Shown here: one piece after another, positions 1 through 64,000 of the stretch
Numbering within the stretch: position 1 is the first letter of the stretch
Layout: each line of letters starts with the position of its first letter
IMG/VR virus record: IMGVR_UViG_3300028895_000122
Strand: one strand, 5' to 3'
Source of the DNA: a virus
DNA length: 64,000 nt
The notes under the pieces: generated by a model
Database searches by the model: none
Seen by the model: only the letters and a program-made list of their open reading frames with translations
Told to the model about the DNA's origin: nothing
Program-made: the position numbers and the translations under genes

Positions 1-173
1 AAGCTAACATCATATTCATCGCCTGTTGCTAGGTTAGGATCAGTTGCTGCTGCCGGAAATTTATGAATACCTTCTCTTTGGAAAGTAACCCATATCATTT
101 TACTGGCACCGTTTCTACGATGTTGTATTATATCAAACTGTGCTTGTGCTCTTGCGTTGTCTATATCACTCAT
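1..173 (-). CDS. hypothetical protein (partial, C-terminus beyond window)
   Basis: ATG at 173-171 overlaps stop of upstream gene (ATGA). Frame stays open to window edge (MSDIDNARAQAQFDIIQHRRNGASKMIWVTFQREGIHKFP...). Not in ORF track because it is incomplete. Confidence 0.35.
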   Translation of the reverse strand, partial: MSDIDNARAQAQFDIIQHRRNGASKMIWVTFQREGIHKFPAAATDPNLATGDEYDVS

Positions 174-685
174 ACTTCTATATCGCCTGTATATTCACTC
201 CAGTGTGTGAAGGTACTACGATCCATTAAATCTCTTACGCTATGAACCCATACACCTGGATTAGTTTGTTTTTCGGGATCGTCATCTATTTTAAGAACAG
301 CATTGTAACCAAGTTGGTCAATGTATTCCATTCTAACAGCGATCATTGGTATAAAGTTATTATACTCTACCAATGACGATTCGAGCAAGTCTGTCATGTG
401 TTGAACGGGAATATCTAATGTACAAACATATCCTTGATCAAGAAAATGCCTAATAGGTTTATCCCATTCCATCCATTGATCATAAAGTTCTAAACTTTCT
501 GTTAATCTAAAACTCTGATTTGCTGCGAAGTATAAGTGTTCTATAGTTGGCATATTAGCATTAGCTAGTACGTCTTCGATTTCTGCTTGGTTAGGAACCC
601 CAACAATAAACAATGTTTCTTTACCATGCATTGGTGTGTTTTCTACTTCGATACCTGTAAAGTATTTTACATTCATTCTATCCAT
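170..685 (-). CDS. hypothetical protein (172 aa)
   Basis: ORF-track ORF 170..739. The ATG at 685 has a GAGGT Shine-Dalgarno 5 nt upstream and abuts the stop of the TGT-like gene. The 739 start would overlap it. Confidence 0.5.
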   Translation of the reverse strand: MDRMNVKYFTGIEVENTPMHGKETLFIVGVPNQAEIEDVLANANMPTIEHLYFAANQSFRLTESLELYDQWMEWDKPIRHFLDQGYVCTLDIPVQHMTDLLESSLVEYNNFIPMIAVRMEYIDQLGYNAVLKIDDDPEKQTNPGVWVHSVRDLMDRSTFTHWSEYTGDIEV

Positions 686-686
686 T

Positions 687-2204
687 TTATACCTCAAATA
701 ATGATTCAAACGTTTGGTCTGAAACAACAGTGTGTTCACGTGGAGCAGGTTTCTCGACTACTAATGTAGGAATATCAAATTGGTCTGCCATAGTCTGAGC
801 ATTAACAGCTTTCTTACCACCCATACCACGTGCTCCAGCAATTCGCATAAACGTGTCGTGATAGAAATCTAGTATTGCTAATCTATCTTCATAATCTGGT
901 GCAGCAAATACAGCGTCAATGATATCGGTTATTGTAGTTCCATCGTTGGCAATAAGCATTGATGGATAGCAACCATTGTCATATGCTCTATTTGCTTGCT
1001 GTACAGCATTAATATGATGCCATACATTGTGACCCATCATTAATGCATAACTAAATGAATCCCAGCTTGTTTTACCTTCCTTGCCAATCTTATTTAGGTC
1101 ACCAGGTGCATATACACAAATATCATTGATTGCTAATTTCTCACTGATAGGACTATCATCAAACCGAGGATGGATACCATCACGTATAACAACGTCACGG
1201 AAGCTATCTGTGACATGAGCATAGGCTTTATTATCAGCAGTTGGATCCATGTTAAACTTCCATTTCTTGTGGAAGTCAGTTTCGGTGTGTGTATATAGTT
1301 GTCCGTTAGCAGTTGCTAGAAATGGACTTGCGCTGTCGAAGGATATAGTAAAATTGGGATTGTGGTGTCGACGTACTGCTCTTTGGACAGAGGTAAGCAA
1401 TGCTCCCCATTCAAGTTTACTTGTTCCTAAAAAGTGCATCCAGTCGTGTTTTCCTGTTTCGAGGAGACCGTCATGTATAATAGTGACAATACGCTTAAGA
1501 GCAAGATGGGGATCAGCCATATTAGCACCCCCCATTGCCCATCCTCGGAAGTAGTTTTTGTGTTTTGTTGGGTCATTATATTCCTTCATTATCTCGTACC
1601 ACTCATCGGCATCTGCATGATTAGATCCTTGTAGTACGTTTAAGAATTTAGCATCATTGAAACTATTTTCCATAAAGTATTCATGATTTGCTTTTGTAAC
1701 GTCGATAGCATCTTGTACAGTGTGAATATTTGTTTTAGCAACACTCTCTGGGTTATGTACAATCCATGTTGGTATATCAAGTGTCATACTATAATCACTT
1801 ACTTGACATAACCATTTAAGCACTGTAGAACGATACTTCTGTGCTTTCTTATCCATGTTCTTCCAATCTGCTTCCCACACACCTTTAGCAATCTGGAATC
1901 CACCTGAGTCTGCTAATAGTGTAGTATGATTGTCACGATTGCGAATCATGTACTCACCAGGTACATCTTTAGTAAGATCTAAGTTGGCATGACCTGCAGA
2001 ATATAATCCCCATTTGTATTGGAATAACCCTTCTTTGTCATTGAAGAAATTAAGCATCTCCATTTCTGGAATACCATTTGGCATTCGTGTATGCGGAACA
2101 TATTCTTCTGCTTGCTGCTTTCCTATATACGTTGCGTAAAAGGAACTAATAGCAGGCAAGTATATTGCATAATCTTTTTGTTCTGTTGTTAAGTCTGTGT
2201 TCAT
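687..2204 (-). CDS. tRNA-guanine transglycosylase (TGT/DpdA) family protein with C-terminal clamp-binding-like tail
   Basis: Ordered TGT-fold motifs: LADSGGFQ (catalytic Asp loop), SMTLDIPT (~AFDECTP), FLNVLQGS (~LFGIVQGG), GWAMGGAN (~GFAIGGLSVGE), HFLGTSK (~YLMGVGKP), ISFDSASPFLATANGQ (~GVDMFDCVLPTRSGRNGQ, nucleophile Asp). No CxCxxC zinc site seen. The protein ends TFESLFEV. Confidence 0.7.
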   Translation of the reverse strand: MNTDLTTEQKDYAIYLPAISSFYATYIGKQQAEEYVPHTRMPNGIPEMEMLNFFNDKEGLFQYKWGLYSAGHANLDLTKDVPGEYMIRNRDNHTTLLADSGGFQIAKGVWEADWKNMDKKAQKYRSTVLKWLCQVSDYSMTLDIPTWIVHNPESVAKTNIHTVQDAIDVTKANHEYFMENSFNDAKFLNVLQGSNHADADEWYEIMKEYNDPTKHKNYFRGWAMGGANMADPHLALKRIVTIIHDGLLETGKHDWMHFLGTSKLEWGALLTSVQRAVRRHHNPNFTISFDSASPFLATANGQLYTHTETDFHKKWKFNMDPTADNKAYAHVTDSFRDVVIRDGIHPRFDDSPISEKLAINDICVYAPGDLNKIGKEGKTSWDSFSYALMMGHNVWHHINAVQQANRAYDNGCYPSMLIANDGTTITDIIDAVFAAPDYEDRLAILDFYHDTFMRIAGARGMGGKKAVNAQTMADQFDIPTLVVEKPAPREHTVVSDQTFESLFEV

Positions 2205-2239
2205 AATATTATTATAACAAATATTGTTTATTAATGCTA

Positions 2240-2473
2240 TTATTTAGATAAATTTCTAATAGTTAAATATTTTTCCCATGCATCTTTTAATGCAGGATTG
2301 TTTTCGTGTGCATCCAAAAACATTTGTTCTAGTGCATTAACACGATCCATTAAACTATAGATAATAGGTCTCATATCATCGCCGGTCTTAGGTGCTTTAT
2401 ATACAGGATCACCATCTTGGTCGTAACCATCGAATCCATATTCAACATAATCACCGTCTACAGTATATGGCAT
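2240..2473 (-). CDS. hypothetical small protein, paralog family A (C-terminal HP.L.D.WE.Y motif)
   Basis: ENNPALKDAWEKYLTIRNL resembles the C-termini of 2793..3080 and 56699..56965. Confidence 0.4.
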   Translation of the reverse strand: MPYTVDGDYVEYGFDGYDQDGDPVYKAPKTGDDMRPIIYSLMDRVNALEQMFLDAHENNPALKDAWEKYLTIRNLSK

Positions 2474-2796
2474 TATTTTACCAACTTTTTGGTTGCTTGT
2501 AACTGCTTAAACATATCTAGTAACGTTGGGTTGGATTCGATTAACTCTGCTTCATCTAATACTACTTCAGTTAGAGCTCGCATACGTTCGTCGAGCATAT
2601 CCAGCCGTTTAACTATATAATCCATACGATTGATTACTTCATAAGTTACTGGATCTACATTATGTCTACTACCGCGGAATGATGTTTCGTGTTGTTTACG
2701 GAACTCGTCACGGGATATGTTTTTACGATACTCATCATAATCTATTGTCAATGACTGCTGCCACCAATCTCCTTCGTAAGGACTTTTAACGCTCAT
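2473..2796 (-). CDS. hypothetical protein
   Basis: ORF in packed minus-strand array with start/stop overlap to neighbours. No motif recognised. Confidence 0.4.
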   Translation of the reverse strand: MSVKSPYEGDWWQQSLTIDYDEYRKNISRDEFRKQHETSFRGSRHNVDPVTYEVINRMDYIVKRLDMLDERMRALTEVVLDEAELIESNPTLLDMFKQLQATKKLVK

Positions 2797-3080
2797 GGTG
2801 CAGGCTCCTCTTCATGCTTTTCTTTCTCTTTTGCTAATGTAAGCATAACTTGGAATTGTTCCCATGCATCCTGTATTGCTGGATGTTTTTTAATTAATGC
2901 TTGATCTCGCATTCTCTCGGCTTCTATTAGAAGAACTTTATTTTCCAAGTCAGTAAATCGTTGCATAAAAGTAGGATTATCGTTAATAGTAACTTCGATA
3001 CCGGGCATTCCGTCACTTGTACTGTAATCTTGTATCCTGTCTACATTAATCATTTGCGAATATGAATTAAGTTTTATCAT
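2793..3080 (-). CDS. hypothetical small protein, paralog family A
   Basis: C-terminus KKHPAIQDAWEQFQVMLTLAKEKEK matches KHPGLQDLWEQYQAMLRLVE of 56699..56965. Confidence 0.4.
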   Translation of the reverse strand: MIKLNSYSQMINVDRIQDYSTSDGMPGIEVTINDNPTFMQRFTDLENKVLLIEAERMRDQALIKKHPAIQDAWEQFQVMLTLAKEKEKHEEEPAP

Positions 3081-3342
3081 CGTAACTCCATTTGAGTTTT
3101 GCTAGTGTAGCATCTTTCTCGCTTTCTAAGTGTATAATTGATGTCCAGGCACCGGGCATAATATAATAACTACCTTCACAATGTTCTGCACACCAGTCTT
3201 CTATTTCTTCTGTTGTATGAGAATGAAAATCAAAACGTACTTTATATGGCCATTGTGATTTAACTCTGGTGGCTAATAGTCGTCTTAGATTTTCACCACC
3301 ATCCTTTTCTTTTAACATTGCAAAGGTGAGTTCTTTTATCAT
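3067..3342 (-). CDS. hypothetical protein
   Basis: Packed-array ORF. Contains a HCEGSYYIMPGAW segment. No motif recognised. Confidence 0.4.
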   Translation of the reverse strand: MIKELTFAMLKEKDGGENLRRLLATRVKSQWPYKVRFDFHSHTTEEIEDWCAEHCEGSYYIMPGAWTSIIHLESEKDATLAKLKWSYDDKT

Positions 3343-4070
3343 TTACTCTGCGCTGGTAAGATATATGTGTAAGTTGCAATACCACTATCAACAGTAATTT
3401 CACATGCACCCTGATCACTAAATCTAACAGTTTTGTCACCTGTTAAATCCATAATCTTAATAAAGTGTGCAACTGGCCATAACCATTCTTGTTTTAAGTT
3501 GCCGGTGATATCAGTCTGGAATACAAACTCACCTGCGTGTGTAGAATGATCACCAAAATAGAATTTTAAGTTACCATCTTCTGTTTTTGATTTAAAAGTG
3601 ACTTCTTCACTATTTGCTGTGGCCTGCATTTTCATACGCTGAATACCTGCAATAGTTGGTTCGAACTCCACATTCCAGCTTGCACCTTTGAATTTAACTG
3701 CTTTAAGTTTTTCGTCGATGATTTCTTTAACCATAAAACGATAATCGTTTTTAAAGTCACCTGCATCGTTTTCGAAGTGCATGCCTACTGGCATTTCTTC
3801 ACCATTGCGGTCTTGACGTTTAATTGTAATGTTTGCATCTTCGCGATATGGCTCTAAGCCAAGTAAGATTTTAAGTTTGCCCAAGTTAGGCATACCAAAT
3901 GTGCCGATAAATTCTGCAATTGGATTAGCAAACTCTGCACTAATTACAACAGAACGATCTTCTGCAAGACCGTCGACTATTGTTTCTTTATCTGAACCTG
4001 TGATTTTGATTAGGTCGATAACTCCTAAATCATAAGTGTGCTCTACTAAGTCTAGTAAGTAATCACGCAT
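3339..4070 (-). CDS. hypothetical acidic protein; possible sliding-clamp (gp45-like) candidate
   Basis: 243 aa, acidic, first gene behind a perfect early promoter and next to the polymerase genes. Only weak resemblance to gp45 (LGKLKILLGL vs LNGFLGILSL; MKMQ). The call rests mainly on size and context. Confidence 0.25.
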   Translation of the reverse strand: MRDYLLDLVEHTYDLGVIDLIKITGSDKETIVDGLAEDRSVVISAEFANPIAEFIGTFGMPNLGKLKILLGLEPYREDANITIKRQDRNGEEMPVGMHFENDAGDFKNDYRFMVKEIIDEKLKAVKFKGASWNVEFEPTIAGIQRMKMQATANSEEVTFKSKTEDGNLKFYFGDHSTHAGEFVFQTDITGNLKQEWLWPVAHFIKIMDLTGDKTVRFSDQGACEITVDSGIATYTYILPAQSK

Positions 4071-4095
4071 TTAAAATTCTCCTATTTAATAATTT

Positions 4096-4124
4096 ATTAT
4101 AGTGTCACGTAACATATATGTCAA
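4096..4124 (-). promoter_or_regulatory. sigma70-type early promoter P1 (TTGACA-N17-TATAAT)
   Basis: Minus strand reads TTGACA tatatgttacgtgacac TATAAT, followed by aaattattaaaTAGGAGaattttaaaATG at 4070. Confidence 0.6.
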
Positions 4125-4129
4125 CGTAT

Positions 4130-5101
4130 TTAGATTACTTTGGATGGATCCGTAATAACCTGTGCTAATTCTTGACCACCACGCACTGATGTTAATTCGC
4201 CTGGTACCTTAACTTCAAACCAAGCAACATTGTCGTCTGGATAATTAACTTGATTAAGTAATTCAAAATCAAGTTTTTCTAATAATACCTTTAATAATCT
4301 ACCAGGTGTATATGTGTTCATCATATTTTCTGCATTGCGTACACCAGCAGTATAATCGCAATCATTATATGTAAACACAATAATTCCACCAGGCTTTAGA
4401 TATCTTTTTAGTTCTATTAGATAATCTTCGATAGCTTCAAGTGGCATATAGTTGAAATAATCATAAAGAACAATTAGACCAAGTTGATTCTCTGGCACAT
4501 TATGTACCTTATGATCACGTGTTTCTTCTATATTAAGATATCTAATTCTTTTCTGAAACTCAGGAGTCCATAGTTGTTTAACTTCATCAAACAATGACAT
4601 ATGAGTATCACCAATATACAACGGAGTACATGTTATCAATGGATCAACAAATTCTCCAGATTCTGGTCTAATAAATAATGCTGATCGTTTCCAATCAGCA
4701 TGAGTCTCGAGCCGGCCTATAAAGTGTTCTTTAACCTTGTCTCGTTTAATACATGGAAAGTTTTGATATCGTTCTTTAACATACTCGTGAGTATCATGCT
4801 CTTTAGCAGTATCGTACCACTCGTAACTTTGTTGAATTAATGGTTTTTCGAGTTCGTAAATAATGTCAGACATATCACTTTTATATTGTTCTAACATTTT
4901 ATCAAACTCATTGAGGTGTTGAGTTATTTTGGCTCCCATACCAACCATATCTGTTTGGTCACAAGCTAACCCAATATCTTGTGCTGATACATCACCTAAA
5001 ATTTTAGATAATTCAGTATTAACATATTGTGTTAACTCATTGACGTGCCATTGCTCAACTGCTGTACGATAACTTACTAAATCACTTAATTTCATTTTCA
5101 A
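4130..5101 (-). CDS. hypothetical protein, possible degenerate class-I methyltransferase-like fold
   Basis: ATGA overlap with the polymerase C-fragment. A C-terminal LKPGGIIVFTYNDCD resembles a post-motif MTase segment. No GxGxG motif I was found. Confidence 0.35.
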   Translation of the reverse strand: MKMKLSDLVSYRTAVEQWHVNELTQYVNTELSKILGDVSAQDIGLACDQTDMVGMGAKITQHLNEFDKMLEQYKSDMSDIIYELEKPLIQQSYEWYDTAKEHDTHEYVKERYQNFPCIKRDKVKEHFIGRLETHADWKRSALFIRPESGEFVDPLITCTPLYIGDTHMSLFDEVKQLWTPEFQKRIRYLNIEETRDHKVHNVPENQLGLIVLYDYFNYMPLEAIEDYLIELKRYLKPGGIIVFTYNDCDYTAGVRNAENMMNTYTPGRLLKVLLEKLDFELLNQVNYPDDNVAWFEVKVPGELTSVRGGQELAQVITDPSKVI

Positions 5102-6084
5102 AACTCGAATAAACTTTCAAATGTATTGCTAGTATCAGTTGCTGCTGCCAAATCCCATTCTAGTACACCTAATAGATTGTCAACCTTCTGATCAATGATT
5201 GTACTTTCCATTAAGTTATCATCAAACGGCAACTCTTTATACCACTCGGGTAAGTGTGCTTCATCTGTTGGATAACCGATGCTAGTCCATCCTAACGGAT
5301 TTTGTTTTAATTTACATACAATGGTTTTCATACCATCTACAATTTGCATGGTATAATTATCATTATTCATTTTGCGTAAAGTATTCCAATTTAATGCTGC
5401 TCGTACATGCCCGGGCATGTTAGCTTTACCTTGCGCTTTCTCCATATTACCGTATTTGGTTAAGTTGTTAACACGTTTTGGTGTTCCTTTTTCCCAACTA
5501 GGCTTTTCGTGGAATTCATTCTTAAATTCTTTAATTTCTTCGATTAATTCTTCTCTAGTTGAACCTGTTAGTAGACTATTTAGAATATTGCTCAAAAAGT
5601 CTTGTACTACCTTTGGCGTGTCGGAGCGTTTAAGGTCTAAGCCCATTGCTTTTACTTTGCCTGGCTTACCATCTACATCTTTGCGTTCGCCTTCGTCATC
5701 AACCACCATAATAGCATATCGCTTTTTCGTAATAAAAAGTCCACTACTGCCAACCACTTCTCGTCCACACGCAATAATTTCACCGTACGATTGTGGACAA
5801 TGAAATGCCCTCTTAGCAAACGCAGGAAAGGAGTCATTGACTTGTTGCCCAAGCTCGTCGTATAACGCGATCGCAACATCAGTGTTCCATTCTTGATCTC
5901 CTCTCTCAACTGCCTCCTTGACAACCGGCCAAGCAGAGAAATAAGCCGAGTCAGTGTTATGTACAAGCGATCCGTTTGCAAAAAAGAACGGATCCTGGTC
6001 AGCCATTGACACATCATAAACATACTCCTCTGTTGTATCTAACTTTTCTACGGATTTAACTCGTTGTCTTTTTAATTCAATCAT
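5098..6084 (-). CDS. 43: DNA polymerase (family B, gp43) C-terminal fragment carrying a C-intein
   Basis: It begins MIELKRQRVKSVEKLDTTEEYVYDVSMADQDPFFFANGSLVHN (intein blocks F/G ending HN), then TDSAYF, which completes YGD|TDS motif C. A 285-aa C-extein follows. The protein ends NTFESLFEF, a clamp-binding-like tail. Confidence 0.85.
   Translation of the reverse strand: MIELKRQRVKSVEKLDTTEEYVYDVSMADQDPFFFANGSLVHNTDSAYFSAWPVVKEAVERGDQEWNTDVAIALYDELGQQVNDSFPAFAKRAFHCPQSYGEIIACGREVVGSSGLFITKKRYAIMVVDDEGERKDVDGKPGKVKAMGLDLKRSDTPKVVQDFLSNILNSLLTGSTREELIEEIKEFKNEFHEKPSWEKGTPKRVNNLTKYGNMEKAQGKANMPGHVRAALNWNTLRKMNNDNYTMQIVDGMKTIVCKLKQNPLGWTSIGYPTDEAHLPEWYKELPFDDNLMESTIIDQKVDNLLGVLEWDLAAATDTSNTFESLFEF
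5956..6084 (-). other. split-intein C-fragment (43 aa) at the N-terminus of the polymerase C-fragment
   Basis: VYDVSM...NGSLVHN immediately precedes the +1 Thr of TDS. Confidence 0.7.
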
Positions 6085-6293
6085 TTTGAAAACCTTAATC
6101 TAAACCATATAGCATCTTCTTCTTTTTCGAACCACCATCTGGTATTGGTATAGTGGTTATAGAATCTGCCATCTGAGTCATGTTCTCTACACCACTTACC
6201 TGCTTCGTTGATCATGTCCCTTGGTGGTGGTGGAGATGTATACCATTCTGATCGTCTGGTATTTTTTAATTCTGCTGTATTATCCCACTTCAT
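6081..6293 (-). CDS. hypothetical small protein (between polymerase halves)
   Basis: Packed ORF. No motif recognised. Confidence 0.3.
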   Translation of the reverse strand: MKWDNTAELKNTRRSEWYTSPPPPRDMINEAGKWCREHDSDGRFYNHYTNTRWWFEKEEDAIWFRLRFSK

Positions 6294-6294
6294 C

Positions 6295-6516
6295 TTAATT
6301 CACACATACAACATTAATTGGTAGTTCTTCGTCTGTTGCATATTCTTCTGGAAAGAACTCATCGTCTTCAGACCAATGTCCTATTGTCGGTGCAAAATAA
6401 ATTGGATTATAACCATTGCCTTCGTCATCGATAGAAGCACATACTTCTAATTCTGCATAATCTGGGTTATTGTCTATAATTTTTTGTAGACCTTCTATAT
6501 ATTCTTTAAGTTTCAT
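6295..6516 (-). CDS. hypothetical small protein (between polymerase halves)
   Basis: Packed ORF, acidic. No motif recognised. Confidence 0.3.
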   Translation of the reverse strand: MKLKEYIEGLQKIIDNNPDYAELEVCASIDDEGNGYNPIYFAPTIGHWSEDDEFFPEEYATDEELPINVVCVN

Positions 6517-6748
6517 TATCGTTTACCTGTAATAGTTTAACGGTATGCTCGCATATCTGTAATTCTTTTATCAGATGATCATGTCTTGCAACCATCTTTT
6601 CGTAATTTTGATACATTTGATGTGACCATGAGATAAATTCATTTATTTTGTCGTCACCTCCGCGAGCTAGTTCGGCTGCAAGTTCTGTTGGAAATAATCT
6701 TAGATCTGCGGCATAATGATATTGTGGTAACCAAGATTTAGTTCCCAT
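6506..6748 (-). CDS. hypothetical small protein (between polymerase halves)
   Basis: Packed ORF. No motif recognised. Confidence 0.3.
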   Translation of the reverse strand: MGTKSWLPQYHYAADLRLFPTELAAELARGGDDKINEFISWSHQMYQNYEKMVARHDHLIKELQICEHTVKLLQVNDNET

Positions 6749-7004
6749 CGTTTACGCTCAAATCTTGAATTGCTCTAGATAATATTTCTGACAAGTCGTG
6801 GAATCTAGGATCATCACCTTTGTCTAAAGTCGTACAGCATTCCGCGATTGCCCACCCTAATGCTTGAATTCTTTCTTGTTCTATATAATTTACTAATTTA
6901 TAGTATGCTGTTGTGGTTGGGTAAATACCATGCTCATCAGGGTGATCAAGCATTTCGCTAACGATATCACATACTACTTGTCTGTCTTTATCCATTCTAT
7001 ACAC
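6738..7004 (-). CDS. hypothetical small protein (between polymerase halves)
   Basis: Packed ORF. No motif recognised. Confidence 0.3.
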   Translation of the reverse strand: MYRMDKDRQVVCDIVSEMLDHPDEHGIYPTTTAYYKLVNYIEQERIQALGWAIAECCTTLDKGDDPRFHDLSEILSRAIQDLSVNDGN

Positions 7005-7951
7005 CTTTCTATAGTTTCTTTTATGTTATTCTTAAATTCTGATTCCCATATCACTAAAGTAGGAATACTTCTTTCTTTGAATAACGCATCAATTTTTTCT
7101 TTATCTTTTTTCCAAATATCTTCGGCAAGTAAATCTGCCTGACTATGATAATAGTTTACACTATATTTCTCTGGATTGCAATGCCAATAATCACCATTAA
7201 ACTCTATTGCTCGTCCTTTATGTACAATATCGTAGAAATTTGGTTTATTGTTAGCATACACACAATATTGTTTGGTATTGGCAGAATATTCTAAAGTTTC
7301 TCCTAAATTTAATTCTATTTGTTTAATAAACTCTAATTCTAAATCACTTACATAACCGCCAGTATTGTATTCACTTCGTATTTGCACGGCTTCTTCTACT
7401 GAACAATTATGTCTATTTTGGATTGAATCTATTGTATGTGATTTACCCTTGCATATTTCTATATATTTTTGGTTACCTTCTTCTACACCATATTTTTCAA
7501 TAAAGTATTCTTTAGTGTTAGTATATGCTTGTCTATCACAATAGGCAATCCATCTTTGCGATCCTTCTTCCTCTCCGTATTTAGATATTAAATTCTCTAA
7601 CGTAACAGCACGAGAACGGTTAAATTCCTTAAATTCTTCTTCGCTCCAACCATATCGTTCTTTTTTATATTCGTACGAGTTCGACTTGCGTTGTTTTTCG
7701 ACATAGTTTTGCCATGCTTTTTCACCTTCTACTTTTCCGTATTTCTCGACGAGATTATCTCGTGTTATCGCTGTTTTCTTTGCTAATTCCGCATCAACTA
7801 ACTGAGCATTTGGATATGCTTGTTTATATTCTGTTCCATTCTTAAACTTTCCTGTACACTTGTAAGCAAAGTGAGTCCATTGTAATCTTGGTGCTGTAAA
7901 ACCACATTCTAAACATTTTGGCATTATGGTGCTTCTCCTATCCGCATACAA
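6974..7951 (-). CDS. putative homing/selfish endonuclease: Zn-finger N-terminus, three EKYG.EEG repeats, C-terminal Vsr/DUF559-like PD-(D/E)XK domain
   Basis: An N-terminal CLECG...KC cysteine cluster. Repeats LVEKYGKVEGEKAW, LISKYGEEEGSQRW and FIEKYGVEEGNQKY. The C-terminal GRAIEFNGDYWH...PTLVIWESEF is similar to the Vsr/DUF559 ...RFWEHE end. It lies inside the split-polymerase locus. Confidence 0.5.
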   Translation of the reverse strand: MYADRRSTIMPKCLECGFTAPRLQWTHFAYKCTGKFKNGTEYKQAYPNAQLVDAELAKKTAITRDNLVEKYGKVEGEKAWQNYVEKQRKSNSYEYKKERYGWSEEEFKEFNRSRAVTLENLISKYGEEEGSQRWIAYCDRQAYTNTKEYFIEKYGVEEGNQKYIEICKGKSHTIDSIQNRHNCSVEEAVQIRSEYNTGGYVSDLELEFIKQIELNLGETLEYSANTKQYCVYANNKPNFYDIVHKGRAIEFNGDYWHCNPEKYSVNYYHSQADLLAEDIWKKDKEKIDALFKERSIPTLVIWESEFKNNIKETIERCIEWIKTDK

Positions 7952-7986
7952 TTATTTATCATTTATCTTTCTAAATAAATAGTTTT

Positions 7987-8135
7987 ATGCGAATTAAAGA
8001 AGTCACAAAAAAGGTTGTTAAAGATGACGCAGACTATAACAATGATGTTATGTCTGGCCATCAAAAGCCTATTCCCGAACTTACACCTGCTCAAGTCAAA
8101 AAAGCAAAAGCCCTCAAAAAGATTAAGAATCTATA
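7987..8135 (+). CDS. possible small Lys-rich ORF (49 aa), opposite strand
   Basis: ATG..TAG open frame MRIKEVTKKVVKDDADYNNDVMSGHQKPIPELTPAQVKKAKALKKIKNL in the gap between the HEG-like gene and the polymerase N-fragment. It overlaps the polymerase stop and has no clear SD. Confidence 0.15.
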
Positions 8136-10315
8136 GAGATAATTAAGTCATCATCCTGCAATTCTGTAGGTTTAACTTCTATTGTAAATCCGTCTCTATC
8201 AACTATTAAACTATGATCCTCTGTAACGGTTATAGAACTACCATCTTCCATTGTGACCTTGTATAGTTGTTTGGATGTTTTATGACGCATCACATAGTTG
8301 ATCGCTCCAAATACAGCCTCATCTTCATGAGCATTATAACCAAGCACCTTTAGATCATGTTGTGCTTCTGTGGGTATGGCATATTCTTTACCGCCATCTT
8401 GCTCTACCTTGTATTGAATCTGATTGTATAAATCTTCTATGGATATGTTGCCTTTGTTGGTGTTTAATGTAGTATCGCCTGTAACTGAGTCGCCGTATAT
8501 GATGCATTCACCAACATGATCATATTCTCCTGTTAAACATTGATTAACATAAGCGTCCATGTGTTTAGCAATTGCTCGCCCTGTTAACGTTGTGCTTTGT
8601 CCTATCCTAGGGTCAAAAAATCTACAATGTGGGTTTAGGATAGCACCATATAAAGAGTTAAGGTTAATCTTTTTAACGAGTTGTCGTTTATCCCAGAAAG
8701 CAATTTCTTCTTTATCGCTTGCTGTTTTTTTCTTTGCTTGTAATTCTTTACGTTCGGCATACCAACGTTCTAGTAACCCTGGAACAACACCTTTCTTTTC
8801 GTATGTAAAGATGGTACCATTTGCACTTATACACCAATTGGTATTCTCGTTAAATATATGGTCATGTAACTCTTTTGCAGTATGTACGCTTTCTTCGCCG
8901 TTAACCCAATCGACAGTAATTTCTGTATCTGTTCTGCGATCCATAACTGCTGTATATTCCAATGTACCAAACAATCCTTCCCAGGCTGCTGCAAACGAAG
9001 CACCTACATATTTCTTACCATTTCTAAACGTCGGCTCTTGTTTCTTTTTAATGTAGTTGTTGGTCATTATAGGACGTAGTTGTCCTACAATAGTTTCATT
9101 AGCCATGTTCAATGCACGAATAACAGATGGATACAGTGAGTTCAAGTCAACCGACCCAATCCATTTATGTACACCTTTTTTAGGGTATGCTACATAAGCA
9201 CCTGCTGCTTGTGTATCTTCTTTGTCGTGGCGTTTACGATCTGGTACTACCATTCCGCGTTCATGTGCTTCGTTGATGATGGCTTGCTCTGTTACCGCCA
9301 CCGCGCCCATTGTTGTAGGAAGCAATACAGTATTAGCATGAGCTAGTTCGTTTGCTAAATCAAGGAACTTGAGTTTCTCATCCAGTTTAGCAAGTAACGC
9401 AACGTCCTGCCTGTTATAGTCAATAAACGTGTAAAAGTCTTGGTTGTATAGTTGGTCAAGTGTGCCTTCATATTCTACCTTACGCTCGCCAAGTTCATAT
9501 TCACCAATTGCATCTAAGCTATAAGAATGCATTTCGTGATATGTATATTTTCTGTACAGTTGCATATAATCCATATGAACCCTACCAACTGTATCATATG
9601 TAATATGTTCTGCACCAAACCGTTCAAATGTACGTTTCTTAGGTAACATACCCCACAAACATAATCTACGAGTGTCGTCTTTACTTAATACTCGTGTAAT
9701 ACGATTTACTGTGTATGGTATATCAAAGCCTTCGCTGTTCCAGCCGCTATACACGTCGGCGTCTTCGATTATATCCAAAAAGGTTAATAACATATCACGT
9801 TCGTGTTCGAAGATAAATGTATTAGGAAACTCTTTACACATTTCTTGTGCTTCTTCGACTGATAATGTTTTTGGCGGCACCGCCAATGTAATAAGACTTT
9901 CCATCCAATCTAAATATACTGTGATAGCAGTAATCTTATTAAACGGATCGTCTGTTGGTGCAAAACCTTTTTCTTGGTGGAAGTCCACCTCGATATCAAA
10001 AAACGCTGTTTGTAGTTTGGGTGAGTCAACATCTTTATAGTTTGTTTCTATACACCTAAAGATAGGATTAATATCAGATTCAAACAATTGTTGACCTGAA
10101 TGCATTTTAATTTCTTTTTGGAACTCTTTGCCAGTTCTACATGAAAACTTCGATACTGGTGTTCCATAAAGACTTATGTATTTCCCTTTTGCTGATGGGT
10201 AATAAAATACATAGTCGGCAGGATATTCTTTGAATAATCTCTGCCCATCTTTTGATCTTTCTACAATTTTAATACGATCATGTTCACGATCGTGTATAGC
10301 GTCAACATAACTCAT
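8123..10315 (-). CDS. 43: DNA polymerase (family B, gp43) N-terminal fragment carrying an N-intein
   Basis: FFDIEV (Exo I), DLNSLYPS (motif A) and KINLNSLYG (motif B) are present. The extein ends ECIIYGD. A 121-aa SVTGDTTL...VTEDHSLIV... tail follows, then stop. Confidence 0.85.
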   Translation of the reverse strand: MSYVDAIHDREHDRIKIVERSKDGQRLFKEYPADYVFYYPSAKGKYISLYGTPVSKFSCRTGKEFQKEIKMHSGQQLFESDINPIFRCIETNYKDVDSPKLQTAFFDIEVDFHQEKGFAPTDDPFNKITAITVYLDWMESLITLAVPPKTLSVEEAQEMCKEFPNTFIFEHERDMLLTFLDIIEDADVYSGWNSEGFDIPYTVNRITRVLSKDDTRRLCLWGMLPKKRTFERFGAEHITYDTVGRVHMDYMQLYRKYTYHEMHSYSLDAIGEYELGERKVEYEGTLDQLYNQDFYTFIDYNRQDVALLAKLDEKLKFLDLANELAHANTVLLPTTMGAVAVTEQAIINEAHERGMVVPDRKRHDKEDTQAAGAYVAYPKKGVHKWIGSVDLNSLYPSVIRALNMANETIVGQLRPIMTNNYIKKKQEPTFRNGKKYVGASFAAAWEGLFGTLEYTAVMDRRTDTEITVDWVNGEESVHTAKELHDHIFNENTNWCISANGTIFTYEKKGVVPGLLERWYAERKELQAKKKTASDKEEIAFWDKRQLVKKINLNSLYGAILNPHCRFFDPRIGQSTTLTGRAIAKHMDAYVNQCLTGEYDHVGECIIYGDSVTGDTTLNTNKGNISIEDLYNQIQYKVEQDGGKEYAIPTEAQHDLKVLGYNAHEDEAVFGAINYVMRHKTSKQLYKVTMEDGSSITVTEDHSLIVDRDGFTIEVKPTELQDDDLIISIDS
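8126..8488 (-). other. split-intein N-fragment (121 aa) at the C-terminus of the polymerase N-fragment
   Basis: Block A SVTGDTTL follows YGD directly. Block B is TxxH (SSITVTEDHSLIV). Confidence 0.7.
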
Positions 10316-10572
10316 TATTGAGTTCTGCCCACCGTTTCAAGAATTGTTTCAAGCAAATCATAATCTTCCTGTGCTTGATGGAAGTTTGATTTATATGCTG
10401 TATTAATTGCTTTCTTTAATACTGCTGGTTTAACATCCATTTCTTCTGCAATTGCTTTAATGGTGTCAGTAAGGCCGCCACGTAATACTTCGATTTCTCC
10501 AAGTACACCGCAACCCTCATTTACAAGGTGTGTAAGTTTTGCTTTTTCTTCTGAATTGAAAGTTTTAGACAT
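10315..10572 (-). CDS. hypothetical protein
   Basis: First gene downstream of promoter P2. SD TAGGAGAAT. Confidence 0.4.
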   Translation of the reverse strand: MSKTFNSEEKAKLTHLVNEGCGVLGEIEVLRGGLTDTIKAIAEEMDVKPAVLKKAINTAYKSNFHQAQEDYDLLETILETVGRTQ

Positions 10573-10598
10573 GCTATTCTCCTATAATCTAAAGTATA

Positions 10599-10627
10599 AT
10601 TATAGTTGAATAGCTTGGGTATGTCAA
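10599..10627 (-). promoter_or_regulatory. sigma70-type early promoter P2 (TTGACA-N17-TATAAT)
   Basis: Minus strand reads TTGACA tacccaagctattcaac TATAAT, then tatactttagattaTAGGAGAATagcATG. Confidence 0.6.
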
Positions 10628-10628
10628 T

Positions 10629-10892
10629 TTATTTTAGAGGTGTTTGCTCGATTTGGTCTAATCGATTTAAGATATTTTGGATAGTTTCGTCTTGACTATC
10701 TAACTGATGTTGCATAGAAGTAATATCTTGTTCGTCGTCTGATTGTTCATCGTGGTGTAAGTTAGCTAATGCTTCTACATCAGTATCAGCGTGAGCATAC
10801 TTAGCACGAGCCTTTTTGATTGTTCTCGCTGCGTCAGGATTTCGGATAGTTAAGTTGCCTTCGTCTTCGTTTAGGAATTCAAACGATTTCAT
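10629..10892 (-). CDS. hypothetical small protein, paralog family B
   Basis: RTIKKARAKYAHADTDVEAL matches RKGRAKYAYAKSDLEAF of the adjacent gene. Confidence 0.4.
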   Translation of the reverse strand: MKSFEFLNEDEGNLTIRNPDAARTIKKARAKYAHADTDVEALANLHHDEQSDDEQDITSMQHQLDSQDETIQNILNRLDQIEQTPLK

Positions 10893-11179
10893 TTTAGTTT
10901 ATCTACCTTGCGTTGTAATGCTTTAACATCAGCAGTTAAATCCTGAATACGTTTCTTATAGTGATCACTTGAACGTTCTAAGTTATTAATGCGTGTTGCT
11001 TGTTTGTATAGTTCTTTTTCTGTGCCTTTGTAGTCGTCATCGACCATTTTAACAAAGGCTTCCAAATCAGATTTGGCATAAGCATACTTAGCACGGCCTT
11101 TGCGTAATGCAGCCGTAGTCTTAGGATCCATTATGTTAATGGTTGTTTCGTATGCTTCACCTAGGTCAAACAGTTTCAT
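10889..11179 (-). CDS. hypothetical small protein, paralog family B
   Basis: Tandem paralog of 10629..10892. Confidence 0.4.
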   Translation of the reverse strand: MKLFDLGEAYETTINIMDPKTTAALRKGRAKYAYAKSDLEAFVKMVDDDYKGTEKELYKQATRINNLERSSDHYKKRIQDLTADVKALQRKVDKLK

Positions 11180-12348
11180 TAAAATCCTTTTAATCCTATT
11201 GCTTGTGGAGCTGGGTCTAATTCAATGCCCTTACGTCCGGCAACACCTGCTACTTTTTTGATTTGCTGTAATGAATCTCTGCGGCGTTTTGCATCTGGAT
11301 ATTCTTTATATTGTTTTAATAACATAACCCACATTTTTTGTATTTTATCAGCAATGTCTCTTTCTGAACGATGACGATCATCTTGTTTAACTGCTGCACC
11401 TGCAAACTCTGGTTGTGGTTCCCAGTCAAAATCTTCGTTGAGTACAGAGAAGTCATTTAATAATGCAATAGCTTCGACCATCCACTCATCCATTTGTTGT
11501 GGTGCGCCAATGCTGTATGTTACTTCTAATAATTCGTTATAGCATTCTGATAATAAATCATAATCGTTAGATGATTTAACAAAGTTACCTAATTCTCTTA
11601 ACTGTGAAAAAATTTCACGTTTCAATGCATGAACACTACCAGTCTCAGCGACAACGTTTTTGCTTGCTTCTGCAGATTCAAATGCATAACTTATTAAGTC
11701 TCCGCCGTGTAAGTTAGAACGTTTAACTTGAAGTTTTGCTACCTTGTCTTTGCCTAATGCTTGTTTTAAATCTCTAATTAAGTCTTGAGTTGAACCTGTT
11801 TTAGATTTAAGTCTATAGTCTATTCCAGCTTCACCAACTAATTCGTTATCTACAGCTTTTTTAGCAAATGGTTTTGGTTTTTTATTTGTTTCTTTTGTGT
11901 GGAACTCTTTAGATAAACGATCTTTAATATCTTCTTCGGTTTCATCCATGCTGCGTAGAATATCAACTAACGATGGCGACTTTTCAGCAGTAACAACATC
12001 TTCAACTACTTCGTCTTCGTTTTCTTCTTCTTCGCCAACGAATTTACCTTTGGTAGGATGATCCTTTTCAGGTGAATCTAATACTGGTGAAATATTTTTA
12101 GATTTGAATGTTGCATCTGCTTGACCTGCTTTCTTTTGATTGCTATCTAAACCTTCTGCTACTAATTGAGCACTAGGATCTTTAGGAGCAACCTTGTCAA
12201 ACGCACTAAGAATGTTCATCATTGCTTTTGAATCATTATTTTTCGGTGCCGCACTTTGTTCACCAGTCGTTGGGTTAACATTTGGGTTTGAAGTTCCTAC
12301 ATTATTTAAGTTCTGTAGAATGTTTAACATTGCTTTATCTTCTGACAT
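11179..12348 (-). CDS. hypothetical acidic/lysine-rich protein (389 aa)
   Basis: Packed ORF with low-complexity acidic runs. No motif recognised. Confidence 0.4.
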   Translation of the reverse strand: MSEDKAMLNILQNLNNVGTSNPNVNPTTGEQSAAPKNNDSKAMMNILSAFDKVAPKDPSAQLVAEGLDSNQKKAGQADATFKSKNISPVLDSPEKDHPTKGKFVGEEEENEDEVVEDVVTAEKSPSLVDILRSMDETEEDIKDRLSKEFHTKETNKKPKPFAKKAVDNELVGEAGIDYRLKSKTGSTQDLIRDLKQALGKDKVAKLQVKRSNLHGGDLISYAFESAEASKNVVAETGSVHALKREIFSQLRELGNFVKSSNDYDLLSECYNELLEVTYSIGAPQQMDEWMVEAIALLNDFSVLNEDFDWEPQPEFAGAAVKQDDRHRSERDIADKIQKMWVMLLKQYKEYPDAKRRRDSLQQIKKVAGVAGRKGIELDPAPQAIGLKGF

Positions 12349-12369
12349 AATTAAATACCTTTTTTATAT

Positions 12370-12561
12370 TTATCGTTTTATTGTCTTACTACCTAAAACA
12401 TTCTTCTTCATATCTAAGGCATTCTTAACAGTACCATCTGCATTTTTCGCTTGTGGTGCTTCCGGTGCACCATATTTGCCCTTTTTAACTTTTGTTTGAG
12501 GATTTGAGACTGTAGCAATACTACCAGCTGATGTTGCGCCTGCACTTGCAGTTTCGTTCAT
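12370..12561 (-). CDS. hypothetical small protein
   Basis: Track ORF 12370..12612 trimmed to the internal ATG (MNETASAG...), which abuts the stop of the upstream gene. Confidence 0.3.
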   Translation of the reverse strand: MNETASAGATSAGSIATVSNPQTKVKKGKYGAPEAPQAKNADGTVKNALDMKKNVLGSKTIKR

Positions 12562-12565
12562 TATT

Positions 12566-12910
12566 TCATAAATTCGCATGATGTTGTTCTCTTTTAGGAT
12601 TAGCAATACCACTAAGTATTTCTATACCAAAACGTGTGTCAGTGTCTCTTATCATTTTAACACTGTGCTCGCAGTATTTAATTCTTTGGTTTTCAAAACG
12701 GAAATTACTTATATTTGGATTAACTGTTTCTAAATGAATAAACTTTGGTTCATCCATTGGAAACTCAACCTGTATAATTTCAGTAACATATACAGGATCA
12801 TTCCAGACATATTCTCGTTCTGCTAATAATTCGTTATCCGCAAAAATACGATAGGTAGGTGGGATTCCATCCCAGTCACAATATAAATCAACAAGTATTT
12901 TAGCGAACAT
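12566..12910 (-). CDS. hypothetical protein
   Basis: Packed ORF. No motif recognised. Confidence 0.4.
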   Translation of the reverse strand: MFAKILVDLYCDWDGIPPTYRIFADNELLAEREYVWNDPVYVTEIIQVEFPMDEPKFIHLETVNPNISNFRFENQRIKYCEHSVKMIRDTDTRFGIEILSGIANPKREQHHANL

Positions 12911-12936
12911 AATGCTATTTATCGCTAAAATAATGT

Positions 12937-13185
12937 TTACTTTTTAGTAGAGCAATAATATTGAATTAAATCTTTTTCTTTTCTTCTGCGTTGCTTCTTG
13001 CAACTAGTTTTTAATTTTTTCTTTTTGCTAAAAATTCTTCTTCTTTCTGACTTTGTTAGTTCCTTGTCAGTGTCACTATGAGTTACATAGTAGTGAGCTG
13101 AGCATTCTAATTCATCGTGATAATATGATGTAAACTTCTCGCAATACTCGCACTCGGTTTCGGTGATACTGTCATAATCAGTCAT
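12937..13185 (-). CDS. hypothetical Cys-rich protein with strongly basic C-terminus
   Basis: CEYCEKF...C...H motif with a KKKKLKTSCKKQRRRKEK tail. Possible nucleic-acid binding. Confidence 0.35.
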   Translation of the reverse strand: MTDYDSITETECEYCEKFTSYYHDELECSAHYYVTHSDTDKELTKSERRRIFSKKKKLKTSCKKQRRRKEKDLIQYYCSTKK

Positions 13186-13272
13186 TTTGAAACCCCTTTA
13201 AAAGATGTTAAAAGTATTTAGTGAATTATGTATAGAAATACTTAATGTCCGTCCTAAAACATAAATAATAGT

Positions 13273-13947
13273 ATGAAACATTATACTTATATGATTACAA
13301 ATACGTTAAATGATATGCAATATATTGGAGTAAGATCTTGTGACTGTGAGCCCAACGAAGATCAGTATTGGAGTTCAAGTAAATATTTAAAAGAGGATAT
13401 TACTAAATTTGGCATTGAAAATTTCACAAAACAAATTTTGAATATTTGGAATACCAGAGAAGATGCTCTCGAACACGAAATATCTTTACATGAGCAATAT
13501 AATGTATCTACAAATAAATTATTTTATAATAAATCAAAACAAACGTCTGTTGGGTTTGATACAACCGGTATGCCTGGTCCTTGTAATATGCTTGGCAAAA
13601 AGCATACAGAAGAATCGAAACAAAAAATGAGTAAGTCAAAAAAAGGTAAACCCAAAACAACGGAACATAACTTAAAAAACTCTTTATCGCATAGAGGAGA
13701 GAAAAATCCTTTTTATGGTAAGAAGCACACACAGGAATCCATTGAGAAAATTAGAAAAGCATCAACTGGCAAAAATAATCCGATGTATGGAAAACAACAT
13801 TCCGACGAAGTTAAACAAAAGATTTCTCAAATAAACAAAGGTAAGAAAAGAGTTAAAGTAACTTGCCCGCATTGCGGTAAAGTAGGTGGTGGACCTGGGA
13901 TGAAAATGTATCACTTTGATAACTGTAAGGTTAGTAAAAGTATTTAA
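13273..13947 (+). CDS. GIY-YIG homing endonuclease with NUMOD3 repeats (Seg/I-TevI-like)
   Basis: YTYMITNTLNDMQYIGV is a GIY-YIG motif. Repeated GKKHTEESKQKMS / GKKHTQESIEKIR / GKQHSDEVKQKIS are NUMOD3-like. It is a lone plus-strand gene in a minus-strand block. Confidence 0.8.
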   Translation: MKHYTYMITNTLNDMQYIGVRSCDCEPNEDQYWSSSKYLKEDITKFGIENFTKQILNIWNTREDALEHEISLHEQYNVSTNKLFYNKSKQTSVGFDTTGMPGPCNMLGKKHTEESKQKMSKSKKGKPKTTEHNLKNSLSHRGEKNPFYGKKHTQESIEKIRKASTGKNNPMYGKQHSDEVKQKISQINKGKKRVKVTCPHCGKVGGGPGMKMYHFDNCKVSKSI

Positions 13948-15823
13948 TTGATTCCCACCAGTGTTTCCCTTTTGATGGTGCATTCATCCAAGCGGTAAAT
14001 TCCTCCTCGTCGACACCATTGATGAAGTATTCGCGACCACCATGTGTAGTCATCATTACACCTTGACTACCATCTTTAAATTTATAATGATCTAAGTCTG
14101 AAATCCATGACGACCAAACAGGTTCTTCGTTTACCTGTTCTTCTTGTAACTCATCATGTATGATTTTATTTACGGTTTTTTTTAGAGATTCGTTAAGACC
14201 TAAGTGTCTTGATTCTTTACGCATGTTGGCTGGAATACCACCTTTGTCAACATCAAAGCCCATTTTTTCTGCTTCGATTCTAATTTGGTCTGGACCAACA
14301 TCTACTGTTTGATTTTGTTTAGTAATAATACCTACAGCTTCATTCATATTTTTTTTTGATAATGCGTTTCGAAGTTGTTGTATTTCTTTTCGATTACTTA
14401 ATCCTGCTACTTGAGCTGCTTTAAGTAATGCAAATTCTTTTGGAATGTCACGAGATGGATCATTCATAATCTTTATGAATATCTCTGTTGCAGTTTCATA
14501 ATTTTTTTGATGTAGTTTTGAACGTAACCAATCTAATATAAATTCTGGAAACAGAGATAATAACATGTCTGTGCCTATACCTTCGTCAAGTTGTTCGCTA
14601 AACAGGTAAACTGGGATTGAGCGTAATTTAGATTTTACTGCTTTATTTGTTCTATGGTGCCCGTCGATGATGTGCATACCATCTTGGTCTTTATATACAA
14701 CAGGGAAGTCTTCGTAGTCTTGAAATACTGATTCACCACCGCCTGTGTTACTTAACCAATCTTGTGTTGCTTGTAAGTTACGTGGATCAACATGTACTAC
14801 CTTTGGTTTTAAATCTTGTGATTCTATTTTCCAAACTATAGATTCGATATGATTTTTGGCATCCCAATCGTTTGACCAACTTGACGACATTGGCATGTCG
14901 TGTGTGTACATTTCGTCTTCTAATAATTGTTTGGCATTAGCATAATCTTTTGCACGTTCTGCTAAGTCTAATGCACGTTCTATATGCTCTACATCATTCT
15001 TAAAAATCATTGCTACCATTGGGTGGAAGTCTTGTGTGATACGTTTTTGTGCTGGCATTGTTTCTAATCCCATTGCACGTCTAAATGATTCTTCTAACGA
15101 TTCTTGTTCAACATGTTCTAAACTTAATTCTTGATCTTCTAATTCTAATCTACGAGCATATAAACGACCGATGTAACCATGATTACGAAGCATCTTAAAT
15201 GCTAAATTCTCTGGACTGAATTCGCCACCTTCTGCTAATCCTGCTTTGCGATATCTGCGTACAACATCAGCAACATTATCTACGGCATCTAAATCATTCG
15301 ATGCGATGGCATGTAATAATAATTCTTTTAGTTTTTCGTACTTTTCGAATGTTAAATCTTCATCTAAGTTAGCACGTTGTTGAGTTGGTATCTTAATCCA
15401 ATCTTTATTGGCAACACTATAGATACCCATACTAATATGTGGTTGGTTACTGTCTTGAACATATAATTCAACATCAAATCCTTTTACTTTGATATCGTGT
15501 GCATCATTATACTGTGACTTCTTGGCGTTAAATAATTCTGAATATACTTCTGATTGAGTTAATTTTTTAAAATCAACGATAAGATGTAAATCAATATCAC
15601 TATAAGGTGTGTAAGTGAATGCAGCATTAGAACCAGATACTTGTAAGTCTTCGATTACTAAATCTTCGAGACCTAAATGTTCACGGAAGTCATCAGCAAT
15701 GCGTAATAATGCAATACGCACATCAGTCTTCATATCGGTTCCATCCCATAACTCTGGATTGAGTTCATCGTGGAAGTTGATGTGATCGTCTAGTTTCTTA
15801 TTATCTAATTCCGTTAATTTCAT
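13931..15823 (-). CDS. hypothetical 630-aa protein with pol-beta-type nucleotidyltransferase motif and ParB/Srx-like DGHHR motif
   Basis: GSNAAFTYTPYSDIDLHLIV is a GS...DxD NTase signature. HIIDGHHRTNKA is a ParB-like DGHHR motif. The stop overlaps the NMNAT gene start. Confidence 0.4.
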   Translation of the reverse strand: MKLTELDNKKLDDHINFHDELNPELWDGTDMKTDVRIALLRIADDFREHLGLEDLVIEDLQVSGSNAAFTYTPYSDIDLHLIVDFKKLTQSEVYSELFNAKKSQYNDAHDIKVKGFDVELYVQDSNQPHISMGIYSVANKDWIKIPTQQRANLDEDLTFEKYEKLKELLLHAIASNDLDAVDNVADVVRRYRKAGLAEGGEFSPENLAFKMLRNHGYIGRLYARRLELEDQELSLEHVEQESLEESFRRAMGLETMPAQKRITQDFHPMVAMIFKNDVEHIERALDLAERAKDYANAKQLLEDEMYTHDMPMSSSWSNDWDAKNHIESIVWKIESQDLKPKVVHVDPRNLQATQDWLSNTGGGESVFQDYEDFPVVYKDQDGMHIIDGHHRTNKAVKSKLRSIPVYLFSEQLDEGIGTDMLLSLFPEFILDWLRSKLHQKNYETATEIFIKIMNDPSRDIPKEFALLKAAQVAGLSNRKEIQQLRNALSKKNMNEAVGIITKQNQTVDVGPDQIRIEAEKMGFDVDKGGIPANMRKESRHLGLNESLKKTVNKIIHDELQEEQVNEEPVWSSWISDLDHYKFKDGSQGVMMTTHGGREYFINGVDEEEFTAWMNAPSKGKHWWESIKYFY

Positions 15824-16523
15824 CTTCTGCTGCTTCTTGTTCTAATATTTTAATTTGTTTCATGATATCTAAATATCTATTAGCAATATCATCTCTTGAT
15901 TCTGTTAACGGCATTCTAAATAGTGATTCTTCTAATCTAGAAATGCTTTCTGCTAACGATAATTCTTTATCAAATATTTCTTTAATGCGTTCGTTTGGAT
16001 TACCGTATAAGTCTGTGATAACTTTCATACGAGTTTCGTCATCACCTTCGATATACATTTTTCTAATTTCACTAGCACTTTTAATTGATTTACCTAGTAT
16101 TGTAAAGTTAATAGTAGGAGCAACAAAAACATATCCGTGTTCTGACATAGGTGCTAGTTTATTTGTTAGTGGTTGTAAGTAACTTGGGCTTCCATCTTTC
16201 TTTGGTTTGAAACTAATGCGATCAACATCCTTTTGACTTAATGCATAAATTACTGCGGTGTTGTTTGCATCAAATTGACTTGTAACTTCTACAGCATTGT
16301 ACGGGCTTTTAACTTGTACAATCTGTTGAGCAGGAACACCAAGTTCTTGCATCATTACAGTCTTTTGTTCAAAACTAAAAGGACTTGTTACAGGTGCCTG
16401 TTTGCCAGAACTAACCACAAAGACATTATTAGCACCATACTGTTTAACTAACGTTTCGTAGGTGCCTGCATGACCTTTATGAAATGGGTGGAATCGACCG
16501 GGATAAATTACTATTTTACGCAT
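15801..16523 (-). CDS. NadM-type nicotinamide-mononucleotide adenylyltransferase-like protein
   Basis: The N-terminal IYPGRFHPFHKGH equals the GRFQPFHKGH (H/T)xGH signature of archaeal-type NMNAT (NadM) and cytidylyltransferases. Confidence 0.65.
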   Translation of the reverse strand: MRKIVIYPGRFHPFHKGHAGTYETLVKQYGANNVFVVSSGKQAPVTSPFSFEQKTVMMQELGVPAQQIVQVKSPYNAVEVTSQFDANNTAVIYALSQKDVDRISFKPKKDGSPSYLQPLTNKLAPMSEHGYVFVAPTINFTILGKSIKSASEIRKMYIEGDDETRMKVITDLYGNPNERIKEIFDKELSLAESISRLEESLFRMPLTESRDDIANRYLDIMKQIKILEQEAAEDEINGIR

Positions 16524-16546
16524 AATGTAGTATTTATGCGAAAGTA

Positions 16547-16717
16547 TTAATCGTCAGCTGGGTAAATTTCTACTAGTACGCCTTCGCCGGCAAGCTCTTT
16601 TAAAACTGCATCTAAGTTTTCTAAGATGTCTGCTGTTAATACTGTTTGTGTTTCATCATCATCACGTACTAATTTACTGAACTTAATTGTTAATGCGTTT
16701 TCAACTACTTTAGCCAT
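16547..16717 (-). CDS. small acidic protein (56 aa), missed by 60-aa cutoff
   Basis: TGAGGAAatataATG SD context. The ATG abuts the stop of 16718..17431. Protein MAKVVENALTIKFSKLVRDDDETQTVL... Confidence 0.35.
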   Translation of the reverse strand: MAKVVENALTIKFSKLVRDDDETQTVLTADILENLDAVLKELAGEGVLVEIYPADD

Positions 16718-17431
16718 TTATATTTCCTCATTAATTATGTTGTATGTTTTCTTTAAAAGTCCGGGCGCACATATATTAAAAATAGTTTCTATGCCAGGAT
16801 CATTATAGTCAAAGAAAAAATGTTCTTGACAGTATTTACTTGGAAAATTTAACCAACGTTTAAAAGTTCGACATGGTACAACTGTATCGTGATAAATCTT
16901 TAAAAATTGTTTTAGTTTTTGTTTGTGATCGTTTGTTACAATACACGTTTTTAAATAAGTTCTATACTTGTAATCAGAATTTTTTCTAACCAATGAACCC
17001 GAATCGGAATTAATCTTTATTTCTGTTATGCCGGGATCTACTATACCAGGCAATGTTAATAATTCTTCTAAAAACGGTATATTATTCGAATAACAATAAA
17101 AACGGTGTGTTGTAAGAACCAACCGATATTTAAGATCCTGTTCATTGAAGAAGTTAATAAATGAATTTAAGTTTTCTTTTGTGATATCGGTAATCGGTTC
17201 TCTATGCATTGAGCCAACCATACCAAGTGAACGCGGTACATAAAACCCCGAACGTTTATATCTTTCTTTAATTCGTAAGCGTTCATCTAATCCGACACTG
17301 GTTAATCCTCGTACAGAATTAACTTCTTGAAGATACCCACATGCAGACCATTGATACTCATTAAAGAATAGTTTATTGCTTTTCTTTATACTATAATTTA
17401 GGTTTGAATTGGTCCAAGACAATGTATCCAT
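16718..17431 (-). CDS. hypothetical protein
   Basis: Packed ORF. No motif recognised. Confidence 0.4.
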   Translation of the reverse strand: MDTLSWTNSNLNYSIKKSNKLFFNEYQWSACGYLQEVNSVRGLTSVGLDERLRIKERYKRSGFYVPRSLGMVGSMHREPITDITKENLNSFINFFNEQDLKYRLVLTTHRFYCYSNNIPFLEELLTLPGIVDPGITEIKINSDSGSLVRKNSDYKYRTYLKTCIVTNDHKQKLKQFLKIYHDTVVPCRTFKRWLNFPSKYCQEHFFFDYNDPGIETIFNICAPGLLKKTYNIINEEI

Positions 17432-19688
17432 CGTCGCTTATTGTGCCCTCGGGCATTTTCTCCGTTGTTAATTTATTATTCTGTTCGAAGATTATTTCTT
17501 CACCATCTAAAAGAACTGTTAATGTTGTGTCTTTAAGATTTTCAAATAATATCTTTTTACTTAGCGGTACTTTAAGTAATTCATTGATTTTTCTTGATAT
17601 AGGTCTAGCACCCATTTTGCTATCATAACCAACATCTGCAAGAAAATCAATTACAGCTTCAGTAACATTAATTTTAATATTTTTATTTTTAAGTTGTTCT
17701 TTAAGATCTATAATAAACTTATTAACAACCTTCTTAATACTTAGCTCATCTAATTTGTTGAACTTAACAATCGCATCTAATCTATTACGCAATTCAGGTT
17801 TGAAGAACTCTTTAACAGCTTTATCTTCTTCTCCAGACTTTTCTAAGTCTTGCCCAAAGCCGATGTTAAAGTTTTCGTTATCTCTTGCACCTAAGTTACT
17901 TGTTAATAAAATAATGCAGTTCTTTATATTTACTGTTTTTCCTGAAGAACTTGTAATATGTCCTTCGTCGAGCATCTGTAACATAATGTTAGACACATCT
18001 GGATGAGCCTTTTCAATTTCATCAAACAATAAGATACTATATGGATCTTTAGTAATGTCTTGAATAAGTTTACCACCACCTAAATTACCATCTTCGTATC
18101 CTACATATCCAGGCGGTGCACCAATTAACTGTGACACACTATGTCGTTCTTGATATTCTGACATGTCATAACGTAACAGTTCCATGTCTAGGTTCTTGCT
18201 TAACAATTTAGCAAACTCAGTTTTACCGCAGCCTGTAGGTCCAAGTAATAAGAAGCTAGCAACTGGTTTATTTTCTGTAGTTAATCCACCGAAGCTAACA
18301 TAGATACGATCAAGCATTTCATCTACTGCGTCATCTTGACCGTAAAGTTTCTCTTTGATGTTGGCTCCTAAGTCGCGCACCTTATTACAATCTTCATTTT
18401 TAAGACGTTCAACAGGAACAGTAGTAATCTTCTCTGCTTCTCTGAAAATAAGGTCTGGTGTAATCTCAACATCCTTATTATCTTTAGCACGTTGTTTAGC
18501 ACATGCCGCATCTAATAGATCGATTGATTTATCTGGATTCTGTCTATCGTGGATATAACGTGTTGCTAAGTCCACCGCAGTAATACAGGCCTCTTTATCG
18601 ATTCGAACGCTGTGGAATTCTTCGAGTCGACTAGAAAGTCCGTTTAGGATTTTGATAGTTGTATCATGATCTGGCTCGTCGATATTGAGTTTATAGAATC
18701 GACGCATTAATGCACGATCCTGTTCAAATGTTTCGTAAAACTCTTCCCAGGTAGTTGAAGCAATTACTTTAAGTTTGCCGCGTGTAATAGCAGGCTTTAA
18801 CATGTTGGCCATATCTAAGTTGCCATTGCTACCAGCACCAGCACCTGACATAGTGTGTGCTTCGTCGATGAACAAGATACCGTTATTAAGTGTTTCCAAT
18901 GCTTTAATAACTTCTTGGAACTTTTCTTCAAACTCACCACGATACTTCGAACCAGCTAATAAAGATCCAACTTCCAATGACCATACTGTATGTCCTTTAA
19001 GAAACTCAGGAACATCACCTTCGGCTATTTCCTGTGCAAGGCCTTCTACGATTGCTGTTTTACCAACGCCAGGGTCACCTACCATTAGTACATTTGATTT
19101 AAACTTCTTAGCAAGAATTTCAACCGCGTCTTGAATTTCGTTTGCACGACCAATCAATGGTTCGAACTTACCTTCTTCTGCTAATTCGGTTAAGTTAGTA
19201 CAGTGCTCATACAGAATGTCTTCCGCTTGGTCGTTGTTTAATGTTACTTTAGCGCCTTCTTTGTAACTCTTGTTCCAGTGCTCAACAAATGAATCTTTAT
19301 CGACACCGTGTTTCAATAAGAAGTAAGATGCATGACTATTTGTTTCTGCAGAAATACTTAGGTAAAGATCAATGGTTGTAATTTGTTTACGTCCAGAGAA
19401 AAGAACTTGTGTTCCTGCTCTATTGAATATGCGTTCTAATGCATTTGTACGTTTTGGTGTGTCTTTGTATTGTGGGTTAACAATATTTTTAAGATTGACT
19501 AAATATCCTTCGAGTTCTGAATCAAATAAATCAGTATCAACTCCGTAGTTCTTTAATACTTCATCAAATGGTTCGAATCGAATAAGTGCTAACAGTAAAT
19601 GTTCTGTTAATACATATTCATGTTTCTTCTGTTTTGCAATGTGAATTGCATATTCTGTAATTTGTTCAATCTCTGGATTTACTTGCAT
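17391..19688 (-). CDS. ClpA/ClpC-like two-AAA+ domain unfoldase (765 aa)
   Basis: A Clp_N-like [10 protein letters not shown] segment. AAA1 Walker [23 protein letters not shown]2 [16 protein letters not shown]. The length matches ClpA (no ClpB middle domain). Confidence 0.8.
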
Positions 19689-20043
19689 TGGCTTTTTTCT
19701 TCCTAGTAGTTTTTTTCTTAGTAGGTTTAAGACTTTTTATAGCCTCTTCTAAAAATGGTGATAATTCTGTACGTTTAATATTACCTAAATAATCTGTAAA
19801 CTTAACAAAATCTTTAATATTATCCTCATCTTTGTATTCTATAACAGGATTAAAATAATAATGTGGTTTTTCTTTTGTTACTAATAAATTAACTTGTTCA
19901 CCAACATCTGGACCAATTATATAGTCTTTGTCTGTAGTGTTTAATGTTATTAACATTTCTAAACCAAGTTTCTGATTTTTAAAAGGTGCTGTAAAATCAA
20001 CATCCTTCATTCCTGTCTTTTTCGCTTTTACTAATTTTAACAT
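19666..20043 (-). CDS. hypothetical protein with basic C-terminal tail
   Basis: Packed ORF. No motif recognised. Confidence 0.4.
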   Translation of the reverse strand: MLKLVKAKKTGMKDVDFTAPFKNQKLGLEMLITLNTTDKDYIIGPDVGEQVNLLVTKEKPHYYFNPVIEYKDEDNIKDFVKFTDYLGNIKRTELSPFLEEAIKSLKPTKKKTTRKKKANASKSRD

Positions 20044-20051
20044 AAAAATAT

Positions 20052-20831
20052 TTATTCTTGCAAGTCTTTTATTGATTTAATTAACTCGGTTGGAATATTT
20101 TTCGGTAATCGAGCAAGTAACTTAACATACATATCTCCCTGTCTGTTATGTTTTCCTTTTAACCCTTTGCCTTTGACCCTCATTAAGGTATTAGGTTGAC
20201 TTTTTGCTGGTACAGTTAGTACAATTTTTTGTCCTAAAATAGTTTCAACTTCTAATTTCTTTCCTAGTATGAAATCCCAAAAGTCTAAGGTATATTCCTT
20301 AGTTAAATCTAATCCATGTCTTAACCATTCCTTATCATCTTGTATATTGAATATTATGTGTACTTCAGAATTAGGAATTAAATTTGGGTAGCTAATAACA
20401 TCTCCGTCGTTTATACCTAACGGAATTTCAATTTCTGCTGATCTTACCTGGCCAGAGGCATCTTGAATTGTAACTATCTTTTTGCCGCCGGTAGCAATAG
20501 TTTCTAATTCGACAATTAGTCTAACCCTGACGATATTCGTTCTACGATGTTGTCTTTGCGAGTGATTAAAGAAGTCGTTGAATACACTATTAAAGTCTTG
20601 ACCTTGTCTAAAGTTAAATTCCCTAAAATGTTCTCCGTTTCCAAATTGGTCATGTTGCTTACGTTTAGATTCATCACCTACTATAGCATACGCATCACCA
20701 ATTTCTTTAAATTTAGTTTCATCACCGCCGCGGTCAGGATGATGCTGCATCGCTAGTTTGCGATATGCTTTTTTAATTTCATCTTGGGTGGCTGTTTTTT
20801 TAACACCTAATACTTCATACGGATCACGCAT
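20052..20831 (-). CDS. DnaJ-like J-domain protein (no Zn-finger)
   Basis: N-terminal [36 protein letters not shown] is a J domain with HPD. Confidence 0.7.
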
Positions 20832-20835
20832 AATA

Positions 20836-21093
20836 TTAATTATTCCATAAGTATATGAGGCCAGGAATTATTATAAAAAATTGAGGAAGAAAGTTAGTTA
20901 TAATAGCTTTTTCATTCCACTTATATCCTACATAAACCCAACCGCTCGCGCCAATTAGTTGTAAGTAACTGTTCCACGGAGTCATGCCTAATACATGGAA
21001 TACCATTGCTATTAGAATTATTATAGCACTAGCCCATTTAACAATGAATACAGGATCAGTGTAGGTTTTTGTTTTTGTTTCTGTCGTTGGCAC
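20836..21093 (-). CDS. small membrane protein
   Basis: Hydrophobic helices, two or three predicted. Confidence 0.3.
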
Positions 21094-21442
21094 TTAGTTC
21101 TTCTTCTAATTCTTCGAATGCTGCGTCGACTTGTTCTTCTATGTTGTCGCCTTCATCTAATGTAAAGATATATTCTTTTTCATCGGTGGTAACATGTACT
21201 TCATATTGTTCGTCTTGGTTCGCTTGTCGATCCCACCAATCTTTGTATAATGTTGTAAATTCATCTGTATCTAAATCAACATCAAACCCTTCATCTTCTA
21301 GTGATGGATCAAAGTGAACAAGTTTCATTAAGTTACCGAAGTTAACGTTATTCAACCCATTTTGATATAGTATTATTAGAAGCTCTAATAACATTTCTCT
21401 CGTAGGTGGTGTGAATTCTTCTAGTCTTTGTGTTAGTGTCAT
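21056..21442 (-). CDS. hypothetical acidic protein
   Basis: Packed ORF. No motif recognised. Confidence 0.4.
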   Translation of the reverse strand: MTLTQRLEEFTPPTREMLLELLIILYQNGLNNVNFGNLMKLVHFDPSLEDEGFDVDLDTDEFTTLYKDWWDRQANQDEQYEVHVTTDEKEYIFTLDEGDNIEEQVDAAFEELEEELSANDRNKNKNLH

Positions 21443-21454
21443 TATAATACTTAT

Positions 21455-21488
21455 TAAAAAAGATAGGTGCCCTGTATTATCAAGGCAC
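21455..21488 (-). terminator. putative rho-independent terminator after the TctC-like gene
   Basis: Minus strand reads GTGCC-12 nt loop-GGCAC followed by CTATCTTTTTT. Confidence 0.35.
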
Positions 21489-21498
21489 TTTATCTAAT

Positions 21499-22566
21499 TT
21501 ATTTTACTAAGTTTTCTTTATATACTGATCTAAGACCTAAGGCTTGTGTGTTGAACTTAACCAGTGTTTTTAGAGCATCTTCAGTAGCAAGACCCATTAA
21601 GATATCAACAGTTTTGTTACCATCTTCACCGATAACCCAATCATACTCTCCAATCTTCTGATGGAATACTGATGCTGATTCAGGATTCTCTGCCATTTGT
21701 TTACAAGCTAAACGATACTTCTCGGTATTAGGATTACCTTTGTTAACCCACAATGCTTTTTGAATACTATCACGCCATGTGTGAATCAACGTGTATGCAT
21801 CATAAAGTTCGCCACTAGGTGCTTTACCCCATTTTGCTTTAAACACATCTTCAAACCGTTTACCTGCATAGTTAGGATCATCGTTGTGTTTACCAGTTGA
21901 AATATCTAGTACACCATGATGGAACCAAGTTTCAGCTTCACCTTTGGCAATAATAGGTTCTACTTTCTTTTTGTATGCTGCTGGGTTCTCACGTGAACCA
22001 AGTAACTCACCGCGTTGGAAAGCTAGTCGACGTTCGCCACCTGACATGCCTGATACCCATGCTACTTTATCTTTAAAGATAGCAATGTATTCATCAGTGG
22101 TTTTATCTGGACCACCAATCATTAATGCAATAGCGATACCTTCTGGAACCATACCAGATCCTGCTGCAAATGAGAAGCCATCGTCTTCGTTAACACCTGT
22201 ACGTTTTGCAACGATGATGTTTAAGTTTTGATGACATACTGAATCGTATTCACGATAATCGTAATCTACTTTTTCCTGCACAAACGATACACCGTTACCA
22301 CCATGTGATACCATAATTACATTATCATTTTCATGACGTACTGTATTGTGAAATTTGTTAGGACCTGCCTTATCACGTGCGCCAGGGTTGTAAGAAATCA
22401 CAACATTCTCGCCTTCTAATGCTGGTGCCTTAGCAAATTCTTTTGCTACAATTTCAGCCCATACACTTGTACCACCACCAGGTTTCTGTGGTGACATAAG
22501 CTCAACATCAGCGTATGCAGAAGTTGAAACTAATGCTGCTGCGATTACTATATTTTTAAATTTCAT
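21499..22566 (-). CDS. TctC/Bug-family periplasmic substrate-binding protein
   Basis: A signal peptide, then KPGGGTSVWAEIVAKEFAKAPALEGENVVISYNPGARDKAG matching the PGGGTDxxAR...V(V)xNxPGAxG core of the tripartite tricarboxylate transporter binding family. Confidence 0.6.
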   Translation of the reverse strand: MKFKNIVIAAALVSTSAYADVELMSPQKPGGGTSVWAEIVAKEFAKAPALEGENVVISYNPGARDKAGPNKFHNTVRHENDNVIMVSHGGNGVSFVQEKVDYDYREYDSVCHQNLNIIVAKRTGVNEDDGFSFAAGSGMVPEGIAIALMIGGPDKTTDEYIAIFKDKVAWVSGMSGGERRLAFQRGELLGSRENPAAYKKKVEPIIAKGEAETWFHHGVLDISTGKHNDDPNYAGKRFEDVFKAKWGKAPSGELYDAYTLIHTWRDSIQKALWVNKGNPNTEKYRLACKQMAENPESASVFHQKIGEYDWVIGEDGNKTVDILMGLATEDALKTLVKFNTQALGLRSVYKENLVK

Positions 22567-22575
22567 TTTTTTCTC

Positions 22576-24162
22576 CTATGAATAGTTAATGTTTCCTTTA
22601 TTCTTCCAACCCCACGCTAGAACAATAAAAATTAATGTAAAAATAATAACAAACAATGGGTGTCCTAGTAAATCTTTTGAATCCATGCTTGCCATCATAA
22701 GTTGTCCTTTGCCTACAGACTCACCTGTAAACCAAGACTTTATTTGTATTAAAGGATAACCACCTATGTTGTATAATTTTAGTTGGTATGTTAGTAGTTC
22801 AATTTTATCACCTAATATAAATCCAATCATCATTGCTGGTCTACTAAACTTAAATTGTCTCATTGCTAAACCTAACAATGTAAATATTAATAATAAGATT
22901 ATGTTTTCTATTCCGTATGTCCCGAAGCCACTTGTGTAAGTTGCCCATAATATGAATATCAGTAAGAATGGGAAATAGTATTTGTAAGGCACATAAGCAA
23001 TCATTGTAAAGTATCGCATGAAGTACAAACATAATAGTCCTGTTATTAATGTTGCACCTAAAAAGCCAATGCTCAAGCTATTAAAGAATAACTTGTCACC
23101 TAATAGACTTTGTCCTTCTAAAGTTAGTTCGAATCCTACAGCACCAAATAATCCAATTACTATTGCAGCAAATGGTGCTCCTGGAATACCAAACAAAATA
23201 GTAGGAATAAATGAACTAGCCTTTTGTGCATTGTTACTACCTTCCGGTCCAATGACACCTTTAATGTTACCGTTACCAAACTTTTCTTTTGGGTTAGTTG
23301 CTACGGCTTGACCATAGCTTAACCAATCAGACATAGCACCACCTAAGCCTGGCAGGAATCCAATAATAGATCCAATTAATCCTCCACGCATTGATAGCTT
23401 CCATTCTTTAAATGATACTTTAATCCCATCCCAAAGTTGTTGTGTATGCTCACCTAAGTCGCGTCTTTCTGCTAATGCTGTTTTCTTTAGTGCGAGTAAA
23501 ATCTCAGGCATTGCAAACAATCCAGCAATAACAGGAATAAGCGGAATGCCTTTACCTACGCCACTACCAGACAAGAATTCAAAACCCATTGTAAATCGTG
23601 GCTCTGCTGTTACTGGATCAGTTCCAATCATTGCTAAGAACACGCCCAATGATAATGCTACTAAAGAACGTATCCAATATTGATTAGATACAAAGCCGAC
23701 AGTAACAAAAGCAAGGACACACATTGCCCATAATTCTGCTTGTCCTACACCACCTTCTGTTGGCGGCAATATAACAAAGTCATAATAATAAGGTAACAAT
23801 AAGAATACAGCCGAACCCCATATTAAGCCATTTACCGTGCTTGTTGTGATGGCTGCGCTTAATGCATACGTTGCCTTACCTTGTTGTGCTAACGGAAACC
23901 CATCAACCATTGTTGCTGCGGAACTATTAGCACCAGGTATACCTAATAACACAGATGCAAAGGTATCCCCTGTTGTACTTGCTGCGACAACTGCTGTAAT
24001 GAATATAACGGCTAGATAAGGATCAACTGACTTTAACGCAACAATAAAAGGAAACAAGGCTACGAGGCCTGTTGTTGCTCCTGCTGCTGGAATAATGCCA
24101 ATTAATAGTCCATAAACTATTCCTGCGAATAATGCTAAAAATGCGAGTAAATAAAATTCCAT
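22576..24162 (-). CDS. TctA-like (DUF112) multi-pass membrane permease
   Basis: 528 aa with more than 12 hydrophobic helices. Two internally repeated halves carry Gly-rich GIPGA/LPGLGG segments. It lies 9 nt upstream of the TctC-like gene. Confidence 0.5.
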   Translation of the reverse strand: MEFYLLAFLALFAGIVYGLLIGIIPAAGATTGLVALFPFIVALKSVDPYLAVIFITAVVAASTTGDTFASVLLGIPGANSSAATMVDGFPLAQQGKATYALSAAITTSTVNGLIWGSAVFLLLPYYYDFVILPPTEGGVGQAELWAMCVLAFVTVGFVSNQYWIRSLVALSLGVFLAMIGTDPVTAEPRFTMGFEFLSGSGVGKGIPLIPVIAGLFAMPEILLALKKTALAERRDLGEHTQQLWDGIKVSFKEWKLSMRGGLIGSIIGFLPGLGGAMSDWLSYGQAVATNPKEKFGNGNIKGVIGPEGSNNAQKASSFIPTILFGIPGAPFAAIVIGLFGAVGFELTLEGQSLLGDKLFFNSLSIGFLGATLITGLLCLYFMRYFTMIAYVPYKYYFPFLLIFILWATYTSGFGTYGIENIILLLIFTLLGLAMRQFKFSRPAMMIGFILGDKIELLTYQLKLYNIGGYPLIQIKSWFTGESVGKGQLMMASMDSKDLLGHPLFVIIFTLIFIVLAWGWKNKGNINYS

Positions 24163-24260
24163 TGGGTGTATTATACTTTAATTAAAATGTTAAAGCAATC
24201 GCTTTTGGAATCTTTACTCTAAAGATTTGAAGTATAACAATCGTTATACTGGTTTATTTA

Positions 24261-24998
24261 TTATTGTTTTTCGAATACAAAATAAAAACGTTCGCCGTTT
24301 TTAAATGTTTGGTTTTTGTCTGCTGGTTCATCAATTCTTAATTGTAAAACCTCGCAGTTAAATGTATGGGCTACATTCATAATAAATGCTTGATCCCATT
24401 CAAAGAAATCAATCCATTCTGCATGTTTATCTTGATGTTGTATTCCTGGATTGGCGCGGAATATAATTAATCCACCTTTCTTTGTTAAGCCAACAACCTT
24501 TTTAATCTCGTTAACAATTTTATCCGCACTACCAAAGTTAATACTACCTAAACAAATAGTAACATCATACTCAATATCTGTTTCATATTCTAATGTATGT
24601 AACATTATGTCAGCACGAGTATTAAAAGGATCAATGCCTGTTAAGTTTTGTATCTTACCTTTAAATTCATTATAACCACAGCCAACATCTAATACAGCTT
24701 TTGGGTTCAATGCGTTAACTTGATCTATAATTGCTAATCCACTGTACTTGTATTTCTTTGTTTCTGGTTGCCAAACTTTAGCAAAGTAATTACTTAATAC
24801 TTCTTCGTTGATTACATGAGCAATATCAACTAAGCTGTCCGGCATATCTTCTATATCAGAATGAAATGTACAGTTTATTACTTCACGCATTGCGTTCTTG
24901 TTTAACAATACATGAGGACTATCTTTTATGATTTCATTTAATTTTTTATATATTTTTCTATTCATTTCTTTACCATTGTTACTAATATGTCTGGCCAT
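24261..24998 (-). CDS. class-I SAM-dependent methyltransferase-like protein
   Basis: VLDVGCGYNEF (motif I), GIDPF (post-I) and LTKKGGLIIFRANPG (motif-IV-like region). Confidence 0.5.
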   Translation of the reverse strand: MARHISNNGKEMNRKIYKKLNEIIKDSPHVLLNKNAMREVINCTFHSDIEDMPDSLVDIAHVINEEVLSNYFAKVWQPETKKYKYSGLAIIDQVNALNPKAVLDVGCGYNEFKGKIQNLTGIDPFNTRADIMLHTLEYETDIEYDVTICLGSINFGSADKIVNEIKKVVGLTKKGGLIIFRANPGIQHQDKHAEWIDFFEWDQAFIMNVAHTFNCEVLQLRIDEPADKNQTFKNGERFYFVFEKQ

Positions 24999-25552
24999 AT
25001 ATCTGGTATTTCTACTTTATGTCCGAATGTTTCTTCTACCCATGTACTTGAAAAGTGACTCCACTTTGCATCTACATCATACGCAAACTCAAGTATCTTT
25101 TTATTTTGCCTTTGTATCTCAGTTAACATGTTTGCACTGTCTTGATACCAATCATACTTAGGGTAAGTTATTTTAAACCCGCCTGCTTCATGCCACCAAG
25201 CATAACTGGCCATATCTGGTCTATAAACAAGCATAATCCAATCACCTTGCTTATATGTTCGATATATGTGAATGCCTTTAAGGTCGTGTGCCCATTCGTG
25301 AGACTTAACTATCATACAGCCTGCGTTAGGATCCTGCCATGCTTCATCTGTAAACGAACAATTAGGTTCAAATTCCATGCCTGTGCCAAAGTATGCACCT
25401 TTATGACCGCTATATGAATGATGTGTATAATCTCGCTCTGGTGTTCGATCTGTTGTATTAAATCCTGGCACTTGTTCTTCGATTATTTGTGCAATACCCG
25501 ACCAACGTGATCCAGGTACACCAGTTAAAAATATTCGTTTAGGTAAAGTCAT
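24962..25552 (-). CDS. hypothetical protein with P-loop-like N-terminus
   Basis: FLTGVPGSRWSG is a nucleotide/sulfotransferase-like loop. The assignment is open. Confidence 0.3.
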   Translation of the reverse strand: MTLPKRIFLTGVPGSRWSGIAQIIEEQVPGFNTTDRTPERDYTHHSYSGHKGAYFGTGMEFEPNCSFTDEAWQDPNAGCMIVKSHEWAHDLKGIHIYRTYKQGDWIMLVYRPDMASYAWWHEAGGFKITYPKYDWYQDSANMLTEIQRQNKKILEFAYDVDAKWSHFSSTWVEETFGHKVEIPDIWPDILVTMVKK

Positions 25553-26309
25553 AATTATCTCTTATGTGTTTAAATGCCGCTTCGTGTGCTTCTTCTAACG
25601 GATGCCATGTTTCGCTGATTGCAAAGTTTTTATCTTTTGCCCAGTGATAAAATCCTTTATCCTCAAACCATACTAATTTATCTTTAATTTCATTCTGTAT
25701 ATTTTGATTATATACAGGATTATTCCACATTGTATCTAATGTAATGTCGTCGACTATTGACATTATAAACGGAATGTTTTTATATTTTAATAAAGTATAA
25801 ATGCCAATGATGTTTTGTAACGTGTCGTACTTTGCTTGTAACTCAGAGAATAGATGTTTATAATATAACTTTGCTTCTTTGCTCGTTGAGTCTGGTCGAA
25901 TTTGTTCCCAACGCTTTGATTCTATTTCTAACGTTTCGTTATACCATTCTAATCTATCTACCCATGTCCAGTTGATAACTAACAAATCATCTTCGTTAAA
26001 ATGATTTAAGTATCTGTATATCAATCTAGTAATTTTATGATTACTTGATCCTGGACGAGCATGACAAACATATTCCTTATCTAAATACTTTGCTAGTAAT
26101 GCTGGCCAAGTTTTTTTGCTTGGGTAGTGGAATCCGGAACGTATTCTAAAATCAAAATCCATTTCGTCGGTAAATGCAAATGGAAGGTCAGAGGAATGAT
26201 ATTTCGAAATCTTTTCTCTTTCTTCTAACTCTTTTGCTGAACCTTCGACACAATCTTTTAGGTCTGTTCCGTAGGTAAAACTGTCTCCGAATGCTATTAA
26301 TCTACTCAT
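25539..26309 (-). CDS. SGNH/GDSL-family hydrolase
   Basis: MSRLIAFGDSFTYGTDL is a GDSxxxG block I. Start moved to the ATG at 26309, because the track's TTG at 26339 lies inside promoter P3. Confidence 0.55.
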   Translation of the reverse strand: MSRLIAFGDSFTYGTDLKDCVEGSAKELEEREKISKYHSSDLPFAFTDEMDFDFRIRSGFHYPSKKTWPALLAKYLDKEYVCHARPGSSNHKITRLIYRYLNHFNEDDLLVINWTWVDRLEWYNETLEIESKRWEQIRPDSTSKEAKLYYKHLFSELQAKYDTLQNIIGIYTLLKYKNIPFIMSIVDDITLDTMWNNPVYNQNIQNEIKDKLVWFEDKGFYHWAKDKNFAISETWHPLEEAHEAAFKHIRDNYDFT

Positions 26310-26329
26310 AATTTGTTTATACTCGAAAA

Positions 26330-26358
26330 AGTATAGCAAAACAAATTGATTTTGTCAA
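26330..26358 (-). promoter_or_regulatory. sigma70-type early promoter P3 (TTGACA-N17-TATACT)
   Basis: Minus strand reads TTGACA aaatcaatttgttttgc TATACT. Confidence 0.55.
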
Positions 26359-26368
26359 GGAGATAAGA

Positions 26369-26959
26369 TTAAAGACCTGCTATAGCTTTAAATGCTTTTA
26401 TGTCTTTGTCATTTTCGTAAATGCGTTTGGTAGGTAATCCGGCTTGTTCACGCATTTCGTTTAATTCTAATTCTTTTGCTTCTCTATAATCTTTTGGTGA
26501 TAATATTAATGTCTTTTTAAGTTGTTCTTTATTGAAGATAAATTCTTTATCTTTGTATGAAATGATCCAATCTTCGGGCTTTTCATACTCACATAATGTA
26601 CCTAAGTCATTCAATAATTCTTCGAGCCACGCCGGAACAAATGATCTACGTTTTACTTCAATGAAAACCAGAAAACGGTTTGGTTTAATTTCACCAGGGC
26701 TACGATCAGCATCTAATATGAAATCATATCCTTTTTCAAACCAATCAATTAAGTCGTTTGCTACTTTGTTATTTCTTACATAAAAACTTATAACACAGAT
26801 TTCATCTTCGCTGCCCATTTTAGATTCGAATTCATCAATATGGACAGTTTGTTTAATTAACCCTTCCATGTCTTTGTGGTTCAAGCCTTCGTTTAACGTT
26901 TTATTATACATTAAATTCGTCCTCGTCGGCTTCCATATCATCTCGGTTCTCGCCGGCAA
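26369..26959 (-). CDS. hypothetical protein
   Basis: Packed ORF. No motif recognised. Confidence 0.4.
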   Translation of the reverse strand: MPARTEMIWKPTRTNLMYNKTLNEGLNHKDMEGLIKQTVHIDEFESKMGSEDEICVISFYVRNNKVANDLIDWFEKGYDFILDADRSPGEIKPNRFLVFIEVKRRSFVPAWLEELLNDLGTLCEYEKPEDWIISYKDKEFIFNKEQLKKTLILSPKDYREAKELELNEMREQAGLPTKRIYENDKDIKAFKAIAGL

Positions 26960-27503
26960 TGGTTGTTTGATCTTGTACTTCTTCTTGTGCGAAATCTTCT
27001 TGGTCTAAGTCTTGCTCGTATGCTGCATCTAAATCTGATAAGTCAATGTCCTGACCTTCAAGTTCGATGCTACCCTCACGTATGTCAGACATTAAATCTT
27101 TTGGCATTGTGATCTCTACAACCCAAACAGGCATGTCACGCATAGAAGGTTTCTTTGTACCAGGTTTAAAGTCATCGTATGATTCTACTTTGGCAGGAAC
27201 TTTGATTGTTGTTTTCATATACTCAACATCACAATCAAACGGTAGTAAACGTTTTGCACCACGTGGGTCTGGCATTAAGTCTGCAGGCCACATAAATGTA
27301 CATGCCACTTTATAACGACTAATCTCTGGACCACGGATTAGTTCACCTTCACTCCAGTGTTTAAATGCATAGATATCAACCTCATCTAATACACGTTCAA
27401 AGTCTAATATTGTTTGCATACTACCATCAGACATATAAACGTCTTTGATAGTTTCGGTTACTTGCCAATAAGCACGATCGTCTTGTAAGAAATCTTTTTC
27501 CAT
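26904..27503 (-). CDS. hypothetical protein with acidic C-terminus
   Basis: Packed ORF. No motif recognised. Confidence 0.4.
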   Translation of the reverse strand: MEKDFLQDDRAYWQVTETIKDVYMSDGSMQTILDFERVLDEVDIYAFKHWSEGELIRGPEISRYKVACTFMWPADLMPDPRGAKRLLPFDCDVEYMKTTIKVPAKVESYDDFKPGTKKPSMRDMPVWVVEITMPKDLMSDIREGSIELEGQDIDLSDLDAAYEQDLDQEDFAQEEVQDQTTIAGENRDDMEADEDEFNV

Positions 27504-27519
27504 GATATAGTATTTATTA

Positions 27520-28515
27520 TTAATCGTATGTATTCAAATCTAGTTGATAAAATTCTTGTCCGAATTTATACAATGGATGCATATGACTACAAAATGTAAG
27601 AGCGTCGCGATAACGTTGACTAAACTCTGATTTTGCATCAGTATAATAAGTAACACCAATTTCTAATATGAATTGAATTACTCTAATTAATGTTTTTTTG
27701 CTGTATGCATATTGTGTGTTACGTCTATTCCAAAATTCATTGGTTGGAATGGTTTCTCCTAATGTATCTAAGTTTTCTTCCCATTGCATTAGCATAGTAG
27801 CAACTTCAGTTTCTAATTTGTTTAATTCAAAGTCTGCTCCGGTATAATTAAACTTCTTAGCATGTTCTTTGATATCTAAAAATAGCTGATGTGTTAATCC
27901 ACAGTGATTAGAAATAAAACAGTAACTAGCAAAGTTACTTTGATTAAAAAACATTTCAGTACCATGTATACCGAGTATATGTTCTGGGTTTAACTCGTGA
28001 TTATCAACAACAAGTGTACCTGCTTTAGCAATTTCCATTCCGATTGGTGTAAAAAAGTTATAGTCTAACTCGTGCGAGTCTTTGTTATGCAAGTCCATCC
28101 AAATAAGTTTCACACCTTCGTCTGAATCAATTTGCATAACAGCATAGTCAGCTTGATCCAAGTTACTAAACCATTGCTTTCTACCATTTAGTGTGAGGCC
28201 ATTTAGTGTAATTGCATCACTGCGTTTAACAATGCTATAACAACCAATAACTTCATTGAAGTCTTTTGATAATACTTTTTCTTTAGCTTCGTTACAATTT
28301 GACATTTGTACAATAATTTTAGGAACTATATTATGTTGTATAGCATGTGATAACCCGAGACTCTGTCTTGCTAGTTTACGCATATTATGGAAGAATGTTT
28401 TCTTCTCATTTAAATCTGCTTCTGGAAAGTTGATATTAAAGTAGGGTTCTAAGTTTACAAGGTTTTCTCTAGTAAACTCAAAGTTGGTTAATGTTTCATT
28501 GAATGGTTTGATCAT
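27520..28515 (-). CDS. hypothetical protein
   Basis: Packed ORF. No motif recognised. Confidence 0.4.
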   Translation of the reverse strand: MIKPFNETLTNFEFTRENLVNLEPYFNINFPEADLNEKKTFFHNMRKLARQSLGLSHAIQHNIVPKIIVQMSNCNEAKEKVLSKDFNEVIGCYSIVKRSDAITLNGLTLNGRKQWFSNLDQADYAVMQIDSDEGVKLIWMDLHNKDSHELDYNFFTPIGMEIAKAGTLVVDNHELNPEHILGIHGTEMFFNQSNFASYCFISNHCGLTHQLFLDIKEHAKKFNYTGADFELNKLETEVATMLMQWEENLDTLGETIPTNEFWNRRNTQYAYSKKTLIRVIQFILEIGVTYYTDAKSEFSQRYRDALTFCSHMHPLYKFGQEFYQLDLNTYD

Positions 28516-28620
28516 TTAGTAATCCGTATATTTAGTAAAAATCTTTCGAAGATCTATGTATTGTAATTATCGTTATAATATAGAAGTAAATAATTTTAAC
28601 TATACAAAAGGAGACATAAC

Positions 28621-29325
28621 TTGTCAAAGAAAAAGGCTTTACGAAAAGAAAACATAATAAATTTTCAACAACAATCACGAGCAAGAGATATTAGACTCGT
28701 CCCAAAGTCACTGAATCAAGAGACATATATAGTAGGCTTACTAAATAAAACGACAGATATTGTTATAGCGTATGGACCGGCTGGAACAGGAAAGACTTAT
28801 CTAGCAATGCAAGCGGCCATTCGTTGTTTAAAACAAGGAACTTGCAACAAAATTATATTAACACGTCCGGCGATCGGCGTGGAAGATGAACAGCACGGTT
28901 TCCTACCAGGCACGTTAGAAGAAAAGATGGCACCATGGACGAGGCCATTATTAGATGTACTCAAGGAATACTACTCACAACAAGAAATCGAGAGGATGCT
29001 AAACGAGCAAATCGTGGAGATCGCGCCATTGGCTTTTATGCGTGGTAGAACATTTAAGGACTCATGGATTATTGCAGATGAAATGCAAAATGCTACACCG
29101 GGTCAAATGAAAATGTTATTAACACGCATCGGAGAAGGATCAAAAATCGTTGTTACTGGAGATGTGGAACAAACAGACCGTAAACGTAAAGAAAATGGAT
29201 TAATTGATATTTGTAAGAAACTTGATGGTAGTCATGAAGGTTTCGAAGTATGTCACTTAACTAAAAAGGACATACAACGTCACCCTATCATTGACACTGT
29301 ATTGGATTTATATAAAGACGATTAA
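28621..29325 (+). CDS. phoH: PhoH-like ATPase
   Basis: Walker A GPAGTGKTYLAM. PhoH signature ILTRPAIGVEDEQHGFLPGTLEEKMAPW...IADEMQNAT...VVTGDVEQTD. TTG start with AAGGAG SD. It is a lone plus-strand gene in a minus-strand block. Confidence 0.85.
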   Translation: MSKKKALRKENIINFQQQSRARDIRLVPKSLNQETYIVGLLNKTTDIVIAYGPAGTGKTYLAMQAAIRCLKQGTCNKIILTRPAIGVEDEQHGFLPGTLEEKMAPWTRPLLDVLKEYYSQQEIERMLNEQIVEIAPLAFMRGRTFKDSWIIADEMQNATPGQMKMLLTRIGEGSKIVVTGDVEQTDRKRKENGLIDICKKLDGSHEGFEVCHLTKKDIQRHPIIDTVLDLYKDD

Positions 29326-29954
29326 TTAACTTGATGATGAATATATGAAGAGTCTGGCTCAGATATTTTACCGTCGATGATAATTTGGTAAATTTCCTTC
29401 CAACTTCTTACCACAGTAATTCCTGGGTTGTTTATTCCTAGGTTGTAACCGTGTTCCATTAGTAATGGTTTTAAACCAACATCTAAACCAGCACGGGCAT
29501 TATCTAAATGATCTTCGATCCAGTAATGACCCCGACCTGTGTAGTTTTTGAGATATTGGTTTTTAGGACTGCCAATAGGTAAACATTCTACTCTGTCAAA
29601 TATTTCTTCACCAAATACTTTTTCTAAGTTCATACGTCTTAGTTCACCTGCAGAAGGATCATCACTCATGCTAGTGATAGCATGAAAAGTATAACCATGC
29701 TCATGATGTAATTTATTAACATAAGTTACAGCATCGCGCAATGGCGGCAGGAATCCTATTGCTGCACTTTCATTAAAAATTTCGACAAGCTCTAACGCTT
29801 TCTCATCTGTGATATCGTATTGTTTGGATAAGTTCCAGAACAGTCCTTTATCTTCTACACGGACCTTCCACCCTTTGGTTTTCATCCAGACATGGAAGGC
29901 ATACTCCCAATTCAACAAGACACCGTCTACATCTGTTAATATTATCTTATCCAT
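29322..29954 (-). CDS. HAD-superfamily hydrolase
   Basis: N-terminal ILTDVDGVLLNW is HAD motif I DxDGxL. Confidence 0.5.
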   Translation of the reverse strand: MDKIILTDVDGVLLNWEYAFHVWMKTKGWKVRVEDKGLFWNLSKQYDITDEKALELVEIFNESAAIGFLPPLRDAVTYVNKLHHEHGYTFHAITSMSDDPSAGELRRMNLEKVFGEEIFDRVECLPIGSPKNQYLKNYTGRGHYWIEDHLDNARAGLDVGLKPLLMEHGYNLGINNPGITVVRSWKEIYQIIIDGKISEPDSSYIHHQVN

Positions 29955-30228
29955 TAATTTCTTTTAACGCTTCTAATGCTTCGTATTTTGTATCAAGTTT
30001 TTCGACGATGTCTTTGTAATGTTCAAAGTAATAAGCATGTATTTTATCCCAATCTTTGTCAACTTGCATACCTGCTTCTAACCGTAATTTAATAACTTTT
30101 TTGTCTTTGAAGTCTAGTATAACATTAGCCATACTTACGACTTTAGATTTTACTTTGTTTTCTACGGACACAATTTCATCATACTGCCCGTCTGCTTTTT
30201 TCTTGTATGTTACTATAAAATATCTCAT
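29947..30228 (-). CDS. hypothetical small protein
   Basis: Packed ORF. Confidence 0.35.
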   Translation of the reverse strand: MRYFIVTYKKKADGQYDEIVSVENKVKSKVVSMANVILDFKDKKVIKLRLEAGMQVDKDWDKIHAYYFEHYKDIVEKLDTKYEALEALKEING

Positions 30229-30455
30229 TTAATTTCCTTTAATTCTGTTATTAAATGCTTGCAGAGTTCTATCTGTTGTTCAACACTGTAACCATTTTGT
30301 AAACCAATTTCGATGTTCCTGTCAAATTCTTCTAGTGTAATTCCCATTTCATCTAGAATACCTACAATAAATTCTTGTTTGTCTTCGTTGGACATCCAGT
30401 CTTCAAAAAATAACTCAAAAAATTGTTTAATAGCTTCGTCGTGTTTTATTCTCAT
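30225..30455 (-). CDS. hypothetical small acidic protein
   Basis: Packed ORF. Confidence 0.35.
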   Translation of the reverse strand: MRIKHDEAIKQFFELFFEDWMSNEDKQEFIVGILDEMGITLEEFDRNIEIGLQNGYSVEQQIELCKHLITELKEIK

Positions 30456-31366
30456 GAAGTTAACTCCACTAAAGTTGCTGCTAAGTTAATTTCTGGGTCA
30501 GCAACGAAACTATGGTCTACTAGTCCTTTTTTAATAACAAGTATTGCATTATCCTTTGCTTCGTCATCTTTACCCCACAAATCTAAGTTATCGTACATCC
30601 AACGATATAAGTCTTCCATTTCTTCTGCTCGTACACTAGATAACAGTAGTTGTCTTGCCTCACGAATTTTACCTGCTTTCATTAAGTTAACAGTATCAAT
30701 CTTATAATCCTGGCTTCCGCCCTCGTCACCGTGTGGTGCTACAAGTGTACCACTCGTTGAATTCATTTGTGTCATGTTTAGACATTTACGCAAGTCTGGA
30801 TAAGTTGCTTTAACATAACTGTCTAAAGTATCAATGTCGAATGTAACTTCTTCATCAATTAATACTTGAGCGATGCGAGCAGTAAACTCAGTTTGGTCAA
30901 TTTTGTCAATATGGAATCCTTGACAACGAGAATGGAGTGCTGGAATAATGCGGTTTGGATAATTACACGTGAGTATAAATCTTGCCGACGCATGGTATGT
31001 TTCCATGACCCCACGGAGAGCGGCTTGTCCATTGGGACTAATGTAATCCGCTTCATCAAGCAAGACAACCTTAAAATCACCGAAGGGCATTGTTTGCACG
31101 AATCCTGTAATCTTTTCTCTAATGGTGTCAACGCTATTCTCCCTTGATGCGTTGATCTCTAACACATCGTAATCTTCAACTCCGATTTGTTTAATAAGGA
31201 TTTTTGCCAATGTAGTTTTACCTACACCTGCTGCACCACTGAATAGTAAATGCGGTATTGCTTTTTCATTAATCCAGGATTGGATTTGATTCTTTTGTTC
31301 AACGTCACGGAATACATATCCGTCTACGTTATCCGGTCTATATTTTTCTGTCCAAAGTTCTCTCAT
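30452..31366 (-). CDS. 44: clamp-loader ATPase subunit (gp44/RFC-like)
   Basis: EKYRP box, Walker A GAAGVGKTT, DEAD(Y) Walker B and SRC sensor motif. Confidence 0.8.
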   Translation of the reverse strand: MRELWTEKYRPDNVDGYVFRDVEQKNQIQSWINEKAIPHLLFSGAAGVGKTTLAKILIKQIGVEDYDVLEINASRENSVDTIREKITGFVQTMPFGDFKVVLLDEADYISPNGQAALRGVMETYHASARFILTCNYPNRIIPALHSRCQGFHIDKIDQTEFTARIAQVLIDEEVTFDIDTLDSYVKATYPDLRKCLNMTQMNSTSGTLVAPHGDEGGSQDYKIDTVNLMKAGKIREARQLLLSSVRAEEMEDLYRWMYDNLDLWGKDDEAKDNAILVIKKGLVDHSFVADPEINLAATLVELTS

Positions 31367-31675
31367 TTATTCCTCTGATAATTTGTGTGCTAATAATTTT
31401 TGTTCCCACTCTTTCTTCCATTCGGGATTAATTTTGTTATACATTGTATCTAATAGATATTTTAACATAAAAACTTCTTTCTGGTATGTATTATGGACAT
31501 ATCCATCCGTGTCTGTTGAAAAGGCATTAATAGTTATGTAGTGTAGCTTTTTCATAACCTCGTGGTATGCTTCGGTACGTTCCTCGTCTGGGAACAATGG
31601 TACTGCTCGTTTAATCATGTTTTGTCCATTCTGGTTGATTACGTTTTGTCCACTTGAACAAATGTTTCTTTTCAC
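31367..31675 (-). CDS. hypothetical protein
   Basis: Packed ORF. Confidence 0.35.
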   Translation of the reverse strand: MKRNICSSGQNVINQNGQNMIKRAVPLFPDEERTEAYHEVMKKLHYITINAFSTDTDGYVHNTYQKEVFMLKYLLDTMYNKINPEWKKEWEQKLLAHKLSEE

Positions 31676-32078
31676 CTAAGTAATACTTTCGGTATGCAAT
31701 GATAGCATCGTCATCTCTGTATTCGTCTGGCATTGCTTGTGCAAATGGTGTTAACCCGTTATCTTCTAATTTAGGGTCCGGGAGGGTTTCTATCATATCC
31801 CAGGATTTATGATTGCGAGTATGATTGAATCGGAATTGCCATTCTTTATGTAATGCTTCTGTTAAGTCTCGAAGGTAATTGTAATTAGATTGAGATTCTC
31901 TAGTCCAAATTGTGCATGGATGATTTTTATGTGTTAGCCTATAACCAGCATCGTAACCAGCAAGCCTGACAGTAGCAGAGAGCATCTGGGCATGTTCTAC
32001 AATCATTTTAACAACATGTTTGTCGCCGTATGATTGCACGTTTTTATTAATATCAGAATCTAATAGAAATATATTCAT
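31611..32078 (-). CDS. hypothetical protein
   Basis: Trimmed to the ATG at 32078 (MNIFLLDSD...), which has AGGAGG SD 6 nt upstream. Confidence 0.4.
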   Translation of the reverse strand: MNIFLLDSDINKNVQSYGDKHVVKMIVEHAQMLSATVRLAGYDAGYRLTHKNHPCTIWTRESQSNYNYLRDLTEALHKEWQFRFNHTRNHKSWDMIETLPDPKLEDNGLTPFAQAMPDEYRDDDAIIAYRKYYLGEKKHLFKWTKRNQPEWTKHD

Positions 32079-32145
32079 AAAAAACCTCCTAACTGATTGT
32101 ATTATAGCAAATACCAGAAAGGAGGTCAATGAAATTTCTTTGAAA

Positions 32146-32439
32146 TTATTCTAAAGTTTCGCCCGGGTTTAATTGTTGTAATTGGTCAGCGCCTTGTGTT
32201 TTAACTAATACTGGTTGAGGACCAGTATATGAACGTATCCATCCGTCAACCTCGCCCGAAGAATCATGTGTATAACGTTTAGTCATCCATCCTAGTTCTT
32301 CTAAATCACCCATTGTGTAAATTGATTGATCGGCAACATATGATGCATTATAAATTACTGGCATATCACCATTTTTAATTTGTTTTGCTAGTTGGTCTAA
32401 GCGAGGATCAGTATCCTCATTGAATTCGAATAATCTCAT
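32146..32439 (-). CDS. hypothetical protein
   Basis: Packed ORF. Confidence 0.4.
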   Translation of the reverse strand: MRLFEFNEDTDPRLDQLAKQIKNGDMPVIYNASYVADQSIYTMGDLEELGWMTKRYTHDSSGEVDGWIRSYTGPQPVLVKTQGADQLQQLNPGETLE

Positions 32440-32450
32440 AAAACTATTTA

Positions 32451-32876
32451 TTAAAAAATAATTTCGTTTTGTGTACCGACATTGTGTAAAGAACCATCTA
32501 GAATCTTTTGTTTATGGTCGGCGTGTGTAGCTTCAGAGAATGTATCATCGCTTTGTGGTTCATCACTTATTAGTAGTATGTCGTTATTGTCGACTCTGCG
32601 TAGTACCATTTCTTCACCATTGATATCAACGGTAATACCACGTGTCCATCTACCATGTTTAACAAGAATATATTCACCAACCTGTACATCAGTTTGGTCA
32701 TCACCTACTGCATATACTTCTGCCCAACGTGGACGAATACCTTGTGTTTTGGCATCGTCTTTAGGAAGTAAAATCCCACCAGATGTTTTACGTTCACCAA
32801 ACTCCATATCCTTTACTAGAATATGATCATGTAATGGTTTAAGACCTTTGATATTGTATTTTGTGATGGTTGACAT
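32451..32876 (-). CDS. GroES-like co-chaperonin (gp31 analogue)
   Basis: LKPLHDHILVKDMEFGERKTSGGILLP...AEVYAVGDD follows the GroES pattern (RPLHDRVIVK...SAGGIVL...VLAVG). The mobile-loop region is extended. Confidence 0.6.
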   Translation of the reverse strand: MSTITKYNIKGLKPLHDHILVKDMEFGERKTSGGILLPKDDAKTQGIRPRWAEVYAVGDDQTDVQVGEYILVKHGRWTRGITVDINGEEMVLRRVDNNDILLISDEPQSDDTFSEATHADHKQKILDGSLHNVGTQNEIIF

Positions 32877-33173
32877 TTATTCTCCTTTTATGATAAACAA
32901 TTTTTGGAATTTTGCAATTTTAAAAATTTCCATAATATCAGATGATGCATTTATAATTTTTACTTTATCTTTTGATATTTCTCTAATTCGTAATAACATA
33001 CCCAATGCAGAGCTATCAATATATTTTGTACCTCTTAGATCAACAATATAACTCTTTACATTCGAATCGATATCTTAATATGATTTCATTATCGGCTCGT
33101 GACACGAAAAATCAAACGTCTCTGGTGGATATATTGTAACTGTAGTTTCGGTTTCATCTATTCTAGCAGTCAT
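32877..33173 (-). pseudogene. STAS-domain (anti-sigma-factor antagonist, SpoIIAA-like) gene interrupted by one in-frame TAA
   Basis: MTARIDETETTVTIYPPETFDFSCHEPIMKSY, then TAA at 33075..33077, then DIDSNVKSYIVDLRGTKYIDSSALGMLLRIREISKDKVKIINASSDIMEIFKIAKFQKLF in the same frame. The DLxGxxYIDSSGLGxLL core is STAS-typical. Absent from the ORF track because each half is under 60 aa. Confidence 0.45.
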
Positions 33174-33330
33174 TTATCTCTTTCCTAATGTTTCTTTTAG
33201 CTTCTCTACGATCAGCACGTTTACGGTCGTGGTGGTTAATTTCTACTTCCCACCAGTTGCTATATCCTTTGGGAGGATGACAATCTGTCTTAGATGGAAA
33301 CTTAACAGGTTTACGACCCAATGGTTGCAT
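33163..33330 (-). CDS. small basic protein (55 aa), missed by cutoff
   Basis: ATG overlaps the stop of 33330..33836 (TAATG). Protein MQPLGRKPVKFPSKTDCHPPKGYSNWWEVEINHHDRKRADREAKRNIRKEINDC. Confidence 0.3.
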   Translation of the reverse strand: MQPLGRKPVKFPSKTDCHPPKGYSNWWEVEINHHDRKRADRREAKRNIRKEINDC

Positions 33331-33836
33331 TAGATTTTGCTAACTCCAGGTTTCTCGCGTTCGATTTGTTGAGGTGTTTTTAACGGCTCTTGTTTTGCTT
33401 CGCGAGCTTTTGCTAATGCACTAGCTAACCCACCGGTTGATTTTGCTTCTTCTGTTACAGGTTCATTGTGAACTGTTGGATCAACGTCTGGCGAAACAGT
33501 TTTTGTTTCCACTGGCAGCGGAGTGTCTAACCCGTCAATTGTTTTTGTAACAGGCTGCTCTGTTGATGATGCATATTCAGATGCGATGCTTTGCGCTCGT
33601 TTTGCTGCACGTTGGCTAGAGTAAATTGGCTCATCTGCTACAGTTGTACCAATCTGTTTACGGTACTGTGCGCTTACTCGTTGGTTCTTGCTTTGTATTT
33701 TCTTATCTGTACTATCGAGCAAATCACCACGAGCATTAACGTCCATATTACCTACAGCTCGAACATTTTCATGTTTTGATGTAAAGGCGTCAATATCAAT
33801 TTGAGCACCTTTTGATGTTTTGTACATTTTTGGCAT
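33330..33836 (-). CDS. hypothetical protein (possible late/structural)
   Basis: Preceded 38 nt upstream by GATAAATACTCATT, a late-promoter-like motif. Confidence 0.4.
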   Translation of the reverse strand: MPKMYKTSKGAQIDIDAFTSKHENVRAVGNMDVNARGDLLDSTDKKIQSKNQRVSAQYRKQIGTTVADEPIYSSQRAAKRAQSIASEYASSTEQPVTKTIDGLDTPLPVETKTVSPDVDPTVHNEPVTEEAKSTGGLASALAKAREAKQEPLKTPQQIEREKPGVSKI

Positions 33837-33876
33837 ATTATTACCTCTGTTAATTATGTATGTATATAATGAGTAT

Positions 33877-34383
33877 TTATCTTAAAAATTCTCGGACATC
33901 TAAATCATAGAAGATGCTATCCACTCTATGAATACCTAAAAGATATAATACATATGAGCTAACAGAGCTACCACGTCCTACGCCCCAAATAATATTATTT
34001 TCCTTCATGGTATCAACAAGATAAACAAGATACTTTAATAGATCAAACAAATCACGTTCTTGATATAGAAGTAATTCCTCACCTACTCTTTGTAGTTCGT
34101 AATCCTCCTTACAAAGTTTAAGTATATGTTCAGCAATGTCCATTTCTTTGTATTGGTCTGGCATGTACCAATTTTCTTGGTTATTTCTATCAAACTCATC
34201 TATAGTTATATCTAACTCTTGATATGGTTTAACTAATTCTTTGTTGGCAAATTTGTTTACAGTTTTAACATTGCTATCATTGATTAAGAAATCGTTATAA
34301 CTTGAAATGTCAGGATTCTGCATTAAGATATCAATAACATCATCTTCATTATAAACAAACTGTCCAAATTTATCTTTTGTCAT
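33877..34383 (-). CDS. hypothetical protein
   Basis: Packed ORF. Confidence 0.4.
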   Translation of the reverse strand: MTKDKFGQFVYNEDDVIDILMQNPDISSYNDFLINDSNVKTVNKFANKELVKPYQELDITIDEFDRNNQENWYMPDQYKEMDIAEHILKLCKEDYELQRVGEELLLYQERDLFDLLKYLVYLVDTMKENNIIWGVGRGSSVSSYVLYLLGIHRVDSIFYDLDVREFLR

Positions 34384-34655
34384 GATATATCAATTTTATC
34401 TTGGTGATCATTGCCGTCTTCTTTCTTGGTCATATCGGCAAATTTCTTTTGTAATGCTGCATTATAACTTTCTAAGGCCATTTGTAATTGATGAACAACA
34501 AGTTGATTATTCATACTATACGCAAAGCCAAGTTTCTTTGTTATCTCAGAAATTTTTTCTTGTATATCATCTATAGATAATTCACTAAGTTCTGTTGTGC
34601 TTAAGAATGGGTGTTCCATGTTTAAATAAATTGGTCTAATTGTGGTGGCTGCCAA
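34380..34655 (-). CDS. hypothetical small protein
   Basis: Packed ORF. Confidence 0.4.
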   Translation of the reverse strand: MAATTIRPIYLNMEHPFLSTTELSELSIDDIQEKISEITKKLGFAYSMNNQLVVHQLQMALESYNAALQKKFADMTKKEDGNDHQDKIDIS

Positions 34656-34978
34656 CCTTCTGGTTTTAATACTTTGCCATCTTTACGTTTATGTACTTTG
34701 CCTGTTTCCGGATCAATTTTAGCAAAGTTGGTACGCATAACTTCTTCCCAAGCTCCGGCGCCATTGAAACCGCCAGTACGGATTGCACCAATCGTAACGA
34801 CCAAAATATCAATTAGGGCATCTAATTGTTCTACTTTGTTTTCGTCTTCGATTGCTTCTTGAAGTTCTTTGTATTCTTCTGCGATTAAGTCTAGATACAT
34901 TGCATAGTTTGGACAGCTAGGTTCTTGGTCACATGCAATGTGGAATTTTTCGATATCGTTAAATGGATTCAGGTTCAA
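34622..34978 (-). CDS. MazG-like all-alpha NTP pyrophosphohydrolase candidate
   Basis: IAEEYKELQEAIED...EQLDALIDILVV is an EExxE...D.L.D pattern. Start moved to the TTG at 34978, which has AGGAG 7 nt upstream. Confidence 0.35.
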   Translation of the reverse strand: MNLNPFNDIEKFHIACDQEPSCPNYAMYLDLIAEEYKELQEAIEDENKVEQLDALIDILVVTIGAIRTGGFNGAGAWEEVMRTNFAKIDPETGKVHKRKDGKVLKPEGWQPPQLDQFI

Positions 34979-35001
34979 TATTATACTCCTATTAAAATAA
35001 A

Positions 35002-35030
35002 AGTATAACTGAACCTGAATCAAAAGTCAA
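35002..35030 (-). promoter_or_regulatory. sigma70-type promoter P8 (TTGACT-N17-TATACT)
   Basis: Minus strand reads TTGACT tttgattcaggttcagt TATACT, then ttttattttaaTAGGAGtataataTTG. Confidence 0.5.
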
Positions 35031-35042
35031 TATATTTTGATA

Positions 35043-35621
35043 TTATTGAATTAATGGAACAATAATAACTGATGAGCCGCCATCGTATGTTGAAAATTCA
35101 TACATACGTTTGCCTACAGTACCGTAATCGATTGTGTTAGGACTTGTACCTTCCCAGCCTGTGATGTTATCAACACCAACTGAAACTGATACCGGTAATG
35201 TTACCTGGTGAGCAATATTAGCAACATCAATTAACATTCTCCATTTAACGTAATCACCAGATGCAGCAATACCTGTAAAGTCAAGTGATACATCGCCTGA
35301 TGTTTGTAATGTTTGGAAGCCGCCTGCTGATACGTCTACTTCAACGTTACCACTTTGTAGGCCTAAGTTAACCCACGTTTCACGAGTGTCTTGTAATTTT
35401 GCTGCGCTAATTAATGCGCCGCCCATGTCGTTGTTTAATGTAGTTCCTGTTAAGCCTGCTTTCAAGATTACTTTGTTTTGTAAATCTTCAATTTCTTCTT
35501 GTGAATATTCGAAGTTTGTTTTAATGTTTGTAAAGTTATCACGGAAACCTTGTGAGTCATTGTCTTGACCTGCAACTGGATATGCCGTGTCTATGTTATT
35601 TGGGTTTATGCTACTAGCCAT
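35043..35621 (-). CDS. hypothetical structural-like protein
   Basis: Gly/Ser/Thr-rich and beta-rich, co-transcribed with the large Ig-repeat protein. Confidence 0.35.
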   Translation of the reverse strand: MASSINPNNIDTAYPVAGQDNDSQGFRDNFTNIKTNFEYSQEEIEDLQNKVILKAGLTGTTLNNDMGGALISAAKLQDTRETWVNLGLQSGNVEVDVSAGGFQTLQTSGDVSLDFTGIAASGDYVKWRMLIDVANIAHQVTLPVSVSVGVDNITGWEGTSPNTIDYGTVGKRMYEFSTYDGGSSVIIVPLIQ

Positions 35622-38133
35622 TGTCTATGATCCTTTCTTGTGGAAATATAATATATTTATCATATTTATCGGTATACTCACGGTCAATTGAATTAATAAC
35701 AAACTTAGTTGAACCACCATCAAACGTAGTTTCATTCTCGACGCCAAATTGTCTATCAAATGTTGTCATTCTTGAATTACGAATAAACTCAGTTTCATCT
35801 GTATCGAAGGTTGTAGTATCTTCGTCAAATGTTTCTGGATCTGGTTTATCCCATTCACCATTTATAGTATCCCATCCTTGTATGCTAAAGTTATCAAGTA
35901 CATAACGATCAGCTTGGAAATCCACTATATTAAGTTGGTTACCAAAATCAGTTTCTAAACGATACTTCATTTGTTCTGATTGCCCTGGGATTGTATAAGC
36001 AATAACCCAAGCTCTTGTGAACCCTAATACCGTACCATCTTCTTGTTTGCTTAACATCCAACGAGGTAATATAGGAGCAATTTGACCTACAGTATCTACA
36101 ACTTCATTACGCATGTTATCAAAACTATTTGGATATACAGTTAATGTATCGCCTACTGTTCCTGTTAAACTCGAAAACTCTTGTGTAATACTTGGGCTTG
36201 TACTTTCGCCTTTGCTGTTTTCTTGGTCGTCATTGATGTGTGCATATACAACTTCGTATAAAACTGTTTCACCATCATCAGATAATGCACGAGCAGTTCT
36301 AATATCACCTATTGTAATTTGTTTACGGTAATGATTAGTAGTTACACTATCAATATAATCGCCCATGATTGATGGATTTAATCCGTATGCATGTTCGTAG
36401 AATACTTTAGTGTTAGAACCAAACCAAGGATCATCTGGTCTATAAACCCATTCTGGTTTAATAATGTCTTGGTTTCTTACTAACGATTCAACAATGTCTC
36501 TATCTTCTTGTGGTGGATATGCTTCGATGCGTAGTGTTTGTGCTGGTGTATTATATTCTCTGTTAACTAATATCGAGAACTGTCTACTAACACGGACTAA
36601 TTCATCTAAGTTATATGCTTCGATGGTGAATTCAAATAACATATCAAATGTGGTTTCTTCACCTACTGTTAAACGTGTTTCTGCTTCTGCGTCAAATGTT
36701 GTAGTGCCACCATCTAATGCAAATGTTTGGAAACTTACCTGCCCTGAAATATTACCTGATGGCAATAATTCTAGCCCTTGTGGTAAACTTGAATTTGAAC
36801 CAGGAACTAAACGGTATTGTAAACTAACTCCATTTTTGTGTTCTGCTTCTACAAAGAATGTTGAAATCTCACCGTTATTAATTACTCCTAAGAAATCTGA
36901 AGTAATCCACGATGCATCATATGTTGTTTCTGTGTTTATTTGTACACCATCGTTTAACCAAGTAACACCGGTGTCAATATCACCGTAAAGTGTCATTGTA
37001 TATTCATATGCTGTTCCGACTGCTGGAGTTGCATAATCATATGGGAATTCATCAAACCCTGCTGTACTAACGTCCCAGCCAGATATTAAATTAATACCAC
37101 CTGAAACTTCTTCGTTTACTTTATAAACTATTACGCTGAAATTATATGTTACTTCTTGTAAACCGATATCGTCGAGATAACCATAAAGGTATCCAGTCTC
37201 CATATCTAGGTTTAACCCTGGCGGTAATTCACCTGATGCTAATAGATATGATATTGGTTCACCGTCGGGATCAATGCCTTCGAAATTATGAACAAAGAAG
37301 TTATCATGTCTATAACGCCCGATATCTGACACATAGTTATCTATGTACGGTGTACGTTTATTAACAGTGTCAGCAGTAATCCAGGTATCATCTGCTGTCT
37401 GTTCTTCGTTGTCTGCTGTCATACTATCACGACTATAAACGAAAATAGAAAATGATCTTAGTCTATATTCTTTACCGTCTGTGATTTTAATTGAAAATTC
37501 GTAGTTTTTAGATATTGATCTGGTACCGAAGTCCCAGGGATAGATGTCCCAATTAATTGATTCGTCATCAAACCCTGCTGTACCATCTATATCCAATGAT
37601 GATATTGGATCAACGTGCCCTGTAATGCGACCATTCTCATCCATTGATAAACCAACTGGTAATTCACCAGAGGCTATGTATGCTTGTACTTCGTCGCCTG
37701 GGTCGTCGTCTGAGAATTCAATTTGCAGGTCGACGTATTCGCCATCGTAATAACGACCTATTTCGCCTGGTGGCGTATCAAATTCTGGAATATCTTGACC
37801 AGTTACAGTGATATTAAATGTTCTATCACGTACTGTATCAATCTGTCCCAAAAGATTTTTGGTATAAACTCTAACAGAAAATTCAGATGTAACATTTGCT
37901 CCTACCTCTTCTGGCACACCTTGTGAACTAGCAACAGCTCTAGGAATGCCTGCAATTAAACCGGTCTCGCCAACTTGTACACCATCTGGAAGTTCTCCAG
38001 ATAATAATCTAAAGAATAAATCATCTGAATCACCTGTGTCTGGATCATAGGCAAGTAACGAGAGTTGGAAAAACTCTCCTTCGGATACTGTGCCTAAACT
38101 ACCTTCTTCGGTTACCCATTCTGGTTGCGCCAT
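35614..38133 (-). CDS. large (839 aa) protein with repeated putative Ig-like (He_PIG-type) domains; probable virion/adhesin component
   Basis: Recurrent SGELP.G(L/V)...G.I.G segments (LLSGELPDGVQV, YIASGELPVGLSMDENGRITG, LLASGELPPGLNLDMETGYLYG, SLPQGLELLPSGNISG). Confidence 0.45.
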   Translation of the reverse strand: MAQPEWVTEEGSLGTVSEGEFFQLSLLAYDPDTGDSDDLFFRLLSGELPDGVQVGETGLIAGIPRAVASSQGVPEEVGANVTSEFSVRVYTKNLLGQIDTVRDRTFNITVTGQDIPEFDTPPGEIGRYYDGEYVDLQIEFSDDDPGDEVQAYIASGELPVGLSMDENGRITGHVDPISSLDIDGTAGFDDESINWDIYPWDFGTRSISKNYEFSIKITDGKEYRLRSFSIFVYSRDSMTADNEEQTADDTWITADTVNKRTPYIDNYVSDIGRYRHDNFFVHNFEGIDPDGEPISYLLASGELPPGLNLDMETGYLYGYLDDIGLQEVTYNFSVIVYKVNEEVSGGINLISGWDVSTAGFDEFPYDYATPAVGTAYEYTMTLYGDIDTGVTWLNDGVQINTETTYDASWITSDFLGVINNGEISTFFVEAEHKNGVSLQYRLVPGSNSSLPQGLELLPSGNISGQVSFQTFALDGGTTTFDAEAETRLTVGEETTFDMLFEFTIEAYNLDELVRVSRQFSILVNREYNTPAQTLRIEAYPPQEDRDIVESLVRNQDIIKPEWVYRPDDPWFGSNTKVFYEHAYGLNPSIMGDYIDSVTTNHYRKQITIGDIRTARALSDDGETVLYEVVYAHINDDQENSKGESTSPSITQEFSSLTGTVGDTLTVYPNSFDNMRNEVVDTVGQIAPILPRWMLSKQEDGTVLGFTRAWVIAYTIPGQSEQMKYRLETDFGNQLNIVDFQADRYVLDNFSIQGWDTINGEWDKPDPETFDEDTTTFDTDETEFIRNSRMTTFDRQFGVENETTFDGGSTKFVINSIDREYTDKYDKYIIFPQERIIDNG

Positions 38134-38139
38134 GAATTA

Positions 38140-38438
<299 letters not shown>

Positions 38439-38444
38439 TCAAAA

Positions 38445-38627
38445 TCATTCTTCTACTTTAGTTAATCTCCATGTACCATTTGGTTCTTCAATCCAATGAA
38501 TAGTATCATCTGGGCTCCAACCTAGTTCTTGTAGAAGTTCTTTTGGGAGGGGAATATATAGGTCTCCAGTAACTGGATCTTCATCTACCGTTGCAGTATA
38601 AGTTCGCTGTAGACCTATATATGTCAT
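38445..38627 (-). CDS. hypothetical small protein
   Basis: Packed ORF. Confidence 0.35.
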   Translation of the reverse strand: MTYIGLQRTYTATVDEDPVTGDLYIPLPKELLQELGWSPDDTIHWIEEPNGTWRLTKVEE

Positions 38628-38628
38628 A

Positions 38629-38805
38629 TTACATCTCGTTTTTCTTATCTATAATTTCTTTACGGCGTTCTTTAGCAAGTTTGCCAATTTCACCCAATGC
38701 TTTACGAGCACGAGTTGCCGCAGCTTTAACACCTTTCTCTTCGAATTTTTCATGTTCTGCAAGATAGGCTTCGTATTGTTCAACAATTTGTTCATGTGTA
38801 GACAT
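38629..38805 (-). CDS. small basic histone-like/DNA-binding-like protein (58 aa), missed by cutoff
   Basis: AAGGAaaaaaataATG context. Protein MSTHEQIVEQYEAYLAEHEKFEEKGVKAAATRARKALGEIGKLAKERRKEIIDKKNEM. Confidence 0.35.
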   Translation of the reverse strand: MSTHEQIVEQYEAYLAEHEKFEEKGVKAAATRARKALGEIGKLAKERRKEIIDKKNEM

Positions 38806-38826
38806 ATTATTTTTTTCCTTATATTA

Positions 38827-39108
38827 TTACCACCAAGCCATAGCTCGGCCTAATCCTACGATATTTATTATTGTAAATATCTTATTCAAAGTAAGTGGCA
38901 TAATTAATTGTCTACGATAAAACGCAATGGTTCCGGAAATACTACCTACTAAAAATAAAGGATAAGCATAACGTAAATCTGGATCACCTGCTACTATTGC
39001 AACATAAACACTTGCAACGACAGTAAACACCAAGCTAACAGTTTCTAAAACAAAAGCAAGTTTATCACTATGATAACTTGATGTAATAAAATGTTTTACA
39101 GATTCCAT
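38827..39108 (-). CDS. small membrane protein
   Basis: Three hydrophobic helices. Confidence 0.35.
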   Translation of the reverse strand: MESVKHFITSSYHSDKLAFVLETVSLVFTVVASVYVAIVAGDPDLRYAYPLFLVGSISGTIAFYRRQLIMPLTLNKIFTIINIVGLGRAMAWW

Positions 39109-39344
39109 TAGTGCATAGTCGCAGTAGGTCGTAAATCAACACCTGTTAGCTCAGCATAATCATCGAAGAATTCGTCATCAAATGCGATAGCACATCCTTC
39201 ATATGCAGCAACAGTTTCGTCTGGGAGTTGCATGAGTCTTAGTAGAGCCGCCATATCAACATCCTCTACTAAGTGTGACTCATACAATATTCCCATGATC
39301 TCTAACAATGTATTACGAACATTATCCGTTAGAGTATCTGTCAT
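39108..39344 (-). CDS. hypothetical small acidic protein
   Basis: Packed ORF. Confidence 0.35.
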   Translation of the reverse strand: MTDTLTDNVRNTLLEIMGILYESHLVEDVDMAALLRLMQLPDETVAAYEGCAIAFDDEFFDDYAELTGVDLRPTATMH

Positions 39345-39733
39345 GCTTTAGACAGTTCTTTCTCAATAAAAGCCGCTACTTTCGGATCTGTCTCTTTTCC
39401 AGTTTTAACCGCTGTATCAATGTTACCACTGATAGTTACTTTAGTTTCTGCACGTTTAGCCATCTTAGACTTTTCTGCAATTTTATGTGCGAGAATTTCT
39501 TTCTGGTCATCTGTAAGACCTTCTTTATTATTATAGAAATACTCTGCAGCATCGAGTTTGGTCATACCTTCGTCGAGCTCAATCAAATCAATGTCGGTGC
39601 AACCTGCTTTGTCAAGAATTTTAATCCTTGCTACGAGATCGTTCGCCCAACGAACTTTAATAGTTCCGTCAGCGTTAATAGCAGTACCAACAACAGTGAA
39701 TGTTTTTTCAGTCATATTATTTCTCCGGGACAA
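39341..39733 (-). CDS. hypothetical protein
   Basis: Packed ORF. Confidence 0.4.
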   Translation of the reverse strand: MSRRNNMTEKTFTVVGTAINADGTIKVRWANDLVARIKILDKAGCTDIDLIELDEGMTKLDAAEYFYNNKEGLTDDQKEILAHKIAEKSKMAKRAETKVTISGNIDTAVKTGKETDPKVAAFIEKELSKA

Positions 39734-40502
39734 AGTCCCATCTGTTTACATTATAAAATTTAAAGTTTGGGAATCCATTTAAGGATGCCATTGAAAAATA
39801 ACCAGTGATAGTTATTTCATTATTCCTTTGTTCTAGGTAATGGTTGAACAAAGGTAATAATTCGTTTTTAAGATCAAACATCATACGATAGGTCTCTTTA
39901 GTCTGATCGTCACGGAACCAATATTCCCATTGTTTGATTCTTTTAGTATTTCTGTATGCTTTATCAACAAAGGCGAGTTTTTGTTCACCTTCGAACCAAC
40001 CTAAACCTAATTTAGGTGGATTAATTTCTTCTGCGCCAGCTGCTATAGATTCAAGTTTCATATCGTATGCATAAAACTCTTGTATCTTACAAAGAATTTT
40101 AATATGATCTTGATCTACTTCGTTAACTTGATCGTTGAGTAATGTGTATAAGTGTTTGCGAAACTTTGATACTCTGCCTTCTTTTATTTTACGCATCATA
40201 AGTTTATTTGTATAGTATCTGCGAATCTCAGTTGCTTTTTTGAAATGCTCTTTTTGTGGAGCATTCATATTTGAAACTTCGGGTTGCTTACTCGAAAAAT
40301 GTGATTGATCAAAATCTGTTAGGAACGCTACCGCAGTATTTGTATCCTTTGAATTAGCTAACATAACAGCTAACACATCTACTTCAGAACAAAGTTTCGG
40401 CCATACTGTATGAGCATCTGCATCGTCGATACTCTTAAAAAATTGATCAGCAGTCTTTAGATCAAACGTTCCCTTATTTGGGTTTTCTTTATAAAATAAC
40501 AT
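39717..40502 (-). CDS. hypothetical protein
   Basis: Packed ORF. Confidence 0.4.
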   Translation of the reverse strand: MLFYKENPNKGTFDLKTADQFFKSIDDADAHTVWPKLCSEVDVLAVMLANSKDTNTAVAFLTDFDQSHFSSKQPEVSNMNAPQKEHFKKATEIRRYYTNKLMMRKIKEGRVSKFRKHLYTLLNDQVNEVDQDHIKILCKIQEFYAYDMKLESIAAGAEEINPPKLGLGWFEGEQKLAFVDKAYRNTKRIKQWEYWFRDDQTKETYRMMFDLKNELLPLFNHYLEQRNNEITITGYFSMASLNGFPNFKFYNVNRWDFVPEK

Positions 40503-40510
40503 TATAATTA

Positions 40511-40897
40511 TTATACTGGATCAGTTTGGTTGTTGTCAACTGGTTGTTTAAGTTTCTTCATAATTATTTGTTCTTCGACATACTTCTTAAACGTAGCCCT
40601 GTGACCATCCGGATCTTCACACCAATATTCGATGTGTTCGTAACTACCCCATGCCTGTGGTGGCATAACATTCATCACCCAATCCATAATGCCCCACATT
40701 CTTTGAGCATTGGCTGTGTCTGCTGTTTTAACAGCCCGAAACATATCACCTGCTAGGCATGCTTCTAGGAAGCCACCAGGTTTAATACCATCAACAACAT
40801 AAAGCTCTAATGCCTTCTGTGAATGGTCAGGAATTGATTGACCAATTTGCATGGCCTTTTCGCCCATGTCAAAACAAATATATTTGTTAGCTGCCAT
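40511..40897 (-). CDS. hypothetical protein
   Basis: Trimmed to the ATG at 40897 (MAANKYICF...). The track start at 40924 is a TTG. Confidence 0.35.
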   Translation of the reverse strand: MAANKYICFDMGEKAMQIGQSIPDHSQKALELYVVDGIKPGGFLEACLAGDMFRAVKTADTANAQRMWGIMDWVMNVMPPQAWGSYEHIEYWCEDPDGHRATFKKYVEEQIIMKKLKQPVDNNQTDPV

Positions 40898-41022
40898 TAT
40901 CTTGTAATCGAAATTAATGCACAAACAAAAAACCCAAGAATAACACCAAGTGATAATCCTTGGTAATATCTATCTAGGTTTACAAACCATCTAAAAAATC
41001 TATCCATTAAATTACGTTTCAT
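40897..41022 (-). CDS. small membrane peptide (41 aa), missed by cutoff
   Basis: MKRNLMDRFFRWFVNLDRYYQGLSLGVILGFFVCALISITR. Its stop overlaps the next ATG. Confidence 0.25.
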   Translation of the reverse strand: MKRNLMDRFFRWFVNLDRYYQGLSLGVILGFFVCALISITR

Positions 41023-41024
41023 AT

Positions 41025-41237
41025 CTAGTCCTGAAATCTCAGCCAATGTGTGAATACTACAATAAACGTTCTTGTATCTTGAAAATGCTCATACCCGTCG
41101 TGCGATGGTTTATCAAATAACCAATAACCAAAAATAGTAATTAATTCAGTTATTGCAATAAACAGTATTATAAACAATGAAATTGGTAAGAGCAAGAGTG
41201 CAATTAAAAACCTTATCAATCTTCTTAGGTTATTCAT
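41025..41237 (-). CDS. small membrane protein
   Basis: Two hydrophobic helices. Confidence 0.35.
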   Translation of the reverse strand: MNNLRRLIRFLIALLLLPISLFIILFIAITELITIFGYWLFDKPSHDGYEHFQDTRTFIVVFTHWLRFQD

Positions 41238-41238
41238 A

Positions 41239-41436
41239 TTAACCTACTGCCATAGTTTTATTATACACTTCTTTAAGAATGGTTGTTAACTCTTTAATCT
41301 GTGCATGTTGTTCAGTTACAATATCTTCGACCCTGTTGAGACGGATTTGTAAATTACGATTTTGATTTTGAAGTTTGATCGCTAGATCAAATGCTGGGTT
41401 ACCAGTTTCGAGTTCTTTTGTCATTTTCCGTCCCAT
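41239..41436 (-). CDS. hypothetical small coiled-coil protein
   Basis: Packed ORF. Confidence 0.35.
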   Translation of the reverse strand: MGRKMTKELETGNPAFDLAIKLQNQNRNLQIRLNRVEDIVTEQHAQIKELTTILKEVYNKTMAVG

Positions 41437-42128
41437 CCTTTTAATACAGCCATTGTCAATAATGCAGTATGATCACTATTTGGCATTGTGAAAGTTTCTT
41501 GTATTGTGTCAAACTTAAATTCTCTAGACTTGTCATCTAAGTTATCACCAGGTACAGCCCAAACATTATGGTTTGTCCAACGTGTAATTCGACCAATACC
41601 TAAACGCTTGCGGGGTAATACGCCTACAACCCAATCACCCCTTTGCAGTTCCTGTTGATATTTGTTAACAGGATTTTTAACTTCTTTCTTTTTGTCTGCA
41701 TGTGATTTTACATTACGGACGTACTTTAAGTTACCGTATTCAGGATCCAACGGGTCCATAAAATCAACATACGATTTTTGAATGCGACCTTTCTTTTTCT
41801 TGCCTTTGTTGTCAATTGATTCGTAAATTAAAGTGGCACTATATTCGGAAATTTGTCCTTCGACTTTAGCCCACCGTTCATCTTGTACGTCGAGTTCCAT
41901 ATCTACAATCTTAGCAACAGTACCTTTGGTTGCAGTTGATTTAATTCTAATAAACTGGTCTGGAGGTACAATAAATTCCTCACCAGTTAGATAAAGATAT
42001 GTTTTATCTTCGGGTTGTCCCTTCCAGTTTTTTTCTTGAATAGTTGTTTTGTCAATACCATTACAATCTAGAAGTAGTTGTTTAAAACGACTAGACTGAA
42101 TTGCATAGTTAGTCATATTAGCAGCCAT
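41421..42128 (-). CDS. hypothetical protein
   Basis: Packed ORF immediately downstream of the GGDEF gene. Confidence 0.4.
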   Translation of the reverse strand: MAANMTNYAIQSSRFKQLLLDCNGIDKTTIQEKNWKGQPEDKTYLYLTGEEFIVPPDQFIRIKSTATKGTVAKIVDMELDVQDERWAKVEGQISEYSATLIYESIDNKGKKKKGRIQKSYVDFMDPLDPEYGNLKYVRNVKSHADKKKEVKNPVNKYQQELQRGDWVVGVLPRKRLGIGRITRWTNHNVWAVPGDNLDDKSREFKFDTIQETFTMPNSDHTALLTMAVLKGWDGK

Positions 42129-42132
42129 GATG

Positions 42133-42969
42133 TCACCTTAGGTGTTGGGTTTCTTTAACTATAAAATTTTTGTCTTTATACATGCGCTGGTCAGCTAAGT
42201 GGATTATATCATCAATATCACTAGCTTCTAAACTTGTTGCATAGCCCATACTACAAGAAATTTGTTGCGGTCCTGCATCTGTAAAAATAGGTTTATTAAT
42301 TGCATCATAAATCTTATCCATGATCATGTTAATAACTTTGGTACTAATTGTTTTATTAATTAAAATAACAAATTCATCACCACCGTAACGACATACAATA
42401 TCGCTATCGCGAAGTAAGTGCTGCAATCGTTTTGCTACGACAGCCAGGACTTGATCACCTGCAGAATGACCACCAGGACCATCATTGACTGCTTTAAACT
42501 TGTTTAAGTCAATAAAGATTAATGAAAAATGATCAACTATAAACGATGCTTCGTTAAAAAATGCACGTCTAGTTAATGTGCCTGTTAGCGAATCAAAATT
42601 AATTTCATCATGGTAATCATCAAATCGAGCCACAGCATGTTCATCATCTAGTTTAAAAACATCAATGGCCAAACGAATCGTTTCCATGTTGCGATTTTTT
42701 GCTAGTATTACCCGTCTATCACTTAGCGTGTATCTATCCTCAGCTGTTGATCTGTCCATAAATTTATGCATCATATCAGCATGTTTTAATGCTGGGTTCT
42801 CGATTAAAATGTCTAAATCTTTGCCAATGAGCTCGTTTGGTTTATACCCAAATACATGAGCACCATACTCATTTATTGTAACAATTTTATGCTCTTTATT
42901 AAGCATAAGCATTCCAGAGCCGCACATATCAAGCATCTTTAAGAGAACTTCCGTTGTTGGTGTATTCAT
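42133..42969 (-). CDS. PAS-GGDEF diguanylate cyclase with intact A-site and RxxD I-site
   Basis: DSLTGTLTRRAF...FIDLNKFKAVNDGPGGHSAGDQVL...LRDSDIVCRYGGDEFVIL...LADQRMYKDK. RDSD lies five residues before GGDEF (the I-site). The N-terminal ~110 aa are PAS-like. Confidence 0.8.
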   Translation of the reverse strand: MNTPTTEVLLKMLDMCGSGMLMLNKEHKIVTINEYGAHVFGYKPNELIGKDLDILIENPALKHADMMHKFMDRSTAEDRYTLSDRRVILAKNRNMETIRLAIDVFKLDDEHAVARFDDYHDEINFDSLTGTLTRRAFFNEASFIVDHFSLIFIDLNKFKAVNDGPGGHSAGDQVLAVVAKRLQHLLRDSDIVCRYGGDEFVILINKTISTKVINMIMDKIYDAINKPIFTDAGPQQISCSMGYATSLEASDIDDIIHLADQRMYKDKNFIVKETQHLR

Positions 42970-43295
42970 TGATCTTCCTTTGGTGGGTTAATATGAATTA
43001 TATCTATTTCTTCATCGTCGTCGAGGTCAATGTGTTCATACGCTTCGAGCATAATAAGTTGCTCAGACAACTCGTTAATTAAATCATCGGAAACATCGGA
43101 TTCATAATATTCAACGATATCTGGATCTTTAATTTCGTCAATTTTAAATTCTGGTTTTTTCTTTTTGCCAGTTAAATCTTTGATTTTGTCTTGAATGCTT
43201 TCTCGCAGAGTATCATCGTTATCATATAAACTTGCATAACGATTACTATTTTTCTTTTCTGCTTTTTTAAACATTCCAAACAACCAATTAAACAT
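42966..43295 (-). CDS. hypothetical acidic protein
   Basis: Packed ORF. Confidence 0.35.
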   Translation of the reverse strand: MFNWLFGMFKKAEKKNSNRYASLYDNDDTLRESIQDKIKDLTGKKKKPEFKIDEIKDPDIVEYYESDVSDDLINELSEQLIMLEAYEHIDLDDDEEIDIIHINPPKEDQ

Positions 43296-43470
43296 TACTC
43301 TTCCTGTATTACATCAATGATACTTAGTGTAAAACTTGCACCGTCGACTCTGTCACGTGCTGCCTCAGAGAGATTTTCCTCTCCGTGTGCTGCTGCTTCT
43401 TCTGCTGAATCCGCTTCAACATGAACATACAAAGGAAATTCAACAAGTGCTTCTACTAGGTACTTTGCCA
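43295..43470 (-). CDS. hypothetical small protein
   Basis: ATG (MAKYLVEA...) with GAGGAA SD. Confidence 0.3.
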
Positions 43471-43510
43471 TATTTATATTCCTCAATTAAGTGTAGCAAC
43501 AATTCTGCTA

Positions 43511-43702
43511 TTAGTCAACATGTTTCTTATTCATTTCGTCAATGGCTTTTTTGTAACCATCTTCAAAACCTTTTCGGTATGACATTCTTGACGCTAACCA
43601 ATCTCTTAAATCTTCTTGGCATTTCTTTACACCGGCAAGAAAACCTTTTTCATACTCAGTCGTCATGTACTTCCAAAAAGAAAGTAGACATGTAAAATAC
43701 AA
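43511..43702 (-). CDS. hypothetical small protein
   Basis: Packed ORF. Confidence 0.3.
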   Translation of the reverse strand: MYFTCLLSFWKYMTTEYEKGFLAGVKKCQEDLRDWLASRMSYRKGFEDGYKKAIDEMNKKHVD

Positions 43703-43705
43703 ATT

Positions 43706-43927
43706 TCATTTTATCCACTCCCAAGAGTCGTCGAGTTCGCGTTCATAAATTTGGTCAATTGTTTTATGTTCCCAATCTAGTTGGGCACGAATTAAGTCAC
43801 CCAATGAAGGTGGACCTAACGGTTCTTCAGTTAATGCAGCTTCTAATCTTTCACGCTCGCCCATCCAGGCTTCGTAATCAAGATAGTCCTGCATTGGGCT
43901 CTCCTGGTTCATGTCTATTGTAAACAT
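43706..43927 (-). CDS. hypothetical small protein (start uncertain)
   Basis: Overlaps the 3' end of 43878..44111. An internal start is likely. Confidence 0.3.
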   Translation of the reverse strand: MFTIDMNQESPMQDYLDYEAWMGERERLEAALTEEPLGPPSLGDLIRAQLDWEHKTIDQIYERELDDSWEWIK

Positions 43928-44111
43928 AATTTGTCCACCTTACCAACCATTTACGATCCTCAAGTAAGTCTAACACCACTATCTCAGTGTTAACAAACCT
44001 TTTCTGCCATTCTGTAAAAAACTCAAGTCTATTACCATTAAACTCTACCACTGTGGTGTATATATAAGTTTTCTCTATGGCGTAAGGATCAAGTTTAATA
44101 TCTCGTTTCAT
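43878..44111 (-). CDS. hypothetical small protein
   Basis: Packed ORF. Confidence 0.3.
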   Translation of the reverse strand: MKRDIKLDPYAIEKTYIYTTVVEFNGNRLEFFTEWQKRFVNTEIVVLDLLEDRKWLVRWTNYVYNRHEPGEPNAGLS

Positions 44112-44302
44112 TAGTCCAAATATAAAACGTGTGTCGCTTCAGGAAAGCCAATTGATTCAGCTTCTTCCTCTTCTTCAATTTGACGAACCAGCTCGTCAAG
44201 TTGGACCGGCTCACCAGCCATATTTGAGTATGCAACAATAACAGCATCATCCGGAATTGCGTTAACAAGTTCCAAAAGATCTTGTTTAGTAATTGTATTC
44301 AT
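44111..44302 (-). CDS. hypothetical small acidic protein
   Basis: Packed ORF. Confidence 0.3.
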   Translation of the reverse strand: MNTITKQDLLELVNAIPDDAVIVAYSNMAGEPVQLDELVRQIEEEEEAESIGFPEATHVLYLD

Positions 44303-44532
44303 TACGATGTTCCTTTCCAGAAATTTAATACATCTTCCTCGGAAGTATTCTCGAGTACGGTTAGAACACTTTGTCGTAGAACACTTTGTCGGACTTGTTC
44401 GTATTGCTCGTTTGAAATAGTTAAATTACCACCTTGCATAACTTTAATCGAACTCAACAATACAATATCGATAATATTTTTTTCGCGATCACTCAAAATC
44501 ATCATCATCCTCGTACATGTTACCAAACACAA
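44302..44532 (-). CDS. hypothetical small protein
   Basis: Packed ORF. Confidence 0.3.
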   Translation of the reverse strand: MCLVTCTRMMMILSDREKNIIDIVLLSSIKVMQGGNLTISNEQYEQVRQSVLRQSVLTVLENTSEEDVLNFWKGTS

Positions 44533-44677
44533 ATGCGATATCGTTTTGTTTAGCCATTTCAGTTACATCAGCTTCGCTCAGCCAACCAAGACACATATCA
44601 GCAATCTGACGTGAATCAAGCATACCTTCATCCATAAGTTCCATAATGCGATTGGTTGTTTTTCTTGCGTTAGACAT
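44489..44677 (-). CDS. hypothetical small acidic protein
   Basis: Packed ORF. Confidence 0.3.
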   Translation of the reverse strand: MSNARKTTNRIMELMDEGMLDSRQIADMCLGWLSEADVTEMAKQNDIAFVFGNMYEDDDDFE

Positions 44678-44859
44678 TATGCATCTCCTAAATCGATATT
44701 CAGTTTATCTTTCAGCAGGTATTTGAGTTCATCGGCAGCATCTTCACGACCATAGTCAGCTCCACTGTCCCATTCAGGGTCGGATGAATATGGCATTGCT
44801 TGCGGAATTCGCATGTTGGCAATAAATTCTTTTAACAGTTTAATTTCTTTTTTAGTCAT
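44677..44859 (-). CDS. hypothetical small protein
   Basis: Packed ORF. Confidence 0.3.
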   Translation of the reverse strand: MTKKEIKLLKEFIANMRIPQAMPYSSDPEWDSGADYGREDAADELKYLLKDKLNIDLGDA

Positions 44860-45383
44860 TACGCTGCCTCCTGAAAGTAATCATCCGGAAGGTCCAATAC
44901 ATAACGAAGTTCATCATAACCGCGTTCAACATCTTCGGCTTCCATGATCCATTTAATAGCAGTTTCACGATTACCTGCACCCATAGCAATGGTTTCCTGA
45001 ACACGTTGTTCAAACTTCTCAACATTGCGGGCTTGCTGTTTGGCTTCTGCTTCACGCTCAAGCTCTGCTGAACGAGTAAGTGACTCAAGCTCTGCTTCGA
45101 GCTCATCATCGGACATTGCATTCAACGCACCCCAGTTTGGTTTGTAACCATAGACTTCACGGGTAATTTCAAACACCTCTGAAACAAGAGTGTGATGCTC
45201 ATAATCAGCAACACTACGAACACCGTAGGATTCCCAGTGATCCAAATCTGTGGTAGCATAACCACCCCAACGATGATTAGGATCTTCGGCAACCCACGCT
45301 TCCATTTCGGCCTTCTTAGATTCAAGAAGTTCTTTAAGGGCTAACTGTTCGGCAGAGTAATTCATTATGATCTCCTTAAACAA
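44859..45383 (-). CDS. hypothetical acidic protein
   Basis: Packed ORF. The 44852..45121 and 45122..45325 ORFs in other frames are taken as shadows. Confidence 0.4.
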   Translation of the reverse strand: MFKEIIMNYSAEQLALKELLESKKAEMEAWVAEDPNHRWGGYATTDLDHWESYGVRSVADYEHHTLVSEVFEITREVYGYKPNWGALNAMSDDELEAELESLTRSAELEREAEAKQQARNVEKFEQRVQETIAMGAGNRETAIKWIMEAEDVERGYDELRYVLDLPDDYFQEAA

Positions 45384-45579
45384 AAGAAGGTGCTTTTTTG
45401 TACATTGTTGGAGCGCCAGGATGGCTGCGGCTCATATCAATCTTGTGTACAACACCAGCGGCAATCAGTTCATTCAACGCATTCATTCCAGTGCTGATAT
45501 CATCGACACCGCGGATTGCTGCAAAAGCATTAATTGGATACACCCGACCGGACAGATTTTTGAGAATTTGCTCTTTCAC
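45376..45579 (-). CDS. hypothetical small protein (GTG start)
   Basis: First gene after promoter P4. AAGGA SD 8 nt before the GTG. Confidence 0.35.
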   Translation of the reverse strand: MKEQILKNLSGRVYPINAFAAIRGVDDISTGMNALNELIAAGVVHKIDMSRSHPGAPTMYKKAPSFV

Positions 45580-45610
45580 TTTGTAGATCCTTTTTCCTAA
45601 CTATGTGCAT

Positions 45611-45639
45611 ATTATAGGATATTTGAGTCAAAAGGTCAA
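45611..45639 (-). promoter_or_regulatory. sigma70-type early promoter P4 (TTGACC-N17-TATAAT) within conserved cassette
   Basis: Minus strand reads AAAAAGGTTGACC ttttgactcaaatatcc TATAAT ATGCACATAGTTAGGA. Confidence 0.6.
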
Positions 45640-45750
45640 CCTTTTTCTGCTATTTTTTGCATTTATTTTTGCAATAAAATCAATAACTTAGCAGATTTTA
45701 CAAAAAAAATATGGATTTGGGGTGAATTTTTCTGGGATTTCCCCATGAAA

Positions 45751-46122
45751 TTAGTAGTCTAGTTGGTAAAATTCTAGCTCTAGTCCTTTCTTTATCCACT
45801 GTTCAATGAACTCAGTGCCAACGTCACAGCTTACATAATCGTTACCTTGCATACCCTGTTCGCTGTATGTAACATCATCACCAATTAGACCCAAAAAGTT
45901 CAATTCGGCTCGCAACTCGTTCATGAATGTTTTATCAGTGTAAATAAGTCCATCTTCGTTGATATTCCAAGAACTAGTATCAAATTCGATCTGTAACTCA
46001 CCCCACATCTTACCATCTGCATCTTTGGTTGCATCCAGTTCGAGCTCGGTTGTCTTAACTGATTTAACAGAACTTGACCAGAGTCCATCGCCACCTGTTT
46101 TAATTGAACGATCAAATCTCAT
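45751..46122 (-). CDS. hypothetical protein
   Basis: Packed ORF. Confidence 0.4.
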   Translation of the reverse strand: MRFDRSIKTGGDGLWSSSVKSVKTTELELDATKDADGKMWGELQIEFDTSSWNINEDGLIYTDKTFMNELRAELNFLGLIGDDVTYSEQGMQGNDYVSCDVGTEFIEQWIKKGLELEFYQLDY

Positions 46123-46125
46123 AAT

Positions 46126-46551
46126 TTACTCCACTTCACACAGGTAAGCATAAGCCCTGTGATATTTCTCAAGGCGTTTAAAGTCTTTCTCGCGCAAACC
46201 TTTCATGCGAGTAATATCGCTGTTATGTCTTAGGTCTGCTTTCTTAATAGCACGAGCAATGTGATTTAACGAAACTCGTTCAATATAATCATCGTATGGT
46301 TCGTGATCAGCATGAGTGAGTAATTTAATGATCGTAACAGTATGCTCTTTAAATCCTTCTGATATTAACTGTTCTGCCGTCCATTCCGTGTCTTCAATGA
46401 GATCATGTAACACCGCCGCGATCATTGCTTCTATGCCAAACGATTTAACTTCGTGCATAACGTGTAAACAATGCAGGATATAAGGCTGACCGCCTTTATC
46501 TTTCTTATCTGCAAAAGCTTCTGATGCAATTGCAATAGCTTTACCTAACAT
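46126..46551 (-). CDS. HD-domain small alarmone hydrolase (SpoT/Mesh1-like (p)ppGpp hydrolase) candidate
   Basis: GGQPYILHCLHVMHEV...AMIAAVLHDLIEDTEWTAEQLISEGFKEHTVTIIKLLT matches the RelA/SpoT HD-domain pattern GEPYI.HPL.VA...AALLHDV(I)EDT...FG..VA.LV.GVTK. Confidence 0.65.
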   Translation of the reverse strand: MLGKAIAIASEAFADKKDKGGQPYILHCLHVMHEVKSFGIEAMIAAVLHDLIEDTEWTAEQLISEGFKEHTVTIIKLLTHADHEPYDDYIERVSLNHIARAIKKADLRHNSDITRMKGLREKDFKRLEKYHRAYAYLCEVE

Positions 46552-46580
46552 TTCAACTCCTTTTAGTTACTATATTTCAT

Positions 46581-46609
46581 AGTATAGGTGATTTTGGAGA
46601 AATTGTCAA
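46581..46609 (-). promoter_or_regulatory. sigma70-type promoter P5 (TTGACA-N17-TATACT)
   Basis: Minus strand reads TTGACA atttctccaaaatcacc TATACT, then ...AAAAGGAGttgaaATG for the HD gene. The -35 overlaps the upstream stop codon. Confidence 0.5.
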
Positions 46610-47007
46610 CTGGTTTTTAGAAAGATTTTGGAAAAAATTCCTGGTTTTGGTGGCTGCAAAAGATCGTGATTTTTTTCAATTAAACGATCGTTTTGTTTAG
46701 CTAACGAGTCGTTCATTTTTTCGAGCTCTTTTATGTGCTTTTTCAATGATTTAACATCGTCGCCTTTAAGAGTTTCGATTTCTTGTTGAAGTTCCTTCAT
46801 ACGCAATCCAGCACGATTGAGCTTACTAGTCAATGATGTCCAAACTGCACCATCGCTTTTCCAATTAACCGAGTGTCCGTGATAGTCGAAGTCAACACCT
46901 TTAACCTCTTCGGTTAACTTAACCATTTTCTCGTGTTCTTTAAGTTCTTGATATTCCATATACTCTGCTAAAGTAATATGGACTTGCTGTTCTGTTGTTT
47001 CATTCAT
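46606..47007 (-). CDS. hypothetical coiled-coil protein
   Basis: Packed ORF. Confidence 0.4.
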   Translation of the reverse strand: MNETTEQQVHITLAEYMEYQELKEHEKMVKLTEEVKGVDFDYHGHSVNWKSDGAVWTSLTSKLNRAGLRMKELQQEIETLKGDDVKSLKKHIKELEKMNDSLAKQNDRLIEKNHDLLQPPKPGIFSKIFLKTS

Positions 47008-47239
47008 TTTCTTCCTCCCGCCGAGTATTTGTTAATTCGTAAAATGTTCTTGCAGCTAACATCTTATCAAATGCTGCTTTAATATGTGGAAAGTTTTCTA
47101 AGATACTAGGCATATAATAATCACAGTATCGTCTATTAGTACCTGGTATTTTTTCATGTATTAACCGATCGTATTCCTTACTAGCGTCTAATTCATACTC
47201 CGATAACGGTCTATTATTTCTTTCTATCCTATAATCCAT
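47000..47239 (-). CDS. hypothetical small protein
   Basis: Packed ORF. Confidence 0.35.
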   Translation of the reverse strand: MDYRIERNNRPLSEYELDASKEYDRLIHEKIPGTNRRYCDYYMPSILENFPHIKAAFDKMLAARTFYELTNTRREEENE

Positions 47240-47435
47240 ACTTTTGATTTAATACATTTTCTCTACGTTGTCTAATAGATTGTTTTGCAGTAGTTGATGT
47301 AGACTTTAACTTACGCATCAATTCTTCTTGTTCATGATTTTTAATTAATGTACGTTTAAAAACATATTCAAGAGTTTGAATAACTGCGATCCAAAAAATA
47401 CCTATTGCTATACAGGCCAATAATAAATCAGTCAT
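47229..47435 (-). CDS. small membrane protein
   Basis: N-terminal hydrophobic helix. Confidence 0.35.
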   Translation of the reverse strand: MTDLLLACIAIGIFWIAVIQTLEYVFKRTLIKNHEQEELMRKLKSTSTTAKQSIRQRRENVLNQKYGL

Positions 47436-47568
47436 TTTTTAATGCTTCCCATATTCTTTTTTGTTCTTGTTCTTTTCTTGCTTTTCGCTTGTAAAGATAA
47501 TTATCGACAGCAACATAGATATTAATGCTAACTAGGATCAACATTGCTACTATCGAAAATTCAGTCAT
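47428..47568 (-). CDS. small membrane peptide (46 aa), missed by cutoff
   Basis: ATGA overlaps at both ends. MTEFSIVAMLILVSINIYVAVDNYLYKRKARKEQEQKRIWEALKND. Confidence 0.25.
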   Translation of the reverse strand: MTEFSIVAMLILVSINIYVAVDNYLYKRKARKEQEQKRIWEALKND

Positions 47569-47987
47569 ATCTCTTTCAATACCTCAAAGGTTCTATAATG
47601 TTCTTCTGCACGTTTAATTTCTTCATGTATCTTAATAAGAAATTCTTTAATATCATATCTTGAATTGATAATAAAATTCATATACGGTTTCCATCCTTCG
47701 CACTCACAACCATATACAAATCCTCGCCCGGCAAGTTCCAATATAGTAAAAGTATCAAAGTCGCCGTAATCCAAAATCATATTAGGATTATTTTTTGCCA
47801 TCTCTTCAAAGTATGCCACGGCAGTTGCATGATCATCATTTTCGTCGGGGCTACTATACCAACCCAAATCAATTGAGTTCATTGCTACGTGGGTTTTACC
47901 ACAGTTGCAATCAGCAACCACACTTCCAGTACCAGACCAACAGTCCCAAAATGCTTCAGAAAAATCTATGTCATTTATGTTCAGCAT
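47565..47987 (-). CDS. hypothetical Cys-containing protein
   Basis: Packed ORF. Confidence 0.4.
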   Translation of the reverse strand: MLNINDIDFSEAFWDCWSGTGSVVADCNCGKTHVAMNSIDLGWYSSPDENDDHATAVAYFEEMAKNNPNMILDYGDFDTFTILELAGRGFVYGCECEGWKPYMNFIINSRYDIKEFLIKIHEEIKRAEEHYRTFEVLKEI

Positions 47988-48183
47988 CTTTATAATCCGG
48001 GTTTACATGCACACATCTATATCTTGCCCATCCGCTAACATCCTTGTAAATAGTTTGCTTTACTGGACAACCATGATGAGCTGTTAATGCATCACGAATG
48101 TAATACTTGACGTTTCCATAGTCCTCTTTCCATTCTGGGTCAATGAGTGTTACGAGTTGTGTTTGTAAAACATCTGTTGGCAT
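47971..48183 (-). CDS. hypothetical small protein
   Basis: Packed ORF. Confidence 0.35.
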   Translation of the reverse strand: MPTDVLQTQLVTLIDPEWKEDYGNVKYYIRDALTAHHGCPVKQTIYKDVSGWARYRCVHVNPDYKDAEHK

Positions 48184-48395
48184 TAAAACGGACCATCCTG
48201 TGTTAAACTAAAGTCATTAAGAAACTCGTAATCATCGTAATCCTCTGCGTCGGCAGTAATAGGATTATAAACTTGGTCTTCGGAAAATAATGGTGTACCC
48301 CAAGCATCACGCTGAGTAGATTTTTCTCCGCGCTGTACTTGATAACCCATTTCTTGCCATTCATCGTATGTTTTCCATTCACATTCGAAAGACAT
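48183..48395 (-). CDS. hypothetical small acidic protein
   Basis: Packed ORF. Confidence 0.35.
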   Translation of the reverse strand: MSFECEWKTYDEWQEMGYQVQRGEKSTQRDAWGTPLFSEDQVYNPITADAEDYDDYEFLNDFSLTQDGPF

Positions 48396-48508
48396 TATAA
48401 TCCTCCAAAGAATTCAGCAATGCCAACGATAGCGTTTCTGATCTGTTTCCAGAATAGAACTATTGCTGCAATAATAACAATAGTTAAAACTATTAAAAAT
48501 TTAATCAT
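48395..48508 (-). CDS. small membrane peptide (37 aa), missed by cutoff
   Basis: MIKFLIVLTIVIIAAIVLFWKQIRNAIVGIAEFFGGL. Stop/start overlaps on both sides. Confidence 0.25.
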   Translation of the reverse strand: MIKFLIVLTIVIIAAIVLFWKQIRNAIVGIAEFFGGL

Positions 48509-48761
48509 TTTGTGTGGCCCTTATCATAAAACATTTGGTGCATACTTCACCACCAGTGACAACTTCGTTATCAGCAGAAACCCAATTATGGTCACATACA
48601 GGTTCATCATTTAATACATCCTCAAATACAAAGTAGTCAGTTATATTGTTCATAACTGATTCGAATATTAAATCGGCTATTTGTTGTTTTGATGGTGTTT
48701 CGTGTTTAGTGTATGCTAATTGTAAACCAGCATCAATCCCACTACTAACTTGATCTTCCAT
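48501..48761 (-). CDS. hypothetical protein (start uncertain)
   Basis: Track ORF 48501..48845 trimmed to the internal ATG (MEDQVSS...) to avoid a 74-nt overlap with 48772..48978. Confidence 0.3.
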   Translation of the reverse strand: MEDQVSSGIDAGLQLAYTKHETPSKQQIADLIFESVMNNITDYFVFEDVLNDEPVCDHNWVSADNEVVTGGEVCTKCFMIRATQND

Positions 48762-48771
48762 TACTGCATAT

Positions 48772-48978
48772 TCATTTGTTTTCAATTTTTTCTCTCCAGG
48801 ATATAGATAATTTACTATAGCAACAATCTTCAACAACATTGCCATTCATAAATTCAAAACGAATATTATTAGGATTGAATTCTTCGGAAAATTTAATTCC
48901 TTGTGTTAAGAGATAATTCAAAACAGCCACACGCATTTCTTTTTCTGAAATCTCAACTTCATGTTTTATTTCTTTCAT
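48772..48978 (-). CDS. hypothetical small protein
   Basis: Packed ORF. Confidence 0.3.
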   Translation of the reverse strand: MKEIKHEVEISEKEMRVAVLNYLLTQGIKFSEEFNPNNIRFEFMNGNVVEDCCYSKLSISWREKIENK

Positions 48979-49163
48979 ACTGGTTTTAACTCCCCCATTG
49001 CATTTTCTTCAAAACGTGCTACAGCAAAGCCGCCATCAACTTGAGTTGCTGATTGTGGTGGCATGTAACCTATTTGAACATGATATCCCATACGTCCTTC
49101 TTCGTTGGCTATCTCTATAGCACGTTGAAAATCTCGTTGCGATATGGTAAAGTATTCATTCAT
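48975..49163 (-). CDS. hypothetical small protein
   Basis: Packed ORF. Confidence 0.3.
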   Translation of the reverse strand: MNEYFTISQRDFQRAIEIANEEGRMGYHVQIGYMPPQSATQVDGGFAVARFEENAMGELKPV

Positions 49164-49354
49164 TTTTTTATTTCCTTACAGTAAATTTCTTTGGCTGCAT
49201 GTTGACAATGCATCATGTTACTTTCTTCATTGCATTTTAAAACAAACTCAGCACGGTCGGCTTGTGTGCTTTCGGAACATCTATATTCAGGTCCGCAATC
49301 ACACCCTACCAGAAATATAGGAATTAATAATACTAAGTATTTCATTGATCCCAC
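49160..49354 (-). CDS. small Cys-rich lipoprotein candidate
   Basis: [15 protein letters not shown] is a lipobox-like signal. Six further Cys residues. Confidence 0.4.
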
Positions 49355-49701
49355 CTTTTATGTTTGCGAAAAACGAAGTTGTCTGGATCGGTTCCTTCTG
49401 GTTCTGGCTGTCCAGTAAATCCTTCTGCTTTTTGCTGCTTAATTAATTCTTTCAACTCGGCAATTTCATTGCGTAGTTCTTGAATTTCGTTGTTGTTATC
49501 AACCTCGTTGCGTAGTTCTTGAACAACACTCTTTGTTTCTTTTTTTGTAACTCGTTTATATGCTTCAGGGGACTTTTGCTTACATACAAGGAGATCTTGC
49601 TTACAAGTATAATCTTGATATGCCGGAATAGCGATTGCTGCTAGGATTGCGACTATTGCTACAACAATCATCATTTCAATTAACGTAAAACCTTTATTCA
49701 C
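49342..49701 (-). CDS. type IV pilin / pseudopilin-like protein
   Basis: MNKG|[27 protein letters not shown] is a canonical short-leader class III signal with the GFTLIE N-methylation box and a hydrophobic alpha-1 helix. The short body has a Cys pair and two QELRNE repeats. Confidence 0.7.
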
Positions 49702-49775
49702 TGTTATCTCCTAACCTAATTGTTTTCACCCGAAAGCCCCCAATTAAGGAGGCTACGGTTACTTCTTAGTTAAGG

Positions 49776-51410
49776 TTACTTGGTAGTGCTACGATCGTAT
49801 GTTAGCTGTTTTGCAGCCTGCATAGTCATCATGTTCATGAAGTTTGCTACTTCACTATCACCACCTACTACAGGTCCTGTGCCATCACCACTACCACCAA
49901 AGCTAGTAACGTTCTGTGGTACTGCACGATTAGCATAAGCCTGTGCCCATACGTTGTGGATCTTAACCTCTGCATCAAGTTTCTGCTGCAAGGCACCATC
50001 CGCTTCAAGTACCAAACGTTTGTACTCAGAGTCACCACGACCTTCTGCTTTCTTCATTTCCTCGTACTCAAGAGCCGCAAGTTTCAACTGTTCTTTTTCA
50101 AGCTTCTGTTGTGCTGCAACCTCTACAAGTTTTTCCGCACCAAGGATTGCCACTGCTTTTGCTTTTTCGGCATCTACAACAGCTCGGATCTTTTCCTGCT
50201 CTTTCTCATACTTTGCAATGGTTACGTCACGTTTACCATTTTCTTCCGCAGTAATCGCTTCCTGCTTAGCCTGTTCAGCTTTTGCTTTTGCAGTAATAAT
50301 CGCCATTGTTGCTTTACGTTTCTCAGCAATCTGATCCAACGTTTTCTGTTCAAAGCCCCAGTCAGTAATCTGATATCCAGATACAGTAATACCGTACGCT
50401 TTCAAGTCAGTTTCGAAACGTTTAGCAAGACCATCTTCACCATATGCAATAACTGGAATGTTCTTAACAACTGATTTGCCAGTTACTTCATCCTTAACAA
50501 CATCCTGTTTCAACTCAGTGCGATACTTACCGTTAGTAACCTGATCACGTGACCACTCAATATAAGTACCACGCTGTTCTGCGTATGCACCCTCAGAAGT
50601 CATAAGACCAGCAGTCAAGTTCTGTGCTTCGTCTGTTACTGTTTTAATAAGTTTATATGCCACACCACCGTTTGAACGAAATGCTTTATGTAGTTTAAGC
50701 ATATTTGCATCATCTTTTGGCAAGTCAAAACGTGCTTTACCGAAAATAGTACCCGTACCACCATCTTGGTAACGAACCGGGATACCATCTACATCAATTG
50801 ACGTTTCACCATCTGCTGCGGTACGATCAAAGTCGTAAGTTACAACGTCACGATAAACTGTGACATTACCAAACCATTGTGTATAAAATCCTGGTTCAAA
50901 CTTAACAAAAAGTTTACCGTTTGGATACTGTACAACCGTTCGGTTACCAGCATCGTTAATACCAAATAGCAATGGGCTCACTGCCACAGTAAGGATCAAA
51001 ACCACAATCCCCAAAATCGCCTTCCAATTAATTACCATGTTAAAATTTCCTCTAAAGTTAGTATTTGGTGGCTCATCATTACCCTCATCTCCGCCGCCAC
51101 CGTTAGCAGAGTTGCCTACAAAAGTTTCCTTTAGTTTGGGTTTAATATTACGTTCCCAAGCCTTTCGCAAGAAACCTTTAGAATTTTCGATTTTTTCTCT
51201 ATGTTCGGTTATAGTTCTATCTTTATAACGCTCAATGATTTCAACTGTTTCGTCAAACGTTAAATTGTCACGTTCATTGATATGATCAATTAATGCTTTA
51301 ACTCTGCCCGGAACATGTCTAAGGTTTTCATTTTCGAATGCCGTTGCAAGACTATCAACATACATCTTGAGTTTTTCTAACTCGGCATCAGTATATTTTT
51401 CTTTACTCAT
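49776..51410 (-). CDS. SPFH/band-7 (HflK/C-, flotillin-like) membrane protein
   Basis: One TM helix (ILGIVVLILTVAVSPLLFGI). SPFH core ...GITVSGYQITDWGFEQKTLDQIAEKRKATMAIITAKAKAEQAKQEAITAEENGKR... followed by a long Ala/Glu/Lys coiled coil. Confidence 0.6.
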   Translation of the reverse strand: MSKEKYTDAELEKLKMYVDSLATAFENENLRHVPGRVKALIDHINERDNLTFDETVEIIERYKDRTITEHREKIENSKGFLRKAWERNIKPKLKETFVGNSANGGGGDEGNDEPPNTNFRGNFNMVINWKAILGIVVLILTVAVSPLLFGINDAGNRTVVQYPNGKLFVKFEPGFYTQWFGNVTVYRDVVTYDFDRTAADGETSIDVDGIPVRYQDGGTGTIFGKARFDLPKDDANMLKLHKAFRSNGGVAYKLIKTVTDEAQNLTAGLMTSEGAYAEQRGTYIEWSRDQVTNGKYRTELKQDVVKDEVTGKSVVKNIPVIAYGEDGLAKRFETDLKAYGITVSGYQITDWGFEQKTLDQIAEKRKATMAIITAKAKAEQAKQEAITAEENGKRDVTIAKYEKEQEKIRAVVDAEKAKAVAILGAEKLVEVAAQQKLEKEQLKLAALEYEEMKKAEGRGDSEYKRLVLEADGALQQKLDAEVKIHNVWAQAYANRAVPQNVTSFGGSGDGTGPVVGGDSEVANFMNMMTMQAAKQLTYDRSTTK

Positions 51411-51583
51411 TTTATTGATATCTCTTCGGTTGGTTCTTCTTGTTTTACATCAACGTTAACATTAACGTCTGGTGCAAGCCATATTAATGCTGCGGTTATT
51501 AAAAATGCAGCAATCCCATCTTCGGTCATGGCTAATGCTGTAAAAAATATCACAGCAACAACAAGTAAATAAAAAACTTCCAT
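51407..51583 (-). CDS. small two-helix membrane protein (58 aa), missed by cutoff
   Basis: MEVFYLLVVAVIFFTALAMTEDGIAAFLITAALIWLAPDVNVNVDVKQEEPTEEISIK. ATGA overlap with the SPFH start. Confidence 0.35.
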   Translation of the reverse strand: MEVFYLLVVAVIFFTALAMTEDGIAAFLITAALIWLAPDVNVNVDVKQEEPTEEISIK

Positions 51584-51837
51584 TACTGGTCCAGTTTGGA
51601 TTCTTTTTCTGAGATTGCCTTTTCGCGTGTTTGAACTTTCTTTTTCTGCTTAACAACCTTTTCTTTAATGTTAAGTACATCTTCACGCATTGCAAGATCT
51701 TGAAGTTCTTCTTTTGCGGCTGTTAGGTTGGCGCGATCAGTTTCCTGACGCTTTTCGATTTTTGTTTGTTTCCAAATCTGTCGGCTAATAAAAACAATTA
51801 AGCCAACAATAATCATACCAATGATAAATTTAAGCAT
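51583..51837 (-). CDS. small membrane-anchored coiled-coil protein
   Basis: N-terminal TM helix, then a charged helix. Confidence 0.4.
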   Translation of the reverse strand: MLKFIIGMIIVGLIVFISRQIWKQTKIEKRQETDRANLTAAKEELQDLAMREDVLNIKEKVVKQKKKVQTREKAISEKESKLDQ

Positions 51838-51872
51838 CTCTAATCCTCTATTTTCTTAGTTTCTAAATTATA

Positions 51873-52100
51873 TTAAAAATCGGGCTGTTTGTCAAGTTCT
51901 TCAAAGTAAATGTCTAAGAGGTACATCATGTGTTCGCCATTATCACCATCGCCGCCCATTTTAATATCTAAATAATCATTACCAAAATGAAAGTCCATGT
52001 CAGCCAGTGCGCGAACAAGCTCTACGCTTTTAGGATGATGTGGCGTACCTTCTTCCCACCGTTTATTAATATCCGTTTCGACCATGTTATACCTCTTCAA
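51873..52100 (-). CDS. hypothetical small protein
   Basis: Packed ORF. Confidence 0.35.
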   Translation of the reverse strand: MKRYNMVETDINKRWEEGTPHHPKSVELVRALADMDFHFGNDYLDIKMGGDGDNGEHMMYLLDIYFEELDKQPDF

Positions 52101-52782
52101 TTAAATATCGACGTTCTTCTTTACGTATTAGCAATGAAAGGAATTCTTCATCCTTTGTGACTTGTTCAGGATCCTGCCAAGTTTTGGTATGAGTAAGCAC
52201 ATATTCTTTTCGTTTGTAATACTGCTTATTCAATTTAGCCCAAACAGCATGACGATCTTCTTCCTCTTCGTGTGCAATAATTTCTGCACCTACACCGTCG
52301 GCGAATGCAGGGAAGTCTTCTAAGAAGAATTTATAATCCCAACTATAAATCTGTGGTTCTGGTGCCAACTGTTTGAAACGCTTTGGCGCGCGATAACGCT
52401 TAGATGCAAACTCTTCCCAGGGCCCACCGTAACCACCGAAGCCGCCTGTACCAGTATATGTCAATGAGTTGCGAAATGGGTCACTGCCAAAACCACTCTT
52501 GTCACTGTCGTTTGTAAAACGTACCCATACTCGTCCTTGAAATCCTGGGTAGCCAGTTGGAAGATTAGGATCACGAGATGACCAATTCTGTGCTTTTCCG
52601 ATAGGAGCGCAATGTGTATTGCCAACATTATTTCTGTAGGATACTTTCCAAGATAAACCAGCAACAGCACGACTTTCGTTTACTGTGGCTTTCACAGCAT
52701 CAAAGATTTCGTTGAGGTTTTCTGGATGCTTGCCGTAAATGTTGGCAATGTGTTGAATTCGATTATGTACTTTTTTTGTCAT
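52087..52782 (-). CDS. hypothetical Gly-rich protein
   Basis: GTGGFGGYGGPW segment. No motif recognised. Confidence 0.4.
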   Translation of the reverse strand: MTKKVHNRIQHIANIYGKHPENLNEIFDAVKATVNESRAVAGLSWKVSYRNNVGNTHCAPIGKAQNWSSRDPNLPTGYPGFQGRVWVRFTNDSDKSGFGSDPFRNSLTYTGTGGFGGYGGPWEEFASKRYRAPKRFKQLAPEPQIYSWDYKFFLEDFPAFADGVGAEIIAHEEEEDRHAVWAKLNKQYYKRKEYVLTHTKTWQDPEQVTKDEEFLSLLIRKEERRYLIEEV

Positions 52783-52787
52783 TTATT

Positions 52788-52988
52788 TCACTTTAGGTTT
52801 AATAAAGTTTCACGTAGATAAGTTTCGCCTTCTTCTGTTAGTAATGCAGTACCAAAATGCCATTCAATTAAATCATCATATAACAATTCTAAGTATTCAG
52901 AATATAATGACTTGTGATCTACTTTTTTGGTTAATACATTCTCCAACAGATAAAGTTTACGTTTCTCAGAAATTTCACTCACCTTCAT
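52788..52988 (-). CDS. hypothetical small protein (start uncertain)
   Basis: Trimmed to an internal ATG to reduce overlap with the EndoVII-like gene. Confidence 0.3.
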   Translation of the reverse strand: MKVSEISEKRKLYLLENVLTKKVDHKSLYSEYLELLYDDLIEWHFGTALLTEEGETYLRETLLNLK

Positions 52989-53253
52989 ATTCCCATAATA
53001 CTGCATTGCAATGATTATGAACTGCACCTATTGTCATGCCTGTAACATGATCGTGGTGTAAGTGTACTGGCCATTTGAAAAACCCATCTGGATAATATTC
53101 AGGGTGAACTTTCTTTTTTGCTATCTTTAAAGCAGGCATTCCATCTAGAGGTGCGCCACAATAATAGCAAAGACCTTTTTGGTGACGTACATACTCTTCC
53201 CTGAGTGTACGTCTCTCCTTTGGTTTAAGTTTATCATAGTTTTGTGGTTCCAT
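52975..53253 (-). CDS. Endonuclease VII-family (His-Me finger/HNH) protein
   Basis: CYYCGAPL...VHLHHDHVTGMTIGAVHNHCNAV parallels T4 endo VII CLICQREL...NHLDHDHELNG...RGLLCNLCNAAEG. Start taken at the ATG overlapping the PseT stop. Confidence 0.55.
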   Translation of the reverse strand: MEPQNYDKLKPKERRTLREEYVRHQKGLCYYCGAPLDGMPALKIAKKKVHPEYYPDGFFKWPVHLHHDHVTGMTIGAVHNHCNAVLWEYEGE

Positions 53254-54119
53254 TAGAACGCTCCGTAATTTACCTGGAACACCGTAAATCCCAAATGTCG
53301 CCACATATGAACCACTTGGTCACGATCGTCAAATACTCCAATCACATTATAACGACCTTTGATGTGATTGTTATAAATTTCTTCTTTAATAAGAGTATCT
53401 TTACGATTGTCACCTGCAGGACGAATATAAAACTCATCAAACGGAACACCATGCTTTGTTAGCCAATCTGCAGTCTCATCTTTACATGATCCATCACGTC
53501 CTGACACTACAACCAATTTGGTTGATGGTCCTGCTACTTTTGATACCGCGTAGATAACATCTGGGTTAGGAAGATCTGTTCCGACTTTGTCCCATTCGAA
53601 TGGTCCACGTCCGTTCATTTGTGCAACAGTACCATCAACATCAACAATAATACAATCTTCCAAATTGCTATCATACTCTGGTGTTGGCCACCAATGTTCA
53701 CGATGACGATCAAACATACCCATAATAACTTTAGCACCTACAGGATGTTCGCGTTTAGCATCGCGGTCCAGACATACACCAAGATGTACATCAGTAAACA
53801 GTTCTTCACGATAACCAATACCACGATCGTCAGCAATGCCTTTCCAGTTTTTGTTGCGATCTGGATTCAGGTTAGTGTCAGATACGATAACAGATTTACC
53901 GTGCGACAGAGCTTCTTGAGCCATAGCCATTGCTGTAACAGTTACAGTAGACTCGCGCCATTTGCTGAACTTGTTATAACGATCACGGCCCTGCATTGCT
54001 AGACGAATGTCATCACGATTTACATTAATATAATCTGGGTTTTGTTTAATGAACTCGTTAGTCCAAGTAGTTTTACCTGAAGCTGGCAGTCCAACTGTTA
54101 GTACGATTTCTTGTGTCAT
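53253..54119 (-). CDS. pseT: polynucleotide 5'-kinase/3'-phosphatase (T4 PseT orthologue)
   Basis: Collinear with T4 Pnk: VLTVGLPASGKTTWTNEFIKQNPDYINVNRDD, VIVSDTNLNPDRN, IIVDVDGTVAQMNGRGPF (HAD DxDGT), RKDTLIKEEIY, DDRDQVVHMWRHLGF. Confidence 0.85.
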   Translation of the reverse strand: MTQEIVLTVGLPASGKTTWTNEFIKQNPDYINVNRDDIRLAMQGRDRYNKFSKWRESTVTVTAMAMAQEALSHGKSVIVSDTNLNPDRNKNWKGIADDRGIGYREELFTDVHLGVCLDRDAKREHPVGAKVIMGMFDRHREHWWPTPEYDSNLEDCIIVDVDGTVAQMNGRGPFEWDKVGTDLPNPDVIYAVSKVAGPSTKLVVVSGRDGSCKDETADWLTKHGVPFDEFYIRPAGDNRKDTLIKEEIYNNHIKGRYNVIGVFDDRDQVVHMWRHLGFTVFQVNYGAF

Positions 54120-54151
54120 GTTTAACCTTCTTTATTCCTAACTATGTGCAT

Positions 54152-54180
54152 ATTATAGGTGATCTGAGCTAAATGGTCAA
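54152..54180 (-). promoter_or_regulatory. sigma70-type early promoter P6 (TTGACC-N17-TATAAT) within conserved cassette
   Basis: Minus strand reads AAAAAAAGGTTGACC atttagctcagatcacc TATAAT ATGCACATAGTTAGGAA. Confidence 0.6.
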
Positions 54181-54196
54181 CCTTTTTTTCGGCAGG

Positions 54197-54808
54197 TTAA
54201 GTCCTTGATTTCGAAGGATCTTTGACCCATCCGTTGTGTGTAGGAAGCATTAATTCCTCCCATTCTACTAAAATGGAGCCATTCCTAGCGATATTTGCCT
54301 CTACACAGACGTTAATATAGTCTGGGTCGTCCATTTCATATTCGGAATCCGTATCAGGATCTAATACCAATTTCTGTACAGTATTGTGATGAACGTGTCC
54401 GTGTATGTTATATCTTCCACGTAATTCAGCAGGATGAATAGGACTGTGGGTTAACCAGTGTCCTCTATAACGATCCATGCCGCGTACCACCTGGAAGTAT
54501 TTCATATATGCTTCAATAGGCATATCATCATGGTTGCCGAGAATAACTTTCTTATTGCCGTTGAGTTTTCCTACCTTTGCTAGATTATCCCAGCCTGACC
54601 CGGGCTCATCTTTAGTGCCAGGTCTTCCCATTGCAACATCACCTAAAACCCAAACCATGTCACGCTTCTTAACAATCGAATTCCAAGAGTCGTGTATCCA
54701 CTCGTCATGTTCTTTAGAGTTACTACCTTGGCGGCCATGTTCGCCGCTGAACTTAATAATGTTCTTGTGTCCTAAATGGAGATCACTTGTGAAATATACT
54801 TTACTCAA
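54197..54808 (-). CDS. calcineurin-like metallophosphoesterase
   Basis: SDLHLGH, WVLGDVAMG, ILGNHD and GHVHH motifs. Confidence 0.65.
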   Translation of the reverse strand: MSKVYFTSDLHLGHKNIIKFSGEHGRQGSNSKEHDEWIHDSWNSIVKKRDMVWVLGDVAMGRPGTKDEPGSGWDNLAKVGKLNGNKKVILGNHDDMPIEAYMKYFQVVRGMDRYRGHWLTHSPIHPAELRGRYNIHGHVHHNTVQKLVLDPDTDSEYEMDDPDYINVCVEANIARNGSILVEWEELMLPTHNGWVKDPSKSRT

Positions 54809-55041
54809 AATACCATCCTATATGCCACTGCATCTTTTTCATGCGCGAAATGCCAAACCATTAAATGATCAAAATGCCATGGCCCTGTTGAATTTTCTAT
54901 TAACCAATCTTTGCGTTCTATAATTGCGTCATAACTCTTAAATGGGCCATCAACTATATTGTATGGATACTTCCTATTGAATTCGCGTTTTTCTTTCCTG
55001 CGTTGTTTGCTATTCATAAAATCCTTTCCGAGATCAATCAT
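54805..55041 (-). CDS. hypothetical small protein
   Basis: Packed ORF. Confidence 0.35.
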   Translation of the reverse strand: MIDLGKDFMNSKQRRKEKREFNRKYPYNIVDGPFKSYDAIIERKDWLIENSTGPWHFDHLMVWHFAHEKDAVAYRMVF

Positions 55042-55243
55042 CTACCCACCTTAAGGGTTTCCAATAATACGGAAACCCCTCGTGAAGTTCCACAACGGCA
55101 TCAACTTCGGTATATTCTTCCTCCCATGATGCACGTTGTAACCATTTACGTTTGCCGTCGAGGGTCATTGGCAGAAATAGAAACTTATTACGTTGTATCC
55201 GCTTATCCCCGATCATTGGTTTTCTAAAAATAATCATACCCAT
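55034..55243 (-). CDS. hypothetical small protein
   Basis: Packed ORF. Confidence 0.35.
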   Translation of the reverse strand: MGMIIFRKPMIGDKRIQRNKFLFLPMTLDGKRKWLQRASWEEEYTEVDAVVELHEGFPYYWKPLRWVDD

Positions 55244-56295
55244 TCCAAACGTTTGATCTGTTTCAACAAAAATGCTTTCCAGTCTGGTTCTTCATTCTTG
55301 CTGTAATACATCATAGCAAGTGAGAACTCATAACCTTCTAATTCATTCTGACCTTTAATAGCAAACTCTTTACGGTCTAAATGCTTGTTAGCATTATAAT
55401 ACTCTGTAACAGAATTTACAATTAAGTTGGCTTTATGAATTACCTTATGCTGTAACTCTTGCATTTCTTTCAACACTTCAGGCTGATCAGCAATTAACGC
55501 AAAAACATCATCAGCTTCATCTTTCAACACTAATTCAATAAATGCATTAGGCTGGTTAACAAAGTCTTTAGCACGGTGACGTTCCAAATACCATGCACAC
55601 TTTTCTTTCCACCAGTTACCTTGACGATCAATTACAACATAACCTTCGACGTTAGTTAAAGTATCAAGTTCATCCAATTTTATAAGGCTTTCAAAACCAG
55701 TAAAGTATTCTTTTGGAATTGAACCTGGGTACATATACATACCAGTATCACGCTGACGAGCATTTAGCACAATCAAACGTGGTTCTGGATAGTGAAGCAC
55801 AATACGGAACTTTGGATCTGGATGAACCAATTCCATGTTTACAGTATAACCATCACGTTCGCACCACTTAACAAAATCAAACAAATCGTTGTCATTGTAC
55901 AAGATATCCATTGCCATGTTTGCATAATCAGAATGAATAGAAGTTTTAGACTTTAAACGCAAATCACCTTCGGAATCAACATAAGAGCTGATTAAAGAAC
56001 CATCTGCTTTGTTCATTACATACTGTGGATCTTCATATTCGATAAAGTCTACTTCACCTTTGTTAAAAAACTTATGCATCGGACGAGAAGCAATACGCAA
56101 TGGATTACCTTCGCAGTCAATCTGAAACATGATACCACGTGACTCTAATGCATCTGGCAGTAACCATGAGTCTTTATCAGTGAAGTGATAAGAGAATATG
56201 CGATAGCAGTCCTTACCAATTTCCTGATCAGAGTGGTAAAATGGAGTGTCGTCGTTTAACGACAAGTTCATTAAGTTGTTATATAATTCTTTCAT
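55234..56295 (-). CDS. rnlA: RNA ligase 1 (T4 RnlA orthologue)
   Basis: N-terminus MKELYNNLMNLS...YRIFSYHF...SWLLPDALESRGIMF...LRIASRPMHKFFN is near-collinear with T4 Rnl1 MQELFNNLMEL...YRIFSYNY...DWLLPDALECRGIMF...VRIASRPMEKFFN. VMNKADGSL is the KxDG nucleotidyl-lysine motif. Confidence 0.85.
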   Translation of the reverse strand: MKELYNNLMNLSLNDDTPFYHSDQEIGKDCYRIFSYHFTDKDSWLLPDALESRGIMFQIDCEGNPLRIASRPMHKFFNKGEVDFIEYEDPQYVMNKADGSLISSYVDSEGDLRLKSKTSIHSDYANMAMDILYNDNDLFDFVKWCERDGYTVNMELVHPDPKFRIVLHYPEPRLIVLNARQRDTGMYMYPGSIPKEYFTGFESLIKLDELDTLTNVEGYVVIDRQGNWWKEKCAWYLERHRAKDFVNQPNAFIELVLKDEADDVFALIADQPEVLKEMQELQHKVIHKANLIVNSVTEYYNANKHLDRKEFAIKGQNELEGYEFSLAMMYYSKNEEPDWKAFLLKQIKRLEWV

Positions 56296-56464
56296 TGTCT
56301 TCTAAATCCTTTAATAAGATAAACTTCATTACATCACCCTTCACAACATAGTGAGGATGGTACCTTTCCATTTGTTCAGTTAATGTTCCAGCTTGCTCAT
56401 GTTCACCTAATAATTTAAAGGCTTCCTGTTTTGACATTGTAAATATGTTTTCTAAGTTCTTCAT
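56279..56464 (-). CDS. hypothetical small protein
   Basis: Packed ORF. Confidence 0.3.
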   Translation of the reverse strand: MKNLENIFTMSKQEAFKLLGEHEQAGTLTEQMERYHPHYVVKGDVMKFILLKDLEDNERII

Positions 56465-56698
56465 TTATCTTACCATATTTTGTAGAGCACGTTTAACTCT
56501 TGGTAATGCTCTATTATAAATTCTTTTATAGTCGTTCCAATACAAATCTGCATCCCAGGCACTTCTTGGTAACGTGTCGAGGTATCTAGGTTTTGCATAA
56601 CGTTCAGCTATACCTTCAGAAACAACCTTCGCACCTTTGTTGACAGTTTTATAAACCTGGCCGTCAACTATTATAACCTTCTGTATTCGAACTTCCAT
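56465..56698 (-). CDS. hypothetical small protein
   Basis: Packed ORF. Confidence 0.35.
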   Translation of the reverse strand: MEVRIQKVIIVDGQVYKTVNKGAKVVSEGIAERYAKPRYLDTLPRSAWDADLYWNDYKRIYNRALPRVKRALQNMVR

Positions 56699-56965
56699 TT
56701 ATTCCACCAATCTAAGCATTGCTTGATATTGTTCCCACAAGTCTTGCAGCCCTGGGTGTTTTTCGCGCAATGATTCTTCCTTTGCTTTATGTAAGCGAAT
56801 AGCTCGCAGTTCCTTTTTGAGTGCTGCAAACTCGTCATCTAACTCTTCAGTAACTAGCCAGTCATGATCATACGTTTCGGTATCATACGTCCAAGACGTT
56901 ACTTCGTCTTCTTTTTCGTTTCTTAACTTATGAAGTTTTATTTTCATGTATTTCTCAGGTAACAT
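56699..56965 (-). CDS. hypothetical small protein, paralog family A
   Basis: C-terminus KHPGLQDLWEQYQAMLRLVE. Confidence 0.4.
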   Translation of the reverse strand: MLPEKYMKIKLHKLRNEKEDEVTSWTYDTETYDHDWLVTEELDDEFAALKKELRAIRLHKAKEESLREKHPGLQDLWEQYQAMLRLVE

Positions 56966-57143
56966 TTTAATACATCAAAGCCATTCAAATTCTTTGGTCT
57001 TGGGATTGTACTGAGCCTTGCCTTTTTTAATAGCATCCTTCTCTATCTTTTGTCTTCCGACACCTAGGCCAATTACAAAAAACGTGAATGCTGTAAATAA
57101 AAATATAAAAAGCAATATTCCTGCCATTTCGCCACTATTCATT

Positions 57144-57356
57144 TTAAAACTCCACCTTGTTTATAGTTGCATCACGACAGGCTTGACAAGCAACCCATCC
57201 AACTACGCCACCATATTCCAATTCAGGATTAAGGCCATTATTAAACAATAAGCATTCACCGGTGCGAATCAAAGGTGAAGTATCTGTTTTCTTAAACATA
57301 CAAGTTTCACCGCAAGTACCATCTTTCTCAATTTGTATCTCTACAGGAAATATCAT
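57144..57356 (-). CDS. hypothetical small Cys-rich protein
   Basis: CGETC...C...C..C pattern. Confidence 0.35.
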   Translation of the reverse strand: MIFPVEIQIEKDGTCGETCMFKKTDTSPLIRTGECLLFNNGLNPELEYGGVVGWVACQACRDATINKVEF

Positions 57357-57604
57357 TTGAAATCCTTTAATATGTCTAACATTTCTTCAGCAACATATTC
57401 TTTACCGTCGTTATAATCTGATTCGGTACGTGACATAGCCATATAATCTTCAGCGGAACATATATTTAAACGGGCTTCTTCATTAACTGCTTTAACTAAT
57501 TTGTTAAAACGTTCTTCCCAATAGTCCCAAGCGGCTTCAGCAGCATCCATTGAACCTTCACCACCAAATATTTCCTGTTCGCCCCACCACTGCTTAAAGT
57601 CCAT
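57353..57604 (-). CDS. hypothetical small acidic protein
   Basis: Packed ORF. Confidence 0.35.
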   Translation of the reverse strand: MDFKQWWGEQEIFGGEGSMDAAEAAWDYWEERFNKLVKAVNEEARLNICSAEDYMAMSRTESDYNDGKEYVAEEMLDILKDFK

Positions 57605-57906
57605 TATGCTGTCCTATGAATTAGTTGATTTTTCAAACCATTTACGATACTGTCAATATCACTTTTAGGTCCACAAGTTGTTGTAGCCGCTATTCCGGAA
57701 TCTAAATCCCGTACTTGAATTGTCGTTAATATTGAACTTACTTCGTTTACAGTAACTTTGAATTCTGGTACTGAATCGTCTGCTTCGAATGCCTCGGCTA
57801 TTTTTTTGGCTCGTTTTATAGCTCTATTCATCTTGGTTCTGTTGAGTCTAGCCATGCAATACTCCTTATATTTTAAAAAGTCTTGAGCCTTTAGATTTGT
57901 AACCAA
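57604..57906 (-). CDS. hypothetical protein
   Basis: Packed ORF. Confidence 0.35.
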   Translation of the reverse strand: MVTNLKAQDFLKYKEYCMARLNRTKMNRAIKRAKKIAEAFEADDSVPEFKVTVNEVSSILTTIQVRDLDSGIAATTTCGPKSDIDSIVNGLKNQLIHRTA

Positions 57907-58192
57907 AGCCGTCCTTTGTTTGTACTACTTTAAATCCACGAAGCGAACCAAATTCAACTTCCTCGTTGAGATCAACTTTAAAGTCATTGTGAACGCGAAG
58001 TGCGATCATGCTGTACTTGTTAGAGTTCAGCAACCTGTTTAAGGTTGTGGTTTCGAGTTCGATGTCCTTTACGTTAATCTTTTCAGCACACTTAATCAAG
58101 TTGCCTAAACCAGAGGTACTAACATTCTCACGAGCAAACACTGAAAAACGTGAACCATTGGCATTAGTACGAGCATTAACTTCAAAACCCAT
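57866..58192 (-). CDS. hypothetical protein
   Basis: Packed ORF. Confidence 0.35.
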   Translation of the reverse strand: MGFEVNARTNANGSRFSVFARENVSTSGLGNLIKCAEKINVKDIELETTTLNRLLNSNKYSMIALRVHNDFKVDLNEEVEFGSLRGFKVVQTKDGFGYKSKGSRLFKI

Positions 58193-58506
58193 TATTTGTC
58201 TCCTACGATTGTAACAAAGTAATCTTCACGAGTTGCACTATAACCCCAGCTATCTGCTTTAGGATTGAAAACGCCAGTTTGGCGATTAAACTCTGTGCGG
58301 AGTTTAATCAAACCTTTCTTGGCCCACGACTCAAGCATTTTAATATCTTTTAGAGGTTTGCGATTGATATCCCAGAAACCGTTTTTGTCCCAACTGTTTT
58401 TACAATACCCACCAATATGAATTTCTTCACGGTTTTTATTGTAACCTTCTTGTGACAGTGCAACAAGCTCATTCCACACTTTCTGTTGTCTGGCTGATAA
58501 TTTCAC
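58192..58506 (-). CDS. hypothetical protein (GTG start)
   Basis: First gene after promoter P7. AGGAGAG SD 6 nt before the GTG. Confidence 0.4.
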   Translation of the reverse strand: MKLSARQQKVWNELVALSQEGYNKNREEIHIGGYCKNSWDKNGFWDINRKPLKDIKMLESWAKKGLIKLRTEFNRQTGVFNPKADSWGYSATREDYFVTIVGDK

Positions 58507-58537
58507 TGAACTCTCCTAATTTCCTAACTATGTGCAT

Positions 58538-58566
58538 ATTATAAGGGATTTTGGTCAAAAGGTCAA
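58538..58566 (-). promoter_or_regulatory. sigma70-type early promoter P7 (TTGACC-N17-TATAAT) within conserved cassette
   Basis: Minus strand reads AAAAATAGGTTGACC ttttgaccaaaatccct TATAAT ATGCACATAGTTAGGAAA. Confidence 0.6.
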
Positions 58567-58597
58567 CCTATTTTTGAAGAAATTTATCCTAATAAAA

Positions 58598-58807
58598 TCA
58601 ATAACTTACGTCGAGTATTTTCACGTCACTGTCGTCGGAATCTGGGTACCATGCACAAACTACTTCTGCCCCGGACGTCCAGGTATTATCGTAGACTGAA
58701 ACAACAATTTCGTCGCTAGTTTCGCATAATGTTGAAAAATCCTTCATTTCATCAGAAATGTCTGTACAGCCAATTAGTAATAAAGGCAGGAATAATAGTT
58801 TCTTCAT
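58598..58807 (-). CDS. small lipoprotein candidate
   Basis: MKKLLFLPLLLIGC is a lipobox. Confidence 0.4.
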   Translation of the reverse strand: MKKLLFLPLLLIGCTDISDEMKDFSTLCETSDEIVVSVYDNTWTSGAEVVCAWYPDSDDSDVKILDVSY

Positions 58808-59091
58808 CTTCTTTTCCTTGGGTTACGTTTATTACTCATTATACTAGGATCTATATAATTTGCGGGTTTTTTAGCCACCCATTTTGCGAATTTGCTTATT
58901 TCTTCATGTTCTAATAGTTTCTCAATTGTGTTGTACTGCTTAGCCAATTCCTTTTCAGTGAACGTTGCATGGATTTTATCGTGACATACACGATGTAGAG
59001 TCACAGTTTCTTTACCCTTTTTAGATTTAGGGATTAAGTGATGTTCGTCCATTGTATCATCATAAGGTCTTTTGCAAATTGGGCAATTCAT
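58804..59091 (-). CDS. HNH endonuclease
   Basis: MNCPICKRPY...EHHLIPKSKKGKETVTLHRVCHDKIH follows CxxC...HH...N...CxxCH. Start trimmed to the internal ATG at 59091. Confidence 0.55.
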   Translation of the reverse strand: MNCPICKRPYDDTMDEHHLIPKSKKGKETVTLHRVCHDKIHATFTEKELAKQYNTIEKLLEHEEISKFAKWVAKKPANYIDPSIMSNKRNPRKRR

Positions 59092-59126
59092 AAGTATAAG
59101 TATTACATAACTAGAATAAAAAGTCA

Positions 59127-59333
59127 ATGTCGAAATACGAATATATTTGTAAAGATTGTGAGGTAGTATATATTATCGAAAAAACTGCCGACAGGAAAAG
59201 TGATAGTTCAGTTTGTCCACATTGTCATGGAGTTTTAGAATACACCGGCGCCATTATTTCTGAAGATAAAAAAGAAAAACCTAAAAACGTTGTTTCATTG
59301 GCTGAAATGAGATTGCGTAAGAAAGGAATCTAA
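59127..59333 (+). CDS. FmdB-type zinc-ribbon protein
   Basis: MSKYEYICKDCEVVY...SVCPHCHG. First plus-strand gene at the strand switch. Confidence 0.45.
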   Translation: MSKYEYICKDCEVVYIIEKTADRKSDSSVCPHCHGVLEYTGAIISEDKKEKPKNVVSLAEMRLRKKGI

Positions 59334-59347
59334 TATCAAAAAAATAG

Positions 59348-59355
59348 TATAAATA
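59348..59355 (+). promoter_or_regulatory. T4-type late promoter core TATAAATA
   Basis: agTATAAATAcactaacaatAAGGATtcaaaaATG sits 22 nt before the ATG at 59378. Confidence 0.4.
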
Positions 59356-59377
59356 CACTAACAATAAGGATTCAAAA

Positions 59378-60652
59378 ATGAAAGTTAGTGATATCTTACG
59401 AAAAATTGCAGATGCAGTTGATGCAGATGCAGAACAACAAGCAAAAAATCAAGACGCACAAGCCGCTCTTCATGCTCAAGACATTGAACAAGCAAAAGCT
59501 GATGCTGCTGAATTACAAGCAGGACAGGTTGCTCAAGTAGTTCAAGCTGCTAATAATATCAAACGTGCTGCTGAAAAAGACGCAGATGCAGTTGCTATGA
59601 GTGCTAGTCAACAAGCGCCAACACCAAATACCTATGAACCAACTCCTGCAGATGATCAACAAGAACCAAACACGCACGAGTTAACACCTGCGGATAATAC
59701 CGATGATACAGAAATTGAAGTAATGGTAACACCATTACAACAAAAGCATGAGTTATTAAAGAAAGCAACAGATACTGCCAATGATGTAGATAAGTTTGAC
59801 GATGATATGAGTGATCATAGAGATAATGAGCTTGACTTATTAAAGAAAATGGCTGGTATTAAAGATTCGCAACCTGCACCAGATGATTTATCGGACACGG
59901 CATTAATTCAATTATCGTCAGACGAATTTGATGTTAAACTAGATTCTTCAGAATATGTAGGTGAAGATTCTTATATATTCTACGACATCGAAACCGGCTG
60001 TTTAAGACGTACAGATGGCACACCTGGCGGTACTCCAATATGTATCGAAGGTATGTCAAAGATTTTGGAGTTCCCTACATTTGGTGACTTTCCACAACCT
60101 GGCGAAAGCAATACCATTTATATTGCTGCCGACACTAACTTAATATATCGCTGGGATGGATCACAATACGTTTCACTTGTTAGTTTAGGTGATGACGACA
60201 ATGTCCAAGAACTTCCAACAGTTGGAGACTTCCCTGCTACTGGCACCACTGATGTTATATACATCGCAGCCGATACAAATTTATTATATCGTTGGGATGG
60301 TAGTAATTATGTTTTAATTAGTAACGATCACGAAAGTGCAACAGTAGTAAATATTTTACCAACCGAAACTAAAACTGTTATTGTAACAGTACCAGGTGGT
60401 AATTTGAGTGCCAAATACATTGTATCAATTTTAGATCAAGCAGATGGCCGCTTTGCTTCTTCGGAAGTAATGGCATCATATAAAACATTAGATAATTCTG
60501 TAAGCCATAATCATTACAGTTTACTTGGTGATAAAATCAAGTATCGCCCTGATGTATTGTTTAATACATCTTATATTGAACTCACAATCACAAACAACGA
60601 CACAAACCCAATAACCGCTAGTGTAAGCCGTATTCCTTCTATATCTGTATAA
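59378..60652 (+). CDS. tail-fibre/adhesin-like protein with N-terminal coiled coil and two tandem ~40-aa repeats
   Basis: Repeats ...FPTFGDFPQPGESNTIYIAADTNLIYRWDGSQYVSL / ...LPTVGDFPATGTTDVIYIAADTNLLYRWDGSNYVLI. Confidence 0.45.
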   Translation: MKVSDILRKIADAVDADAEQQAKNQDAQAALHAQDIEQAKADAAELQAGQVAQVVQAANNIKRAAEKDADAVAMSASQQAPTPNTYEPTPADDQQEPNTHELTPADNTDDTEIEVMVTPLQQKHELLKKATDTANDVDKFDDDMSDHRDNELDLLKKMAGIKDSQPAPDDLSDTALIQLSSDEFDVKLDSSEYVGEDSYIFYDIETGCLRRTDGTPGGTPICIEGMSKILEFPTFGDFPQPGESNTIYIAADTNLIYRWDGSQYVSLVSLGDDDNVQELPTVGDFPATGTTDVIYIAADTNLLYRWDGSNYVLISNDHESATVVNILPTETKTVIVTVPGGNLSAKYIVSILDQADGRFASSEVMASYKTLDNSVSHNHYSLLGDKIKYRPDVLFNTSYIELTITNNDTNPITASVSRIPSISV

Positions 60653-60694
60653 ATACAACATAGTAATTACTTAAAATAGGAGTTTAACTTAACA

Positions 60695-61900
60695 ATGGCT
60701 ATTGATTTATTTAGAATTATGCATGGCTTGGACATCGAAAATGATGTATCGGGCAAAAATGCACATATCTTAGTAGGTGATGGAATTCCAGGCGGTGACG
60801 CAGGCCCACAAGATGCTGCACCGATTGGTTCATTCTTCCTAAGAACAAACACAGAAACTGACGGATTACAGGTTTACTGGAAACACACTAACGTAAACAA
60901 CTCATCTGCTGACTGGAAACAATCAGCTGATAAAGACTACGTTGATGCAGTTGCTTCGGGCTTATCATGGCGCGAACCAGTTGTCGTAATGGACGACACT
61001 TTATATGCTAACTCAGCAGCAATCCCAACAACAGGCACAATCGACGGTGTTGCATTATCAGCAGGTGATCGTGTTTTATTCACAAACATCACAGATGGCA
61101 CTGAAGAAAACATTTGGATTTGGGACGGTGCAGCATGGACAGAAGATACTAACGCAGAATCAGACGGTGATGCGGTATTAGTACAAGGCGGTACTCACGC
61201 TGAACAGCAATGGGTATATGATGGTACTGACTGGGTTCAATTTGGTTCAGCAGCTGGCTTTACTGAATTAGAACATTTACGCAACTACACTGGTAAAACA
61301 GGTCCTGGTGCTGAAAATCCTACTTACTCATCAGTTGATGTTGTAACACAAGGTTCTAGCCTAGAAACTGCAATCGGTGACTTAGATGACAGTGTTGGTA
61401 CTCGTACATATACAAACGATAATGTTGTAACAGACGGCGAAGACATTACATCATCTATTGACGCATTAGATACAGCAGTAGGTAACCAAACTTATACAGA
61501 AGATAATGTTGTAACTGATGGTCAAACATTATCAGAATCTGTTGATGCTTTAGATATTGCAATTGGTGATTTACAAGCGGCTGATTTAACAATCACAGGT
61601 ACTAACGTAACTGGTCCGGTTGTTGCTGACACAATTCCAGTTGCAGAAGCTACAGAATCAAAATGGATTATCCAAGTGCGCGAAAATGCTACTCCAGCTA
61701 ACCGTCGTGCTGTCGAAGTTCACGCGTTAACTGATGGCACTAACGTTGACCACACACGTTATGCTGTATTAAAACTTGGCGCAAACATTGCTGGTTTCTC
61801 AGTTGACGTTGATATTTCAGGTACAGATATGCGTTTATTAATCGATGCTACAAATGCATTTGATTATGTTGTTAAACGTATTGCTTACTCAGCATTCTAA
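60695..61900 (+). CDS. tail-fibre-like protein with ~19-aa tandem repeats
   Basis: Repeats TRTYTNDNVVTDGEDITSSIDALDTAVG / NQTYTEDNVVTDGQTLSESVDALDIAIG. Confidence 0.45.
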   Translation: MAIDLFRIMHGLDIENDVSGKNAHILVGDGIPGGDAGPQDAAPIGSFFLRTNTETDGLQVYWKHTNVNNSSADWKQSADKDYVDAVASGLSWREPVVVMDDTLYANSAAIPTTGTIDGVALSAGDRVLFTNITDGTEENIWIWDGAAWTEDTNAESDGDAVLVQGGTHAEQQWVYDGTDWVQFGSAAGFTELEHLRNYTGKTGPGAENPTYSSVDVVTQGSSLETAIGDLDDSVGTRTYTNDNVVTDGEDITSSIDALDTAVGNQTYTEDNVVTDGQTLSESVDALDIAIGDLQAADLTITGTNVTGPVVADTIPVAEATESKWIIQVRENATPANRRAVEVHALTDGTNVDHTRYAVLKLGANIAGFSVDVDISGTDMRLLIDATNAFDYVVKRIAYSAF

Positions 61901-61927
61901 TTCATTTTAGAATTTTAATAAAAATAG

Positions 61928-61954
61928 AACCTCGCTTACGCGGGGTTTTATTTT
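61928..61954 (+). terminator. rho-independent terminator
   Basis: AACCTCGC-TTAC-GCGGGGTT stem (8 bp including a G-U) followed by TTATTTTG. Confidence 0.55.
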
Positions 61955-61968
61955 GTCTGTAATTTCTG

Positions 61969-61976
61969 CATAAATA
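61969..61976 (+). promoter_or_regulatory. late-promoter-like motif CATAAATACA
   Basis: Sits 27 nt upstream of the ATG at 62004 and matches ATAAATACA of the 59348 element. Confidence 0.35.
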
Positions 61977-62003
61977 CATTAAATTAAAATTTATAGGTAA
62001 CAC

Positions 62004-64000
62004 ATGGCTAATATCGATAATGGCTTTAGAGTCGAACTTTTATCTTTAGATGATCAAACATTAGTGGTTTCTGGAAGTGCTGACCCATCAGTTAATCCGG
62101 GTTATGAAGCTCCTGTTGGGTCTATCTATACCAGAACAACTGGTCAAGTTTATACAAAGATTGGCCCTGCTGATACAGAATGGGGATCACTTGCCAATGG
62201 CAATACCATAGACGCTATATATGATGCAATGGGCGAACCTACTGGTCATGTTGATAGGGATCAATCAACAATATCATTTGATAATTTAACTAGAACATTT
62301 TCAATAGAACCGCGCAACCCAACACATACCTTATTTGAATATTATATAAATGGTGTAAAGTACGCAAGAACCGTTACAGACACAGTGCAAATTCCAAACG
62401 TAGACGGGACTCATTATATCTATTATGATACTGATCAAATCTTACACATTGAATCAGGGTCATTCAAACCTTTCTTAGTAACCGATGTTGCATTAACTGG
62501 CGTAGTATATTGGAATGTAGCAACACAAAAAGCAGTTTACTTTGGTGATGAGCGCCACGGCATTACTATGGATGGCGACACTCATTCTCACTTCCATATC
62601 TCGTTAGGGACTCTTTATATTAGTGGTTTGGGGTTAGCAAACATTATTTCAACTGGAACAGGCGACCTTGATACAGAAGCTCAGTTATCAGTAGGAAGTG
62701 GTACAATACGAGATGAAGACTTATCACACTTCATTGCAGATACAGGTGCAGGAGTAAATTCTTTTGATTTAACACAAGAGTTAGATCCTATTGCACAATT
62801 ACCTATTATATACAGAACAGGTGCAACAGGTATTTGGGCATCTAAATCAACAGCAGATAACTTTCCGTTAATATATAGCGGAGACTCAAGTGGTTACGTT
62901 GGTGCTAACGGTCGTCCAGCGTTCAATGAATGGACCGGTGCTACATGGCAATTATCGGAAGTTGATAATAATAAATATTTCTTTGTACATATTTTAGCAA
63001 CAAATGATCCACGTCATCCTATCATTGGTGTACAAGGTACAGAACAATATCAAAATAAACCACAAGGCCAAGAAGAAGCACGATCTGAATTTGCAGCATT
63101 TACTGGTTTACCGTTTGCTGAATTCTTCCCTATTGCTACTGTTATCTTCAAGACGGAAGACGTATTTACCAATACACCTAAAGCAAGAATTGCACAAACA
63201 GATGATGGTACTGATTATATTGATTGGCGTAACACTGAAGAGTTTGGTTTAAAGATTGTCGATTCGTTATCAGACCACGGTAACTTGAGCGGATTAACAG
63301 ATGACGATCATACACAATATGCATTAGCAGGCAGTGGATCAACAAGAACATTTGACTTAAATGATTTAATTGACGTTAATACAACAGGCGTTGCCAATGA
63401 TTATGTATTAACATACTCTGGCGGTACTTGGGTTGCATCGTTGCCTCCGGGCAGCGGTGGAGGCGAAGCCAATACAGCAAGTAACCAAGGTACGGCAGGC
63501 GTTGGTGTATTCATTGCAAAAGCAGGAACAGATTTGCAATTTAAAAACATTAATGCAGGAAGCAATTTAGTTTCTATAACAGACGATGTTGCTAACAACG
63601 AAATTGACATTGATGTTAACCAAGCTAATTTGGCAATCACAGAATCACAAATTACAGATTTACAAGCATACCTAACAACAGAAACAGATCCAGTATTCAC
63701 AGCAAGTCCAGCAGGTGGTATTCTTGCAGGTGATATAACAAACTGGAATACAGCATTTAGTTGGGGTGACCATAGTGTTGCGGGTTACTTAACAAATGTT
63801 GCAGGACAAGATCACACTACTCTAGCTAACATTGGTACTAATACTCACGCACAAATTGATACACATATTGCATCAACTAGTAATCCGCATAGTACATCGT
63901 TAGTTAATTTAACAGATACAATTATTACAACTCCTGCTAATGGCGAAGTGTTAACATATAATGGAGTACAGTGGGTCAATGCCGCACCAGTAACTGGAGC
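62004..64000 (+). CDS. large tail-fibre protein (partial, continues beyond window)
   Basis: Uninterrupted frame from the ATG at 62004 to the window end (over 665 aa). Recurring fibre-type units ANDYVLTYSGGTWVA / ANGEVLTYNGVQWVNA. Ser/Thr/Gly/Asn-rich. Absent from the ORF track because there is no stop in the window. Confidence 0.6.
   Translation, partial: MANIDNGFRVELLSLDDQTLVVSGSADPSVNPGYEAPVGSIYTRTTGQVYTKIGPADTEWGSLANGNTIDAIYDAMGEPTGHVDRDQSTISFDNLTRTFSIEPRNPTHTLFEYYINGVKYARTVTDTVQIPNVDGTHYIYYDTDQILHIESGSFKPFLVTDVALTGVVYWNVATQKAVYFGDERHGITMDGDTHSHFHISLGTLYISGLGLANIISTGTGDLDTEAQLSVGSGTIRDEDLSHFIADTGAGVNSFDLTQELDPIAQLPIIYRTGATGIWASKSTADNFPLIYSGDSSGYVGANGRPAFNEWTGATWQLSEVDNNKYFFVHILATNDPRHPIIGVQGTEQYQNKPQGQEEARSEFAAFTGLPFAEFFPIATVIFKTEDVFTNTPKARIAQTDDGTDYIDWRNTEEFGLKIVDSLSDHGNLSGLTDDDHTQYALAGSGSTRTFDLNDLIDVNTTGVANDYVLTYSGGTWVASLPPGSGGGEANTASNQGTAGVGVFIAKAGTDLQFKNINAGSNLVSITDDVANNEIDIDVNQANLAITESQITDLQAYLTTETDPVFTASPAGGILAGDITNWNTAFSWGDHSVAGYLTNVAGQDHTTLANIGTNTHAQIDTHIASTSNPHSTSLVNLTDTIITTPANGEVLTYNGVQWVNAAPVTG

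Follow-up and report, generated by a model that had tools for sequence, protein, structure and literature searches.

The stretch of DNA analysed here (64,000 nt, IMG/VR record IMGVR_UViG_3300028895_000122; hereafter the window) comes from an uncultured jumbo phage. It is AT-rich (36% G+C), and nearly all of its genes between position 1 and about 59.1 kb lie on the minus strand. A family-B DNA polymerase (PolB), a Lon-like protease, RNA ligase 1 and a polynucleotide kinase are among the encoded proteins. The PolB shares 49.6% identity with that of the Pseudomonas jumbo phage PA5oct and 38-51% with those of Atu_ph07, 121Q and similar phages. Near-identical contigs are present in several metagenome assemblies, the longest measuring 109 kb, and no tRNA or tmRNA was found in the window.

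The 23-mer TATAATATGCACATAGTTAGGAA occurs exactly three times in the window, always on the minus strand, at 45594-45616, 54135-54157 and 58521-58543. A scan of the window allowing three mismatches returned no match beyond these copies, and 100 dinucleotide-preserving shuffles gave none with up to three mismatches. When the copies are aligned with their flanks, each has an A-tract, GGTTGACC and a 17-nt spacer on the 5' side of the 23-mer. The hexamers read TTGACC-N17-TATAAT in all three copies, which corresponds to 11 of the 12 consensus hexamer bases; a tract of A5-A7 precedes GGTTGACC, and a ribosome binding site (RBS) with a GTG or ATG follows 15-25 nt past the predicted start site. The identity comprises TATAAT and 17 further bases, and similarity ends abruptly after GGAA. 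The spacer matches at 9-12 of its 17 bases between the window copies, which are 83-86% identical overall. Copies 1 and 3 additionally share TAAGTTATTGATTTTATT upstream, and copy 3 carries AAAATAGG in place of the AAAAAAGG (AAAAAGG) of the other two. The extended -35 element AAAGGTTGACC and the 11-mer leader ATAGTTAGGAA are found in the window only together, at these three sites, with other near-matches to either at chance level. The exact matches and the shuffles thus bear out the initial annotation, which had described three copies of a promoter cassette with an A-tract and a -35-N17--10 layout.

Copy 1 (45594-45646, minus strand, as are all the features that follow) consists of the A-tract and GG (45640-45646), the -35 hexamer TTGACC (45634-45639), the spacer (45617-45633), the -10 hexamer TATAAT (45611-45616) and a discriminator and start region, ATGCACATAGTTAGGAA, at 45594-45610, with the predicted start A at 45604. 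Behind it lie an RBS (AAAGGA) and a 67-aa ORF without a Pfam family (45376-45593, GTG start at 45579). Copy 2 (54135-54188; -35 at 54175-54180, -10 at 54152-54157, start region at 54135-54151, predicted start site at 54145) starts 10 nt past the upstream stop codon and leads into an RBS (GAAGG) and the 288-aa polynucleotide kinase/phosphatase gene pnk (53253-54134, ATG at 54119). Copy 3 (58521-58573; -35 at 58561-58566, -10 at 58538-58543, start region at 58521-58537, predicted start site at 58531) comes first among the strong promoters of the long leftward array of genes, and is followed by an RBS (TAGGAGA) and a 104-aa ORF, again without a Pfam family (58192-58520, GTG start at 58506). The gene calls of public assemblies give identical 67-aa and 104-aa products, and the GTG starts noted earlier for two of the three following genes are found at 45579 and 58506. 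The cassette stands before unrelated genes. We also considered a mini-ORF beginning at an ATG that abuts the -10 hexamer, and rejected it, since transcription is predicted to start only downstream of it and its frame is not that of the genes.

The initial annotation had proposed an alignment of all copies genome-wide; a repeat search of the window adds a fourth, diverged copy that is 63% identical (46558-46616 in that search), which nhmmer also recovers (E = 8e-5). This copy, at 46578-46620 on the minus strand, reads TTGACA-N17-TATACT-ATGAAATATAGTAACTAA, and a 141-aa ORF with an HD_4 domain (46126-46551) lies downstream of it. The three copies and the diverged one all fall within 13 kb (45.6-58.6 kb), where the ORFs measure 55-230 aa and most have no family.

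Exact TTGAC-N16-18-TATAAT sites number seven in the window, where 0.42 would be expected, and every one lies on the coding strand; an eighth site carries TATACT. Each of these consensus promoters lies 20-30 nt upstream of an RBS and start codon, and judged by hexamers and position they are credible host-type promoters. GGTTGACC and ATGCACATAGTTAGGAA occur together in only three of them. One of the others, at 32087-32129 (minus strand, TTGACC-N17-TATAAT, the promoter proper at 32101-32129), has only AGTTAGGA in common with the cassette, and those at 4096, 10599 and 51867 have start regions quite unlike that of the cassette. The latter three presumably work with these other start regions, so that a strong promoter of this phage need not carry the exact leader.

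The start region in related promoters

Transcription from sigma-70 promoters usually starts about 7 bases past the -10 hexamer, at an A in a CAT-like context. Downstream of TATAAT the cassette reads ATGCAC-A-TAG, in which the A of CAT is the seventh base after the hexamer. By the rules of E. coli, which may not be those of the host, this A is probably the start site. With a start at that A, the transcribed conserved part, AUAGUUAGGAA, is 11 nt long and the other six bases belong to the discriminator. The invariant leader that had been described is thus real in its extent, as identity does run 17 nt past the -10, and shorter as RNA, since by sigma-70 spacing only its last 11 nt would be transcribed.

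This identity had been taken as more conservation than promoter function needs. We scanned IMG/VR with AAAGGTTGACC-N17-TATAAT alone, which gave more than 120 loci among the matches listed; removing near-duplicates left 89 non-redundant promoters among the matches listed, chosen only on their -35 and -10 elements. These 89 promoters nevertheless share a start-region consensus. Counted from the first base after the -10, it has A at position 1 (64%), R at position 5 (85%), Y at position 6 (86%), A at position 7 (87%), T at position 8 (81%), A at position 9 (64%) and R at position 10 (78%). Past this RYATAR element the 89 promoters continue with an A-rich stretch, then AAGGAG, then ATG. These contigs also hold 32 promoters without the GG before TTGAC, in which the pattern recurs in weaker form. 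The window's ATGCACATAG agrees with the consensus at every position (A1, R5 Y6 A7 T8 A9 R10), and the first ten leader bases can therefore be read as the start-site signature of a promoter class. With 10 of the 17 bases past the -10 matching the consensus of 89 independent IMG/VR promoters, the argument from excess conservation is not supported, and most of the "leader" looks like part of the promoter. It is also known that the initial transcribed sequence strongly modulates the output of strong phage promoters (PMC12464699, PMC5961368), and the authors of PMC5961368 argue that it should be counted as part of the promoter.

Conservation in other contigs and probable promoter replacement between relatives

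In the genome collection TATAATATGCACATAGTTAGGAA had no match. Against 50,697 phage records, megablast with the surroundings of the copies (2 kb and 6.5 kb) found no DNA shared between this region and cultured phages, and blastn, run with the cassette and with a typical IMG/VR variant, returned nothing useful. The 23-mer is present in one IMG/VR contig and in nine metagenome stretches, three of which belong to the window's own phage. The remaining carriers (L001/3/4, L002, L005, L009 and L010) share no other DNA and almost no protein similarity with the window; in these otherwise unlike contigs the cassette is 88-94% identical. Further variants were recovered in L009, L002 and L048 with nhmmer and a relaxed pattern. 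In overall composition the carrier contigs L002, L009, L010, L018 and L048 correlate with the window at r = 0.96-0.98, which would fit one shared genome but is a value that an unrelated contig reaches equally.

The resulting set contains 12 sequence variants from the window and co-occurring contigs, representing 11 distinct promoters, as two of the variants differ in the downstream ORF only. Conservation in this set is a mosaic: 41 minor-allele calls fall in the 17 spacer columns versus 4 in the 23 columns of the -10 and start region, counts that are not independent because the copies are homologous and in which the leader's apparent invariance is biased, as the exact 23-mer search fixed eleven start-region columns. 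The parts free of this bias are the six discriminator columns (3 minor alleles) and the nhmmer hits. Beyond +11 similarity decays sharply, to columns that are essentially unrelated. A variable spacer between two invariant blocks cannot be explained by recency or by one long conversion tract; constraint on the blocks flanking the spacer can, as far as these alignments tell, account for it. We also considered a small RNA transcribed from the cassette in L005, where about 110 nt without an ORF follow, and rejected it as the region has no significant structure (z = -0.29).

The Pnk and RNA ligase proteins of two large IMG/VR jumbo contigs, L021 (250 kb) and L045 (344 kb), are about 70% identical to those of the window. 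L045 has homologous cassettes after a conserved HNH gene, before pnk and elsewhere, in a version of its own, TATAAT-TAGTACATAG, that is common to its copies. At +5..+11, relatives at this level of protein identity differ, reading TTAGATA, ATTATAG and TAAACAA. The pnk promoters of L045 and L021 agree at 13 of 17 spacer bases, and the window pnk promoter agrees with these two at 4-5 of 17. Compared with its own paralogs, the window pnk promoter matches at 9-11 of 17 spacer bases and at 17 of 17 leader bases. Being nearer to its paralogs than to its orthologs, it suggests that promoter versions track the genome and not the gene, which, judged from these comparisons, indicates gene conversion (concerted evolution) or promoter replacement.

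Gene order differs as well. In the window the promoter and pnk follow a 203-aa ORF; in L021 and L045 they follow homologs of the window ORFs 42133-42969 and 38140-38412. The genes downstream of the post-HNH cassette are unrelated between the window and the relatives. Gene order thus breaks at copies 2 and 3 with respect to two relatives of about 70% protein identity, and in the comparison of flanking gene content suggested in the initial annotation the outcome it had named as refuting did not occur with these two. Sub-families in the co-occurring contigs have identical tracts that run up to the ATG before different ORFs (L001 versus L009, and L009 versus L048). Near-identical strain contigs have no rearrangement at any cassette, and the sole strain-level deletion nearby (3.1 kb in L169, joining 49090 to 45961) used another short repeat, CAACGAAGAWGGAC, and not the cassette.

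An IHF-like box upstream of the cassettes

A 13-bp box lies 17-38 nt upstream of the -35 hexamer of each window copy. At copy 1 it reads TAAGTTATTGATT (45678-45690, minus strand, 38 nt from the -35), the reverse complement of which, AATCAATAACTTA, fits WATCAANNNNTTR, which PMC8942017 and PMC9452768 quote as the IHF consensus. At copy 3 the same TAAGTTATTGATT is found at 58596-58608 (minus strand, 29 nt from the -35), overlapping the TGA stop of a 69-aa ORF (58598-58807). At copy 2 the box has the opposite orientation, AATCAAGGACTTA (54198-54210, minus strand, 17 nt from the -35), and shares bases with the stop codon of a 203-aa ORF (54197-54808). The window copies therefore have AATCAATAACTTA twice and AATCAAGGACTTA once. 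In all, WATCAANNNNTTR has nine matches in the 128 kb of strand of the window, three of them within 40 nt upstream of cassettes.

The association recurs in the IMG/VR set. Among the matches listed, 14 of 88 IMG/VR promoters have a box within 130 nt, where about 1.4 would be expected, a tenfold enrichment; nearly all boxes in this set read (G/C)TAAGTCATTGATT. Over all loci examined, the distances from box to -35 cluster at 15-17, 25-31 and 37-39 nt, with 18-21, 23-24 and 32-36 nt absent and a single 22 stemming from an overlapping palindrome in L083, bins that were drawn post hoc on copies that are related. Helical phasing of the box was rejected, as the Rayleigh test reaches significance at 10-10.5 bp but no less at 8 and 12 bp, and so is not specific to a 10.5-bp period. 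In L045 the box of the orthologous post-HNH site lies at 28 nt, against 29 nt in the window, with diverged DNA in between.

Phage early promoters assisted by IHF include lambda pL and Mu Pe. The cassette box resembles their sites in matching all nine specified positions of the consensus, in its AT-rich flank and in its placement: in either orientation, its centre lies some 58, 69 or 80 bp from the predicted start, on the upstream side. It differs from IHF sites in that its four "N" positions are fairly conserved (mostly TGAC), so another protein may be the reader, and in that two boxes pair as a hairpin in some cassette copies; such paired inverted boxes form the hairpins seen in some related copies. 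On this evidence we interpret the box, TAAGTYATTGATT, as a putative positioned protein-binding site with IHF as the leading candidate, which may double as a terminator arm.

Comparison with PeSLs and other phage promoters

PeSLs consist of a strong sigma-70-like early promoter and an adjacent stem-loop that terminates transcription; an AT-rich tract, a Shine-Dalgarno sequence and a start codon also belong to them, and their copies are concentrated at the boundaries of indels, in hyperplastic regions (PMC2839356, PMC4122927). Like the PeSLs of RB49/phi1, T4/PST and KVP40/nt-1, the cassette is a conserved, multi-copy early promoter of sigma-70 type with an AT-rich upstream tract and, at its 3' end, a Shine-Dalgarno sequence and start codon. 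Both lie between small early ORFs in lineage-specific versions, before unrelated genes and at breaks of gene order between relatives. The window copies have the early promoter, the AT-tract, the Shine-Dalgarno sequence with start codon and the clustering among small ORFs.

The stem-loop is another matter. A scan found no terminator-like site adjoining any of the three window copies, and the folds of the 120 nt upstream of copies 1-3 are unremarkable (z = -1.98, -1.56 and +0.37). The only hairpin abutting a window copy is that of copy 1, and it is followed by A5 with no U-run. Related cassettes in L009 and L045 do have a hairpin and U-run upstream (z = -7.7 and -4.2), and the stem-loops of some related copies are formed by two inverted TAAGTCATTGATT boxes. 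Further differences are that the phage is not T4-like (Tevenvirinae) and that the association with indels is seen relative to distant relatives only, not between close pairs. The PeSL-like label of the initial annotation therefore fits the evolutionary behaviour (several copies, unrelated genes, breaks in gene order) and fails on the defining stem-loop, missing upstream of all three copies. In evolution the cassette appears to behave as PeSLs do, and it is not a PeSL as defined.

The strong early promoters of coliphages include those of T5 (N25), T7 (A1) and lambda (PL, PR). The cassette resembles them in its near-consensus hexamers, 17-bp spacer and A-rich upstream tract, in its (predicted) start at an A in a CAT-like context, in the A/U-rich, purine-rich initial transcribed region and in conservation across the whole polymerase footprint. 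In promoters of this type, sequence downstream of the -10 adds to strength (PMC12464699, PMC5961368). Unlike theirs, the start region of the cassette is identical letter for letter among copies, specific to the lineage (ATGCACATAG versus TAGTACATAG) and tied to the extended -35 element AAAGGTTGACC.

PA5oct, which belongs to the cultured clade nearest by PolB (49.6% identity), relies on host polymerase, and 32 sites make up its promoter set, with TTGAC and TATAATA placed around the transcript starts that were mapped (PMC7318152). The cassette has the same hexamers, including the A after TATAAT. PA5oct differs in having no DNA similarity to the window, and its first 50 kb contain two TTGAC-N16-18-TATAAT sites, neither of them cassette-like.

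Origin and role of the cassette

We propose that the repeats are copies of one strong early promoter cassette, dependent on the host sigma-70, that is kept uniform by recombination or gene conversion, a reading to which we give a probability of roughly 0.6. Host RNA polymerase would be recruited through the UP-like A-tract, the extended -35 element GGTTGACC, the 17-bp spacer and the perfect -10, and the box TAAGTYATTGATT, 15-40 nt upstream of the -35, would probably bind a DNA-bending or activator protein that aids the promoter. The message would begin with AUAGUUAGGAA and reach a gene-specific RBS and start codon within 15-25 nt. The invariant "leader" would then run from the discriminator through the start site into the first bases of the message, and its conservation would reflect polymerase contacts, the choice of start site and promoter escape. 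Exchange between copies by recombination or gene conversion, a mechanism suggested by the comparisons above, would keep the cassette uniform within a genome and place it before new genes. Such exchange, PeSL-like without the stem-loop, would best explain the 100% identity among copies and the lineage-specific remainder of the leader.

Read in this way, the cassette is an ordinary kind of phage control element and does not overturn current understanding; the IHF-like box and the class-wide start-site consensus are modestly new. For annotation, it marks early transcription units of an uncultured jumbo-phage lineage, to which it would supply a ready strong promoter and leader. For evolution, promoter versions that track the genome over the gene would carry the PeSL idea beyond T4-like phages, without the stem-loop. 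The TATAAT-A-NNN-RYATAR consensus together with a positioned IHF-like box could also improve the prediction of promoters and hosts for metagenomic phages.

Of the alternatives, the likeliest is a role for AUAGUUAGGAA at the RNA level; the initial annotation had suggested a regulatory or RNA-stability element. AUAGUUAGGAA might give ribosomes a standby or auxiliary loading site, its AGGAA standing 7-10 nt ahead of the true Shine-Dalgarno sequence, or serve as a tag for an RNA-binding protein or nuclease, of phage or host, by which immediate-early messages are co-regulated. All four minus-strand occurrences of AGTTAGGA in the window lie downstream of consensus promoters. Its distance from the -10 is shifted in two weaker relatives of the cassette, the window promoter at 32087 and L002, so that it tolerates a 2-nt shift either way, which fits an RNA-level or ribosome-binding role better than polymerase contact. 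At 32087 it sits 2 nt nearer to the -10 and doubles as the gene's own RBS (AGGAGG), and every copy of the cassette is closely followed by another GGA-containing site, one specific to the gene. Against this, only about 11 nt are likely to be transcribed, too short for a secondary structure and with no self-complementarity, and no Rfam match at gathering score was found in the window or in five related loci. The motif never occurs within operons of the window away from a promoter, and the relatives of about 70% identity diverge at +5..+11. We therefore regard an RNA-level function as unlikely, and none of these observations calls for one.

A more far-reaching view is that the whole unit of box, -35, -10, start and leader could be a self-propagating module that overwrites promoters by gene conversion, as at pnk, and through which a dedicated phage factor switches an immediate-early regulon; on the present comparisons this seems rather doubtful. 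Such a module would belong to a clade of uncultured jumbo phages, and the regulon would go on or off as a block.

The exact coincidence of the invariance with the -10-to-start region raises the possibility of an operator, in which the imperfect dyad CCTATAATATG/CATAGTTAGG from -10 to +10 would allow a dimeric phage or host repressor to shut the early promoters together. Copies 1 and 2 do have an imperfect inverted repeat across the -10 and start site. The dyad requires a bulge and a mismatch, however, its CC is shifted by one base in copy 3, and it is missing from the cassettes of the 344-kb relative. No regulator could be put forward, and most of the conserved bases are already accounted for by the start-site consensus of the class, which makes an operator quite improbable.

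The sequence from -1 to +5, CATAGT, is -10-like and retains the critical A2 and T6 of TATAAT, and the class consensus RYATAR likewise puts a TATA-like element at the start site. A sigma-70 promoter-proximal pause, which together with the semi-conserved spacer would form a loading site for an antiterminator in the manner of lambda Q, could in principle serve a leftward-transcribed gene array about 59 kb long, and such pausing is documented for lambda PR' (PMC4005639). The case is purely one of pattern resemblance, many copies per genome are unlike lambdoid late promoters, and no part of the cassette is less conserved than the spacer; we hold this very unlikely.

Recent, undiverged duplication, in which identity would have no functional meaning, is equally hard to credit: although the copies are 83-86% identical overall in one genome and the TAAGTTATTGATTTTATT upstream of copies 1 and 3 resembles extended homology, the substitutions are uneven, with a variable spacer flanked by two invariant blocks, cassettes of 88-94% identity stand in contigs otherwise almost without similarity to the window, and relatives at about 70% protein identity have a homologous cassette.

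A terminator-like repeat interleaved with the pnk promoter in related phages

In two related jumbo-phage contigs from IMG/VR, L045 (344 kb) and L021 (250 kb), the promoter of the polynucleotide kinase gene, pnk (positions 13734-13815 in L045 and 2923-3000 in L021), carries an inverted repeat. One arm of this repeat lies in the spacer between the -35 and -10 elements and the other in the leader, and the second arm is followed by a U-run. The repeat reads CCCCTG...CAGGGG-T6 in L045 and GCCCTG...CAGGGC-T5 in L021, with a compensating change in the outer pair between the two contigs. From its sequence, this arrangement looks like a terminator interleaved with a promoter, which would halt only those transcripts that arrive from upstream.

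L005 is a related contig that has no DNA similarity to the window other than the promoter cassette. Downstream of its cassette (1695-1824, minus strand) come some 110 nt that hold no plausible open reading frame (ORF), then a T-run and a second consensus promoter. Folding of this ~110-nt stretch gave no significant structure (z = -0.29).

Genes of the early region and possible strain-level differences

The first gene of the leftward early array encodes an HNH endonuclease (58804-59127, minus strand) and lies a short way upstream of cassette copy 3; L045 has an HNH endonuclease with 73% identity at the equivalent position. Further along the same strand, public annotation of identical contigs assigns a GGDEF (diguanylate cyclase-type) domain and a weak PAS match to a 278-aa ORF (42133-42969), and an HD_4 domain to a 141-aa ORF (46126-46551). 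Both ORFs could be early-region genes of the phage that act in nucleotide signalling.

At 59932/59933, inside the plus-strand ORF 59378-60652, the window is 49 bp shorter than three metagenome contigs from its own phage (L008, L011 and L012). Two genes, of 186 and 250 aa, are called in these contigs where the window has a single ORF of 424 aa. A larger difference is seen in one ENA contig (L169), which has a 3.1-kb deletion relative to the window. Its junction joins window position 49090 to 45961 at an imperfect repeat, CAACGAAGAWGGAC, present at 45944-45961 and 49090-49107, and the deletion fuses two small ORFs. It could represent a genuine strain variant or else an assembly chimera.

Other coding features of the window and of associated contigs

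The DNA polymerase B ORF (8123-10315, minus strand) has a Pfam match for intein splicing, a second minus-strand ORF 2 kb downstream (5098-6084) has a weak DNA_pol_B match, and tblastn comparison of the polymerase with its relatives yields matches in two pieces. Together these features suggest that the polymerase is split or contains an intein.

The 401-aa head-decoration-like ORF (60695-61900) includes two 84-nt tandem units that are 70% identical (61394-61561, plus strand) and probably code for repeated protein domains.

Immediately past the left end of the window (position 1), segment 11520-21518 of contig L013 encodes GTP cyclohydrolase I, PTPS, a sugar epimerase, an aminotransferase and UDP-glucose dehydrogenase, a gene set that hints at the modification of nucleotides or DNA, or at sugar pathways. 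On the 53-kb contig L002, which bears several cassette copies, genes for a TctA-family transporter subunit and for a Gram-negative porin (10570-12965) adjoin thymidylate synthase and a MoxR/VWA-like pair, a cargo that would be unusual if this contig is a phage.

Follow-up and report, generated by a model that had tools for sequence, protein, structure and literature searches.

Aph1 from Bacteroides caccae (PDB code 7SMG) is a phage-encoded hydrolase of about 143 residues. Its gene lies directly downstream of that of the matching toxin, the (p)ppApp synthetase MuF-Apk2, in a temperate phage, where it provides immunity. The enzyme is specific for (p)ppApp, has no detectable (p)ppGpp hydrolysis and is active with Mg2+ as well as with Mn2+ (Ahmad et al., 2023; PMC10083569). 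All 12 assayed Aph1 homologues hydrolysed ppApp, with modest activity on ppGpp in only two, and six residues (D24, R96, D116, R119, K133 and Y134) are kept in Aph enzymes and not in (p)ppGpp hydrolases; the D24R/R119A double mutant of Aph1 gains ppGpp hydrolysis (PMC10083569). To delimit the Aph family, the same work uses homology to an HD-free stretch at the C-terminus of Aph1 (53 residues, Y90–E143); tetrameric assembly is a further trait of the family, and Aph1 is described as having eight helices versus at least nine in enzymes of the Rel/SpoT/Mesh1/PaSAH type.

A second group of relatives is known from genetics. The hydrolase of Salmonella phage PVP-SE1 (gp220), a stand-alone gene product of a large virulent phage, was classed as a PbcSpo small alarmone hydrolase and neutralizes all five toxSAS tested, namely CapRel, PhRel, PhRel2, FaRel2 and FaRel (Jimmy et al., 2020; PMC7229694). 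ATfaRel from C. marina, which was placed in the same PbcSpo subfamily and is encoded in a bacterial three-gene toxin–antitoxin operon, neutralizes the same five. Four of these toxins pyrophosphorylate tRNA at its 3' CCA end, and both ATfaRel and Mesh1 enable the modified tRNA to be aminoacylated again in vitro, in the case of ATfaRel after modification by FaRel2 (Kurata et al., 2021); ATfaRel degrades toxSAS products that include the 3'-pyrophosphate of the tRNA CCA end. PaSpo, the hydrolase of phage SSU5, has been reported to remove the tRNA pyrophosphate likewise. In the literature that we searched, there was no infection experiment in which a phage-encoded hydrolase of the Aph1/PbcSpo kind rescues its phage from toxSAS, and no demonstration of tRNA-repair counter-defence during infection for any phage hydrolase.

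The gene described here lies in a stretch of 64,000 nucleotides from IMG/VR virus record IMGVR_UViG_3300028895_000122 (the window).

46126..46551, minus strand: hydrolase gene with an HD domain, very probably of the Aph1/PbcSpo type (open reading frame, HD_4, PHROG 990, 7SMG, AF2 model)

The phage family of this hydrolase is already known, and the gene is a further member of it without a new mechanism: for stand-alone phage enzymes of the Aph1/PbcSpo type, a description with genetic tests exists (PVP-SE1), and Aph1 has supplied the biochemistry and structure of the family. The window protein resembles Aph1 in length class, in its HD/ED catalytic residues, in the six signature residues and in being phage-encoded. 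In contrast to the Aph1 gene, its gene is stand-alone, has its own promoter, sits in what seems to be a large lytic-type phage and has no synthetase that we could find.

Sequence and family membership

The reading frame begins with ATG and encodes 141 residues, including GGQPYILHCLHV and AAVLHDLIEDT, the motifs from which the original prediction had called a RelA/SpoT-type HD hydrolase. That superfamily assignment is borne out by matches to Pfam HD_4 (3.1e-8, exceeding the gathering score), PHROG 990 ('metal-dependent phosphohydrolase'; 5.7e-53) and TIGR00691 spoT_relA (3e-12), the last covering residues 5–89 only and the N-terminal 86 positions of the model. The protein is a member of the RelA/SpoT-hydrolase superfamily with a single HD domain.

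A sequence search of the PDB gave one full-length match, Aph1 (7SMG; 1.1e-29), which aligns residues 2–139 of the query with residues 8–143 of the chain. Entries for Rel, SpoT and Mesh1 were found at 7e-7 to 0.04 and covered only the HD core (approximately residues 2–100). When the HD-free C-terminal 56 residues (86–141) were used, Aph1 alone was matched in the PDB, through its residues 90–143 (E = 1.6e-11), and no Rel, SpoT or Mesh1 entry appeared even at E ≤ 10. The SpoT/Mesh1 likeness of the original label is confined in sequence to the HD core of the N-terminal half; over the full length the match is to Aph1 only. Very probably the protein belongs to the Aph1 family, and probably to the subfamily that the naming scheme for RelA/SpoT homologues calls PbcSpo.

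Relatives of the hydrolase were detected by tblastn in 291 phage records, the closest being in Leptolyngbya phage Lbo-JY46 (57% identity). PVP-SE1 gp220 aligns with 99% of the query at 44% identity and agrees with the signature at five of its six positions (D, D, R, K and Y), but has no equivalent of R96 and, as annotated, bears an N-terminal extension of ∼20 residues and a C-terminal tail; PVP-SE1 and the window phage, and likewise their hosts, are unrelated at the DNA level. IMG/VR holds 543 confirmed viral matches to the family, so that a correct functional label affects the reading of many large-phage genomes.

Structure and catalytic centre

A confident AF2 model of the monomer, built with 59 homologues (pLDDT 95.6, pTM 0.90), has a compact, all-helical HD fold, in which the additional helices at either end of Rel and of other small alarmone hydrolases are missing. 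It superposes on 7SMG end to end (Foldseek TM 0.91 normalized on either chain, r.m.s.d. of 1.5 Å, 46% identity over 138 columns), with the last helix (residues 121–139) closing the 141-residue chain. Against Mesh1, PaSAH, SpoT and Rel, the query-normalized TM scores are 0.72–0.81 (0.77–0.81 for the first three by Foldseek), and normalization on those longer chains gives 0.17–0.67, the values for Mesh1 and PaSAH falling to 0.62–0.67. These (p)ppGpp hydrolases share the superfamily fold and the metal and catalytic residues with the window protein, but differ from it in their extra helices, in their substrate and in sequence (20–27% identity).

The original prediction had proposed that the metal site be checked by structure prediction; the set of metal and catalytic residues is complete. 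The metal ligands are H27, H49–D50 and D106 and the catalytic pair is E53–D54; together with N110 they align with H33, H53–D54, D110, E57–D58 and N114 of Aph1, respectively. The metal and catalytic residues are invariant across 119 homologues.

Substrate specificity

All six residues of the Aph signature are present, as D18, R92, D112, R115, K129 and Y130. SpoT/Rel, Mesh1 and PaSAH have an arginine at the position of D18 and lack both R115 and the K129–Y130 motif; in Escherichia coli SpoT the position of R115 is occupied by threonine. The window protein reads D18-K19-G20 where SpoT carries R-S-S, so the guanine-recognition motif RxS of Rel (R43/R44/S45, ahead of PY..H) is absent. D18 and R115 are kept in all 119 close metagenomic homologues and in 81 of 82 homologues from viral contigs. 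On these grounds the substrates are probably of the adenosine type. Judging from its relatives, the enzyme would strip the 3'-pyrophosphate from ppApp and pppApp with Mn2+ or Mg2+ and would act on (p)ppGpp weakly or not at all.

The original prediction had instead made the protein a (p)ppGpp hydrolase. On such a reading, the phage would degrade the stringent alarmone of the host so that transcription and translation continue throughout infection. An HD core common to SpoT/Rel (TIGR00691 at 3e-12; PDB entries of Rel/SpoT at 1e-6) speaks for such an activity, as do the two Aph homologues with modest ppGpp activity and the habit of database annotators of naming relatives 'guanosine-3',5'-bis(diphosphate) 3'-pyrophosphohydrolase'. 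However, the resemblance to (p)ppGpp hydrolases ends after the N-terminal half, and the C-terminal half matches only Aph1, an enzyme that leaves (p)ppGpp intact. In addition, D18 replaces the guanine-contacting arginine of Rel/SpoT, and R115 is kept, whereas its counterpart in Aph1, R119, has to be changed to alanine for ppGpp cleavage, apparently to make room for the guanine O6. The database names are automatic transfers and not experiments. Alarmone degradation as the function is thus unlikely and the substrate originally named is not upheld, although some hydrolysis of ppGpp may occur, given the two active homologues among the 12 assayed.

Another 3'-phosphorylated compound, such as NADPH, pGpp, a PAPS-like nucleotide or a novel adenosine-based immune signal, is a distinctly improbable substrate. 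The superfamily is promiscuous, with Mesh1 acting on NADPH and having been crystallized with PAPS (PDB codes 5vxa and 9chy), and an orphan bacterial hydrolase of this kind has been described as metabolically promiscuous (PMC9765508). Nevertheless, because the Aph signature is complete and every assayed homologue hydrolysed ppApp, a (p)ppApp-type substrate is the simplest expectation, and the window offers no pointer to any other.

Relatives are routinely labelled 'ppGpp pyrophosphohydrolase' or 'GTP pyrophosphokinase', while the signature points to adenosine 3'-pyrophosphates instead. With the substrate corrected in this way, the reading shifts from manipulation of the starvation response of the host to the disarming of toxic-synthetase immunity; it is more likely that the hydrolase detoxifies the products of toxic synthetases than that it tunes host ppGpp.

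Expression signals

The hydrolase gene is preceded by the following signals.

TTGACA 46609..46604, 17-nucleotide spacer, TATACT 46586..46581, minus strand: σ70-type promoter (11 of 12 consensus positions)
46562..46557, minus strand: ribosome-binding site AAGGAG, 5 nucleotides before the ATG at 46551 (direct reading of the sequence)

The promoter, which had been proposed from inspection of the sequence, sits 30 nucleotides upstream of the gene. At a threshold of at least 11 of 12 matching positions, the window contains 12 such sites on the coding (minus) strand and two on the plus strand, against an expectation of 2.4 ± 1.7 per strand from first-order Markov simulations; at loose thresholds, promoter-like sites in the window are no commoner than in shuffles.

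58566, 54180, 51895, 46609, 45639, 41289, 40539, 32129, 28627, 26358, 10627 and 4124, minus strand: first base of the −35 element of each near-consensus promoter

Most of the 12 sites end 23–33 nucleotides 5' of a start codon, as does that of the hydrolase. Since the near-consensus sites exceed chance and precede start codons, there is good support for the promoter of the hydrolase as a member of a host-type promoter family, and the 12 together suggest a heavy reliance on the host RNA polymerase. A near-consensus σ70 promoter combined with a strong ribosome-binding site means that host RNA polymerase, in unmodified form, should be able to transcribe the hydrolase gene without phage factors.

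Genomic neighbourhood and the search for a partner synthetase

A gene of no assigned family lies 3' of the hydrolase and is probably co-transcribed with it.

45751..46122, minus strand: 123-residue open reading frame, no family, 3 nucleotides 3' of the hydrolase stop codon

It adjoins the hydrolase in six of six contigs of the same phage, and a 133-residue reading frame occupies the other flank. Neither flanking product matches a Pfam or PHROG family. The 123-residue product also has no match in PADLOC; that of the 133-residue product to PbeC is marginal (7.6e-4) and was disregarded. No homologues of either were found near 80 related viral hydrolase loci, so they are not conserved partners. 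A terminator search 3' of the 123-residue frame gave a best hairpin of −7.3 kcal/mol (z = 0.67), no better than in shuffles.

An RSH synthetase domain (PF04607) or a MuF domain was sought with Pfam in the window reading frames of at least 95 residues, and a synthetase in all six-frame reading frames of the window with E. coli RelA as a phmmer query and with a scan for the ExQIRT and YxSxH motifs; none was found. Matches to the Pfam family 'Serglycin' in the concatenated window reading frames were spurious, arising from the inserted glycine–serine linkers. Likewise, neither domain was found in the 10 kb of the source contig beyond the start of the window, no synthetase was detected within ±6 kb at the 80 viral loci, where the SpoT query matched HD domains only, and three close relatives have none entered nearby in their precomputed Pfam annotation; these tests outside the window (phmmer with E. 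coli RelA and SpoT, precomputed Pfam) are weak for divergent toxSAS. With no synthetase seen and with flanking genes that are unassigned and unconserved, the hydrolase gene is regarded as stand-alone, unlike those of Aph1 and ATfaRel.

These results bear on whether the enzyme could give the phage immunity to a (p)ppApp-synthesizing toxin of its own. Phage-encoded Aph1 has exactly this role against the MuF-fused Apk2 of a Bacteroides prophage, and ATfaRel is also encoded beside its own toxin. Here, by contrast, neither a RelA_SpoT synthetase nor a MuF domain turned up in the window reading frames or the adjoining 10 kb, the two flanking products, of only 123 and 133 residues, bear no relation to synthetases, a synthetase could not be detected within 6 kb at any of the 80 related loci, and the hydrolase gene has its own promoter instead of belonging to a toxin operon. 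For the DNA covered, self-immunity is therefore very unlikely.

In related phage contigs, hydrolase genes were seen in the vicinity of the following features.

L008 521..745: Acb2/Tad1-hairpin (anti-CBASS/anti-Thoeris sponge) gene, 4 kb from the hydrolase
L012 1254..2069: EAL c-di-GMP phosphodiesterase gene, 3 kb from the hydrolase
L056 280..798 and 1919..2455: HD paralogues, this contig having three within 6 kb

Proposed function

The combination of residues, promoter and setting suggests a stand-alone adenosine 3'-pyrophosphate hydrolase that is transcribed by host RNA polymerase and undoes damage of the toxSAS type inflicted in abortive infection, a reading that we consider reasonably probable from the sequence. 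In this scheme, hosts or resident prophages would fire FaRel-, CapRel- or PhRel-type toxSAS as an abortive-infection defence and the hydrolase would neutralize them, which would preserve ATP pools and tRNA charging while infection proceeds. For the counter-defence role taken by itself the chances appear about even.

The terminal nucleotide of tRNA is an adenosine (A76). An adenosine-specific 3'-pyrophosphohydrolase could consequently act both on (p)ppApp and on modified tRNA, and we infer that pyrophosphorylated A76 is a plausible further substrate. Two genes situated 7–10 kb from the hydrolase are of interest in this respect.

53253..54119, minus strand: polynucleotide kinase-phosphatase (HAD_PNKP, AAA_33)
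55234..56295, minus strand: T4 Rnl1-type RNA ligase (RNA_lig_T4_1, T4_Rnl1_C)

A kinase-phosphatase and an Rnl1-type ligase form the classic phage tRNA-repair pair. It is conceivable, if somewhat doubtful, that the hydrolase is mainly a tRNA-end repair enzyme, which would strip the 3'-pyrophosphate placed on A76 by CapRel- or FaRel2-type toxins and, with the kinase-phosphatase and the ligase, make up a broad tRNA-repair toolkit. If true, such a toolkit would counter several tRNA-targeting abortive-infection systems. The window itself contains no tRNA genes. Between the two repair genes, a 203-residue reading frame (54197..54808, minus strand) shows calcineurin-like phosphoesterase motifs by eye and has no Pfam match.

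The hydrolase gene is a clean candidate, with strong expression signals, for testing the defeat of CapRel- and FaRel-type defences by a phage hydrolase during infection.

The GGDEF gene and other genes related to signalling

The original prediction had paired the hydrolase with a GGDEF gene 4 kb away and concluded that the phage carries enzymes for two second-messenger systems of its host, degrading alarmone and making c-di-GMP. The GGDEF gene is real, at a distance of 3.2 kb.

42133..42969, minus strand: PAS-GGDEF protein (PF00990, 1.8e-32)

It reads RDSDIVCRYGGDEF; the RxxD I-site is intact, as is the GGDEF motif. The protein matches seven PHROG families, each without a known function, which indicates that GGDEF proteins recur in phages but are uncharacterized. 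Because the substrate call for the hydrolase has moved away from (p)ppGpp, the framing in terms of two second-messenger systems is weaker than had been stated.

A further nucleotide-directed enzyme is encoded on the same strand; for its class, too, an action on alarmones in phages has been suggested.

34622..35023, minus strand: 133-residue PRA-PH/MazG-like nucleotide pyrophosphohydrolase (2.7e-7)

The phage and its contigs

The element is phage-like. Of 120 selected reading frames in the window, 105 share one strand, and the window also encodes PhoH and proteins resembling head-decoration and tail proteins. The sole distant kinship seen is that of an SPFH protein, which shares ∼42% identity with T5-like Vibrio phage proteins; by megablast, window positions 1–25000 and 45000–48000 matched none of 50,697 phage records. 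The remaining assigned genes are listed below.

5098..6084 and 8123..10315, minus strand: family-B DNA polymerase, intein-interrupted, in two reading frames
13273..13947, plus strand, opposite to the polymerase: NUMOD3 homing endonuclease
17391..19688, minus strand: ClpB-like AAA+ chaperone (AAA_2, ClpB_D2-small; assigned by sequence inspection)
20052..20831, minus strand: DnaJ chaperone (DnaJ, DnaJ_C; assigned by sequence inspection)
21499..22566, minus strand: 355-residue protein with a signal-peptide-like N-terminus and no family match, adjoining the TctA gene
22576..24162, minus strand: TctA-family tripartite tricarboxylate transporter membrane protein (1.4e-86; reading frame assigned from sequence)
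32451..32876, minus strand: Cpn10/GroES-like chaperone (family match)
49342..49701, minus strand: type IV pilin-like protein with an N-terminal methylation motif (7.7e-9)
49776..51410, minus strand: SPFH/Band-7 protein of 544 residues, adjoining the pilin-like gene

A transporter of the TctA type is an unusual cargo for a phage.

Ten metagenomic contigs carry the identical hydrolase, and the longest of them (ENA) measures 109,345 bp. The window is not simply contained in this contig, which stops at about window position 49365; beyond that point the window matches other contigs from the same and from other samples. The window reading frame at 59378..60652 (plus strand, 424 residues) appears in one other contig as two genes (186 and 250 residues), so assemblies or strains differ there. 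In ENA contig k141_364479 (ERZ27256790), positions 12000..21500, which extend up to 10 kb past the start of the window, contain genes for GTP cyclohydrolase I and a QueD-like PTPS, as well as for a glycosyltransferase, an epimerase, an aminotransferase and a UDP-glucose dehydrogenase, a set that would be consistent with DNA modification of the 7-deazaguanine type or with sugars.

Follow-up and report, generated by a model that had tools for sequence, protein, structure and literature searches.

A phage gene that joins the N-terminal helix of a type IV pilin to an orphan coiled-coil stalk: a candidate pilin decoy behind an SPFH gene

Introduction

Many phages use type IV pili as receptors, and the same pili power motility, DNA uptake and colonisation. 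Virulent phages make inner-membrane or periplasmic proteins for superinfection exclusion, such as Imm and Sp of T4, and also lipoproteins such as Llp of T5, which acts at the outer membrane. Among prophages, minor-pilin mimics (P-FimU) block phage adsorption and superinfection (Sztanko et al., Cell Rep 2026, PMC12952977). The same study found that virulent phages carry PilA-like genes and genes for a truncated PilA of 60 residues; a role in pilus alteration or exclusion was proposed for them (PMC12952977). Small membrane proteins paired with a lipoprotein are also found among the spanins, and in the account given in PMC6139136 the T4 pair PseT.3/PseT.2 is encoded in the rnlA-pseT-31 region and not in the lysis cassette.

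Here we analyse two adjacent genes, referred to as gene A and gene B, in a stretch of 64,000 nucleotides from IMG/VR virus record IMGVR_UViG_3300028895_000122 (hereafter the window). A sequence-only reading of this DNA had proposed a pilin-like gene with an adjoining lipoprotein gene. Like the PilA-like and truncated PilA genes of virulent phages, with which it was compared by description only, gene A is phage-borne, encodes a prepilin N-terminus and belongs to an apparently non-temperate phage; as in the truncated family, its similarity to pilins is limited to the N-terminal helix. It differs from P-FimU and the Xylella P-PilA, which are full pilin folds superposable on the host protein, and from the truncated family (∼60 residues), in that an orphan coiled-coil stalk and tail, 87 residues together, continue its helix. 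Unlike all of these, gene A is followed by a lipoprotein gene and stands behind an SPFH gene set. A literature search on the function of phage SPFH proteins found nothing usable. The products of genes A and B resemble T4 Imm and Sp and T5 Llp in being small, envelope-targeted and apparently early proteins of a lytic phage, one of them a small lipoprotein, but they share no sequence or fold similarity with these proteins (the Pfam T4_Spackle match, E 0.97, is noise).

Results

Gene A begins with a genuine prepilin signal

Gene A (49342..49701, stop codon included, minus strand) is the open reading frame that the sequence-only reading had singled out; it encodes 119 amino acids from a GTG start, and the Pfam and NCBIfam searches and a structural model describe it as a prepilin-like chimera. 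A Shine–Dalgarno sequence, AGGAG (49708..49712, minus strand), lies 6 nt before the GTG, and a longer in-frame start is impossible because each listed open reading frame is opened by the first start codon that follows a stop. The single full-length relative that has diverged, P0002 (58% identity), has an ATG at the position of gene A's start codon and retains MNKGFTLIE through synonymous changes. Between the SPFH gene and gene A is a GC-rich 7-bp hairpin (49735..49754, minus strand; z = −2.2), which is followed by only three U and is at best a weak terminator. It is kept in the related locus L003, where an insertion begins just past it.

Codons 1–32 (49606..49701, minus strand) encode the leader MNKG, a cleavage site between Gly and Phe, Glu at +5 and a PilA-type α1-N helix that runs to AIPAYQDYT. 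The class III signal that had been claimed here was confirmed far beyond chance, as both curated models scored above cut-off: Pfam PF07963 (N_methyl) with E 7.7e-9 and 35.2 bits (cut-off 21.2), and TIGR02532 with 38.8 bits (cut-off 16.3). The leader MNKG, just 4 residues long, is short and basic and ends in Gly at −1; it is followed across the cleavage site by [27 protein letters not shown], with Phe at +1, Glu at +5 and ∼20 hydrophobic residues. Gene A matched 7,731 database proteins at E ≤ 1e-3. Among the matches listed, all have a prepilin N_methyl domain, only the N-terminal ∼30–40% of the query is aligned, and identity over the first ∼30 residues reaches 88–90% with the closest PilA proteins; residues 1–32 are 80–88% identical to PilA. 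The modelled helix is 71% identical to that of PAK pilin, with an rmsd of 0.6 Å, and in a Foldseek search of the whole model this helix was the sole match (31 columns).

Comparison of codons 2–32 of gene A with P0002 gave a dN/dS of 0.11 (eight synonymous and four non-synonymous differences in 31 codons). On this comparison residues 1–32 are under strong purifying selection, beyond what a plain membrane anchor needs, as a generic anchor would be free to drift. The pilin-derived part ends exactly where α1-N ends; in pilins, α1-N is embedded in the membrane and makes up the core of the pilus. Gene A thus resembles the type IVa major pilins (PilA; PF07963 and PF00114) in its leader, its Gly-Phe cleavage site, Glu at +5, Pro22 and the AIPAYQDYT end, and it is unlike them in having a 4-residue leader and in lacking an alpha-beta head, a D-region and a pil operon context. 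Judged by its sequence, the prepilin signal is genuine, and only residues 1–32 of gene A are pilin-like. No peptidase A24 gene was found among the window ORFs scanned.

The remainder of gene A is an orphan stalk and tail

By AlphaFold2 modelling and comparison of alleles, residues 33–92 (49426..49605, minus strand) comprise a cysteine pair spaced i,i+7 (Cys33 and Cys40) followed by a helical coiled-coil stalk. The cysteine pair and the QELRNE repeats reported earlier are present, the latter as two copies at residues 61–66 and 74–79 (49504..49521 and 49465..49482, minus strand). The stalk is the most variable part of the protein: its dN is 0.50, its length differs between alleles, and in P0002 it holds a 25-amino-acid insertion bearing a second C-x6-C-K-x3-P-x2-Y module. 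Selection is again apparent at the other end of the gene, where residues 93–119 (49345..49425, minus strand) form a tail, [27 protein letters not shown], that is conserved (dN/dS 0.10) and predicted to be disordered; the last 8 codons of gene A double as the ribosome-binding site and start codon of gene B. The tail ends in RKHKRWDQ, an ending that gene A has in common with a 103-amino-acid gene inserted next to it in related loci. We considered this as a protein motif and rejected it, as it reflects a 25-nt DNA repeat that carries the ribosome-binding site of gene B.

The AlphaFold2 model, which was built from a two-sequence alignment and is of moderate confidence (pLDDT 66.8), has helices at residues 7–35, 37–43, 45–69 and 71–92, then the disordered tail. 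The minimal globular part that had been proposed does not agree with this all-helical model, nor with the Pfam and NCBIfam searches, in which no pilin head was found: there was no Pfam match to PF00114, the pilin alpha-beta head, and none of the NCBIfam equivalogs passed (score/cut-off in bits: PpdD 48.9/138, PilA 39.9/400, GspG 25.2/88.85, ComGC 30.6/75). A search of 1.84 billion representative proteins with the C-terminal 87 residues recovered just the 50%-identity cluster to which gene A itself belongs (P0001, which includes P0002), and therefore no function can be transferred to them by homology. Of the suggested pilin or minor-pilin mimic, residues 1–32 are pilin-like; the rest of the protein is not a pilin fold but an orphan coiled coil.

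Gene B encodes a small cysteine-rich lipoprotein

Gene B (49160..49345, minus strand) encodes a cysteine-rich lipoprotein of 61 amino acids whose signal, [14 protein letters not shown], precedes the Cys of a lipobox, LVGC (49301..49312). The cysteine-rich lipoprotein ORF that had been noted before as lying upstream is real, but both genes are on the minus strand, and it is transcriptionally downstream of gene A. Its ATG overlaps the gene A stop codon by 4 nt (ATGA). This coupling was rejected as evidence of a partnership, being weak evidence for joint function in an array where neighbouring genes usually overlap by 4 nt. A lipobox scan of the 64-kb window gave just one ORF besides gene B, 58598..58807. 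Gene B is 100% conserved on six contigs, and a homology search returned no relative but itself.

Cys15 is predicted to be lipidated and is followed by Asp at +2 (mature start Cys-Asp-Cys), and there are five further cysteines. The predicted fold is a compact helical hairpin that begins ∼5 residues past the lipid anchor. In E. coli, Asp at +2 is an inner-membrane retention signal (the Lol-avoidance rule), the strength of which is modulated by the +3 residue; the spanin allele imRz1 was reportedly made by an Asp change at +2/+3. The gene B product is therefore probably retained in the inner membrane, provided that the E. coli rule applies in the host of this phage.

Genes A and B belong to a promoter-headed SPFH gene set in a variable locus

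A perfect sigma-70 promoter, TTGACA-17-TATAAT (12/12; 51867..51895, minus strand), heads a set of genes that encode an 84-amino-acid protein, a 58-amino-acid protein, an SPFH protein and the products of A and B. The window holds 14 sites that match at least 11 of the 12 positions, as against 3.8 expected, and 12 of the 14 are on the coding strand. Gene A lies in an early-type gene array, and from these promoter sequences its expression looks early. The 84-amino-acid protein (51583..51837, minus strand) has an N-terminal transmembrane (TM) helix and a charged coiled coil, and small TM and coiled-coil proteins of this kind flank the SPFH gene in pVp-1, L025, L026, L028, L029 and CHOED. The 58-amino-acid protein (51407..51583, minus strand) has two TM helices and its gene overlaps the SPFH start by 4 nt; proteins of ∼58–67 amino acids with two TM helices precede an SPFH lipoprotein in the IMG/VR loci that were inspected. 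The SPFH/Band-7 membrane protein itself (49776..51410, minus strand; 544 amino acids) matched Pfam Band_7 (E 2.3e-6) and phrog_11908 (E 1.1e-92), and is 42% identical to proteins of Vibrio phages pVp-1 and Thalassa. Gene A adjoins this gene, and no match to an SPFH partner of the NfeD type, in which a membrane protein ends in an OB-fold domain, or to an OB-fold, was found for it in Pfam or NCBIfam; its model is helical. The sequence-only reading had overlooked the SPFH context, as well as the spanin signature of a TM and coiled-coil gene overlapped by a lipoprotein gene.

The slot occupied by gene A is hypervariable. A sister phage is 99% identical to the window in gene B and the genes downstream, and 95% identical in the 3′ end of the SPFH gene. 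Gene A can be aligned at its ends only (81–84% DNA identity) and has inserted genes to either side, among them the 103-amino-acid gene between A and B in L003 and L007. Such variability fits an accessory gene in an arms race.

It had been suggested that the pilin-like gene shares an island with a c-di-GMP cyclase. The two are indeed in the same array, but the GGDEF gene (42133..42969) is 6.2 kb further down, with two near-consensus promoters between, and the c-di-GMP link is unsupported beyond this loose co-location. Nothing in the analysis points to the Vibrio host, or to MSHA pili, that had been assumed. Relatives of the GGDEF protein are at most 48% identical over short segments (mostly 25–42%) and come from many taxa, chiefly marine gammaproteobacteria, which is uninformative for the host. 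A T5-like classification, drawn from the SPFH matches, was rejected: several features, among them a GroES-like gene, a split polymerase B and a ClpA-like ATPase, indicate a large phage of the jumbo type to which no cultured phage is closely related. The phage appears virulent. A megablast search of 48–52 kb against the phage collection gave no match, and PADLOC returned only noise.

Prepilin-like genes recur in other phages

Six PHROG families match the gene A N-terminus at E ≤ 2e-6; one is named pilin and is filed under morons and host takeover. Prepilin-like genes were found in 14 IMG/VR loci, and small ones recur in the corresponding slot behind SPFH genes of other uncultured phages. In a second SPFH-lipoprotein family (442 IMG/VR contigs), a mini-prepilin gene is present in 11 of the best 80 loci, always on the SPFH strand and 0–800 bp downstream, and the arrangement is repeated with a different type of mini-prepilin in L013 and L022. 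The mini-prepilins retain GFTLIE and not the PilA-type remainder of the helix. The same family also occurs away from SPFH genes (L015, L017, L023 and L024), and the slot behind SPFH is variable, often holding unrelated small secreted proteins. No prepilin gene was found in the 11 window-type SPFH loci elsewhere. A tblastn search of gene A against 50,697 phage records gave no match; the low-complexity filter probably masks the hydrophobic helix, which makes this result uninformative on cultured phages.

Discussion

Our preferred interpretation, to which we give a probability of about 40%, is that the gene A product is an early inner-membrane pilin decoy that would act on the host type IV pilus or the type II secretion (T2SS) platform. 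The protein would consist of a captured type IVa major-pilin N-terminus (residues 1–32) and an orphan periplasmic stalk (residues 33–119) with an i,i+7 cysteine pair, about five predicted coiled-coil heptads and an acidic, Pro-rich tail. The host prepilin peptidase would cleave and methylate the product, and the mature protein would remain anchored in the inner membrane, its stalk projecting into the periplasm. The PilA helix would give it access to the pilin pool, or to the platform that assembles the type IV pilus or T2SS pseudopilus. Because it has no pilin head and carries a dimerising stalk, the protein would serve as a decoy or poison subunit rather than as a building block. Pili would be lost or altered soon after infection, which would yield superinfection exclusion and stop progeny phage from adsorbing to infected cells. 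The gene B product, a compact disulfide-rich lipoprotein predicted to lie on the same membrane face, could be a partner or an independent exclusion factor.

The selection on the helix bears directly on the possibility, which we consider unlikely though worth serious attention, that the gene A product serves the SPFH membrane module of the phage as a client or accessory subunit. In that case the class III signal would be no more than a convenient cleavable inner-membrane anchor, and the role would be that of an SPFH membrane patch in envelope stabilisation, a block to DNA entry or lysis timing, not one in pili. Gene A is directly behind the SPFH set in a single promoter-headed unit; small TM and coiled-coil proteins occupy the equivalent position by window-type SPFH genes (L025, L028, L029 and CHOED), and the mini-prepilin genes stand behind SPFH-lipoprotein genes in the 11 of the best 80 loci and similarly in L013 and L022. 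That mini-prepilins keep only GFTLIE suggests that any generic anchor would serve them, whereas gene A retains the full PilA α1-N under strong constraint, beyond the needs of an anchor. Adjacency in so variable a slot may mark an insertion hot spot only, the same mini-prepilin family is also found away from SPFH, and prepilin genes are absent from all 11 of the window-type SPFH loci examined elsewhere. Gene A might also encode a true structural pilin subunit, polymerised into host pili so that their surface or tip is changed against competing phages while function is retained. There is precedent in the P-FimU and P-PilA proposals (PMC12952977), all-helical pilins exist, and ComGC gave the longest family match (residues 3–79), albeit below its cut-off. 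We nevertheless regard this as very improbable: gene A lacks a pilin head, its charged 60-residue stalk and 27-residue disordered tail are unlike any assembled pilin, no equivalog model was passed, and lasting remodelling of pili would be less valuable to a phage that appears virulent.

The arrangement of the two genes equally fits a two-component spanin, in which A would be an i-spanin anchored by the prepilin helix as a type II membrane protein and B the o-spanin, the two bridging the periplasm and fusing the membranes at the end of lysis. Like T4 PseT.3/PseT.2 and lambda Rz/Rz1, the locus has the textbook layout of an N-terminal TM helix with a helical, coiled-coil periplasmic domain (type II, ∼118 amino acids), an adjoining small lipobox gene with a 4-nt overlap, and periplasmic cysteines. 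The sizes fit PseT.3 and PseT.2 (117 and 99 amino acids in FL33), whose genes likewise overlap by 4 nt. As with the T4 spanins, A and B are outside a lysis cassette and near genes for polynucleotide kinase/phosphatase (PNKP) and RNA ligase, the same landmarks being present in the window in the order Rnl1, PNKP, A/B, GroES-like. The i,i+7 cysteine spacing is compatible with covalent parallel dimerisation, as described for Rz (PMC6139136), the conserved tail of A could contact B, there is a weak match to the Rz-like phrog_89 (E 0.013), and the window showed no second i-/o-spanin-like pair, its other lipobox ORF following a non-membrane HNH-like gene. Against this, an o-spanin must reach the outer membrane, whereas the Asp at +2 of B does not conform to outer-membrane sorting by the E. 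coli rule. In imRz1 an altered outer-membrane localisation signal led to inner-membrane retention, according to PMC6139136. B has five periplasmic cysteines, as against a maximum of four among the 526 o-spanins surveyed there, and the total of seven in A and B is a count reported for 0 of the 526 spanin systems (PMC6139136). The predicted compact hairpin of B has no extended Pro-rich linker, and the 103-amino-acid gene separates A from B in the sister phage. A is hypervariable and B invariant; moreover, the N-terminal helix is the most conserved part of A, whereas in the spanin families described in PMC6139136 the TM domain is the part that fails to align. The promoter is of the early sigma-70 type, 66 window ORFs scanned with Pfam or PHROG (six of these with both libraries) included no holin or endolysin, and no lipoprotein gene accompanies the prepilin-like genes of other phages. 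A and B show no sequence similarity to known spanins and do not align with T4-type PseT.3/PseT.2, which is weak evidence as these families are very diverse. Taken together, these differences make a spanin improbable, at perhaps one chance in six; should A/B prove to be one, no spanin before it would have had a prepilin helix for its anchor.

A broader proposal, which we put forward as speculative and at slightly longer odds still, is that prepilin-like proteins recur as functional components of an SPFH envelope module that large phages of unrelated lineages have in common. An early, periplasm-facing SPFH assembly would recruit proteins anchored by a pilin helix, together with an inner-membrane lipoprotein in the present case, and would capture or disable the host pilin-handling machinery or seal the inner membrane against incoming phage DNA. 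If this were true, the module would represent a system for superinfection exclusion or host takeover of a kind not described before. The recurrent SPFH–prepilin neighbourhood offers a first handle on the role of phage SPFH proteins.

If gene A does encode a pilin decoy, a virulent phage would possess a compact early tool for shutting down the pilus or T2SS machinery from inside the cell, and its structure would be a natural design for dominant-negative pilins. Gene A would mark the part of a pilin that a phage must keep, which is exactly α1-N.

A prepilin signal joined to an orphan stalk

Gene A (49342..49701, minus strand) is a 119-aa ORF that starts with GTG, 6 nt after an AGGAG ribosome-binding site. 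Its product begins MNKG, with predicted cleavage directly after the G, and scored above the cut-offs of both Pfam N_methyl (35.2 bits, E 7.7e-9; cut-off 21.2) and TIGR02532 (38.8 bits; cut-off 16.3), bearing out the class III signal recognized in the sequence-only reading. Internal Met10 is taken as the start by some gene callers. The upstream start is nevertheless real, since P0002, a 144-aa allele with 58% identity, has ATG at the codon homologous to the GTG and keeps MNKGFTLIE through synonymous changes. P0002 and P0001, the identical protein from another assembly, were the only full-length matches among 5.8 billion proteins searched. That search returned 7,731 matches at E <= 1e-3, and those listed all had the prepilin N_methyl domain and aligned over the first ~30 residues only, with identities of at most 88–90%.

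The pilin-like part is confined to residues 1–32, exactly the alpha1-N segment, which in pilins is seated in the membrane and forms the core of the pilus. Profile searches of Pfam and NCBIfam revealed no pilin head domain, all NCBIfam pilin and pseudopilin equivalogs scored far under their cut-offs, and a search of 1.84 billion representative proteins found no relative of residues 33–119. An AlphaFold2 model (two-sequence alignment, pLDDT 66.8) contained helices at residues 7–35, 37–43, 45–69 and 71–92 and a disordered tail (93–119); its sole Foldseek match in the PDB was to the PAK pilin N-terminal helix, with 71% identity over 31 columns and an rmsd of 0.6 Å.

Selection was assessed by codon-by-codon comparison of A with P0002. 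The pilin segment (codons 2–32, dN/dS 0.11) and the tail (codons 87–119, dN/dS 0.10) were conserved; the stalk (codons 33–86) gave 0.22 over its aligned parts only, with dN 0.50 and saturated synonymous sites. Stalk length also varies, P0002 carrying a 25-aa insertion that contains a second copy of a C-x6-C-K-x3-P-x2-Y-x-R module. A thus consists of a variable stalk linking a conserved membrane helix to a conserved tip. Cys33 and Cys40 share a heptad position (i,i+7 spacing) and would be well placed for disulfides between the chains of a parallel dimer.

The overlapping lipoprotein gene

Gene B (49160..49345, minus strand) starts with an ATG overlapping the A stop codon (ATGA), and the 61-aa lipoprotein earlier described as upstream of the pilin-like gene is therefore encoded downstream in transcription. 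Mature B begins CDCGPEYRC and has five cysteines besides the lipidated one. A homology search found no relative other than B itself, which was 100% conserved in six contigs. A single-sequence model (pLDDT 70) showed a compact helical hairpin with two short bracing strands, starting ~5 residues past the lipid anchor. The +2 residue is Asp, a Lol-avoidance (inner-membrane retention) signal in E. coli, and B is probably an inner-membrane lipoprotein. An inner-membrane-retained Rz1 allele was reportedly made with this change. PMC6139136 describes such an allele as altered in its outer-membrane localization signal.

Apart from B, the 64-kb window has a single lipobox ORF (58598..58807, minus strand). 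It encodes 69 aa, with lipobox LIGC and Thr at +2, and overlaps the last bases of an HNH-like zinc-ribbon gene (58804..59127).

Transcription unit and hypervariable slot

A perfect (12/12) sigma-70 promoter (51895..51867, minus strand) heads the unit containing A and B, which runs through genes for an 84-aa TM-coiled-coil protein, a 58-aa two-TM protein and an SPFH protein, then a weak hairpin, A, B and onwards. Three further perfect sites (40539..40510, 10627..10599 and 4124..4096, all minus strand) and 10 scoring 11/12 bring the window to 14 against 3.8 expected, a roughly fourfold enrichment, and 12 of the 14 are coding-strand sites, most of them in gaps between genes. This pattern suggests early transcription by host polymerase; across the region the phage seems to depend heavily on promoters of host type.

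In a sister phage (L003/L004, L007), identity was 99% for B and the genes that follow it, and 95% for the 3' end of the SPFH gene. Gene A was alignable at its two ends only (81–84% DNA identity), ~830 bp with three small ORFs was inserted before it, and a 103-aa secreted-protein gene was inserted between A and B. The latter is flanked by a 25-nt direct repeat, CGCAAACATAAAAGGTGGGATCAAT (L003 1430..1459 and 1756..1785, equivalent to window ~49342..49370), so that A and the 103-aa protein both end RKHKRWDQ. The repeat carries the ribosome-binding site of B and looks like a cassette junction doubling as that site. The 109-kb assembly of our phage breaks exactly at this junction. These breaks, insertions and divergence place A in a hypervariable accessory slot.

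Phage and host background

No close cultured relative was found for the phage. The SPFH protein (49776..51410, minus strand; 544 aa), encoded just upstream of A, had 42% identity to proteins of T5-like vibriophages. A 765-aa ClpA-like AAA+ ATPase (17391..19688, minus strand) had ~40% identity with its counterparts in the jumbo phages Atu_ph07, PA5oct and SCTP-2, indicating a large rather than a T5-like phage. Other genes include PhoH, a GroES-like gene, a family-B DNA polymerase split over two genes, the larger with an intein-splicing domain, with a homing endonuclease gene nearby on the opposite strand (8123..10315, 5098..6084, 13273..13947), and a PNKP and T4-type RNA ligase 1 (Rnl1) pair for tRNA repair (53253..54119 and 55234..56295, minus strand).

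The PAS-GGDEF diguanylate cyclase gene (42133..42969, minus strand; Pfam GGDEF E 1.8e-32) has its closest bacterial relatives in many taxa, chiefly marine gammaproteobacteria, at no more than 48% identity over short segments (mostly 25–42%). Relatives so distant and scattered give no host clue, and neither they nor the SPFH matches indicated a host; the Vibrio/MSHA setting proposed earlier is unsupported, as is the proposed part for c-di-GMP. Past the left end of the window, L111 (11520..21518) has a sugar-nucleotide cluster (epimerase, DegT aminotransferase, UDP-glucose dehydrogenase, glycosyltransferase) and 7-deazaguanine pathway genes, GTP cyclohydrolase I and PTPS, which hint at DNA or surface modification.

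Prepilin-like genes in other phages

A pattern scan of IMG/VR yielded 14 loci with small prepilin-like genes (67–117 aa), their products unrelated to A outside the signal. In three (L013, L021, L022) the gene directly follows an SPFH lipoprotein gene that is itself preceded by one for a small two-TM protein; this SPFH lipoprotein family was found on 442 viral contigs. Among the best 80 loci of the family, 11 had a mini-prepilin gene, which in every case shared the strand of the SPFH gene and lay 0–800 bp downstream of it, with none elsewhere in the locus; the remaining loci had other small secreted proteins in that slot, including Cys-pair ones. In the inspected loci (L030–L109, L013, L021, L022) a two-TM protein of ~58–67 aa precedes the periplasmic SPFH lipoprotein, and the variable slot follows. 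Window-type SPFH genes of other phages had no adjacent prepilin, being flanked instead by TM plus coiled-coil proteins. The association is real, facultative and partly due to shared ancestry, and could reflect a functional module or a mere insertion hot spot for envelope proteins.

Other distinct prepilin-like genes, not beside SPFH, occurred in the very large IMG/VR viral contigs L011/L012 and L014 (135–292 kb), with Pro/Ala-rich or charged C-terminal parts; from this diversity, prepilin signals on phage proteins appear widespread and varied.

Possible roles of gene A

We tentatively favour A as a pilin decoy acting on the host pilin-handling machinery, at a probability of roughly 0.4. The best argument is that an authentic PilA helix is strongly constrained, including at residues for peptidase recognition and pilus assembly that mere anchoring would not need; the early-type promoter and arms-race-like variability lend further support. 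As A has no head domain and its stalk is probably dimeric, it would act as a decoy or poison at the inner-membrane platform rather than by incorporation into the pilus. That A is instead a generic SPFH-associated membrane protein is possible, if rather doubtful. A role as a true structural pilin subunit seems most unlikely; no test placed A in a named pilin family, and several set it apart from spanins.

A spanin pair, with A in the inner membrane and B as its lipoprotein partner, is a serious rival on architecture. In T4, the gene for a 117-aa i-spanin and the gene for its partner lipoprotein lie between rnlA and pseT with a 4-nt overlap. In the window, Rnl1, PNKP and, further on, the GroES-like gene (32451..32876) follow an order reminiscent of the T4 rnlA-pseT-31 region. 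However, B has Asp at +2 and a compact predicted fold, the cysteine count of A and B is outside the range of 526 spanins (PMC6139136), and the sister phage has the 103-aa gene between the two. Conservation is also reversed, the anchor helix being conserved rather than variable, and other phage prepilins have no lipoprotein partner. We consider a spanin pair improbable.

Prophage FimU mimics block pilus-tip-binding phages, and virulent phages carry PilA-like genes and 60-residue truncated PilA genes, proposed to act by entering the pilus or by poisoning it (PMC12952977). A belongs to the prepilin-signal superfamily only, and we group it with these virulent-phage genes of putative function. It differs from them in that the captured part, the helix alone, is fused to an orphan stalk, in the gene for a probable inner-membrane lipoprotein that follows it, and in its position behind an SPFH gene set. 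The pilin mimicry proposed for A in the sequence-only reading thus has precedent and is plausible.
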